Below are positions 1 through 40,923 of a DNA stretch of 40,923 nt, in pieces. The first letter of the stretch is position 1, and every line of letters begins with the position of its first letter. Made by a program: the position numbers and the translations under genes. Origin of the DNA: an uncultured Singulisphaera sp. Its GTDB lineage: Bacteria; Planctomycetota; UBA1135; UBA2386. The DNA lies in assembly GCA_964514315.1 (NCBI GenBank), contig CAZEQF010000001.1:1-40923 (forward strand), written 5' to 3'. The notes below the pieces were generated by a model, which was not told the DNA's origin, did no database searches, and was given only the letters and a program-made list of their open reading frames with translations.

Positions 1-1588
1 GGCCGCCGCGCGAGCCGCCGGGGCCGCTGCGCTTCGGGCCGCCGTGGCCTCCACCGCCGCCGCTGCGTTGCGGGCCGCCTTGCCCGTGCGGGCGATCGCG
101 GCGCGGGCCGCCCTGTCCGTAGCTCGGCTTGCCGCCTTGCGGGCGCGGGGAGCCGCCTGCGGGGTGGTGCTTCGCCGGACGGCGTGGTTGGCGGGGCTCT
201 TCGCGCCGGAACGGATCGCCGTGCGGACGCGGCTCTTCGTCGTCAGCGACTGCGCCGAGCGACTTCGCGATCTCGGTCCAGTCCGAACGTTGCGCCTGGG
301 GCTGCTGCGCCTGCCGTGCGGGCTTGCTGTTGCTGTTGCCGCGGCGTGGCTGCTCTTCGCGCCGCTCGCGTTCGTCGGCCTCTGCGTCGATCTGCACCTT
401 CGGGCCGCCGGAGAAGTCGAGCTTGGCGACCGGCACGCGCTTGCGGATGAGCTTCTCGATGTCGCGCAGGTATTCGCGTTCGTCCGACGAGCAGAACGAG
501 ATGGCGATGCCGTCGCGTCCCGCGCGCGCCGTGCGGCCGATGCGGTGCACGTAGCTCTCGGGGATGTTCGGCAGGTCGAAGTTCACGACGTGCGTGACCT
601 CGGGAACGTCGATGCCGCGCGCCGCGATGTCGGTCGCCACGAGCACCGGCGTGGAGCCGTCGCGGAAGCCCTGCAGCGCGCGTTCGCGTTGTCCTTGCGA
701 CTTGTTGCCGTGGATCGCGAGCGCCTTGATGCCGACCTTGACGAGGTGCTTCACGACGCGGTCGGCGCCGTGCTTCGTGCGCGTGAACACCAGCGTGCGG
801 AAGAACTGCGGGTCCGAGAGCAGCGCGGCCAGCGCGTCGCGCTTGGAGTTCTGGTCGACGAAGCACACGCTCTGCTCGATGCGCTCGGTCGTCGCGGCGG
901 GCGGCGTCACTTCGACGCGCTCGGGCTGGCGCAGGTAGCCGCGCGAAAGCCGCGCGACGTCGTCTGGCATCGTCGCCGAGAACAGCAGCGACTGGCGATC
1001 CTGCGGCAACGCGCGCAGCACGCGCTCGACGTCGCGGATGAAGCCCATGTCGAGCATGCGGTCTGCCTCGTCGAGGACGAGGACTTCGACCGCCGACAGG
1101 TCGACGTGGCGCTGCTGCATCAGGTCGAGCAGGCGGCCTGGCGTGGCGACGAGGATGTCGCAGCCTTTCTGCATCGCCTTGATCTGCTGCATCATGCCGA
1201 CGCCGCCGTACATCACTTCGTGGCGCAGCCCGAGGTGCTTGCTGTAGTCGCGGCACGACTCGAGGATCTGGCTCGCGAGTTCGCGAGTCGGCGCGAGCAC
1301 GAGCGCGCGTGGGCGCTTGGACTCGAGGCGGCGCGGCGTGGTGTAGAGGTAGTGCAGGATCGGCAGCGCGAACGCGGCCGTCTTGCCGGTGCCGGTCTGC
1401 GCGATGCCGAGAAGGTCCTTGCCCTCCATCAGCAGCGGGATCGAGCGGGACTGGATCGGCGTCGGCGTCTCGTAGCCGCATTCGGCGAGCGCGCGCAGGA
1501 TCCGTTCGTGCAGTCCGAGCTTCGCGAAGGCGGAGGGCACGGCGGGGGACGCCGACGCATCGCGGTCGGCGGGCTTGTTGGGAATCAT
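1..1588 (-). CDS. DEAD-box ATP-dependent RNA helicase (RhlE-like); its 3' end runs off the left window edge
   Basis: Absent from the supplied ORF track because there is no in-window stop. My own translation from ATG 1588-1586 gives MIPNKPADRD... It carries FAKLGLHERILRALAECGYETPTPIQ (Q motif), AQTGTGKT (motif I), PTRELA (Ia), VLVLDEADRMLDMGF (DEAD), SAT (III) and HRIGRTARAG (VI). An Arg/Gly/Pro-rich tail is still open at position 1. Confidence 0.93.
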   Translation of the reverse strand, partial: MIPNKPADRDASASPAVPSAFAKLGLHERILRALAECGYETPTPIQSRSIPLLMEGKDLLGIAQTGTGKTAAFALPILHYLYTTPRRLESKRPRALVLAPTRELASQILESCRDYSKHLGLRHEVMYGGVGMMQQIKAMQKGCDILVATPGRLLDLMQQRHVDLSAVEVLVLDEADRMLDMGFIRDVERVLRALPQDRQSLLFSATMPDDVARLSRGYLRQPERVEVTPPAATTERIEQSVCFVDQNSKRDALAALLSDPQFFRTLVFTRTKHGADRVVKHLVKVGIKALAIHGNKSQGQRERALQGFRDGSTPVLVATDIAARGIDVPEVTHVVNFDLPNIPESYVHRIGRTARAGRDGIAISFCSSDEREYLRDIEKLIRKRVPVAKLDFSGGPKVQIDAEADERERREEQPRRGNSNSKPARQAQQPQAQRSDWTEIAKSLGAVADDEEPRPHGDPFRREEPRQPRRPAKHHPAGGSPRPQGGKPSYGQGGPRRDRPHGQGGPQRSGGGGGHGGPKRSGPGGSRGG

Positions 1589-2490
1589 CGAGTGGGGGCG
1601 GGAGTCGGATCGAGCGCCGCAGTCTCGCGGCGAGCTTGCTCGATGCGCTCCGAAGGGACGCGGCGCAGATCGCGCGCGAGCCCCGTGCGGGCCATGAGCC
1701 AGATCCACCACTTCGTCGGGTCGTAGTGGAACCAGCGGACACCGTTGCGGTAGTCCGCCTGGAAGCGGTGGTGGAAGTTGTGGTAGCCCTCGCCGAACGT
1801 CAGCAGCGCGATCCAGAACGAATCGCGGGCCGAGACGCGGCGGCTGTAGGGCTGGCTGCCGAACATGTGGGTCAGCGAGTTGATGCAGAACGTCGCGTGC
1901 CACTGGATGCAGAGTCGCAGGAAGCCCGCGACGAGCAGGGCGCCCCAAGGGTCACCCCAGATCGCGCCGATCCCCATCGGCACCAGTGCGCCGAACAGAA
2001 GCGCGAGCAGCAGGTAGTGGCGGTGCTGGAACGTGACCAGCGGATCCTGCTGCAGGTCCTTGGCGAGCGGCACGTTTCCGCCGGGCACCTTGTGCATGAC
2101 CCAGCCGATGTGCGCCCACCAGAATCCCTTGCGGATGTCGTAGGGGTCGCCGTCCTGGTCGGTGTGCGCGTGGTGCGCGCGGTGGTCGCTCGCCCACTTG
2201 AGCGCCGAGTTCTGCACCGAGGCAGCCCCGAACACGAGGTAGAACAGGCGAAGGGGCAGCGAGGCCCGGTAGGCCCCGTGCGCGAACAGCCGGTGGTAGC
2301 CGCCCGTGATCGAGAGGCCACAGAACCCGCCCCAGACCGCCGCGAAAGCGAGGGTCCATGGCGAGCACTGGACAGCGATCAGGTAGACGATGGCTCCCGC
2401 TCCGCACAGATGCGCGATCGCCAGGAACGTCACGTTGACCCAATCGAACCGGAGTCGGTAGGGCGTTGCCGCTTGAGAGGTTGGGTTCAT
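1585..2490 (-). CDS. Membrane fatty-acid (acyl-CoA/acyl-lipid, delta-9 type) desaturase, 301 aa
   Basis: Frame of track ORF 1585..2958, trimmed to the internal ATG 2490 (MNPTSQAATPYRLRFDWVN...) because the upstream part is Arg/Pro-rich non-protein-like sequence. It has the three His boxes HRLFAH, HRAHHAHTD and HNFHH, separated by hydrophobic spans. Stop TGA 1587-1585 overlaps the helicase ATG (ATGA). Confidence 0.9.
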   Translation of the reverse strand: MNPTSQAATPYRLRFDWVNVTFLAIAHLCGAGAIVYLIAVQCSPWTLAFAAVWGGFCGLSITGGYHRLFAHGAYRASLPLRLFYLVFGAASVQNSALKWASDHRAHHAHTDQDGDPYDIRKGFWWAHIGWVMHKVPGGNVPLAKDLQQDPLVTFQHRHYLLLALLFGALVPMGIGAIWGDPWGALLVAGFLRLCIQWHATFCINSLTHMFGSQPYSRRVSARDSFWIALLTFGEGYHNFHHRFQADYRNGVRWFHYDPTKWWIWLMARTGLARDLRRVPSERIEQARRETAALDPTPAPTR

Positions 2491-2746
2491 CAGGAGCGAG
2501 CCAGGAGCCGCCTGGGGATCCTGGATTCGTGCCCAGGGGGAGGGCGCGAGGGGCGAAGTTTTACCACAAAGAGCCCGCAGTAGCCTGCCCCGTTCCGGCG
2601 GACATTTGCTGCGGGCATCCGGCGGGACAGGAGCCAGGGAAACTCGCAACGCTGGAAATCGAGGCCTTCCGCGTGCGCTTGCGGTCGGTCGGTTCTCAGG
2701 TGGGGTGTCCGCAGCGCGCCTTCCGGCTCGCGCGGTCCAGGCGACC

Positions 2747-4144
2747 ATGCAACCGACCCTCCAACTCGCGGCCTTCTCCCTCCTCGCGGCGTCTGCGCTC
2801 GCGCAGAACCCCTCCCTCCTGTTCACGACGAGCCAGCCCGAGCAGACCCTCTCGGGCAGCGGCGGCACGTCGCTCGCGTTCTTGCGGCCCAACGAGGTCG
2901 CGCAGTTCGACCTCTTCCCGTGCCCGTCGTTCTCGGCCGAGAAGTGGGGCACGCGCACGGTCTACGACACGATGGCCGGCGACTCGAATGCCGACGGCTG
3001 GATCCACGAAGCGCTCCGCTTCGGTGCAATCGACGCGTTGCTCGACATGCCGAACGCGGCCGGCACGACGGGCCTGCCGTCGCAGCGCACGGTGTTCTGG
3101 TCGCCGTCGCAGTCGATGGGCACTGCGATCAGCGGCCTGCCCGGCCTGCGGCCCGGCGACACGGCGCGCATCACCTACAACACGTCCGGCTTCGGCCAGG
3201 TGGAGCACTTCCTCACGGCTGAGGACCTCCAGATCGCGCTGGGCCTGCCGCCGTTCCCGCTCGTCGTCGACCTCGACGCGATCGCCGCGGATCCGAGCCT
3301 CGGCGTGTTCTTCTCGATCGACCAGAACCAGCCGGTCGCGACCGCCTGTGGCCTTGGCTTCGTGCAGGACGGCGACGTGCTCGTGATCCCGGCTGGCGCG
3401 ATCACGTGGACGCCCGACATGCGCGTGGCCGCGGTCATCCCGGGCTCGGCCGAGATGGTCTACCCCGAGCCGCTGATGGACGCGTTCGTCGCCGCCGCCA
3501 ACGTCGCGAACGCGAACGGCGTCTGCGTGACGCAGGTCGGCGACGTCGAAGGCCTCGAGATCGACTGGAACGGCGTGATCTTCGGCGTGCCGGGCTGCAC
3601 CGGCACGGTGACGGCGCGGCCGTCGCTGGTGTTCACGGCGAGCACGCTGACGGGTTGCGGCGTCCTGACCACCAACCTCGGCGGCCAGATCTACGCCCCG
3701 TCGTGCGCGCCGCTGGCGACGACCTGCGGATTCGGCGCCACGCTCGGCAACCAGATGGGCGTGCTGCCGCCGACGGCCGCCACGGGCGTGCCCAGCTACG
3801 TGAATGCGATCGCCGCCACGCGCACCCACGTGTTCGTGCTCGAGCCGCAGCAGCACATCGTGCCGCTCGGCAATCCCGCGGTCGTCGACATCAACTCGCC
3901 CGGCGGCTTCAACTTCGTGTTCGCGGCGCTGTCGCCGGCCACGGTCGCTCCCTGCGCGCCGTTCTTCAACTTCGCCTTCCCCGACATCTACGTCGCAGGC
4001 TGGGTCTGGAGCACGTTCACCGTCGGCACGTTCTCGACCTTCGCGACGCCGCCGATCAACGTCCCGGCCAAGATCGTGTTCCAGGCCGGCACGTTCCTCG
4101 GGCCGAACCTGCTGGTCAGCACGCCGGCGACGGTCGAGTTCTGA
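2747..4144 (+). CDS. Secreted protein of unknown function, 465 aa, 8 Cys
   Basis: Track ORF 2606..4144 trimmed to ATG 2747. MQPTLQLAAFSLLAASALA/QNPS looks like a Sec signal peptide. The protein is Gly/Ala/Thr/Val/Pro-rich with strong G/C third-position bias. I can name no domain. Confidence 0.8.
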   Translation: MQPTLQLAAFSLLAASALAQNPSLLFTTSQPEQTLSGSGGTSLAFLRPNEVAQFDLFPCPSFSAEKWGTRTVYDTMAGDSNADGWIHEALRFGAIDALLDMPNAAGTTGLPSQRTVFWSPSQSMGTAISGLPGLRPGDTARITYNTSGFGQVEHFLTAEDLQIALGLPPFPLVVDLDAIAADPSLGVFFSIDQNQPVATACGLGFVQDGDVLVIPAGAITWTPDMRVAAVIPGSAEMVYPEPLMDAFVAAANVANANGVCVTQVGDVEGLEIDWNGVIFGVPGCTGTVTARPSLVFTASTLTGCGVLTTNLGGQIYAPSCAPLATTCGFGATLGNQMGVLPPTAATGVPSYVNAIAATRTHVFVLEPQQHIVPLGNPAVVDINSPGGFNFVFAALSPATVAPCAPFFNFAFPDIYVAGWVWSTFTVGTFSTFATPPINVPAKIVFQAGTFLGPNLLVSTPATVEF

Positions 4145-4168
4145 CCGGCTGCGACCGGTGACGGTTGC

Positions 4169-5698
4169 TCAGGGCCGGAACCGATAGACCGAAACGTGCG
4201 CCAGCGAGCGTGGCTCGGCGAGTTGGCCGAGCCGCGCGACGAGACCCGGGTCCGCGCTGGCGCGCACGAGCACGAACGCGACGTCCGTCGAGATGCCGTT
4301 CCTGCGCCCGTAGTCGAGCCACGCGTCGAGCTCCGCCGCGGTGGCGACGCTGCCGACGAACATGAGGCCCGGCACGAACGCGCGCATCGGCACCTTGCGG
4401 TTCGTCAGCGCCACAGCGGCGCCTCGAGTGTGCGGCTCCGCCTCGGCCGCGAGGGCTGCGAATCCGCCGTCGTTCGGCCGGAAGGCGTGCACCAACGAGT
4501 GCGTCGATCCCGCGCCGTGCGCGATGCCCGCGAAGGTCGCGAGCAGCAGCGCATAGCCTTGTGCGCGTCCGGCTCGCGTGCTGGCCCGAAGCCGGCGCAC
4601 GCCGACCCAAGGCGCCACCGCTGCCAGCGTCGCGGCGCCCGCCATCATGGGCATCGACCAGAACGCGTGGTCGACGTAGTGGCGCAGGCTCGCGATGCAG
4701 CCGAGCGCCCCAGGCAACAGCAGCGCGAGCGACAGCCACAGCACGCGACGCCGTTCCGTCGGGGCGAGCCACGTGGATGCTGCGGCTCCGAGCAGCGCAA
4801 GCGCCCAGATCGACCACGATCCGTAGTCGAACATGACGTTGCGTGTCGCGGCGAGGAGTTCTGCGGACGTCGGGCGCGGCGGGCCTGGGTTCGCGGCGAG
4901 GCCGGCGAGCGCCTTCGCGACTCCGGTTGGCCCGCCGAGGAACGTCCCGTAGTGCAACGCGACCATCGCGAGCGACAGCAGCGAAACGCAGAACAGCACC
5001 GCGATCCCGCGCAGCGCCGCGCGGCGGTCGTTCGCGCCGAGCGCGAGCACGAACATCGCGAGTCCCCAGAAGTGGCCGAGGAAGTCGAACAACGTCGCGG
5101 CGAGGAACCACGCCGAAGCCGCGAGCAAACGTCTCGGCGCAGGCCGTTCGCACCAGCCGAGGAACGAAGCGCAGGCGCAGAGTCCCGCGGCGATCGTGGC
5201 GCCGTCGTGGCACACCATCGGCAGGAAGTAGCCGACCATCGCATTGCCGGCGAACAGCAGGGCCGCGAGTCCGCCGAAGGCCTGCGTGATCGCGCGACCC
5301 GCGAGGCTCCGCATCGCGAGGAACGCGGGGAGGACGAGCAGGATCGTCGTGAGCCGCAGCACCCATGGTTCGTTGCCGAGGACGCGCGCGAACGCGGCGA
5401 GGGTCAGCGGGAACAACGGCGGGTGGTGCCAGTGCCAGTGGCACACGGGTCCGAGCGCGGACTCGAACACCCAGCCCGGCGCGAGGCATGAGACCGAGGC
5501 CGGCCAGTCGAGGATCGTGTGGACGAAGCGCTCTTCGTAGATCGCGGCGTTCTCGCCGCGCAGTCCGTCTTCCCACGGGGCCGTGAGGTCGCGAAGCGCG
5601 CCGACAAGGAACAACGCCAGTGCTCCGGCCAGCAGCAAGTGGACCGAGCGCTGCCGCGGCGCGGCAGGCTGGCCAATGAGTTCTCCCGGTGAGGGCAT
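4169..5698 (-). CDS. Polytopic membrane protein, GT-C-fold glycosyltransferase-like (PMT/ArnT-like), 509 aa
   Basis: Track ORF 4169..5899 trimmed to ATG 5698 (MPSPGELIGQPAAPRQRSVHLLLAGALALFLVGAL...). It has many hydrophobic spans. After TM1 there is an acidic loop (APWEDGLRGENAAIYEE) followed by WHWHHPPLFPL, resembling the DE..Y / HPPL signature of GT39/GT83 enzymes. The soluble C-terminal part ends VYRFRP. It is a clear paralogue of 35321..36871. Confidence 0.82.
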   Translation of the reverse strand: MPSPGELIGQPAAPRQRSVHLLLAGALALFLVGALRDLTAPWEDGLRGENAAIYEERFVHTILDWPASVSCLAPGWVFESALGPVCHWHWHHPPLFPLTLAAFARVLGNEPWVLRLTTILLVLPAFLAMRSLAGRAITQAFGGLAALLFAGNAMVGYFLPMVCHDGATIAAGLCACASFLGWCERPAPRRLLAASAWFLAATLFDFLGHFWGLAMFVLALGANDRRAALRGIAVLFCVSLLSLAMVALHYGTFLGGPTGVAKALAGLAANPGPPRPTSAELLAATRNVMFDYGSWSIWALALLGAAASTWLAPTERRRVLWLSLALLLPGALGCIASLRHYVDHAFWSMPMMAGAATLAAVAPWVGVRRLRASTRAGRAQGYALLLATFAGIAHGAGSTHSLVHAFRPNDGGFAALAAEAEPHTRGAAVALTNRKVPMRAFVPGLMFVGSVATAAELDAWLDYGRRNGISTDVAFVLVRASADPGLVARLGQLAEPRSLAHVSVYRFRP

Positions 5699-5819
5699 GG
5701 GCTCCGCTGCGCGATCGTTCCGATTGCGCCTCCGGCCGCAAGTCCCCGGGCAGTCGTGCGGATCGACGAATCTCGCGGCAGAATGCGCGCCCCCCTTTCC
5801 CTGCAACCAAGGCAATCCC

Positions 5820-8054
5820 GTGCAGAAGAACTCGATCCTCGCACTGGCGTCGTTGTCCCTCGCGCCTCTGTTCGCCCAGAGCAACGCGGTCCCGGGCATG
5901 GACGCGCAGATCTACAACGTCGTCGACGTCGGCTACTTCGGCCGTCGCGGCGCGGCATACCCGAACGGCGAGGCCGGCTTCGGCGTCGGCCACAGCTACT
6001 GCAACTCGGGCACCGTGGACATCACCTGGGTCGCGAACAGCGGCGGCGTGATGGTCGACACGTATCCGAAGATTGCGTTCATGCTCGCGCGCGAACGCGA
6101 CGGGCGCATGGTGCAGGTCTCCGGCCGCAGCCACGCGAAGCACTCGCGTGCGGTGTTCAACTTCTCCAGCGGCCCGTGCGCGCCGTGCAACACGACCGGC
6201 GGCCAGTTCTTCTTCCGCGGCTGCTCGGACACCTACAGCAGCGGCATCAACAGCAATCGCTTCGACCTCGGCCCGACGACGGAGATCAATCCGTGGCTCG
6301 GCACGTGGAACTCGCAGGGCAGCTACTTCGATCGCGGAGACCCCGCGGTGGGCGGCGCGGCCGCGACTGATCGCGTGCAGTCGCTGACGAGCTCGCAGAC
6401 GGCGACGTTCGATGCAGTGAAGAACCGCGTCGAAGTGCGCGAGAGCGAGATCGCCGGCGGCGGCAACTTCTTCGGGCAGGTGCACCTGATGATCCAGGGC
6501 GAGCCCGTCGCGAACCGCGGCAACAACATCATGAGCCGCCCGTGCACGATCGCCTGGGGCGGTTCGGGCTGGTCTTCGGCGGTGACGGGCTCGTCGCTGA
6601 ACGGCTCGGTGCTCAACCAGTGGCAGGGCGCAACGGTCAACGTCGACGGCAACGGCGCGAATGACGGCCGCTTCGCGGTCGGCGTCAAGGTGACGGGCCC
6701 GGTCAACGGCCTGTGGCACTACGAGTACGCGGTGCACAACCTCGACAACTCGCGCGGCGGCGCGGCCCTTCGCATCCCGGTCGATGCGGGCGCGACGGTC
6801 GCGAACTTCGGCTTCCGCGACATCGATGCGGACTCGCTCAACCAGTGGACGGCCACGCGCACGGGCACGGAGATCGCGTTCAACGCGTCGTCGCTCGACA
6901 ACGCGATCGAGTGGAACACGATCTACAACTTCTGGTTCGACTGCTCGGTCGCGCCGTCGTTCGGCATCGTCAACGTCGATCAGGGCCGCGTCGGCCCCGG
7001 CAACCTCAGCGTCGCCGTCGCGAGCGAAGTGCCGAGCGGCATCCCGTCGGCGCGCGTGCAGTCGGTCGGCACGTCGTGCGGCGCATGCGCGAACTCGTTC
7101 TACGAGCTGTTCGCCAGCGGCGCGGCATTCGACCTGCAGAACCGCTCGGTCGGCATGCAGCTCTCGTCGTCGCAGTACCTCGTGACGATGGACTCGGCCA
7201 CGTGGGTCGCGCCTGCGGGCACGGCGGTCACGCTCGGGGACGACACGGACACGGTGGTCACGCTGCCGTTCACGCTGCCGTATCCGGGTGGAACGACGAC
7301 GTCGTTGCGCGTCTGCTCGAACGGCTTCGTCTCGGTCGCGAGCGGCAACGGCACCGGCTTCACGGCGTCGTCCGGCGCGTTCCTCTCGGGCGTCGCGCGT
7401 TGGGCTGGCCTGTGGCGCGACCTCAATCCGGCGACTGCCGGACAGGTGCTCGTCGACAGCACGCCGAGCCGCGTCGTCGTGAGCTTCGTCAACGTCGCCA
7501 ACTTCGGCGCGGCGACCGCGACGAACACGTTCCAGTACCAGTTCTTCCCGAACGGCCAGGCCAACATCGTGTGGCAGGCGATCGCGCAAGCGGGCGGCGC
7601 GCCGCTCGTCGGCTTCAGCCCCGGCGCTGGCGCGACGGACTCGGGCACGCGCGACCTGTCGAACGCGACGTCGTTCTCGCTGTGCCCTGGCGTGTTCACC
7701 GGCATCGCGCTCGGCGCGAGCGCGCGCCCGATCCTCGGCACGAATGTCGCGCTGACGATCTCGGGCATCCGCCCGACGGCACCGTGGGCATTGCTCGCGA
7801 TGTCGACGCAGCAGGCTGTGCCGGCGATCGACCTGACCTCGGCGGGCATGGAAGGCTGCCAGTCGCACGTGGTCGGCGGGTGGAGCTACCTCTACCTCGC
7901 GCCTGCTGGTTCGGCGGTGACCAACCTGTCGATCCCGACCGACCCGGTGTTCCTGGCGCTGCCCGTGGTGGCGCAGGGATTCGTCTGGGATCCGGGCCTC
8001 ACGACGCTCGGCGCGATCGCGACGAACGCGCAAGTGATGACCCTCGGCCTCTGA
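5820..8054 (+). CDS. Secreted protein of unknown function, 744 aa (GTG start)
   Basis: Frame of track ORF 5583..8054. The upstream in-frame ATG at 5697 abuts the start codon (5698) of the divergent gene, and the stretch up to 5820 does not look protein-like. GTG 5820 gives (M)QKNSILALASLSLAPLFA/QSNA, a canonical signal peptide. The protein is Gly/Ser/Thr/Asn/Ala-rich with no nameable domain, and a strong hairpin follows. Confidence 0.8.
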   Translation: MQKNSILALASLSLAPLFAQSNAVPGMDAQIYNVVDVGYFGRRGAAYPNGEAGFGVGHSYCNSGTVDITWVANSGGVMVDTYPKIAFMLARERDGRMVQVSGRSHAKHSRAVFNFSSGPCAPCNTTGGQFFFRGCSDTYSSGINSNRFDLGPTTEINPWLGTWNSQGSYFDRGDPAVGGAAATDRVQSLTSSQTATFDAVKNRVEVRESEIAGGGNFFGQVHLMIQGEPVANRGNNIMSRPCTIAWGGSGWSSAVTGSSLNGSVLNQWQGATVNVDGNGANDGRFAVGVKVTGPVNGLWHYEYAVHNLDNSRGGAALRIPVDAGATVANFGFRDIDADSLNQWTATRTGTEIAFNASSLDNAIEWNTIYNFWFDCSVAPSFGIVNVDQGRVGPGNLSVAVASEVPSGIPSARVQSVGTSCGACANSFYELFASGAAFDLQNRSVGMQLSSSQYLVTMDSATWVAPAGTAVTLGDDTDTVVTLPFTLPYPGGTTTSLRVCSNGFVSVASGNGTGFTASSGAFLSGVARWAGLWRDLNPATAGQVLVDSTPSRVVVSFVNVANFGAATATNTFQYQFFPNGQANIVWQAIAQAGGAPLVGFSPGAGATDSGTRDLSNATSFSLCPGVFTGIALGASARPILGTNVALTISGIRPTAPWALLAMSTQQAVPAIDLTSAGMEGCQSHVVGGWSYLYLAPAGSAVTNLSIPTDPVFLALPVVAQGFVWDPGLTTLGAIATNAQVMTLGL

Positions 8055-8068
8055 GCCGAGTTCACGCA

Positions 8069-8099
8069 CGAACGCGGGCGTGAAGGACGCCCGCGTTCG
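8069..8099 (+). terminator. Stem-loop terminator after 5820..8054
   Basis: Perfect 12-bp stem cgaacgcgggcg (8069-8080) / cgcccgcgttcg (8088-8099) with a 7-nt loop, 15 nt after the stop. There is no clear U tract. Confidence 0.55.
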
Positions 8100-8292
8100 G
8101 TCCTGGATCGTCGAATCGGCGCGCGCGGCCGCTGGTCGCCGCCGTCGCGCCGCGGATCGCAGCGCCGCCGTCGTGCAGGCGCGCATCCGCCGAACTCGCG
8201 CAGCGAACTTCCGCCGCGTGTCCCTGCGCACTCGCGCGCCTCGCATCGCGCGCGCCGTTGCGCAAAGATCCTCGCCCCGTCGAGATCCCATC

Positions 8293-10437
8293 ATGCTGCG
8301 CCATCATCCCGCGTCCGTTCTCGCGTTCTTCCTCTCGTCGTTCGCGTTCGCGCAAGAAGGCTCCGTCGACTCGGCGTCGCGTCCGCTTGCGGACCTTGCG
8401 CACGGAACGCGCATCGTCGCGTCGCAAGACGGCGCCCAGCTCGACTGGGCCGCGTTCGTCGCGCGCCTCGCGAAGCTCGATGCCGTCTTCCTCGGCGAGA
8501 CGCATCTCGACGACATGACGCACCGCGTCGAACTCGAGACGCTCGAAGGGCTCATTCGCGAGACGAAGGGCAAGGTCGTGTTGTCGATGGAGATGTTCGA
8601 GCGCGATGTGCAGCCTGCGCTCGACGCCTACTGCAAGGGCGAGATCGACGAGGCGACGTTCCTCTCGCGCTCGAGGCCGTGGGGCAACTACATGGAGGAC
8701 TATCGGCCGCTGGTCGAGACGGCGAAGAAGCACGGCGTGCCGGTCGTCGCCGCGAACTTCCCCGCGATGCTGCGCCGCAAGCTCGGCATGGGCGGCAAGG
8801 ACGCGGTCGCAAAGCTCTCGGAGCAGGAGCGCGCGCTGATGCCGGAGACGATCCTCCCGGCCAGCGAGGCCTACTGGCAGCGCGTCGACCGCGCGACGCG
8901 CGGCCACATGGGCGGCGGCGGCCAGTCCGCCGAAGAACGCCTCTACGACGGCCAGAACCTCTGGGACAACGCGATGGGCGACGCGGTCAGCAAGGCGCTC
9001 GCCGCGCACAAGGGCAGTGTCGTGCTGCACGTCGCCGGCGGGTTCCACACGGCGTATCGCGATGGCACCGTCGCGCAGTTCGCCGCGCGCCAGAAGGACG
9101 CGAAGTTCGCGACCGTCGCGATCGCCGCGTCGGGCGCGTTGCACAAGGCGCAGCCGAAGCGCGACGCAGACGAAGCGGATTATCTCGTCTATGCGCTGGC
9201 GACGGCGCGCAGCGAGTTCGAGGGCTCGTTCGCAGTCACGATGCAGTCCGAGCTGCGGTATCGCCTCCACGTTCCCGAGAGCGCGTTCGCGCACCGCGCG
9301 CCGTTGCTCGTGTGGGTTCCTGGAGCGGACGAAGATCCCGACGATGCGATCGCATTCTGGCGCAATGCAGTCGGTGACGCCGTCTGCGTCGCGGTGGTGG
9401 AGCATGCGTTCCCGAGCGCGCGCGCGGACCTCGGCAAGGGCGGTGCGTGGAACACGGGCGACGGCTTCCGTGCCGACTACGGCGCGGTGCAGGGCGGCAT
9501 CGAGCAGATCGTCGAATACCTGACGCGGCGCATGCCGACCGATGCCTCGCGCACGATGGTCGCGGGCTCCGGCGCCGGCGGCGCGGTCGCGATGTGGACT
9601 GCGCTGTACTCGAGTTGGTTCCAGGGCTCGCTGCTCGCGATCGAGCCGCACGACCTCACGCGCTTCTCGATGGAAGCGCTGCCGGACAAGGCGCCGACCA
9701 TGCAACGACTCTGGATCGCGGCCGGCGACGCGAACAAGCAGAAGCTCGACAAGGCTGAGTCCGACTACCGCAGCGTCGGCGCGAAGGTCGAACGTGTCGC
9801 TCCGTTCGCGGACGGCGCGGCGCTCGCAGCGTTCGTGCGCAAGGGCCTCGGCGTCGGCGACAAGCCTGCGGTGGCCGGCGCCGACAGCAAGCGCTGGGTC
9901 GCGCTCGACGGGGACCTGCCGCGCGCGCGGCAGTGGGCGGAGATCTTCGCCGCGAAGCTGCGCATGCAGGGCCTCGACGCGTCGATCGTCGCCGCTGCGG
10001 ACGTTCCGAAGGATGCGCCCGCTGCCTCGGTGCAGTGGATGGAAGTGTCTGAACGTGGCTTCGCGCCGTCGCGATTCGCCGATGGCAGCGGCATCCCGCT
10101 CGCGGGTGGTTCGTTCGGCGGCACCACGGTGCTCGTGCTCCCTGCCGGCGCAAGCGACGCGGACTTCGCGGCGTGGAAGGCGATCGAGGACAAGAAGGCG
10201 ATCAAGCGCCGCAGCATGTTCGCCAACCTCGCGATCGCGCGCGCCGACAAGGAGCCGACGCTGCCGCAGGTCGTCGATGCGATGCGGCAGAAGGGGCGCT
10301 CCCGACTGCTGATCTGCCCGGCTGTGTTTTGCGCCTCGCCCGAAGCCATGCAGTCCATGCACAGCCAGGTGGAGGGGATCCTCTCAGGATTGGATGTGCA
10401 CTGGTTGCCAGGCTTGGGCGCCCAGCTAGTGCGCTGA
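8293..10437 (+). CDS. Exported multi-domain protein, 714 aa: ChaN-like (haem-binding/Tiki superfamily) domain, then an alpha/beta-hydrolase-like region, then an unassigned C-terminal domain
   Basis: Track ORF 8080..10437 trimmed to ATG 8293 (MLRHHPASVLAFFLSSFAFA/QEG signal peptide). The N-terminal ~250 aa carry VFLGETHLDDMTH, VVLSMEMFERDVQ and HGVPVVAAN...VLHVAGGFH, typical of the ChaN/PF04187 family. The middle has LLVWVPG...TMVAGSGAGGAVAMW, esterase-like but with a non-canonical nucleophile elbow. The tail ...RLLICPAVFCASPEAMQSM...LDVHWLPGLG only loosely recalls CbiX-type folds. Confidence 0.85.
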   Translation: MLRHHPASVLAFFLSSFAFAQEGSVDSASRPLADLAHGTRIVASQDGAQLDWAAFVARLAKLDAVFLGETHLDDMTHRVELETLEGLIRETKGKVVLSMEMFERDVQPALDAYCKGEIDEATFLSRSRPWGNYMEDYRPLVETAKKHGVPVVAANFPAMLRRKLGMGGKDAVAKLSEQERALMPETILPASEAYWQRVDRATRGHMGGGGQSAEERLYDGQNLWDNAMGDAVSKALAAHKGSVVLHVAGGFHTAYRDGTVAQFAARQKDAKFATVAIAASGALHKAQPKRDADEADYLVYALATARSEFEGSFAVTMQSELRYRLHVPESAFAHRAPLLVWVPGADEDPDDAIAFWRNAVGDAVCVAVVEHAFPSARADLGKGGAWNTGDGFRADYGAVQGGIEQIVEYLTRRMPTDASRTMVAGSGAGGAVAMWTALYSSWFQGSLLAIEPHDLTRFSMEALPDKAPTMQRLWIAAGDANKQKLDKAESDYRSVGAKVERVAPFADGAALAAFVRKGLGVGDKPAVAGADSKRWVALDGDLPRARQWAEIFAAKLRMQGLDASIVAAADVPKDAPAASVQWMEVSERGFAPSRFADGSGIPLAGGSFGGTTVLVLPAGASDADFAAWKAIEDKKAIKRRSMFANLAIARADKEPTLPQVVDAMRQKGRSRLLICPAVFCASPEAMQSMHSQVEGILSGLDVHWLPGLGAQLVR

Positions 10438-10641
10438 AGACCCGACGGCCGACGCTCTTCGCCCGGCCGCAACGGACAGAAATACGGCTGCATCCAGAAA
10501 ACGGTCACGGGCCGTTGCTGCGGCGCATTTCGTGTCCGAACGGCGGACAGCAATGCCCTGCGCGATCCGGCACGGTTGTTGTCTTGTCGTAATCTTCAAG
10601 CGACTCGTCCCCGGAACGGCCTCTCAAGCGGACTACCCCCG

Positions 10642-12389
10642 ATGCTTCGTATCCCCATTTTCCTTGCGGCTATCTCCCTGGCCTCGACCCTGGCGGCGCA
10701 GTCGCTGACCGGGCGGATCGTCGACGCCAACAACGTGCCTGTTGTCGGTGCGACGGTCTATTGCAACCTGTCGTCGGTGCGACGGTCTATTGCAACCTGT
10801 CTGCGACGATCCAGGCCAACACCGACGCGCTCGGCAACTTCACGATCCCGACGAGCACTGGCATCCGCAACCAGCGCTACGACGTTGCGATCAACCCGCG
10901 CAGTCCGATCATCGCGCCGTTGGAATATGGCCGCGTGAACGTGAGCGGTGTGACGAATATCGGCACGGTGCAACTCGCGGTCGGCGCGCAGATCACTGCG
11001 AGGCTCGTCGGCCCCACGGGTGCGCCGCTCGTCGGCGCGAACCTGTCCGCCTACGACCCCGCGGGCGTCAAGCTCTACACGCCGAACGACGGCACGGACG
11101 TCAACGGCAATGCACAGATCGTCGTGCCCTACGGCGCGATGACCTTCCGCGCGATGCCGCCGGTTGGCACGACGTTGGTTCCCTACCAGGAGAACATCGT
11201 GATGAGCGGGGCGCGGGCCTACGGCACGATTGCGTTGCGCCAGGGCTACGCGCTCACCGGTTCGATCGTGCGCGCGGGCGCGACGCCGCTGCCGATCGCC
11301 AACTGCGAGATCGTTGCGACCAACATGCTGACGGGCGAAGAGGTGTTCCTCGCCACCAAGCTCTCGAACACGCTCGGCGCGTTCAACATCCTGTTGCCGT
11401 TCGGCCTCTACCAGCTCGATTTGATGCCCGCGAACGGCTCGCCCTATGCGGCGCGCCAAGTCTTCGGCATCCCGGTCATCGACTACAGCTACAGCCTTGG
11501 GCTCGTGACCATGAAGCCTGGCGTTGCGCTGACGGGCACCGTGCGCGGTCCGACTGGCCTCGCGGTCGCGGGCGCTGACATCGACGTGCTCGACGCGCTC
11601 GGCCACAAGATGTTCACGCCGAACGACAACACGACGGCAACGGGCACCTTCTCGGTGATCGTGCCGACGGGCGGCACCTACTCCGTCAACGTCGATCCGC
11701 TCGTCGCCAACAACCTCATCGGCGCCAAGTCGGCGACGGTGCCGGTGAACGCGGCGACGAACATCGGCATCCTCACGGTGGCCGCTGGCGTGCCGGCGAC
11801 GATCACGGTGACGGACGCTTTCGGCAGCCCGGTTGCCGGCGCGCAAGCCAGCGTTCGCGACGTGGCGACGGGTGTCGAATACACGATCCCTGGCAACTCT
11901 GCCGGCGCGGACGGTGTGATCCGCGCAGTGGTGCCGCAGGGCAACCTCGACATCCGCGTGAAGGCGCCGCAGGGCAGCGCGAGCGCGCCGGTGGTCCTTC
12001 CTCCGTCGCTCGTCGCTGGGCCGCTCGTCACGACGGCGCAGCTGCCGCTCAAGACGATGTGCACGAACACCCGCGGCCTCGGCATCCTGACCGTGGCCAA
12101 CGGCGGCGACATCTTCCTGGAGTGGACGGTCACCAACCAGACGGCCCTGCTGCAGAACTTCACGGTCGAAGCGGTCGTGACGCACGCGTCGGGCGCCGAG
12201 ACGGCGTGGGTCCCGCAGATCCCGCTCGAGATGCCCGGTCCGATCGGGATCACGCTGATGTTCTGGATCGCGACGCCGCCCGTGGCTGCGACCGAACTCG
12301 GCTTCCTGCAGAAGTTCATGGTGCGCCTGCGCAACGCGGCGACCGGCGAACTGTTCGACGAGTCCTACGTCTACTACGTGCCGCAGTGA
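10642..12389 (+). pseudogene. Frameshifted gene for a secreted protein with repeated carboxypeptidase-regulatory-like domains (572 aa if one repeat copy is removed)
   Basis: ATG 10642 gives MLRIPIFLAAISLASTLAAQSLTGRIVDANNVPVVGATVYCNLS, and this frame then stops at 10936-10938. The rest of the protein (track ORF 10761..12389) continues in the +2 frame. The break coincides exactly with the 29-bp duplication at 10744-10801. The restored sequence is collinear with the intact paralogue 12551..14257. Confidence 0.85.
10744..10801 (+). repeat. Perfect tandem duplication, 2 x 29 bp
   Basis: 10744-10772 and 10773-10801 both read gtcggtgcgacggtctattgcaacctgtc. The flanking bases break the periodicity on both sides. 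Confidence 0.97.
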
Positions 12390-12399
12390 CCGTGCGGCC

Positions 12400-12425
12400 C
12401 GGCGGCGCGCGATGGCGCGCCGCCG
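12400..12425 (+). terminator. Stem-loop terminator after the disrupted paralogue
   Basis: 11-bp perfect stem cggcggcgcgc / gcgcgccgccg with a 4-nt loop gatg, beginning 11 nt after stop 12389. There is no U tract. Confidence 0.5.
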
Positions 12426-12550
12426 CAATGGGCGCGATTGCGCCGCGCCGGGAACGATGTGCCGACTTTGCCTTCCGTTGCTTGGCTGCCCTGGGTTGCT
12501 GAATTTGCGGTAAAGAACGTGTGGTTCTTCGCCCGCTTCTTCGCCAATCC

Positions 12551-14257
12551 ATGTTCCATCGCGCCTCTCTCGCCACCGCAGCAGTTCTCGTCCTCTCGGT
12601 CGGCGTCGCTGCCCAATCCCTGACCGGGACCCTGGTCGACACCCTCGGGGCGCCGGTCGCCGGAGCGTCGGTCGTGCTCAGCGGCACTGCGTTCTCTGCA
12701 GTGACGGACATCGCGGGGCAGTTCACGATCGTCGGCCTGCTGAACCGTTCCTACACGGTGCAGATCGACCCGCTCGCCAACCCGCTCGCTCCGGTCGAGT
12801 TCAGCCGCACGGTGCTCGGCGCGACCAACATCGGCAACTACGTGCTGCAGCCGGGCGCGATCGTCAGCGCGACGTTCACGGATCCGCTGGGCGTCCCGCT
12901 CTCGCAGGTGAACTGCAACGTCTATCTGCCGGACGGCACCAAGCTCTACACGCCGCGAGACATCACGAATGCGGCCGGCTTCGTCTCGTTCAACGTGCCG
13001 CAGACCGCGGTGACGCTCGAGGCGCTGCCGCCGACGGGCTCGACGCTCTATCCGTGGCGTTCGAACGTGACACCGAGCGGCCCGCTCGCGCTCGGCACGA
13101 TCGCGTTCCAGCAGGGCTACACGATCACGGGTTCGGTGGCGCGCGCTGGAGCCGTTCCGTTGCCGATCGCGAACTGCGAGCTGATCGTCACGGACCAGTT
13201 CACCGGGCTCGACATGGTGCTCGTCAACAAGCGCACGAACAGCCTCGGGGCGTTCAGCGTTGCGTTGCCGAACGGGCTCTACCGATTCGATTTCGTGCCT
13301 CCGGCAGGCAGTCCGCATGCAGCGCGACAGCTCTTCGGAGTGCCGGTCGTCAGCCAATCGGTGGGCATGGGCATCGTGGGGCTGCCGCAGGCCGCTGCGA
13401 TCAGCGGCACGGTGTTGGGCCCGAACGGCCCAGTCCTCGGGGCGGACATCGACCTCTACGACGCGCTCGGCCACAAGCTGTTCACGCCGAACGACAACAC
13501 GACCCTGACGGGCGCGTTCTCGGTGATGGCCCCGCTCGGCGGCACCTATCAGGTGCGCGTCGATCCGCCCGTCGTGAGCGGGCTCGTCGGCTTCCGCAGC
13601 GCGCCCGTGCCGGTCACCGCGTTGACCAGCATCGGCCCGATCCAGCTTGCGACGGGCATCCCCGTCGTGCTCGACCTGTTCGACAGCCTCGGCGCGCCGC
13701 TCGAAGGCGCGGTGATGAACGTCGTCGATCCGGCGACGCAGCAAGAACTCGTCGTGCCGGGCAACAGCACGGACGCGACTGGCCGCATGACGGCAGTGGT
13801 CCCGTTCGGCGTGTTCGACGTGACGTTGAGCCCGCGCCAAGGCAGCCGCGCAGCGGCCGTGCCGGTTGCGGGCGTTCCGTTCGTCGCGCCGATCGTCGCG
13901 GCGCTGCCGTTGCCGGACCGGCCGGTGTCGACGTCGCTGGAAGGGCTTTCGATCCTCGGCGTGCCGAACGGCGGCGAGATCTTCGTCGACTGGGCGTTCG
14001 AGAACCGCGTGCCCGCGATCCTGCCGACGACCGTCGAGGCCGTCGTGGCGCTCGCGTCGGGCGCCGAGGTTCCTTGGATCCCGCCGCTGCCGCTCGATCT
14101 TCCGCCGTCGATCGGGTTCGGGTTGCAGCTGTGGCTGCCGACGCCGCCGCTGCCGGCTGCGGAACTCGGCTTCCTGCAGAAGTTCACGATCCGGCTGCGC
14201 GATGCCGCGACGCAGCAGGTGCTCGACTCGTCCTACGTCTACTACCAGCCGCGCTGA
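12551..14257 (+). CDS. Secreted protein with repeated carboxypeptidase-regulatory-like domains plus an unassigned C-terminal module, 568 aa
   Basis: Track ORF 12521..14257 trimmed to ATG 12551 (MFHRASLATAAVLVLSVGVAA/QSLTG signal peptide). It repeats units of the type LTGTLVDTLGAPVAGASVVL, ISGTVLGPNGPVLGADIDLYD and so on. The C-terminus ...AELGFLQKFTIRLRDAATQQVLDSSYVYYQPR is shared with the upstream paralogue. Confidence 0.88.
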   Translation: MFHRASLATAAVLVLSVGVAAQSLTGTLVDTLGAPVAGASVVLSGTAFSAVTDIAGQFTIVGLLNRSYTVQIDPLANPLAPVEFSRTVLGATNIGNYVLQPGAIVSATFTDPLGVPLSQVNCNVYLPDGTKLYTPRDITNAAGFVSFNVPQTAVTLEALPPTGSTLYPWRSNVTPSGPLALGTIAFQQGYTITGSVARAGAVPLPIANCELIVTDQFTGLDMVLVNKRTNSLGAFSVALPNGLYRFDFVPPAGSPHAARQLFGVPVVSQSVGMGIVGLPQAAAISGTVLGPNGPVLGADIDLYDALGHKLFTPNDNTTLTGAFSVMAPLGGTYQVRVDPPVVSGLVGFRSAPVPVTALTSIGPIQLATGIPVVLDLFDSLGAPLEGAVMNVVDPATQQELVVPGNSTDATGRMTAVVPFGVFDVTLSPRQGSRAAAVPVAGVPFVAPIVAALPLPDRPVSTSLEGLSILGVPNGGEIFVDWAFENRVPAILPTTVEAVVALASGAEVPWIPPLPLDLPPSIGFGLQLWLPTPPLPAAELGFLQKFTIRLRDAATQQVLDSSYVYYQPR

Positions 14258-14269
14258 GCGCGGCGGTCG

Positions 14270-15772
14270 TCACTTCGAAGGCTTCGAGTCCGAAGCCTCG
14301 ATCTTGCCCGGCGCGCGAACGCCAGAGCCCTGGCGTTTGCTGATCGCGTCGCCGAGGTCTTCGCGCGCGCGCTCGGCCCATTGCTGGAGCCGTTCGACGA
14401 TCTCTGGATGCTTCGCGCTGACGTCGCGCGTCTCGCCGACGTCGTTCTGCAGGTCGTAGAGCGCGAGTGGCGCCTTCTGCTTTGCATACGGCGCCGGCGC
14501 GCCGCCTTTGCCGCCCGGGTTGCCTGCGAGCGTCGCATACGAATGCGGCAGCACGAGCTTCCAGCGCTGGTCGCGAACGGCCTGAAGCTGCCCGGAGTAG
14601 TAGCAATAGAAGGCCTCGTGCGGGCTCTGCGCGTCCGGCTCGCCGCGCATCAACGCATCGAGGTCGCGACCGTCGATCGTGTGGTCCGGCAACGTCGCGC
14701 CGATGCGCGCCGCGAACGTCGGCAGCAGGTCGAACGTCGCCGCGAGGCGGTCGCACGTGGAGCCTGCTGGGATGCGGCCGGGCCAGCGCATGATGCACGG
14801 CACGCGGTGGCCGCCTTCCCATGACGTGCCCTTGCCTTCGCGCAGCGGGCCCGCGGAGCCGGCGTGTTCGCCATACGAGAGCCACGGTCCGTTGTCGCTC
14901 GTGAACACGACGAGCGTGTTGTTGGCGATCCCGCCTTGGTCGAGGGCTTCGAGGATGCGGCGCACGCTTTCGTCGATCTCCGCGACAACGTCGGCGTAGA
15001 GGCCTCGGCCGGTCTTCCCCTCGAACTCCGAGGACGCGTACAACGGCACGTGCACCATCGTGTGCGGCACGTAGAGGAAGAACGACTTCGCCATGTTGCG
15101 GCGGATGAAGTCGACGGCGCGGTCCGTGTAGCGGCGTGTGAGTTCCTTCTGGTCCTCGCCCGTGATCTCGGCGTCGACGACCTTGTCGCCGTCGAACAGC
15201 GGCAGCGGCGGGTAGCCAGCCTTCCGCTTCCTGACGTCCTCCGGCATGCTCGCGAGCGCGGGATGCAGCGGCCACATGTCGTTGCTGTAGGGCAGTCCGA
15301 ACCACTCGTCGAAGCCGTGCTTCGTCGGCAGGAACGCAGGGTGGTGTCCGAGGTGCCATTTGCCGAAGCACGCGGTGGCGTAGCCCTTCTGCTTGCAGAT
15401 CTCGGCAAGCGTGGTCTCGGAGGCCGCGATCCCTTCCTTCGCGTCCGGCCCGTAGGCGCCGTGCACGGAGACGCGCGCATGGTAGGAGCCCGTGAGCAGC
15501 GCTGCGCGCGAAGCGGAGCACACTGCGGAACTCGCATGGAAGTCCGTGAAGCGCATGCCTTCCTTCGCGAGCCGCTCGAGGCTCGGAGTCGGCGTCTTGG
15601 AGCCGAACGGGCCGATGTCCGCGTAGCCCAGGTCGTCGACGAAGATCACGACGAGGTTCGGCGGACGCGCAGCGCGCGGCTGGGCAGACGCCCGCGATGG
15701 CGCGTCGTGGCGTTGCGCTGTCGCGAAGGACGCTGCGGACAAGAGGGCGACCGATGCGAGCAGTCGGAGCAT
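14270..15772 (-). CDS. Formylglycine-dependent sulfatase (arylsulfatase A family), exported, 500 aa
   Basis: Full track ORF with an ATG start and signal peptide MLRLLASVALLSAASFATA/Q. It carries PNLVVIFVDDLGYADIG, the CSASRAALLTG (C-x-A-x-R) formylglycine motif, GKWHLG, and DNGPW...GKGTSWEGGHRVP. Confidence 0.95.
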   Translation of the reverse strand: MLRLLASVALLSAASFATAQRHDAPSRASAQPRAARPPNLVVIFVDDLGYADIGPFGSKTPTPSLERLAKEGMRFTDFHASSAVCSASRAALLTGSYHARVSVHGAYGPDAKEGIAASETTLAEICKQKGYATACFGKWHLGHHPAFLPTKHGFDEWFGLPYSNDMWPLHPALASMPEDVRKRKAGYPPLPLFDGDKVVDAEITGEDQKELTRRYTDRAVDFIRRNMAKSFFLYVPHTMVHVPLYASSEFEGKTGRGLYADVVAEIDESVRRILEALDQGGIANNTLVVFTSDNGPWLSYGEHAGSAGPLREGKGTSWEGGHRVPCIMRWPGRIPAGSTCDRLAATFDLLPTFAARIGATLPDHTIDGRDLDALMRGEPDAQSPHEAFYCYYSGQLQAVRDQRWKLVLPHSYATLAGNPGGKGGAPAPYAKQKAPLALYDLQNDVGETRDVSAKHPEIVERLQQWAERAREDLGDAISKRQGSGVRAPGKIEASDSKPSK

Positions 15773-15836
15773 CGCGCCGTTGTAGCGGCGGGATCGCGAT
15801 GCGTCCTCGTCCTACGTCGCCATCGTGCGATGCGCT

Positions 15837-16415
15837 ATGGTCCGCGGCCACCCGCCGATGCAGACGAGCCAGGAACCTCACGCAGTCCGCGTTGCGCAGC
15901 CTTCGGCGCCTGCGCCTCGACTCGCGCGATGGTTGCTGGCGCTGGCGTGCGCGCCGTTGCCGTTCCTGGCGTTCGCGTCCAAGGACGAGATCGCCGAGGA
16001 CGCGGGTCGTGTCGAGCAGGCCGCGAAAGGGCACGCAGAGTCGCTGTTGCATGCTTCCGGGATCCCGGACGAGGAGCTCGCGTCGTTGCGTTCGCACCTG
16101 GTGGAGCGCGATCGCCTGCTCGTGTTCCACCCGCTCGACGGAGTTCCTGCGGACGCGCGCCCGAAGCTCATGGAGCTGTTGGCGGTGCGCATGCAGATCT
16201 ACAGCAACCTGCTCTACCCGCGGCCGCGCGAGGCCCGGTTCTGCGCGAGCGTCGACGATGTGAAGACGGCTGCGCTTCCGCGCACCAAGTCGTCGATCGT
16301 CGTCGACCTGCGGCAGGACGAGTCGCCTTCGCCGATCGACGGCGCCGAGTTGGTCTATGCCCGTCGCGAGGGCATTCGCATCCGTCATTGGCTCCTGCGA
16401 GGGACGGCGAAGTGA
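15837..16415 (+). CDS. Membrane-anchored protein of unknown function, about 192 aa (start uncertain: GTG 15825, ATG 15837 or ATG 15858)
   Basis: Strong G/C third-position bias through track ORF 15825..16415. It has one N-terminal hydrophobic span (RWLLALACAPLPFLAFA) and then a soluble part with no motif I can name. Stop TGA 16413-16415 overlaps the GTG of the next gene. Confidence 0.65.
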   Translation: MVRGHPPMQTSQEPHAVRVAQPSAPAPRLARWLLALACAPLPFLAFASKDEIAEDAGRVEQAAKGHAESLLHASGIPDEELASLRSHLVERDRLLVFHPLDGVPADARPKLMELLAVRMQIYSNLLYPRPREARFCASVDDVKTAALPRTKSSIVVDLRQDESPSPIDGAELVYARREGIRIRHWLLRGTAK

Positions 16416-17764
16416 CGCTCGAACTCGCATGGGCGCTGGTCGCGCCGCTGTTGCTCGGAGCGCTCGTGTTGCGTGCGATCGGCGTGCGCGTTCGCGTGGA
16501 TTGGCTGTCGTGGTGCGCATGGGTGTGGCCGTGCGGTTGCTTCGTCCTCGCCGCATCGTTGTGGGCCGCGCTCGTCGCAGGCGCTCCGACGGATTGGTGG
16601 CCGGTCGTGCCGTTTCCGGTGGTTGCAGCGCTCGCGTGGATCGGATCGCGCGCGCGTGTGGCGGATCTCGTCGCCCAGGCTCCGCCGATGTCGCCTTGGC
16701 TGAAGGCGGCGCTCGTGTTCGCGGTGTCGCTCGCGGCGTTCCACTTCGTCGTCGCGTCGGGCTTCCCGTGCCTGCTCGGCGACGAAGCGAACCTCTGGGC
16801 GACGAAGGCCAAGTCGCTGTTCCTCGACTGGCCGATGGGCGAGTTCGCGCTCGCGCAGCGACTGTCGCCGCATCCTGACTATCCGTTGCTCAATCCGCTG
16901 CTGCAGGCGTGGGTCTATGCCGCGGTGGGCGAGGTAGTGCACTTCGAGAATCGCTGGTTGATCCTGCCGTTCGAGCTGTGTTCCGTGCTCGCTGTGGCTG
17001 CAGCTGTGCGTCGTCTCGTCGGCGACCGCGTCGCGGCGGCATTCGTCGTTGCGATGTGCCTGGAGCCGGAGCACGCGCACATGGCGATCACTGCGCATGC
17101 CGACGGCATGGTGGGCCTCGGCCTCGTGATGGCGCTGGACGGCTACCTGCGCGAACGCGAAGCGCCGCATCGCTCGCATCGCGCGATCGCTGCGCTGGGC
17201 GCTGCGTTCGCGCTCTGGAGCAAGAACGAGGCGACGATGTACGTCGGGCTCGCCGTGGCGGCCTTCGTGTTCGACGCGCTGCGTCGTCGCGAGATGCCCA
17301 GGCCCGGGGCAGCGGCGCCGTGGATGTTGTTGCCGGCGGGCGTGGCGATCTGCCAGATCGCGTGGAACCGCTGGTTCGGGTTGCAGAACGACCTGTTCGG
17401 CAAGGGCGGCCCCGAGGGCTCGGTGCCGGAGTTGTTCGTCGCGCAGTTCTCCGATCGCGCGCTGCCGGTGCTGAAGGCCGCCGCGTCCGTGCTGTTCGAT
17501 CCACGCCATCTGCAGTTCGTGCTGCTGCTGCCGATCCTCGCTCTCGCCTTCGCAAGGCGCGCAGCCTTGTCGCGCACGTTGTTCGCGTCGACGTGCGCGC
17601 TCGCGGGCTCGTTCGTCGTGCTGCACCTGATCTACATCGGCAGCTACCTCGTGCTGTCGTTCCACCTCGCGACCTCGCAGCTGCGCGTCCTCTACCAACT
17701 GACGCCTGCGGCGCTCGTGTGGGCCGCAGCGACGGCGCGCGAACTGCGGAACGGGCCGCGCTGA
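16412..17764 (+). CDS. Polytopic membrane protein, GT-C-fold glycosyltransferase-like (PMT_2/ArnT-like), 450 aa, GTG start
   Basis: This is only the last 450 codons of track ORF 14864..17764; the upstream part is antisense to the sulfatase. It begins (M)TLELAWALVAPLLLGALVL and has many hydrophobic spans. The loop motif LLGDEANLWATKAKSLF followed by HPDYPLLNPLLQAW matches the GT-C DE / HPPL-like pattern. Confidence 0.8.
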   Translation: MTLELAWALVAPLLLGALVLRAIGVRVRVDWLSWCAWVWPCGCFVLAASLWAALVAGAPTDWWPVVPFPVVAALAWIGSRARVADLVAQAPPMSPWLKAALVFAVSLAAFHFVVASGFPCLLGDEANLWATKAKSLFLDWPMGEFALAQRLSPHPDYPLLNPLLQAWVYAAVGEVVHFENRWLILPFELCSVLAVAAAVRRLVGDRVAAAFVVAMCLEPEHAHMAITAHADGMVGLGLVMALDGYLREREAPHRSHRAIAALGAAFALWSKNEATMYVGLAVAAFVFDALRRREMPRPGAAAPWMLLPAGVAICQIAWNRWFGLQNDLFGKGGPEGSVPELFVAQFSDRALPVLKAAASVLFDPRHLQFVLLLPILALAFARRAALSRTLFASTCALAGSFVVLHLIYIGSYLVLSFHLATSQLRVLYQLTPAALVWAAATARELRNGPR

Positions 17765-17767
17765 GCG

Positions 17768-18247
17768 ATGGGCGTCCGAAGAAGGCAGCCGGAACCCGAT
17801 CCACCGCCGCCGCCGAGGGCGATCGTCGTCGACGGCAGCAACGTGGTCGCGAGCGCCACGACCGGCGCGCAGCGTCGCATCGAGGATGCGCTCGCGTGGG
17901 CGCGCGCGTTCGCGCCGGCGTTGCCCGTCACGGTGTTCTTCGACACGGCGACGATGCGTTATCTCGGCGGCGAGCGCGAAGCTGCGCTGCTCGCGTGCGT
18001 GCGCGCTGCGGGAGCCGAGGCGCATGCCGTCGACGTGGCGGACCCGGCGTTGCTCGCGTTCGCCTACGAGCATCGCGCGTTGGCGCTCACGAACGATCGC
18101 TTCTGGGACTACGAGGATCTGCGCCGCGACGTGGTCCTGTTGCAGTTCGTCTGCGACCAGCGCGGCTTCCGCGTGCCGGACGAAGCGACGTGGTTCACGC
18201 CGTCGGGCGGCGCGCGGCGCGTCCGCGTCGACGCGCTGCGGCCGTAG
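17768..18247 (+). CDS. NYN / Zc3h12a-like PIN-fold ribonuclease domain protein, 159 aa
   Basis: ATG 17768 lies 3 nt after the upstream stop. RAIVVDGSNVV, VTVFFD and ADPALLAFAYEHRALALTNDRFWDY reproduce the acidic-residue pattern of Zc3h12a-type NYN RNases (DGSNV ... D ... (S/T)ND). Confidence 0.78.
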   Translation: MGVRRRQPEPDPPPPPRAIVVDGSNVVASATTGAQRRIEDALAWARAFAPALPVTVFFDTATMRYLGGEREAALLACVRAAGAEAHAVDVADPALLAFAYEHRALALTNDRFWDYEDLRRDVVLLQFVCDQRGFRVPDEATWFTPSGGARRVRVDALRP

Positions 18248-18270
18248 GCGACAATCCTTCGCGCATCGCG

Positions 18271-18963
18271 TCAGTCGCGCGCGAAGTAGAGCGCGTTGGT
18301 CTCCGGCTCTTCGAGCAGCGGGTTCTCGAACACGCAGTCCTCGACTTCGACCTTCGCGAACGCCGCGCGCAGTTGCGCCTCGAACGCGGCGCGGCGAGCG
18401 ACGTTGGTCCACAGCGCGAACACGCCGCCAGGCTTGAGCCAGCGCTTCGCGAGCCGCAGGTTCTGATCGGTGTAGAAGCCGACATGGCTCTCGCCGAGCA
18501 CGTCATCGGGCGCGTCGTCGATGTCGACTAGGATCGCGTCGTAGCGGCGCTCGGGCTCGCGGCACAGGCGCGCGAAGCAGTCGTCGACGACGAGGCGGCA
18601 ACGCGCGTCGGAGCACAGCTTCGGGCCGAGCGGCACGAGGCCGCGTTCGTGCCACGCGACGACTTCGGGCAGCAGTTCGACGACGTCGAGCGAACGCACG
18701 CGCGGATCGAGCAACGCCGCGTCGGCGGTGTGGCCGAGGCCGAGGCCGCCGACCATCACGTCAAGCGCGTTGCCCGCGACGCGCGCGAGCCCGCGACGCG
18801 CGAGTTCGCGTTCGCTGTCGGCGACGAGGCTCGACATCAGGAAGCGGCCGTCGAGCTTCACTTCGTAGACCCAAGTGTCGCCGAGCGTGACGGTGCGGCG
18901 CCGGCGCAGGATCAACTCGCCGAGTTGCGTGCCGCGCACGTCGAGCTCCTCGAACATCGCCAT
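18271..18963 (-). CDS. Spermidine-synthase-like SAM-dependent methyltransferase-fold protein, 230 aa
   Basis: Track ORF 18271..19149 trimmed to ATG 18963 (MAMFEELDVRGTQLGELILRRRR...). It carries VMVGGLGLGHTADAALL...VRSLDVVELLPEVVAW and YDAILVDIDDAP, as in SpeE-like class I MTase folds. The start lies 1 nt after the upstream stop. Confidence 0.85.
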   Translation of the reverse strand: MAMFEELDVRGTQLGELILRRRRTVTLGDTWVYEVKLDGRFLMSSLVADSERELARRGLARVAGNALDVMVGGLGLGHTADAALLDPRVRSLDVVELLPEVVAWHERGLVPLGPKLCSDARCRLVVDDCFARLCREPERRYDAILVDIDDAPDDVLGESHVGFYTDQNLRLAKRWLKPGGVFALWTNVARRAAFEAQLRAAFAKVEVEDCVFENPLLEEPETNALYFARD

Positions 18964-18964
18964 C

Positions 18965-20365
18965 TCAGCGAGGCTCCACGGCGTCGACGAACTCCACGAC
19001 GTATGCGTGCGCATTCGTCTTGCCGCCGTCGAAGCTCGCCTCGACGAGGTAGCGAGCGCCGGGCTCGACGCGAATCGAGCGCGCGCGGAACACCACGCAC
19101 GACGAGCTGCCGAAGCCTCCGCCCGCGACGTCGCAGTGGTCGAGCTCAAGCGGGCCGCTCGACGGCAGGTACTCGGCGTCGAGTTCGCGGATGGAGACCT
19201 TCAGCTCGTCCTTCTTCGGCGTCTTGCCGCGCACGATCGAGATCGAGAACGCGCGCCGCGCCGAGAACAGGTCCACGGGCGTGTAGCCACGCGGCGGGTA
19301 GTAGACGGAGTCGAGGCCCTTCTGCGCGCCGCCGCTCTCGTCGAACGACCACATCGCGTGGTAGTTGGCGTCGCTGCCGAAGCCCGTCTTGCGCATCGCC
19401 GGGTTGATGCACCAGCGGCGATGCCCGATGCGGTCGATGTTGGACGGGTCGCTGTCGTCCATGTAGCTGTCGACGGATCCCGTCAACGATCCGTTGACCG
19501 CGAGATTGCTGTGGCTCGCGCCGTCGTAGCCGAGCTGATAGCGCGCGTCGTCGAATCCGTCCGGCTTCTTCGGCGTGTGGTCGAGCCCGCCGAGCGCACG
19601 GCACACTTCGGATGCCGCGTCACAGCGCACGTTCCACTCGGGCACGAGCTGCATGCCTTGCCACGGCACGCCGACCAGCGCGCGGTAGGCCTGCAGCCTG
19701 CGCAGCGCGGCGGCGCGTTCGCCGGCACGCGGATCGTTCGCATCGAGCGACGTGGGCTTTGCGTCGAGGATCGCGCGCAGTTCGCGTTGCAGTTGCAGGC
19801 GCGGCACGGGGAACGGACGCATGCCGTCGAGTTCGACGATCTCGCCGAGCTTCCACGCCTGCTTGCTGAACGGCTTGCCGTCGACCGTGATCTTCACGTT
19901 GCCGTTCAGCAAGTCGTCCTTGTAGTCCGCGACCTTGCGACGGATGCCGGTCTCGTCCTCGAACGTCCACGCGCCGGTGCGCAGCCCCTGGCGGTAGCTG
20001 CCGGCGGAGAGCACTGCGCCGCCCGCATGCCATTCCTCGCAACGGCCGTGCAGCTGGTCTTGCTGGTAGTTGAGGAATCGGAGCTTCTTGCCCTGCTCGT
20101 CGAACTCCTTCCACGTGCCGTTCTTCTGCCCGTGCGCGTAGGTCGCGGACAGCGTCTTGGTCCCGTTCTGCGCGAACGTCTCGAGCAGTCCGTCTTCGCG
20201 CCCTTCTTCGTCGAGCGGCACGCGGAGCTTCACCTTGCCGTCGGGCCAGGTCTCGACGCGTTCGCTGCGAGGCGCGGGCGGGGCCGGCTCCTGCGCGCGC
20301 AAGGCCGCGACGCCGACGGCGAACGCGACGATCGGCGCGATGCAGCGTGCTTGGAGGCGGCTCAT
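18965..20365 (-). CDS. Exported MORN-repeat + CAP/SCP-like domain protein, 466 aa
   Basis: Track ORF 18965..20428 trimmed to ATG 20365 (MSRLQARCIAPIVAFAVGVAALRA/QEP; alternative ATG 20377). MORN-variant repeats are present (DGLLETFAQNGTKTLSATYAHGQKNGTWKEFDEQGK...GRCEEWHAGG...GLRTGAWTFED). The C-terminal part has IGHRRWCINPAMRKTGFG, as in CAP/SCP (YkwD-like) domains. Confidence 0.85.
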   Translation of the reverse strand: MSRLQARCIAPIVAFAVGVAALRAQEPAPPAPRSERVETWPDGKVKLRVPLDEEGREDGLLETFAQNGTKTLSATYAHGQKNGTWKEFDEQGKKLRFLNYQQDQLHGRCEEWHAGGAVLSAGSYRQGLRTGAWTFEDETGIRRKVADYKDDLLNGNVKITVDGKPFSKQAWKLGEIVELDGMRPFPVPRLQLQRELRAILDAKPTSLDANDPRAGERAAALRRLQAYRALVGVPWQGMQLVPEWNVRCDAASEVCRALGGLDHTPKKPDGFDDARYQLGYDGASHSNLAVNGSLTGSVDSYMDDSDPSNIDRIGHRRWCINPAMRKTGFGSDANYHAMWSFDESGGAQKGLDSVYYPPRGYTPVDLFSARRAFSISIVRGKTPKKDELKVSIRELDAEYLPSSGPLELDHCDVAGGGFGSSSCVVFRARSIRVEPGARYLVEASFDGGKTNAHAYVVEFVDAVEPR

Positions 20366-20436
20366 GGGGGCGAGCATGATCGCAGAGTGAACGCGGCGAC
20401 GGAAGGCGCGCGGCTCGCTTCGTCGCACTTCGCGCC

Positions 20437-22167
20437 ATGGCGGACGAAGCGTCGATGCGGCACGATCGCGCGGCGATGAGCGGCTCTGTCATGTCCGTGC
20501 TCGCTGCGCTGGAGCGCATGCGCCACGAGTTCTCGCCGGACGCGGCGGCGGTTCGCCTTCACCTCCTGCAGCGTCTCGAACGCGCGGCGTTGCCCGGCGC
20601 GAAGGCCGTGTCGCGGCTCCACGAGGCGCTCTGCTTCGTGCGCGCCTACCCCGACGACGAGGCCGTCCTGTTGCAGGCGTTGCGGATGTTGGACGGTTTC
20701 TCGCAGCGATCCGACCTGCGTCGCTTCGCGCGCGGGCTCGCGGACTCGGGCATCGCGGGCACGACGATCACGTATCCGTTCTTCGCGGCGACGGCGTTGC
20801 GCCTTGCAGAACGTTGGCCGCAGCAATTGACCATCTGCTGGGACGAGGACACGGTGGAAGCGCTCGACCGCCAGCTGCCGCTGCTGTCGCGATGGTCGGA
20901 GTCGGTTGCGATGGACGAACTGCCGCTCACGACGCGCGAGTGGATCGATGCGCAGAAGGGGCCGCACGCAGCCGACGGCGCCTACGTCGTGCGTCGCATG
21001 CATGCAGTGCACGGCGATCCGTTCGTGTTCGAGAAGGCGTTCGAGTCGTTGGGCCTGTGGATGACGCTTGCCCCGTCGGAGGACTCGCCGTCACGCACGA
21101 TTGCCGAGGCGCCGGTGGAGGAGATCACCTTCCAGCGCGGGCCGTTGCGCGCGCAGCGGCCGACGATGCCGAACGCGCTGCACGATCGCCCGCGCGCGGT
21201 GCGCCGCGTGCCGCCGAGCCTCGGCGCCGCCTACATCGAGCTCGCGCGCGACGCGATGGTCACGCGGCAGCGCGACCTCGATGCGTTCGCATACGGCGAT
21301 CCGCGTGACGTGCGCGTCGTCGACTGGGAGGACGGCCTGCAGTTCGTCGCGATCGGCTTGCAGCCGGACCGTCGGCTCCTGCTCGAAGCGGTGTATGCGT
21401 TCCTCACGCTGAAGAACGGCACGCCGATCGGCTACGTGCTCAACAGCGCGCTCTTCGGCTCCGCGGAGATCGCCTACAACGTGTTCGACGCGTTCCGCGG
21501 CGGCGAGGCCGGATGGATCTACGGCCGCGTGCTCGCGACCGTGCGCAGCCTGTTCGGCGTCGATTCCTACACGGTCTATCCCTATCAGCTAGGCGACGAC
21601 AACGAAGAGGCGCTGCAGAGCGGCGCGTGGTGGTTCTACCAGAAGCTCGGATTCCGCCCGCGTTCCGCCGCTGCGCTGCGGTTGATGAAGTCGGAGCTCG
21701 CGGCGATGCGCAGGAAGCCGAAGCATCGTTCGTCGATCGCGACGCTGCGCACGCTCGCCGCGGAGAACGTCTACTACCACGAAGGCGATGCTCGCGACGA
21801 CGTGATCGGCATGCTGCCGCTCGCGGGTTGCGGAATGGCTGCCGTCCGCTTGCTCGCGCAGCGTGGCGGTCCCGACCGCGAAGGCGCGGAGCGCGAATGT
21901 GCGGCGGTGCTGCAGCGCATCACCGGCGTGCGTTCGTTGCGTTCGCTGTCGGCCGACGAGCGGGTGTGGTTCCTGCGCTGGGCGCCGCTGGTCGCCGCGC
22001 TGCCGGATGTCGAGTCGTGGCCCGCGAAGGACCGCAAGGCGCTGCTCGACGTCATCCGCAAGAAGGCGGGGCGCAGCGAGTCGGACTTCGTGCGCGCGTT
22101 CGACAAGCACCGACGGTTGCGCAGTGCGATCGCGGCGCTCGCGCATGCCGAGGAGCAACGCTCGTGA
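20437..22167 (+). CDS. Cytoplasmic protein of unknown function, 576 aa, with a GNAT-like look in the C-terminal third
   Basis: Full track ORF with an ATG start, strong coding bias and no signal peptide. Only the segment ...LKNGTPIGYVLNS...FRGGEAGWIYGRVL...GAWWFYQKLGFRP resembles an acyl-CoA N-acyltransferase fold. The rest is unassigned. Confidence 0.8.
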   Translation: MADEASMRHDRAAMSGSVMSVLAALERMRHEFSPDAAAVRLHLLQRLERAALPGAKAVSRLHEALCFVRAYPDDEAVLLQALRMLDGFSQRSDLRRFARGLADSGIAGTTITYPFFAATALRLAERWPQQLTICWDEDTVEALDRQLPLLSRWSESVAMDELPLTTREWIDAQKGPHAADGAYVVRRMHAVHGDPFVFEKAFESLGLWMTLAPSEDSPSRTIAEAPVEEITFQRGPLRAQRPTMPNALHDRPRAVRRVPPSLGAAYIELARDAMVTRQRDLDAFAYGDPRDVRVVDWEDGLQFVAIGLQPDRRLLLEAVYAFLTLKNGTPIGYVLNSALFGSAEIAYNVFDAFRGGEAGWIYGRVLATVRSLFGVDSYTVYPYQLGDDNEEALQSGAWWFYQKLGFRPRSAAALRLMKSELAAMRRKPKHRSSIATLRTLAAENVYYHEGDARDDVIGMLPLAGCGMAAVRLLAQRGGPDREGAERECAAVLQRITGVRSLRSLSADERVWFLRWAPLVAALPDVESWPAKDRKALLDVIRKKAGRSESDFVRAFDKHRRLRSAIAALAHAEEQRS

Positions 22168-22934
22168 AGCCGATGCGCATCGTGAGCCTCGTGCCGAGCA
22201 CGACGGAGACCGTTTGCGCGTTCGGCGCCGGCGATCGACTCGTCGGATGCACGCGCTACTGCACGCATCCAGCGGGTGCGCTCGCCGAGGTCGCGCGCGT
22301 CGGCGGCACCAAGAACCCCAAGCGCGACGCGATCGCGCAGCTCGAGCCCGACCTCGTGCTGTGCAACGCGGAGGAGAATCGCGAAGAGGACATCGAGTGG
22401 CTGCGCGCCCGCGCGCCAGTTCTAGTGCAGACTCCGTGCACGGTCGCGGAGGCGGCGATGGCGCTCGAAGAGCTCGGGCGCGCGCTCGGTTGCGAGGACG
22501 AAGCCGCTCCGCACTGCGCGGCGCTTGCGCGCGAACTCGCGGTCGCGCCGCCGCAGCAGCGGCTGCGCGCGTTCTATGCGATCTGGAAGAAGCCGTGGAT
22601 GGGCGTCGGCCCTTCGACCTACCTCAGCGACGTGCTGCGGCTCGCGGGCTTCGACGCGGTGTGCGCCGACACGGCTGCGCGCTATCCGGAGGTCGCGGTG
22701 GAGCAGGTTGCGGAAGCACGGCCCGACGTGGTGCTGTTGCCCGACGAACCGTGGGTGTTCGACGAGGCGCAGTTGCGCGAACTCTCGGCTGCGGGCGCGT
22801 TCGGCGAAGCGAAGCTCGTCCTCTGCAGCGGCCGCGACTTCTGCTGGCACGGCGTGCACGCGGCGAAGGGTCTCGCCAGCGCGCGTGGGATCGCCCGCGC
22901 GCTTGCCCGCGAACGCGGGCACGGCGCAGGCTGA
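22164..22934 (+). CDS. Cobalamin/siderophore-type periplasmic-binding-protein fold (BtuF/TroA-like) protein without a signal peptide, about 256 aa
   Basis: Frame of track ORF 21513..22934. The start is either GTG 22164 (GTGA overlap with the upstream stop) or ATG 22173 (MRIVSLVPSTTETVCAFGAGDRLVGCTRYCTHP...). RIVSLxPSxTE and PDVVLLPDEPW are typical of the Peripla_BP_2 family. There is no N-terminal hydrophobic leader. Confidence 0.85.
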   Translation: MKPMRIVSLVPSTTETVCAFGAGDRLVGCTRYCTHPAGALAEVARVGGTKNPKRDAIAQLEPDLVLCNAEENREEDIEWLRARAPVLVQTPCTVAEAAMALEELGRALGCEDEAAPHCAALARELAVAPPQQRLRAFYAIWKKPWMGVGPSTYLSDVLRLAGFDAVCADTAARYPEVAVEQVAEARPDVVLLPDEPWVFDEAQLRELSAAGAFGEAKLVLCSGRDFCWHGVHAAKGLASARGIARALARERGHGAG

Positions 22935-22959
22935 CGAGGCGGCGGGCTGCGCCGCCTCG
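22935..22959. terminator. Stem-loop between convergent genes
   Basis: 10-bp perfect stem cgaggcggcg / cgccgcctcg with a 5-nt loop, immediately after stop 22934 and 10 nt before the stop of the minus-strand small ORF. Confidence 0.4.
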
Positions 22960-22968
22960 CGTGGCGGA

Positions 22969-23088
22969 TCAGCCCTTCGCGGCGCGGCGGCGCAGCAGGA
23001 CCATCGAGCCGGCGCCGATGGCGAGGCCGAGGGCGAAGGCGATCCAGACGATGGGCATCTCCAGCGGAGTCAGGTGGGCGAGCATCAT
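22969..23088 (-). CDS. Tentative small single-pass membrane protein, 39 aa
   Basis: Internal ATG of track ORF 22969..23268 gives MMLAHLTPLEMPIVWIAFALGLAIGAGSMVLLRRRAAKG, one TM helix with a basic tail. Nearly every codon ends in G/C. There is no homology claim. Confidence 0.45.
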   Translation of the reverse strand: MMLAHLTPLEMPIVWIAFALGLAIGAGSMVLLRRRAAKG

Positions 23089-23198
23089 GGCGCGAAGTTG
23101 TAGCGCGCCGCATGCGCGAGGAAAGGGCGCGCCGTGCGCCGCGCGCTGCGCGAATGGCTCCTGACTCCGCCGCGGCCGCGCACTACGGTTTGCCGTCG

Positions 23199-24224
23199 AT
23201 GTCGATCCGCTTCGCCGTCGCGTTCTCCGCCCTCTCGGTCCTTGCCGCAGCGTTCTCCGCGTGCGCATCGCCGGTCGCCGCGCGCCCGAGTTGGGCGATC
23301 GCGATCCACGGCGGCGCCGGGACGCTCGAGCGATCCGCTTCGATCGAGCAACAGCAAGAGCACCGCGTGGCGCTCGAGCGCGCGCTGCAGGCAGGCCGCG
23401 AGCGGCTCATGCGCGGCGAGTCCGCGGTCGACGTCGCCGAGGCCGTCGTTCGCGTGCTCGAAGACGATCCGCACTTCAACGCGGGCAAGGGCGCGGTGTT
23501 CAACGAGAAGGGCGAGCACGAGCTCGATGCGTCGATCATGGACGGTTCGACGATGGCATGCGGCGCGGTCGCCGGCGTGCGCACGGTCAAGAACCCAGTC
23601 TCCCTCGCGCGCCTCGTGATGGAGAAGACGAGGCACGTGTTGCTGATGGGCGACGGCGCGGAGCAGTTCGCCACGTTGGTCGGCGTCGAGCGCGTCGAGA
23701 ACACGTGGTTCGACACCGACTACCGTCGCAAGGTGCTCGAGGAAGTGCTGCAGGAGCGGAAGCTCAAGGGCTCGGCGCTCGGTGATGCGCGATCTGCGCC
23801 GCGCGACCCGCGCCACGACTACGGCACCGTCGGCTGCGTCGTGCGCGACCAGAACGGACGACTCGCCGCCGCGACGAGCACGGGCGGCCTCACCGGCAAG
23901 CGCTGGGGCCGCGTCGGCGACGCGCCGATCGTCGGCGCCGGCAACTACGCGGATTCGGTCGTCGCGGTCAGCGGCACGGGCACCGGCGAACAGTTCATCC
24001 GCCACACCGTCGCGCGTTCGATCGGCGCGCGTGTGCAGTTCGGCGGCCAGTCGCTCGACGAAGCGGCGAATGCGGTGGTGCACGGCGTGCTGAAGCCCGA
24101 CGACGGCGGCGTGATCGCGGTCGATCGCGAGGGCAACCTCGTTGCGGCCTACAACTCGACGGGCATGTATCGCGGCCTCGCGGACAGCAACGGCCGCTTC
24201 GAAGTCGCGATCTTCGAGAAGTGA
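23199..24224 (+). CDS. Isoaspartyl peptidase / L-asparaginase (Ntn-hydrolase, asparaginase_2 family), probable lipoprotein, 341 aa
   Basis: Track ORF 23112..24224 trimmed to ATG 23199 (MSIRFAVAFSALSVLAAAFSAC, lipobox-like). It carries AIAIHGGAGT, HFNAGKGAV, the autoprocessing site DYGTVGCV, and STGGLTGKRWGRVGDAPIVGAG. Confidence 0.92.
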   Translation: MSIRFAVAFSALSVLAAAFSACASPVAARPSWAIAIHGGAGTLERSASIEQQQEHRVALERALQAGRERLMRGESAVDVAEAVVRVLEDDPHFNAGKGAVFNEKGEHELDASIMDGSTMACGAVAGVRTVKNPVSLARLVMEKTRHVLLMGDGAEQFATLVGVERVENTWFDTDYRRKVLEEVLQERKLKGSALGDARSAPRDPRHDYGTVGCVVRDQNGRLAAATSTGGLTGKRWGRVGDAPIVGAGNYADSVVAVSGTGTGEQFIRHTVARSIGARVQFGGQSLDEAANAVVHGVLKPDDGGVIAVDREGNLVAAYNSTGMYRGLADSNGRFEVAIFEK

Positions 24225-24261
24225 CGCGCGGCGAAGTTCGCGAACGAGCTGGAACGAAACC

Positions 24262-25392
24262 ATGAACACGATCCGTGCCCTTCGCTGCGCTGTCGCGGCG
24301 GTCTTGCTCGCGGCGCCGTTCTCGGCCTGTGCGAGCCTTCGCAGTTCGCCAGCCGCCGGCTCGCAGGGAACGCTGATGCTCGTCGGCGGCGGCCTCGAGA
24401 GCGATTGCCGCCCGTTCTTCGATCGCTTCCTCGAGCTCGCGCGTCGCCATGGCGAGCCGCACGTCGTGATCGCGACGGCGGCGACCGGCGACCAGGACGA
24501 GGCCTCGATCGAGAAGGTCGAGTCGCTGCGCGCATGGGACCCGACGGTGCAGGTGTCCGTGATCCGGCGCGAGACGCCGACCACGGAGACCATCGCGATC
24601 GTCCGTTCCGCGACGGCGATGTTCTTCACCGGTGGCGACCAGAAGCGCATCACGGATCGCTACCGCCCCGGCGACCAGCCGACGCCCGAGTGGGAAGAGA
24701 TGCGCCGCCTGCTCGCGCGCGGTGGCGTGATCGCAGGCGGCAGTGCCGGCGATGCGATGATGGGCTCGGTGATGTTCTTCACTGGCCGCAGCGCGCAGGC
24801 GCTCGGCATCCCGCGCAAGGACGCGGATCCCGACGATGCCGAGGCCAACAAGACCGGGCCGCAGATCGGTCCGGGCATGTACTTCCTGCCGTGGGCGGTG
24901 ACGGACTCGCACTTCTGGGAACGCGATCGCATCGGCCGGCTCGCAGCCGCGTTGGAGGTCACGAAGGGCACGAGCGGGCAGGTTCTCGGCATCGGCGTCG
25001 GCGAGGACGCGTGCGTCGAGATCGACGTCGCGACCGGCGAAGTGGTCGGCACGACGCCATCCGAGTCGCTGCTCGTCGACATCAGCCTGCTCGCGCGCGA
25101 CGGCAAGTCGCTGCGCAACGGCGTGGCGCGCGTGATCGCGCAAGGCGATCGCATCGACGCGCGCGCATGGAGCAAGGGCAACGTCGCGTTGCCGCAACGT
25201 CCCGCGGTCGCGTTGCGCGAAGTGAAGGTCATCGAACCGGGCCAGAACCGGCAGCTCGCGTCGTGGCAGCAGTTCCGGCAAGCGAGCGTCCCTTCTGCGG
25301 GGCCCGTGGTCGTGCAACTCGAAGGCTGGCGTGTCGTCGCGTGGCCGGACGGCCGCGGCAACGCGGTGTTCGACGTCGAGGTCCCGCAGTGA
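24262..25392 (+). CDS. Cyanophycinase-like peptidase S51, probable lipoprotein (exported CphE-type), 376 aa
   Basis: Track ORF 24142..25392 trimmed to ATG 24262 (MNTIRALRCAVAAVLLAAPFSAC, lipobox-like). It carries LMLVGGGLE, MFFTGGDQKRI and GVIAGGSAGDAMMG (Ser nucleophile context), as in cyanophycinases. There is an extra C-terminal ~100 aa. Confidence 0.88.
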   Translation: MNTIRALRCAVAAVLLAAPFSACASLRSSPAAGSQGTLMLVGGGLESDCRPFFDRFLELARRHGEPHVVIATAATGDQDEASIEKVESLRAWDPTVQVSVIRRETPTTETIAIVRSATAMFFTGGDQKRITDRYRPGDQPTPEWEEMRRLLARGGVIAGGSAGDAMMGSVMFFTGRSAQALGIPRKDADPDDAEANKTGPQIGPGMYFLPWAVTDSHFWERDRIGRLAAALEVTKGTSGQVLGIGVGEDACVEIDVATGEVVGTTPSESLLVDISLLARDGKSLRNGVARVIAQGDRIDARAWSKGNVALPQRPAVALREVKVIEPGQNRQLASWQQFRQASVPSAGPVVVQLEGWRVVAWPDGRGNAVFDVEVPQ

Positions 25393-26210
25393 CGCGCACG
25401 CTTGCCGGCAAGACGGTGTTCGTCTCCGGCGGATCGCGCGGCATCGGCAAGGCGATCGCGTTGCGCTGCGCGAAGGACGGCGCCAACGTCGTCATCGCGG
25501 GCAAGAGCCACGTGCAGCCGCCGCGGTTGCCCGGGACGATCCACTCCGCGGCCGCGGAGTGCGAGGCGATCGGCGGGAAGGCGCTGGCGGTGCGTTGCGA
25601 CATTCGCGAAGAGGCGGACATCGAGGCTGCGGTCGCTGCCGCGGTCGAGCGCTTCGGCGGCATCGACGTGCTCGTCAACAACGCGAGCGCGATCTGGCTC
25701 AAAGGCCTGCTCGACACGCCGAGCAAGCGCTTCGACCTGATGAACGAGGTCAACGTGCGCGGCACGTTCCTGGTGACCAAGGCGTGCATGCCGCATCTGC
25801 TGCGCGCGGCCAATCCGCACGTGCTCATGCTGTCGCCGCCGCTCTCGCTCGACCCCAAGTGGTTCGCAGGCCACACGGCCTACACGATGTCGAAGTACGG
25901 CATGAGCATGTGCGCGCTCGGGCTCGCGGCCGAGTTCCGCGATCGCGGCGTCGCCGTGAACGCGTTGTGGCCCAAGACCGTCATCCAGACGGCTGCGCTG
26001 CAGATGCTGCCGGGCATCGACGTGACTCGTTGCCGCTTGCCGGAGATCGTCGCCGACGCTGCGCACGCGATCGTCACGACGGACAGCAAGGCGCGCACCG
26101 GCGCGTTCCTCGTCGACGAAGACGTGCTGCGCGAACACGGCGTGCGTGACTTCGCGCGCTACGCAGTGGATGCGTCGAAGGAACTGCTGCCGGACTTCTT
26201 CCTCGACTGA
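25389..26210 (+). CDS. Short-chain dehydrogenase/reductase (SDR), 273 aa, GTG start
   Basis: Frame of track ORF 24405..26210. GTG 25389 gives (M)TRTLAGKTVFVSGGSRGIGKAIA (TGxxxGxG), NNAS, and YTMSKYGM (YxxxK). The start overlaps the cyanophycinase stop (GTGA). Confidence 0.9.
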   Translation: MTRTLAGKTVFVSGGSRGIGKAIALRCAKDGANVVIAGKSHVQPPRLPGTIHSAAAECEAIGGKALAVRCDIREEADIEAAVAAAVERFGGIDVLVNNASAIWLKGLLDTPSKRFDLMNEVNVRGTFLVTKACMPHLLRAANPHVLMLSPPLSLDPKWFAGHTAYTMSKYGMSMCALGLAAEFRDRGVAVNALWPKTVIQTAALQMLPGIDVTRCRLPEIVADAAHAIVTTDSKARTGAFLVDEDVLREHGVRDFARYAVDASKELLPDFFLD

Positions 26211-26285
26211 GGCGAACCTGCCCCGACGCGCTGCGGGAAGCGGTGGCTCAGTGCCTCGCTGGATCCTGCGACGCGTGATGGGGGA

Positions 26286-26930
26286 CTACAGCGTGAGCTC
26301 GCGCGCCTTCTGCGCGCGGCCTTGCGCCAACTCCACGCCGATCGCATCGAGTCCCATGCGGTTCGCGACCGCGAGCGCGGTGCCGACGCCGCAGAACGGG
26401 TCGACGATGCAGCGCGCTGCGGCGCGTTGCGCGAGCCACTGCACTGCGACTTCCGCTGCCGCGAGCCCCATCGCGCGCGCCCATGTCATCTCGCCGAGTT
26501 CCGGCAACACGTCGGGCCCCGATTGCAGCGGGTCCTCTGCGAGGTCGCGCGAGAAGCACAGCATGTGCGCGTAGCCGGGCCGCGTGCGCGTCGCGATGCC
26601 AGCAGGCGCGCGGCACACGATCTTGTGCCACAGCAGGCGCGCGCCGGTTGCGTAGGCGCCGCGCTGCACGAGGTAGGACTTGTCGACCCACGCTCCGTCG
26701 CGCTTCACGTCGGTCTGGTAGAAGACCGCCGCGGACTTCGCGGGCAATGCGCGCACGACGGACTCGGCTGCCGCGACGAACCACGTCTGCCATTCCTCGA
26801 ACGAGAAGCGCTTGATCTCCGACGCGTCGGGCAGCGACGTGAAGATCGCGCAGCCTTCGGCGAGCGGGTTCTGCGCGAGCCACGCGATCGCGTCCTCGCA
26901 GTGCACGACGCGCGATGGAGCTTCCGTCAT
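26286..26930 (-). CDS. Beta-class N4/N6 DNA-methyltransferase-like protein with a degenerate catalytic motif, 214 aa
   Basis: Track ORF 26286..27344 trimmed to ATG 26930 (MTEAPSRVVHCEDAIAWLAQNPLAEGCAIFTSLPD...). The C-terminal SAM motif IVDPFCGVGTALAVANRMGLDAIGVEL matches DPFxGxGT. At the position of the (D/S)PP(Y/F) motif the sequence reads FTSLPD. Confidence 0.78.
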   Translation of the reverse strand: MTEAPSRVVHCEDAIAWLAQNPLAEGCAIFTSLPDASEIKRFSFEEWQTWFVAAAESVVRALPAKSAAVFYQTDVKRDGAWVDKSYLVQRGAYATGARLLWHKIVCRAPAGIATRTRPGYAHMLCFSRDLAEDPLQSGPDVLPELGEMTWARAMGLAAAEVAVQWLAQRAAARCIVDPFCGVGTALAVANRMGLDAIGVELAQGRAQKARELTL

Positions 26931-26967
26931 CGCGCCGCCTCTCGCCGTGTCGCGTCGCGCATGCGAA

Positions 26968-27780
26968 TCACGAAGGTGCCTGCAGCGAGAATCCGTGCGC
27001 GAGGAACCCGCCGTCGACCGGAAGCGTGCAGCCGGTGACGTAGCTCGACGCGGGCATGAGCAAGAACGCGATCGCGCGCGCGACTTCTTCGGCCTCGCCG
27101 ACGCGGCCGAGCGGCGTTCGCGCGCGGATGCGATCGAGCATGCCTGGGCGCGCGAGCACGGGCGCCGCGAGCGGCGTGTCGATGTACCACGGCGCGACGA
27201 GGTTGACGCGGATGCCGTCCTTCGCCCACTCGCACGCGAGCCCGCGCGTGATCGCCGCGAGCGCCGCCTTGCTCGCCGCATACGGCACGCCGGTGCCGAG
27301 CGAGATCTCGCTCGCGACCGAGCCGACGAACACCACGCTTGCACAGGCGCTGCGCGCGAGCCACGGGTGGCAGCGTCGCGCGAGCTCGAACGCAGACTCG
27401 GTGTTCGCGTTCATCAATCGCGTGAAGTCGCCGTCGTCGAACTCCAACGCCGTCTTGCGCACGTTCGTGCCCGCGTTGCACACGAGGAGGTCGAGTCCGC
27501 CTAGTTCGCGTTCGACCGCTGCGCAGACGGAAGCGATGCCGTCGCGCGTCGTCGCATCGGCAGCGATCCCGTGCGCGCGGCCGGCATGGCGACCGTTCCA
27601 TTCGCGCACGCACGCCTGCACGGCTTCCTCGGAACGCGCGACGACGAGCACCTTCGCGCCGAGCGCGAGCAGCTCTTCTGCTGCGGCCTTGCCGATGCCG
27701 CGCGTCGCGCCGACGACGAGGGCGCGGCGGCCTGCGAGGGACCACGAAGGCGTCGTATCCGAAGGGCGATGCATGCGCAT
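26968..27780 (-). CDS. Short-chain dehydrogenase/reductase (tropinone-reductase-like SDR), 270 aa
   Basis: Track ORF 26968..28302 trimmed to ATG 27780 ([34 protein letters not shown]). It carries [13 protein letters not shown] (YxxxK) and [15 protein letters not shown]. Confidence 0.9.
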
Positions 27781-28036
27781 GTTGTAGAAGCGGTTTGCCA
27801 AAGCACCAGCCGATGCGGGCGCTCCGAGGCTTCGCCGCGGGGCGTGTTGGGCCGATGATGCGCATGCCACAGCACAAATCCGCGCCGAGGAATGGCTCGG
27901 GGCATGGGTCACAAGGCGAAGGACTGCTGTGCGGTCCTTGTCTCCGGCGTTCGCGGCCCTCTGCAGGCGTCTACGGGCGAAGCGTGCAGCGCGTCCGCAG
28001 TGCGGCCACCGCAGCGCACGACGGATCGTCGGTAGC

Positions 28037-29203
28037 GTGCCGGACGTGAACCCTGCCGCCGCCGCACGCACCGAACGCATCGAGTCCATCGACCACCTTC
28101 GCGTCGTCGCGGCGTTGACGGTGTTGTTCGGGCACGCCGTCCATGCGTTGCACGAGACGCGCGCATTCGCGGGCCACGAGCTCGGGTTCTTCCGGCAGGG
28201 CATCGGGCCGATGGTGTTCCTCGCGATCGCGGGCTTCGTCGCGGCGCATGGCGCGCGCGACGAGTTCGGCGTTCGCGGCGCGGGCCTGCGGTATCTGGGC
28301 AAGCGGCTCGTTCGGCTCGTTCCGCTCTACTGGTTGTTCACGGCGCTGTTCGTCGCAGTGGTGTGGGTCGCGCCGTCGCTGGTTGACCACGGCGGCCTGG
28401 GCCTCCGGCATGCGCTCGGTTCGTTTGCGTTCTGGCCGGTGCCGCGTCCGGGCGACGGCAAGATGCGGCCGCTGCTCAATCCAGGTTGGGTGCTCGTCTA
28501 CATCGTCTGGTTCCACGCGTGGTTCGCGCTCTGCATGACGCGCGAACGGCGACTCGGGCTCCCGCTGTGTGTCATCGGCTTGTTCGTGCTCGCGTCGCTC
28601 GGACCTGTGCTGCCGCAGTCGGGCGCGTGGTCGTACTTCGCGTCGCGACACTTCGCGGTGCTCGCGGTCGGCGTGCTGTGCGCGCTTGCGCATCGCTCGA
28701 TCGCGCGTCGGGTCACGTTGCCGATTGCGCCCGCGTTCCTTGCGGTGGCTGCGTTGTTCGCGATCGCATGGGCAACGACCCGATCCGAGGGCGATTGGCC
28801 GACGATCGTCTGCGCGATCGGCATCGTCGTCGTCGCGTCGCTGGCGCGCGGCTTCCGCGAAGGCAGCGCGTTCGCGCGCCTGTGGGGGACGTTGGCGCGC
28901 GCGTCCTATTCGATCTACCTGTCGCAGGCGTTCTCGCTGGCCGCGTTCGCGGTCGTCGCAGACCGCAGCGGCACGTTGGTTTACGTTCCGTTCGTCGTTG
29001 CGTTGCCTGCGTTGATGGCGTGTTCCCTGGCGTGTGGCGTGCTGTGCCATCGCCTTGTCGAGCAACCGCTGCATCGCGCGCTGACGACCTGGGGCGGACG
29101 CGAACTCAGCCGATCTGCTGCGAAGCCGCGCATCGCACTGGATGCCCATGTCGGGCGATCTTCCATGGGCGACGTGCTGGGTAGCGGTGCGGCGCCGCGG
29201 TAA
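28037..29203 (+). CDS. Acyltransferase family 3 (OafA/YrhL-like) integral membrane O-acyltransferase, about 388 aa (start uncertain)
   Basis: Frame of track ORF 27929..29203. [21 protein letters not shown] is the family-typical N-terminus, followed by multiple hydrophobic spans. Candidate starts are GTG 28037, GTG 28046 and GTG 27929; the first 36 codons from 27929 are basic and have weaker codon bias. Confidence 0.8.
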
Positions 29204-29229
29204 GAACACCTTCCTCCCGATGGCGGTCT

Positions 29230-29246
29230 TGCCCCGACGCGGGGCA
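29230..29246 (+). terminator. Short stem-loop after the acyltransferase gene
   Basis: 7-bp stem tgccccg / cggggca with a 3-nt loop, 27 nt after stop 29203. There is no clear U tract. Confidence 0.35.
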
Positions 29247-29283
29247 GCGCTGTCGGTCCTCGTTCCATCTCCCTCGAGGTCCC

Positions 29284-30612
29284 ATGCATCGGTCCATCGT
29301 GCTCGCGCTCGCCGCGAGCGCTCTTCCCTCGTTCGTCTGCGCGCAGGCTTTGCCCTTCGTTCGCACGCAGCCGCAAGTCCGCGGGTTCGCCAATGACCAC
29401 ACGGGCGCGCCACTGCTGAGCCCGGATCGCGTCGTCGTTCGTTACGGCAAGGCAGTCAGCAAGGACGCGCTCGAATCGCTGGCGCGAGAGATCGGATTGC
29501 CGATCGTCGATCGCGGCCTCAACGGCGAGTTCGTCGTGTTCCGCGCGGACGCCGAGTCCGTCGACAGTTGGGTCGAGTGGTTTGCCGCGCAACCCGGTGT
29601 CGAATACGCCGAGCGCGATCCGATCGCTTCGACGACTGCCGCTCCGACGGACCCTCTGTGGGCTCCGTTCCAGTGGAACTTCTACAACTACGGCGCCCTC
29701 AGCAATGGCCGTGCGACCAACTTCGGCATCCAAGCCGAAGGCGCGTGGACCGCAGGCGCAACGGGCTCAGGCGTCGTCGTCGCAGTGATCGACACCGGCA
29801 TCGCCTACGAGAACTTCGGCGCATTCACGCAGGCGCCGGATCTCGCGGGTCGCACGTTCGTGTCGCCGTATGACGCGGTGACCGGCGACGGCCACGCCAA
29901 CGACGAGAACGGCCACGGCACGCACTGCGCGGGCACGATCGCGCAGTCGACCAACAACGGCATCGGCTGCGCCGGCGTCGCCTACAACTGCACGCTGATG
30001 CCGATCCGTGCGCTCGACGCGGCGGGCAGCGGCTCGCTGACGTGGATCGCGAACGGCGTCACGTGGGCCAAGGACCGCGGCGCCAAGGTGGCCAGCATGA
30101 GCCTCGGTGGCGGCGCTGGTTCGACGGCGTTGCAGAGCGCGATCACGGCGGCGGTCAACGCCGGCGTGACGGTCTGTGCCGCGACGGGCAACACGAACCG
30201 CCAGGGCCTGCAGTATCCCGCGGCCTACTCGCCGACGATCGCGGTCGGCGCGACGCGCTTCGACGGCAACCGTCCGCGCTACTCGACCTACGGCACGGGC
30301 ATCGACGTGAGCGCGCCGGGCGGCGACACCGGTGTCGACCAGAACGCCGACGGCTACGCGGACGGCATCCTGCAGCAGACGTTCGCGACGGGCGCGCCGA
30401 CGACGTTCGGCTACTACTTCTTCCAGGGCACGTCGATGGCGACGCCGCATGTCGCGGCCGTCGCAGCGCTCGTTCGCTCCGTGCGGCCGACGTACACGGC
30501 GGCGCAGGTGCGCAGCGCGATCGAGACGAGCTGCAAGGATCGTGGCACGACCGGCTACGACACGACCTACGGCTTCGGCATCGTCAACGCCGCGCTCGCG
30601 ATCACTCGCTGA
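29284..30612 (+). CDS. Secreted subtilisin-like serine protease (peptidase S8) with an N-terminal propeptide, 442 aa
   Basis: Full track ORF with signal peptide MHRSIVLALAASALPSFVCA/Q. The catalytic triad contexts are VVVAVIDTGI (Asp), NGHGTHCAGTIA (His) and GTSMATPHVAAVAAL (Ser). Confidence 0.95.
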   Translation: MHRSIVLALAASALPSFVCAQALPFVRTQPQVRGFANDHTGAPLLSPDRVVVRYGKAVSKDALESLAREIGLPIVDRGLNGEFVVFRADAESVDSWVEWFAAQPGVEYAERDPIASTTAAPTDPLWAPFQWNFYNYGALSNGRATNFGIQAEGAWTAGATGSGVVVAVIDTGIAYENFGAFTQAPDLAGRTFVSPYDAVTGDGHANDENGHGTHCAGTIAQSTNNGIGCAGVAYNCTLMPIRALDAAGSGSLTWIANGVTWAKDRGAKVASMSLGGGAGSTALQSAITAAVNAGVTVCAATGNTNRQGLQYPAAYSPTIAVGATRFDGNRPRYSTYGTGIDVSAPGGDTGVDQNADGYADGILQQTFATGAPTTFGYYFFQGTSMATPHVAAVAALVRSVRPTYTAAQVRSAIETSCKDRGTTGYDTTYGFGIVNAALAITR

Positions 30613-30619
30613 GCGCATT

Positions 30620-30646
30620 CGCGCCGCGTGGCTTCAGCGCGGCGCG
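30620..30646. terminator. Stem-loop between convergent genes, overlapping the 3' end of the minus-strand gene
   Basis: 9-bp perfect stem cgcgccgcg (30620-30628) / cgcggcgcg (30638-30646) with a 9-nt loop, starting 8 nt after stop 30612. Confidence 0.4.
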
Positions 30647-32577
30647 ACTTCGAGGTCGACGGTGCGTTCCGCGCTGCCGTCGGCCTCGACTTCGACGCGG
30701 CTGCGCGTCTGGTCCGAGTTCTCCAAGAACGGATCGTCGGCGTCGCGCCGGCCCGCGAGCAACGCGTAGCGTCCGCGCGGCAGCCCTTCGAAGCGGAACT
30801 TGCCCTCTGCGTCGACTCGGCGTTCTGCGACGAAGTCCGACGCCACGTCCTTTGCGTCGATCGGCGTGATTTGCACGACGATTCGGCGGTCGACGGCGCC
30901 AGCTGCGAAGCAACGGCCGCGGACGGTCACGCCCTTTGTGAGCACGAGGTCGCCGACGTTCTCTTCGATTCCGCCGTGGGTGCGCACGCCGCGGTGGACG
31001 CGCGGCGCGAACGTGTCGCGTGCAACGGAGAGTTGGTGCGCGCCGTCGTGCGCGCGTTCGAGCACGAACGTCCCGTCTGCCTTGCTGTGTGCGAACGGCT
31101 GCGGGCCGACGCTCGCACGCGCGGAGCGCACGGCTGCGCCGAGGTCGCCGTCGAGCGCGTTCTCGGGCTGGAGTCGCACGAGCGCGCCGGCGACGGGGCG
31201 GCCCCGTTCGTCGACGATGCGCCCGAGCACGCGGCTGCCCTTGGTCAGCACGATCGGGACTTCGCGAAGTTCGTCCAGGTCGACGCGGAACGTGCTCGAC
31301 GTGAGTCGCGCAAAGCCCGGCGCTGACGCCTCGAGGTTCCATTCGCCGGGCTCCAATCCTTCGAGGTCCAACGCCGCGGCGCCGGCTTCTGTCCGTGTCG
31401 ACGTCTTCGGGCCGACGCGTCGCATGCGCGCGCTCGGAGTCTTGTCCGCGCTGCGCGCCAAGGCCGAGAATCCCGCCACCGCATTGCCGTCGGCATCGCG
31501 CGCGAGCACGCGAAGCCGCGAGAGTCGCGACAACCGCAGCGTGATGGGCTTGCTCGCGTCGGCTGCGAGCGTCTCGCTGGCCGTGCCAAAGCCAGGCGCC
31601 GAAGCGTTCAGCTCCGCTTCGCCGAGGGCCACGCCTTCGATGCGGAACGAACCGTCCGCATTCGCGTGCGCGCCGACGACGCCGGTGTCGCGTGCCGTCG
31701 AGGGGATTGCTCGCACGAAAGCGCCGTCGCATGCGCGGCCGTCGCGGTCGAGCACGAAGCCTGCGATCGTCCGGCCTGGTTGCAGCACGAAGTCGAGCAC
31801 GTTGTCCTCGTCGCGCTGGATGTGCTGCTGCGGCAGTTCGTGCCGCGCGTGGCCTGCTGCAGTGGCCGCGATGTTGCAGATGCCGATGGGCGCGTTGTCG
31901 ATCGCATACATGCCCTGCGCATCGGTCTTCGTCGACAGCGGCGGGAGTTCGAGCATCCGCGTGGACGGCAGTTGGATCGAGACCTCTGCGTCGGCGAGCG
32001 GCGCCTCGGTCAATGCGTCGCGCACGGCGCCTCGCAGCGTCCTGCCACGGCCCAGCGCGATGTCGCCGACGTTCGTCCATTCGGCGACGCTCGCAGTGCA
32101 CGAGGCGTATGCCGGTGCGAACGCTTGCGCGCGAACGTGTGCTTCGACGCGCTCGTCTGCGCACTCATCGGGCAGCGCAACGGCGAACGCTCCGTCTTGG
32201 CCTGAGGTCGCGGTGCCCAACGCCGCGTGGCGTTGCCCGCGATTGCGCATGGACTGCAAGGAGAATGGGTCCGTCGACGAACGCGCGAACACAGCGACTG
32301 TCGCGCCTGCGATCGGCCCGCCTGTCCCGTCGACGACACGTCCGCGCAGGCCTTGGCCGCTCTGCATTCCATCGACGCGCGTTCCGTCGGCGTTGGCGTC
32401 AGCGCGGACGATGGCCGATTGGGCGCCACTGCCGGTTGCAACTGCTGGCGCCTCACGGCTCGCTGCCTCCGGGAGAGCGATTTGGCCGTTCGGCGCGGGA
32501 TCGCCTTGCAGCGCCATCAGCAGCGCTACGGCAGCCGCGACGGCGCAGAGGAGCGCGAGCAGGATCCGCTTGGGCAT
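30634..32577 (-). CDS. N-terminally anchored protein with repeated carboxypeptidase-regulatory-like domains, 647 aa
   Basis: Track ORF 30634..32859 trimmed to ATG 32577 (MPKRILLALLCAVAAAVALLMAL, signal/anchor). It repeats LRGRVVDGTGGPIAGATVAVF, IAGFVLDRDGRACDGAFVRA, VLGRIVDERGRPVAGALVRL, ...DAEGKFRFEGLPRGRYAL. Confidence 0.85.
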   Translation of the reverse strand: MPKRILLALLCAVAAAVALLMALQGDPAPNGQIALPEAASREAPAVATGSGAQSAIVRADANADGTRVDGMQSGQGLRGRVVDGTGGPIAGATVAVFARSSTDPFSLQSMRNRGQRHAALGTATSGQDGAFAVALPDECADERVEAHVRAQAFAPAYASCTASVAEWTNVGDIALGRGRTLRGAVRDALTEAPLADAEVSIQLPSTRMLELPPLSTKTDAQGMYAIDNAPIGICNIAATAAGHARHELPQQHIQRDEDNVLDFVLQPGRTIAGFVLDRDGRACDGAFVRAIPSTARDTGVVGAHANADGSFRIEGVALGEAELNASAPGFGTASETLAADASKPITLRLSRLSRLRVLARDADGNAVAGFSALARSADKTPSARMRRVGPKTSTRTEAGAAALDLEGLEPGEWNLEASAPGFARLTSSTFRVDLDELREVPIVLTKGSRVLGRIVDERGRPVAGALVRLQPENALDGDLGAAVRSARASVGPQPFAHSKADGTFVLERAHDGAHQLSVARDTFAPRVHRGVRTHGGIEENVGDLVLTKGVTVRGRCFAAGAVDRRIVVQITPIDAKDVASDFVAERRVDAEGKFRFEGLPRGRYALLAGRRDADDPFLENSDQTRSRVEVEADGSAERTVDLEVAPR

Positions 32578-32713
32578 CGCCGCATGGTGCGCTCCGCGCG
32601 TGTCGAGGTCCACATCCCGCCGAGCAGGACCGCGGCCCTTGGGTTGAGCTGCCTGCAGGCGCCCCGCACCAGTGCGGCTGTCGCGGCACGTTGCCTGTGG
32701 GCACGATGCCTGC

Positions 32714-33967
32714 ATGGATCCGAAGCCCCAGAATGCGTTCGACCCCATCGCCGCGATGGCGCGCGCCCGCCACGAGTTCGGCGAACACGGCGGCGTGAAC
32801 CTCTCGATCGAAGCGAGCACGACGTTCACCGTGCTCGCCGCCAACATGATGCCGCGCATCTTCCGTGGCGAAGGCGGGCCGTTCTCGAACGCAGGCGGTT
32901 CGACGGGCGGTTGCTACCTGTACGGGCGGCACTTCAATCCGACGGTGTTCACGTTCGGCCGCATGCTGGCGGCGATGGAAGGCGTGGAGGCCGGCTACGC
33001 GACCAGCTCCGGGATCGCCGCGATCGCGGCGACGTTGCTGCAGATCTGCACGAAGGACCAGCGCATCGTCGCTGGCTCGGCCCTCTACGGCGGGACGTTC
33101 GCGTTGTTGAAGGACTACCTGCCGTCGCGCACGGGCATCGAGACGACGTTCGTCGACACCAACGACCTCGATTCGGTGCGGGATGCGTTGAAGAAGACCA
33201 GAGCGCGCGTGCTCTACGTCGAGTCGCTGTCGAACCCGACGCTGCAGGTCGCCGACCTGCCCTCGCTCGCGCGCGTCGCGCACGAGGAAGGCGCGCGCCT
33301 CGTCGTCGACAACACGTTCGCGCCGCTGATCCTCACGCCTGCGCGCCATGGCGCCGACGTCGTGATCCACAGCGTGACCAAGTTCTTGAGCGGCGCGTCC
33401 GACGTCATTGCTGGCGCGGTGTGCGCGTCTCGCGACTTCATCGGCTCGATGATGGACCTGCACACGGGCTCATTGATGCTGCTCGGGCCGACGATGGACC
33501 CCAAGATCGCGCACGAGCTCACGCTGCGCCTTCCGCACCTCGGGGTCCGCATGCAGGAGCACGGCCGTCGCGCGCTTGCGTATGCAGAACGGCTTGCGGC
33601 CCTCGGCGCGGCGGTTCGCTATCCGGGTCTCGCGAACGATCCGCAACGCATGCTGCTGGAGCGGCTCGCCAATCCTGGCTTCGGCGCCGGCGGCTTGCTG
33701 ACAATCGATCTCGGTTCGATCGCGCGCGCGAACCGCTTCATGGAGATCCTGCAGAACGAGCACACGTTCGGCTACATGGCCGTGAGCCTCGGCTATTTCG
33801 ACACGCTGATGTCGTGCTCAGGCAGCTCGACGTCGAGCGAGCTGAGCGAGGCCGAGCAGCGCGCTGCCGGCATCGCGCCAGGGCTCGTGCGCATGAGCGT
33901 CGGCATCACCGGAACGCTCGACGACCGGTTGCGTCAGCTCGAAGACGCGTTCGTGCGGTCGCGGTGA
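32714..33967 (+). CDS. Cys/Met-metabolism PLP-dependent enzyme (methionine gamma-lyase / cystathionine gamma-synthase family), 417 aa
   Basis: Track ORF 32672..33967 trimmed to ATG 32714. It carries YGRHFNPTV, SSGIAAI, VVDNTFA, and HSVTKFLSG with the PLP lysine. The C-terminal LVRMSVGI is family-typical. Confidence 0.92.
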   Translation: MDPKPQNAFDPIAAMARARHEFGEHGGVNLSIEASTTFTVLAANMMPRIFRGEGGPFSNAGGSTGGCYLYGRHFNPTVFTFGRMLAAMEGVEAGYATSSGIAAIAATLLQICTKDQRIVAGSALYGGTFALLKDYLPSRTGIETTFVDTNDLDSVRDALKKTRARVLYVESLSNPTLQVADLPSLARVAHEEGARLVVDNTFAPLILTPARHGADVVIHSVTKFLSGASDVIAGAVCASRDFIGSMMDLHTGSLMLLGPTMDPKIAHELTLRLPHLGVRMQEHGRRALAYAERLAALGAAVRYPGLANDPQRMLLERLANPGFGAGGLLTIDLGSIARANRFMEILQNEHTFGYMAVSLGYFDTLMSCSGSSTSSELSEAEQRAAGIAPGLVRMSVGITGTLDDRLRQLEDAFVRSR

Positions 33968-34001
33968 GGGCGCGGCCCGCGTTGCGCTGGCCATCGTGCC
34001 G

Positions 34002-34020
34002 GGCCCGCGCGAAGCGGGCC
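34002..34020. terminator. Short stem-loop between convergent genes
   Basis: 7-bp stem ggcccgc / gcgggcc with a 5-nt loop, between stops 33967 (+) and 34032 (-). Confidence 0.35.
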
Positions 34021-34031
34021 GCGCGGCGGCT

Positions 34032-35216
34032 TCAGAACGTGAAGCCCATCTGGATGACGCCGCCGTAGCTGTTGTCGTCGATGTAGGTGCCGGCGACGTC
34101 GAGGTGGAACACGTCGAACGGGCTGATGCCGAGACCGGCGCTGTAGGCGTCGTCGAGCGTGTTCTCGAAGTCGGTCTGGTAGCCGCCGCGCAGTTGCAGC
34201 CAGCTGAACAGGTCGATCTCGGCGCCGAGGTGCGCGAGCTGCACGTCGTCCTTGTCGAGCAACGGCGAGTCTTCGAAGCGCTCCGCGCTGACGAGGTCGA
34301 CGTCGGCAGCCAGCGTGAGGATGCCGGTGGTCCAGGATGCGCCGAGCGCCGCGGCGGGGTTCACGTCGTAGAGGAAGCTCTCGCCGAGCGTGTTCACGGT
34401 GCGGTAGGTCTTGTCGATCATGTTGCGCACCGTTGCGCCGAACGTCAGGCCGAGGCCCGGTTCCCATGCCGCGCCCAGGTCGAAGTTGAACTCCTGGTCG
34501 TCGTCGCGGAACTGGTCGTCGTCGAAGTTGTCCTGGTCGAAGTTGTTCGCCGTCACCGCGTAGTTGTAGCTGTCGACGCGTTGGATCTTGGGCGTCGCGC
34601 CGACCGACAACGTCGTTCCGGCCAGGTCGAACGAAGTGGCGAGCGACACGCCGACTTCGGTGATCGCGATGCCGACGACGCGCGCTTCGGAGTTGAGCGT
34701 CGGCAGCGTCACGCTGCCGGCCGTCAGGCCGCGGATCGCGGCGACGTCCGCCGGGTCGACGTCCACGAACGACTGCAGGTCGGCGTAGCTGCGCGCGTGG
34801 ATCGACCAACCGAGGTCGCGCGAGGGGGCGCCGACGACGAAGCCCACGCCGAGCGTTCCCGTGATCTGACGGCCGTCGAGGGACTCGAGCTGGTCGGCGA
34901 GGGAGTTGATGTCGTCGGTCGTCGCCGTTCCCGCGGCCTCGATGCGGTCGAAGTCGTCGACGAAGTTGTCGATGTCGTCGATGAGCCCGTCCTTGTCGAA
35001 CGCCGTCGCGCCGACGGTCGGCAGGATGAAGCCGAACGTGTCGGACTCACGGTGCCGCGTCAGCAGCGCGGGATTGGCCCAGCCGGCCGCGAGGTAGTGC
35101 GAGGACGCGACTCCCGTCCCGCCCATCGCGCTGTTGCGCGCTTCGAAGTATTGGGCGTGCACGACGCTGGCGAGGAGCAGGGACGCTGCGGGAAGAGCAA
35201 TGGAGCGTGCGATCAT
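34032..35216 (-). CDS. Outer-membrane beta-barrel protein (TraF_2-like family by N-terminal motif), 394 aa
   Basis: Full track ORF with an ATG start and signal peptide MIARSIALPAASLLLASVVHA/Q. The motif EARNSAMGGTGVASSHYLAAGWANPALL is present. Alternating amphipathic strands end in the aromatic C-terminus ...GGVIQMGFTF, typical of OMPs. Confidence 0.87.
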   Translation of the reverse strand: MIARSIALPAASLLLASVVHAQYFEARNSAMGGTGVASSHYLAAGWANPALLTRHRESDTFGFILPTVGATAFDKDGLIDDIDNFVDDFDRIEAAGTATTDDINSLADQLESLDGRQITGTLGVGFVVGAPSRDLGWSIHARSYADLQSFVDVDPADVAAIRGLTAGSVTLPTLNSEARVVGIAITEVGVSLATSFDLAGTTLSVGATPKIQRVDSYNYAVTANNFDQDNFDDDQFRDDDQEFNFDLGAAWEPGLGLTFGATVRNMIDKTYRTVNTLGESFLYDVNPAAALGASWTTGILTLAADVDLVSAERFEDSPLLDKDDVQLAHLGAEIDLFSWLQLRGGYQTDFENTLDDAYSAGLGISPFDVFHLDVAGTYIDDNSYGGVIQMGFTF

Positions 35217-35320
35217 GGATGGTGGTGTTGAAGAGGCCGGCCTCTGGGTCGCTGCCGGAAGGCGAAGAGCCTACGTCGTGTCGGCTCGAGGCCGCCAGGG
35301 CTGTTGTTCGGTTCGACAAC

Positions 35321-36871
35321 TCACGGCCACGCGCGGAACCGATACAGCACCGCGCGCCCGAGCCGCTGCGCCGCCGCAAGCGAGTCGAGCTTGGCAAGCA
35401 GTTCGGGCTTCGCCGTCGCTCCGTCGAGCAGGAACACCGCTTCGCCGCGGAACCCGCTCTGCTTGCCGTAGCCGATCACGTAGTCGACTTCCCATGCCTC
35501 GTCGACGTCGCCTTGGAAGATCACGCCTGGTTCGTAGCGCCGCGAAATGACCGTGCGGTTCGTGAAGCCTGCGAACGCGCCGTCGATCTTGTCCTTCGCC
35601 TCGGCGACGAGCAGCGGGAAGTCCGGGTCGTTCTGCGCGAAGAACGTCATGCGCTCATGCGTGACGGCCACGCCTTGGCCGACCGCGAGTGCGCCGAGCA
35701 CCGCGAGCATCGCGCCGAGCAGTTGCGGCGCGAAGTCGCGCTCGCGCAGCATGCGATGGCCGATGGCCGGAAGCACGCCCGCGAGCGCGGCGAGGCCCGC
35801 CATCCAAGGCATCGGCCAGAACGGGTGGTCGACGAAGTGCTTGAACGTGACGGCGCTGCCGCAGAGTGGCGGCACGAGGAGCGCTGCCGCGACCGCGAGC
35901 ATCGGCTTCTTTGCGACGCGTCCATGCAGCACGAGCGCGCCGATGCCTGCGCCGGCGAGCGCGAGCATCGGCCATGCGGCGAACGTGACGAGCACGTTGT
36001 GGGCGGCGAACGAGAACGCAGCCTCGGTCACTTCGCTCGCTCGCGATTGCTCGTACGAGCTGAACTGCGCCATCTCGCGCAAGAACCCGATCGGGCCGCC
36101 GAGGAACTGGCCGTAGACGAGCGCGATGATCGCGACCGCGAGGACCGACAGCGGCAGCATCTTGAGCACGTCGACCGCCATCGCGCGCGGCCGTTCGCTG
36201 AGCAGCGCCATCGCGAACAGGCCGATCCCGCAGAACTGGCCGAGGAAGTCGAGCGAGGCGGTCCAGAAGAAGCACAGCGCCGCGATGGTCCAGCTGCGCC
36301 GTGACGGCTCGTTGCAATGACGCCAGAACGCAGCTGCGGTCACGATGCAGGCCGACATCAGCGCGCCGTCGTAGCAGACCATCGGGCCGAAGTAGCCGAC
36401 GAGCGGCGTCGCGGCGAACAGCAGCGACGACCAGCCCGCGGTGCGCGCGTCGCGCGCGTTGCGCACGAGCCAATACAGCGCCGGGATGCCGGGCAGGAAC
36501 AGCAGCAGGTGCGCGAGGCGCAGGACCCATTCGCTGTGGCCGAGCGTCGCGGCGAACAGCGTGAGCCACAGCGGATACAGCGGCGGGTGATGCCAGTGCC
36601 ACACGCCGCCGCCTTCGGGATAGACGACGAACGCGGGGCTCCAATGCGTCGCCGACAACCCGTAGGTCAGGTGGTTGCGGACGAAGACGTCTTCGTAGAG
36701 CGACGTCATCGCGCCCTTGAAGCCGCCGTCCCACGGATCGGTGAAGTCGCGCAGCGCCGCCACGAGCGCCACGAGGATCGCCAATGCGAGCAGGACGCGG
36801 CCGTCGCGTTCGTCGCGCGGGTCGCGGAGGTTCGAGGTCGTCGTCTGCGCGCTCGCGCTGCCGTCGTGCAC
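35321..36871 (-). CDS. Polytopic membrane protein, GT-C-fold glycosyltransferase-like (PMT/ArnT-like), 516 aa, GTG start
   Basis: Full track ORF. The first codon is GTG 36871, directly after an in-frame stop, and the next ATG falls after TM1. It carries DPWDGGFKGAMTSLYED, WHWHHPPLYPL, EWVLRL, YFGPMVCYDGA, and the C-terminal VLYRFRAWP. It is collinear with 4169..5698. Confidence 0.87.
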   Translation of the reverse strand: MHDGSASAQTTTSNLRDPRDERDGRVLLALAILVALVAALRDFTDPWDGGFKGAMTSLYEDVFVRNHLTYGLSATHWSPAFVVYPEGGGVWHWHHPPLYPLWLTLFAATLGHSEWVLRLAHLLLFLPGIPALYWLVRNARDARTAGWSSLLFAATPLVGYFGPMVCYDGALMSACIVTAAAFWRHCNEPSRRSWTIAALCFFWTASLDFLGQFCGIGLFAMALLSERPRAMAVDVLKMLPLSVLAVAIIALVYGQFLGGPIGFLREMAQFSSYEQSRASEVTEAAFSFAAHNVLVTFAAWPMLALAGAGIGALVLHGRVAKKPMLAVAAALLVPPLCGSAVTFKHFVDHPFWPMPWMAGLAALAGVLPAIGHRMLRERDFAPQLLGAMLAVLGALAVGQGVAVTHERMTFFAQNDPDFPLLVAEAKDKIDGAFAGFTNRTVISRRYEPGVIFQGDVDEAWEVDYVIGYGKQSGFRGEAVFLLDGATAKPELLAKLDSLAAAQRLGRAVLYRFRAWP

Positions 36872-36903
36872 TCAGCGCAGGATCGGTGCGCCGCCGCACT
36901 CCG

Positions 36904-37113
36904 TCAAGGTTGCGCGTCGGAGTCGTCGCGGCGGTCGCCGTCGCGCGAGTCGACCTTGGGCTCGAAGCCGAAGCACCGTCGAACGGGCTGCGGCGCATAC
37001 TTGGGCCAGTCTGGCTTGCGGCACCGCAAGAACGTGGTCGTCGCGCTCGCGATGAGGCTCAGGTGGCGGCACGCGTGGCAGAGGCTCTGCGGGAACGGGA
37101 GCGGATCAGGCAC
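36904..37113 (-). CDS. Tentative small Cys-containing protein, 69 aa, GTG start
   Basis: Tail of spurious track ORF 36904..37674, counted from the first start codon after the phnA stop. It reads (M)PDPLPFPQSLCHACRHLSLIASATTTFLRCRKPDWPKYAPQPVRRCFGFEPKVDSRDGDRRDDSDAQP. 61 of 69 codons end in G/C, which is coding-like. It contains CxxC plus two further Cys. It fills the otherwise empty 256-nt gap between phnA and the GT-C gene. Confidence 0.35.
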   Translation of the reverse strand: MPDPLPFPQSLCHACRHLSLIASATTTFLRCRKPDWPKYAPQPVRRCFGFEPKVDSRDGDRRDDSDAQP

Positions 37114-37127
37114 GGCGGCTCGCGTTC

Positions 37128-37481
37128 TCAGGTCACCTTGCGGACGAACTCGGACTTGAGGCCCATCTGGCCGAAGCCGTCGACCTTGCAGTCGATGTCG
37201 TGGTCGCCGTCGACGATGCGGATGTTGCGCACCTTGGTGCCGACCTTCACCGAGCCGGTCGCGCCGCGCACCTTGAGGTCCTTGATCACCGTCACCGTGT
37301 CGCCGTCCTGCAGCACGTTGCCGACTGCGTCCCTCACGACGCGAGGTCCGTCCTCGGCGGGCTTCGCGGCAGCAGCCTCGTCCGCGGTCCACTCGTGGTC
37401 GCACTCGGGGCAGTGGAGCCGACCCTGGTCGACCCACGTGTAGGCCGACGCGCACTTGGGGCACGGAGGAAGTTCGCTCAT
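37128..37481 (-). CDS. phnA: PhnA-family zinc-ribbon protein, 117 aa
   Basis: Track ORF 37128..37532 trimmed to ATG 37481. [31 protein letters not shown] is the 4-Cys ribbon. The C-terminal [57 protein letters not shown] is the conserved PhnA domain. Confidence 0.92.
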
Positions 37482-37553
37482 CGCGATCAGCATGCCGCGA
37501 GGCGAGCACGGCGCGAACTGCGCGGCGCACATTCGCAGCGCGTTGCCATGTCG

Positions 37554-39089
37554 TTACTCGGCCTGCGGTTCCTTGCCCTTGTGCTTCCGCAGCATCGCCT
37601 TCGCCTCGTCGTAGTAGAGGTCGCGCGGGTCGATGCCGATCGCGACGAGTTGCTGCGCTTGCTTGGGCGTGCACAGGCCGACCGCCTTGCGCTCGAGCAG
37701 CTTCTCGCGCAATGCGTCGGCTTGCCGTTCATCGAGGTCTTGCACGAGTTCGACCGGCAGGTGCGCCTTGCGGAAGAAGTCGAGTTGCGTCGCGTTCGCG
37801 CGCTCGTTGCCGCGCGAACGGCGGCGATACGGCGCGAGGTCGATGCCGACCGCGGCGAACGGGTCGCGCTTCTTGAGCTGGTAGGCGACGGTTGCTTCTT
37901 GCGCCTCTTGCTCCTGCTGCGCGAGTTCGAGCGCGAGCTCCAGCGCGATCGCCTCGCCCTCGGCGCTGCGCTCTTGCGCGATGCGGCGCGCGCGTTCCTG
38001 CGTCTCCGGGTCCGCAGCAGCGAAGATGTCGACGGCCTGCGCGAGCGAGTGGCGGCAGTTGGTCGGCACGAAGTCGAGCACGAGCAGGTCCTGCTTGCCC
38101 TTCGCGATGCGCGTGCCGCGGCCGACCATCTGTGCGTAGAACGCGCGCGACAGCACGGGGCGCGCGATCGCGACGAGCGCGATCTCCGGCACGTCGAAGC
38201 CCTCGGTGAACAGCGAGCAGTTCACGAGCACCTTGTGCGCTCCGTTGCGGAAGCGGTCGAGGATCGGCGCGCGTTCGTCGAACGGCATCGAGCCGTCGAC
38301 CGCGGCGGCGAACTGCGCATCGTTCGCGGTGTCGTTGAGCACGCGCGTCAGCGCATGCGCGTGCGCGACCGACGCGGCGAACACGATCGCGGGGCGTCCC
38401 TTCCGCTCCTTGAAGATCGGCGTCGCGATCTCGGCGAGGTGCAGGTCCTGCATCAGCACGTCCTCGACGTCGCGCGTCGCGAGCTCGCCCGCGACCTTGC
38501 GCGCGCGGGAGAAGTCCGCCTGCGTCTGCACGAGGAACGACTTGATCGGGCACAAGAACCCTTCGCGGATCGCCGTGCGCATGTCGTAGTCGAATGCGAC
38601 CGCCTCGAAGATCTCGCCGAGCGGCACGCGGTCGCTGCGGTCCGGCGTCGCGGTCACGCCGAGCACGTAGGCCTGGAAGTGCTCGAGGATCGTCCGATAC
38701 GAGTCCGCCGTCGCGTGGTGCGCTTCGTCGACGACGACGATCTTGAACGCGTCGCGCGGCAGCTGCGCGAGCCGCTTCTGCAGCGACTGCACGCTCGCCA
38801 CAGCGATCTTGGGCCGCGTGCCGTCCGCGCGCGTGAACTCGCGCCGGTCCGCCATCTCGACCGCGACGACGTCGTTGCACCACGCCGAGATCTTGCTGCG
38901 CGCCTGCTCGACCAGTTCTTGCCGATGCGCGATCACGAGCACCGGCCCCTTCGCGAGCCGCGAGATCTCCGCGAACAGCACCGTCTTGCCGGTGCCCGTC
39001 GGCATCACGACGAGGACGGACCGGTGCCCTCGCCGGTAGGCGTCGCGGACGGCCTCGAGGGCCTGCTGTTGGTAGGGGCGAAGGGTCAC
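37554..39089 (-). CDS. Superfamily-2 DNA helicase (ResIII + Helicase_C, RadD-like), 511 aa, GTG start
   Basis: Full track ORF. It carries (M)TLRPYQQQALEAV, VVMPTGTGKT (motif I), VVVDEAHH (DEAH), LGVTATP (III), FTEGFDVPE and QMVGRGTR (VI). The C-terminal ~130 aa is a Glu/Ala-rich helix plus two short helical repeats. Confidence 0.92.
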   Translation of the reverse strand: MTLRPYQQQALEAVRDAYRRGHRSVLVVMPTGTGKTVLFAEISRLAKGPVLVIAHRQELVEQARSKISAWCNDVVAVEMADRREFTRADGTRPKIAVASVQSLQKRLAQLPRDAFKIVVVDEAHHATADSYRTILEHFQAYVLGVTATPDRSDRVPLGEIFEAVAFDYDMRTAIREGFLCPIKSFLVQTQADFSRARKVAGELATRDVEDVLMQDLHLAEIATPIFKERKGRPAIVFAASVAHAHALTRVLNDTANDAQFAAAVDGSMPFDERAPILDRFRNGAHKVLVNCSLFTEGFDVPEIALVAIARPVLSRAFYAQMVGRGTRIAKGKQDLLVLDFVPTNCRHSLAQAVDIFAAADPETQERARRIAQERSAEGEAIALELALELAQQEQEAQEATVAYQLKKRDPFAAVGIDLAPYRRRSRGNERANATQLDFFRKAHLPVELVQDLDERQADALREKLLERKAVGLCTPKQAQQLVAIGIDPRDLYYDEAKAMLRKHKGKEPQAE

Positions 39090-39228
39090 TGCAAAGGAGA
39101 CGCGGAGCGGGGGAAGGAGTCTGTGGGTAGGGCGCGGAGTGGTCCAGAGAGTCTGTCTGGCTCGAAAGCCGGGTCCGCCTCACGCCTTGCCGACCATCCC
39201 CTTTGCGGCGCCAACGCAGCATCATCCC

Positions 39229-39263
39229 GAAAACACAAACGCCCTGGCCGATGGCCAAGGCGT
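39229..39263 (-). terminator. Intrinsic terminator of the SOUL-family gene
   Basis: On the minus-strand transcript there is an 11-bp stem (39263-39253 pairing with 39249-39239). Its one non-Watson-Crick position is a G.U wobble, whereas it would be a C.A mismatch on the plus strand. The loop is 3 nt, and the tract UUGUGUUUUC follows directly. The hairpin begins 50 nt after stop 39313. Confidence 0.65.
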
Positions 39264-39312
39264 CGTCGCTGCAAGGCTCGCGCATCGCATTCGCGCGAGC
39301 CGCGCGCCTCGA

Positions 39313-40170
39313 TCACTTGCCGGGCTTGGTCGGCGCTGCTGGCGTCGGCGCATTCGCCGACGCGTCCTTGGCAGCTGCATCGCGCCGACGGATCGGCACC
39401 TGCACCTCGGACCAGCGCGCGTTCGGATCGATGAACGGGCCGTTGTAGACGAACATGCGGGGGTCGCCGGCGACTTCCCATTCCTGCTGCGACTTCAGCC
39501 ACTGGCGCAGCGCGTCGAACTCCGTGTTCGCATCGAAGGCGCCCTTGGCGCCAACGCTGAGGACCGTCAGCGGCGCGGTGTCGCGCACGACGATCTTGCC
39601 GTCCTTGCCGACCGGGCCGAGCGTGGCCGAGCGGTAGAGGAAGCTCATCGTCGTCTCGTTCGCCTCGGTCTGTTCGCCCTTCATGAAGTCGGCGTAGAGG
39701 CCGGGGTAGTCCATCTCGACCGGCGCCGTCATCGCGATCTCGCGCTTCTTGATGTGTCGGAAGAGCGGGAAGAAGCCGGAGACCATGCCTTGGCCCGAGT
39801 CGTCCTTCGACACCAGCTCGGCCCTGCGCACCGACGGATACTCCTTGATGTCGATCGCGCCCGGCGGCGTCGGCTCGGGATAGCCGTCGGGCAGCGGCGA
39901 CTCGATCATCGACTTGTCGCAGCGGTAGACGCCTTCGACCACATCGATCGCGATGTCCCGGTCGCCTCCTACGCGCTTCACCAGCTTGGGCGTGCGCACC
40001 GCGCCTTGGCCGACGACGGCCGGGCTGGCGGGATCGGCCTTCCTTTCAGCGGTCTCGCTCGGGGTGGCGGGGCGATCGGCGCCGCCGGCGGGCGAGTCCT
40101 GCGCGATCGCGAATGGCGCGGCGGCGAGCAGTAGGAGGGCCGTGAGGAAATCGAGGGTCTTGGGTCGCAT
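39313..40170 (-). CDS. Exported SOUL haem-binding-family protein, 285 aa
   Basis: Track ORF 39313..40353 trimmed to ATG 40170 (MRPKTLDFLTALLLLAAAPFAIA/QD signal peptide). IDIKEYPSVRRAEL, FFPLFRHIKKREIAMTAPVEM and GPFIDPNARWSEVQVPI match the SOUL/HBP22 pattern. The tail is Ala/Pro/Lys-rich. Confidence 0.85.
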   Translation of the reverse strand: MRPKTLDFLTALLLLAAAPFAIAQDSPAGGADRPATPSETAERKADPASPAVVGQGAVRTPKLVKRVGGDRDIAIDVVEGVYRCDKSMIESPLPDGYPEPTPPGAIDIKEYPSVRRAELVSKDDSGQGMVSGFFPLFRHIKKREIAMTAPVEMDYPGLYADFMKGEQTEANETTMSFLYRSATLGPVGKDGKIVVRDTAPLTVLSVGAKGAFDANTEFDALRQWLKSQQEWEVAGDPRMFVYNGPFIDPNARWSEVQVPIRRRDAAAKDASANAPTPAAPTKPGK

Positions 40171-40368
40171 GGTCGCGCCTTCGTCAGTCGTGGAGATCAG
40201 GATGCGCCTGGGCGAGCGTCGCGCGGGCCCTTGCCGGCGATTTGCGGCGAGGCGAGGTCGGCGAGGAAGGGGGTGACGCTCTGGCGGAAAGCACTGCGCG
40301 CATGCGCCGCGAACGGTTTCGCCCAGGCCGCCGCCGCACGTGGCCTCCGCCACGAACGGCCGCGCGGC

Positions 40369-40923
40369 TCAGCGCCCCTTCGGCGCGTCCGGCGCGTTCG
40401 CCGCAGCGGCCTCCGCCTGCAGCCGGCGGATCTCGGCGACCGCGCGCTCCAGCGTTGCGTCGCGGCCGTCGACCGGCGTTACGACGACGTGCGGCACGAC
40501 CGGGCCGAGGTCGCCTTCGTCGCCGCTCGCGCGCACGAACATCTTCTTGCAGAACCACACCGTCAGGTCGCTGTTCGGCAGCTGCGTGAAGGCGATCTCG
40601 CCGAGCGTGTTCGGCAGTCCGCCCGTCGGCTCGCCGACCGTCCACATCAGGTCGTAGGTGCGCGCGGCGTCGGCGAGCATCATCGCGCTGGAGAACGTCC
40701 CCGCGCCGATCAGCAGGCAGGCGGGCCCGCGGAAGGACGGCTCGACCCGCGGTTGCGCCCCCGGTTGCATCTCGTAGACCGCGTCCTGGCCGTGCTCCAG
40801 CTTCGTGTACTCGGGCATGAAGAACGGCAGGCCGATCGGCAGCAACCACCGCCACATCGGCTTGACTTGCATGCGGAACGCCGCGTCGGACTCCGGGCTG
40901 CGGCGCCAGAGCATGCGCGCGGC
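40369..40923 (-). CDS. Peptidase S41 (tail-specific/C-terminal processing protease-like), C-terminal part only; its 5' end probably lies beyond the right window edge
   Basis: Track ORF 40369..40914. The frame stays open to the last base of the window. ACLLIGAGTFSSAMMLADAA matches the S41 Ser-nucleophile context, and a conserved Lys region (WFCKKMF) lies downstream. 181 aa from the in-window ATG would be too short for the family. Confidence 0.75.
   Translation of the reverse strand, partial: AARMLWRRSPESDAAFRMQVKPMWRWLLPIGLPFFMPEYTKLEHGQDAVYEMQPGAQPRVEPSFRGPACLLIGAGTFSSAMMLADAARTYDLMWTVGEPTGGLPNTLGEIAFTQLPNSDLTVWFCKKMFVRASGDEGDLGPVVPHVVVTPVDGRDATLERAVAEIRRLQAEAAAANAPDAPKGR

Follow-up and report, generated by a model that had tools for sequence, protein, structure and literature searches.

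A microhomology-flanked 29-bp tandem duplication frameshifting one of two tandem paralogues on a planctomycete contig

In the pneumococcal capsule genes of serotypes 3, 8 and 37 (cap3A, cap8E and tts), reversible tandem duplications turn the gene off and their precise excision turns it on again (Waite et al., 2001; Waite et al., 2003, cited in PMC4243769). Many independent duplications of differing length are reported to arise per gene, with reversion measured in culture. In contingency loci of the SSR type, such as the tetranucleotide and homopolymer tracts of Neisseria and Haemophilus, the number of repeat copies sets the frame of a secreted or surface gene. Short tandem duplications of the slippage type form a classical class of bacterial frameshift, with an exact head-to-tail copy, a length that is not a multiple of three and a premature stop. 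Apparent frameshifts can also be created by assembly, as the choice of assembler and low coverage produce spurious frameshift pseudogenes, and MEGAHIT yields the most assembler-specific ones (PMC11017572).

Here we describe a locus in a 40,923-bp stretch of DNA from an uncultured freshwater planctomycete (hereafter the window), in which the first of two tandem paralogues (gene 1 and gene 2) is interrupted. The feature belongs to an ordinary class: on a single planctomycete contig, a 29-bp tandem duplication flanked by microhomology shifts the frame of one of two tandem paralogues. It is like the cap3A type in that one tandem duplication lies inside an open reading frame for an exported or surface-related product, which the duplication would abolish and excision would restore. 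In contrast to the capsule genes, however, there is one event on one contig, and the host is an uncultured environmental planctomycete represented by sequence only. Copy number would set the frame of a secreted or surface gene here as it does in SSR contingency loci, although the unit is 29 bp long and present twice, with no multi-copy short-unit tract and no copy-number polymorphism among relatives. With slippage-type duplications the locus shares the exact head-to-tail copy, a flanking repeat in unduplicated relatives, and the frameshift and premature stop; it differs in that the upstream microhomology is imperfect in the window (CCTGTT) and that it is known here from one assembly. Lastly, it resembles assembler-made pseudogenes in being an isolated frameshift in a conserved, undecayed gene of a draft or metagenome assembly, and here a strain-variable site adjoins the duplicate, whose length equals a common k-mer size. 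The documented errors of this type are mostly small indels, whereas here we find a 29-bp duplicate with flanking microhomology.

Anatomy of the duplication and reading frame of gene 1

The features of the locus are as follows, with positions in the window.

8293 to 10437, + strand: ChaN/Tiki-superfamily haem-binding-like gene, 714 aa (PF04187, E 1.6e-54; synteny in L001, L003, L030 and L033)
10567 to 10641, + strand: conserved region upstream of gene 1, probable promoter/5'UTR, intact in the window
10642 to 10938, + strand: 5' fragment of gene 1, with a signal-peptide-like N-terminus, 44 native residues and an out-of-frame tail to TGA 10936-10938 (translation, tblastn)
10738 to 10743, + strand: upstream copy of the microhomology, CCTGTT in the window and CCTGTC in L003 and L004 (the closest relatives)
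10744 to 10772, + strand: copy 1 of the 29-bp unit, ending in CCTGTC
10773 to 10801, + strand: copy 2 of the 29-bp unit, identical to copy 1
10761 to 12389, + strand: 542-aa open reading frame with a TTG start within copy 1 and without a signal peptide, an exact match to P0056 (NCBI) in the public protein collection
10802 to 12389, + strand: body of gene 1 in the shifted frame, native stop included, with no further lesions (tblastn, GC3, dN/dS)
12551 to 14257, + strand: gene 2, intact tandem paralogue, 568 aa (48% identity to repaired gene 1; P0069)
14270 to 15772, - strand: sulfatase gene, 500 aa (PF00884, E 6e-60; synteny)

Direct comparison and TRF both confirmed that positions 10744-10772 and 10773-10801 are identical 29-mers (GTCGGTGCGACGGTCTATTGCAACCTGTC), as a preliminary description of this DNA had claimed, with a mismatch on either side of the pair. 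TRF delimited an array at 10738-10801 (period 29, 2.2 copies, 97% match), and the periodicity reaches 6 bp upstream of the exact copies with a single mismatch, T at 10743 versus C at 10772. With the closest relatives as reference, the repeat comprises 6+29+29 bp and contains a single difference, at 10743; the earlier statement that the copies show zero divergence therefore holds for the 29+29 bp and fails for the 6+29+29-bp structure. The novel junction between the two copies reads ...GCAACCTGTC on its left and GTCGGTGCG... on its right, and the duplicated segment corresponds to codons 35-44 of repaired gene 1, within the first domain. Across the whole window, the 29-bp pair was the only exact tandem duplicate with a period of 15-400. 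The sole other exact tandem repeat noted was one of 12 bp at 7258.

Since the length of the duplicate is not a multiple of three, it causes a frameshift and a premature stop: the frame that opens at ATG 10642 ends at TGA 10936-10938 after 98 aa. When the repaired protein was aligned to the window by tblastn, residues 1-45 matched in frame 1 (10642-10776) and residues 33-572 in frame 3 (10767-12386, 100%). GC3 likewise switched frame at the duplicate, from the first frame before it (0.83) to the second frame after it (~0.9), and deletion of one copy in silico gave a 572-aa open reading frame. The reading of gene 1 that had been proposed from the letters was thus reproduced in each of its parts, namely the early TGA (by translation), the ~540 remaining codons that run in another frame to 12389 (by tblastn and GC3), the uninterrupted 572-codon frame of the single-copy version, and an undamaged downstream coding signature (GC3 ~0.9, a single tblastn frame and a dN/dS of 0.21). 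The 75 bp before the ATG were near-invariant among the window, L003, L004, L002 and L001, and the DNA farther upstream was highly diverged. Translation from the native ATG would end after 98 residues and leave 540 codons without a start or a signal peptide, so that gene 1 is probably knocked out. With a spacer of 160 bp between the two genes, polarity of the nonsense codon on gene 2 is unlikely.

The gene 1 product and its neighborhood

Repaired gene 1 and the neighboring gene 2 are 48% identical over their full length, which bears out the earlier description of an intact tandem paralogue next door. Both scored above the cut-off of 32.3 for Pfam CarboxypepD_reg (PF13620; 67.3 bits for repaired gene 1, 65.1 bits for gene 2). 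The AlphaFold2 model of the repaired product, built with 20 orthologues, was all-beta with a mean pLDDT of 78.8; residues 1-20 formed a disordered or helical leader that was followed by about five beta-sandwich domains, and the C-terminal ~110 residues were modeled at low confidence as a beta domain without a family match. In its Pfam score and its all-beta model, gene 1 is like the multi-domain secreted proteins that carry CarboxypepD_reg domains. The Foldseek matches were multi-sandwich proteins of a generic kind, among them pilins, the B. anthracis TIE protein and complement MG domains, and their TM-scores were 0.1-0.2; at such low scores the likeness to CnaB/Ig-like sandwich strings such as pilins and TIE extends to domain type only. 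A PDB search with the family sequence profile gave nothing useful, with one marginal match to a SusC N-terminal domain.

From the signal-peptide-like N-terminus and the beta-sandwich domains, we infer that the gene 1 product is a secreted or cell-envelope multi-domain protein. The preliminary description had called it a surface protein; the secreted or envelope part of that label agrees with the signal-peptide-like segment and the roughly five CarboxypepD_reg-like domains, while a surface location is only plausible. The gene order runs from the ChaN-like gene through gene 1, gene 2 and the sulfatase gene to hypotheticals, an asparaginase, a short-chain dehydrogenase, a subtilase, another CarboxypepD_reg protein and others, and the neighborhood is ordinary chromosome.

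Orthologous loci, selection and age

The relatives in which we explored the same locus are lake and river sequences (Planctomycetota MAGs and metagenome contigs), among them ones from Lake Erken and the Columbia River and GCA_006365055.1. A profile search of genome contigs with alignment A1 recovered 15 loci and a metagenome scan recovered 10; a scan of genome contigs with the repaired protein as single query gave no match. About 20 orthologues were found, all of them intact. Eight (P0001-P0008) are exactly 572 aa long and 70-96% identical to the repaired protein, and the 90% cluster of the repaired protein holds eight further 572-aa members and one of 570 aa, with an in-frame deletion of 2 aa. 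The length of 572 aa is the one shared by the orthologues of 70-99% identity (P0001-P0008, P0058, P0060-64 and P0068).

At the DNA level we compared the orthologous loci L001/L020, L002, L003, L004, L005, L006, L007/L021, L008, L022, L032 and L033. The gene 1 orthologue lay in a single frame at every one of these loci (by tblastn for L001/L020, L002-L006, L007/L021 and L008). The duplication site itself could be read in 11 records, two of which are duplicated in two collections, and the 29-bp unit was single-copy wherever the site DNA was read (L001-L008, L032 and L033); L022 begins downstream of the site. Inspection of the orthologous locus in related genomes, a check that the preliminary description had suggested, thus found one copy and an intact gene everywhere that was read, which indicates that the duplicate is derived and, as far as public data go, unique to this contig. 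We saw no second duplication or frameshift anywhere in the gene 1 orthologues of any relative. When the out-of-frame N-terminal fragment was searched against 5.8 billion proteins, no match came back and hence no second two-copy allele; the search appeared insensitive, as even the shared N-terminus went undetected in it. We found no independent assembly of the same strain; the proteins of the window are NCBI-only, with one contig each. The 542-aa frame, the gene 2 product and the sulfatase each trace to one NCBI contig of 40,923 bp, and the window is therefore an entire contig.

Several candidates for a second disrupted orthologue, or for a mixture of alleles, were set aside. P0009/L030 (354 aa) is cut by a scaffold gap of 100 Ns, and two proteins of 144 aa look like contig-end fragments, P0065 because it starts at position 52 of its contig and P0066 judging by the length of its contig. 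An over-long match in L005 had run on into the paralogue. The Logan contig L031 starts 5 bp past the duplicate (10806) and was considered as the trace of a mixture of one and two copies; we rejected this, as at k=31 a mixture would break at the start of the unit, and the start of L031 is more simply put down to a SNP at the third position of the Ala45 codon.

The window is 98.4% identical to L003 over 14.3 kb (L003 and L004 are each ~98-99% identical to it in DNA), and this alignment contains two indels, the 29-bp duplication and a 1-bp intergenic one. Because GC3 plotted by frame across the window is too coarse to detect frameshifts on its own, we aligned the genes of L033 to the window one by one with tblastn. 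Among the 14 syntenic genes, gene 1 alone was broken, and the other 13 of 13 aligned end to end in one frame, which argues that the contig is not generally error-ridden.

The gene 1 family is under purifying selection, with an omega of 0.09-0.25 out to a dS of ~0.7. Repaired gene 1 differs from L003 by 9.5 synonymous and 5.5 non-synonymous changes (omega 0.21), a ratio that does not stand apart from those of gene 2 (0.17) and the sulfatase gene (0.13) in the same comparison. Since nothing else in gene 1 has decayed, the lesion is either very recent or not real, and in a gene conserved in this way a fixed knock-out is mildly unexpected.

Origin and meaning of the duplicate

The unduplicated site of L003 and L004 reads GTG CCTGTC GTCGGTGCGACGGTCTATTGCAA CCTGTC TGCGACG. 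It contains a perfect direct repeat of CCTGTC, with 23 nt between the two hexamers and thus a spacing of 29 bp, exactly at the edges of the unit that is duplicated in the window. A short direct repeat at the spacing of the unit is what replication slippage or microhomology-mediated duplication classically acts on. The window has CCTGTT as its upstream hexamer, a 5/6 match to CCTGTC; for scale, a 6-bp match at 29-bp spacing occurs at 0.13% of window positions. More distant relatives carry CCGGTC, CCCGTC or CCTGTG upstream, and the absence of the perfect hexamer pair from them indicates that the slippage substrate is lineage-specific. The T at 10743, which abuts the left edge of the exact duplicate, is the sole difference between the window and L003 in 10566-10957 (~390 bp), and the base is C in both L003 and L004. 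The microhomology and the adjoining variable base, both overlooked in the preliminary description, are the most informative observations for deciding between mutation and artefact.

We propose that two CCTGTC hexamers 29 bp apart mispaired, by replication slippage or another misalignment at microhomology, and that this would have copied the 29-bp segment head-to-tail in codons 35-44 and so shifted the frame. Exact loss of one of the two copies, which adjoin each other and do not differ, would restore gene 1, and this makes the allele revertible in principle. Hairpin-promoted slippage was considered and rejected, as the fold of the one-copy DNA did not stand out from shuffled controls (z -0.9 and -0.6). 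Base 10743 fits the proposed slip imperfectly. If the ancestor read CCTGTC/CCTGTC, a simple slip would leave C at this position, so that the observed T needs a later C>T substitution or extension from a terminal mismatch; if it read CCTGTT, slippage would tend to place T in the middle copy, whereas the observed order is T-C-C. From a per-site divergence of ~0.5-0.9% over six bases, we estimate this coincidence at ~3-5% under a real slip.

The same base would be expected under an assembly or consensus artefact. Under this alternative the organism has one copy and an intact gene 1, and two graph segments (unitigs or contigs) with 29 bases in common were joined at a strain-SNP bubble with the overlap left untrimmed. 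The duplicate starts one base after the sole local strain-variable site (T in the window versus C in L003 and L004). Past a SNP bubble in a de Bruijn graph, the segment common to both alleles starts at the base after the SNP and the allele branch ends k bases on, and an untrimmed join there would give exactly T-C-C. The length of 29 is a common assembler k-mer size and one of the MEGAHIT defaults (21, 29, 39, ...), and may have been the k used for this contig. In addition, the related MAGs come from freshwater metagenome projects, and gene 1 is otherwise undamaged and is intact in every relative. Given the spurious pseudogenes documented in PMC11017572, an artefact remains a serious alternative. 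It leaves the flanking 5-6 bp of microhomology unaccounted for, however, and the chance of this at 29-bp spacing is ~0.1-0.3%. Reads from a one-copy genome would moreover hold no k-mers that span the junction, so a standard de Bruijn assembler should not make the path and an unusual untrimmed join is needed. To our knowledge, untrimmed joins of k-length overlaps are not a documented routine behavior of assemblers, and a literature search on assembler-made internal duplicates of length k yielded nothing specific. Upstream of the supposed bubble there is no counterpart of the duplicate, no other k-length duplicate occurs in the 40.9 kb of the one contig examined, and there are neither Ns nor other coding indels relative to the relatives. 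Set against each other, the two coincidences favor a real mutation over an artefact by roughly an order of magnitude before priors. After weighing both, we regard a real mutation, taken in total, as fairly probable, and an artefact as a minority possibility that deserves to be kept in mind. The duplicate would then probably be present in the DNA of the organism and not in this one assembly only.

If the duplicate is real, it could also be one state of a selected, reversible on/off switch of a secreted or surface protein, in which frequent duplication and precise excision maintain ON and OFF cells in the population. A perfect adjacent duplicate is intrinsically unstable, and its precise excision brings the frame back. 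The affected gene codes for a probably secreted multi-domain protein and lies beside an intact paralogue, such proteins being typically subject to phase variation, and the lack of decay in gene 1 would fit a gene that is regularly switched back on. Precise loss is possible for any perfect adjacent duplicate, however, so revertibility is a property of this class of mutation and not evidence of a selected mechanism. The 29-bp unit is present in two copies only, and TRF found no short-unit tract in or upstream of gene 1. No duplication, copy-number change or frameshift was seen in the ~20 orthologues (70-99% identity) or in the 11 site records, and the protein search described above, insensitive as it was, added no second two-copy allele. 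The hexamer pair that would drive recurrence is confined to the closest lineage, and the paralogue has no equivalent repeat. The slipped-strand switch that had been suggested is therefore not borne out, with two copies only and no variation among relatives, and we consider a selected switch improbable. The more specific picture, in which a real duplicate is one state of a stochastic, revertible switch in a natural freshwater planctomycete population and the intact paralogue provides cover, appears to us just as doubtful. Least probable of all is that gene 1 still yields a functional product despite the duplicate, by ribosomal frameshifting (10773-10935), by termination-reinitiation at GTGA 10935-10938 or from the TTG start at 10761. 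The premature TGA overlaps a GTG in the downstream frame, which makes reinitiation conceivable, and TTG 10761 opens the 542-aa frame. Products from either internal start would nonetheless lack the signal peptide, and from GTG 10935 most of domain 1 as well; a reinitiated product would be cytoplasmic and without domain 1. The frameshift is absent from all relatives, so a slippery site or conserved frameshift element cannot be argued, and the DNA of the region folds like shuffled controls.

Our best reading, which we hold to be reasonably probable, is a recent, strain-specific loss-of-function duplication that is revertible in principle. Among the interpretations offered in the preliminary description, a recent inactivation and an artefact both survive, together with its account of the anatomy, and the on/off switch does not. 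In either case, the annotation should describe a frameshifted copy of a conserved 572-aa family and not, as P0056 currently does, a 542-aa protein without a signal peptide. Whichever of the two holds, knowledge of phase variation and of this protein family is unchanged, and the significance is mostly practical. Were a switch true after all, it would be an environmental, non-pathogen counterpart of the duplication switching of pneumococcal capsule genes. An artefact would illustrate how a k-sized duplicate at a strain SNP can make an intact gene of a MAG look like a pseudogene. A real duplicate would be a clean, datable, microhomology-driven loss-of-function allele that segregates in a wild planctomycete population, and a possible strain marker.

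Sequence flanking the duplication in gene 1

We examined the DNA on either side of the 29-bp tandem duplicate (10744-10772/10773-10801) that frameshifts gene 1. Upstream, the intergenic region 3' of the ChaN-like gene (10438-10641) was hypervariable in comparison to the 98%-identical relative L003, with 68 of the 197 mismatches between the two sequences concentrated in 10105-10605. The final 75 bp 5' of the gene 1 ATG (10567-10641) showed almost no variation, even against relatives at only 85% identity. These 75 bp probably represent a promoter or 5'UTR under conservation, with a recombination or divergence hotspot adjoining it.

Downstream, a contig from a 97%-identical strain, assembled independently at k=31 (L031; Logan SRR21524776), begins at a position corresponding to window 10806, an assembly break 5 bp 3' of the end of the duplicate. 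We considered whether a mixture of one-copy and two-copy alleles could account for this break and rejected it, since the break position does not fit; a SNP bubble is more likely. The break does show that a short stretch around 10806 is strain-variable in natural samples.

At 10935-10938 the sequence reads GTGA: the premature TGA that ends the broken frame overlaps Val89 (GTG) in the downstream frame. Stop/start overlaps of the GTGA type are often linked with termination-reinitiation; any reinitiation product from the GTG at 10935 would lack the signal peptide.

Seemingly altered orthologues

Altered-looking orthologues of gene 1 include those in the following contigs:

L030, ENA ERZ4204489 NODE_2201: 3871-3970, 100-N scaffold gap inside the orthologue
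L004, ENA ERZ4211883: very low coverage (1.5x), holds P0067

P0009, called at 354 aa in L030, was rejected as a truncated orthologue, as the gap and no mutation interrupts it; this is a warning for pseudogene counts in the family. The 570-aa length of P0067 reflects an apparent in-frame 6-bp deletion (NIGTVQL to NTVQL) that may be genuine or an error, in a contig covered only 1.5x.

Genomic neighborhood of the paralogues

A third, larger CarboxypepD_reg-rich ORF lies 18 kb away, on the opposite strand, adjoined by two other genes:

29284-30612: subtilase
30634-32859, - strand: 741-aa CarboxypepD_reg-rich ORF (PF13620, E 5.5e-50)
34032-35216: TraF_2-like outer-membrane protein

The gene 1/gene 2 pair lies within the block 8293-15772, in which a gene for a ChaN-like haem-binding protein is followed by gene 1, gene 2 and, on the opposite strand, a sulfatase gene. 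This order is kept in the orthologous loci L001, L003, L030 and L033, down to ~85% DNA identity. A Peripla_BP_2 binding protein is encoded ~6 kb downstream. Because of the conserved order with the ChaN-like gene and the nearby Peripla_BP_2 protein, the neighborhood hints that the paralogue pair may be connected to haem or iron acquisition.
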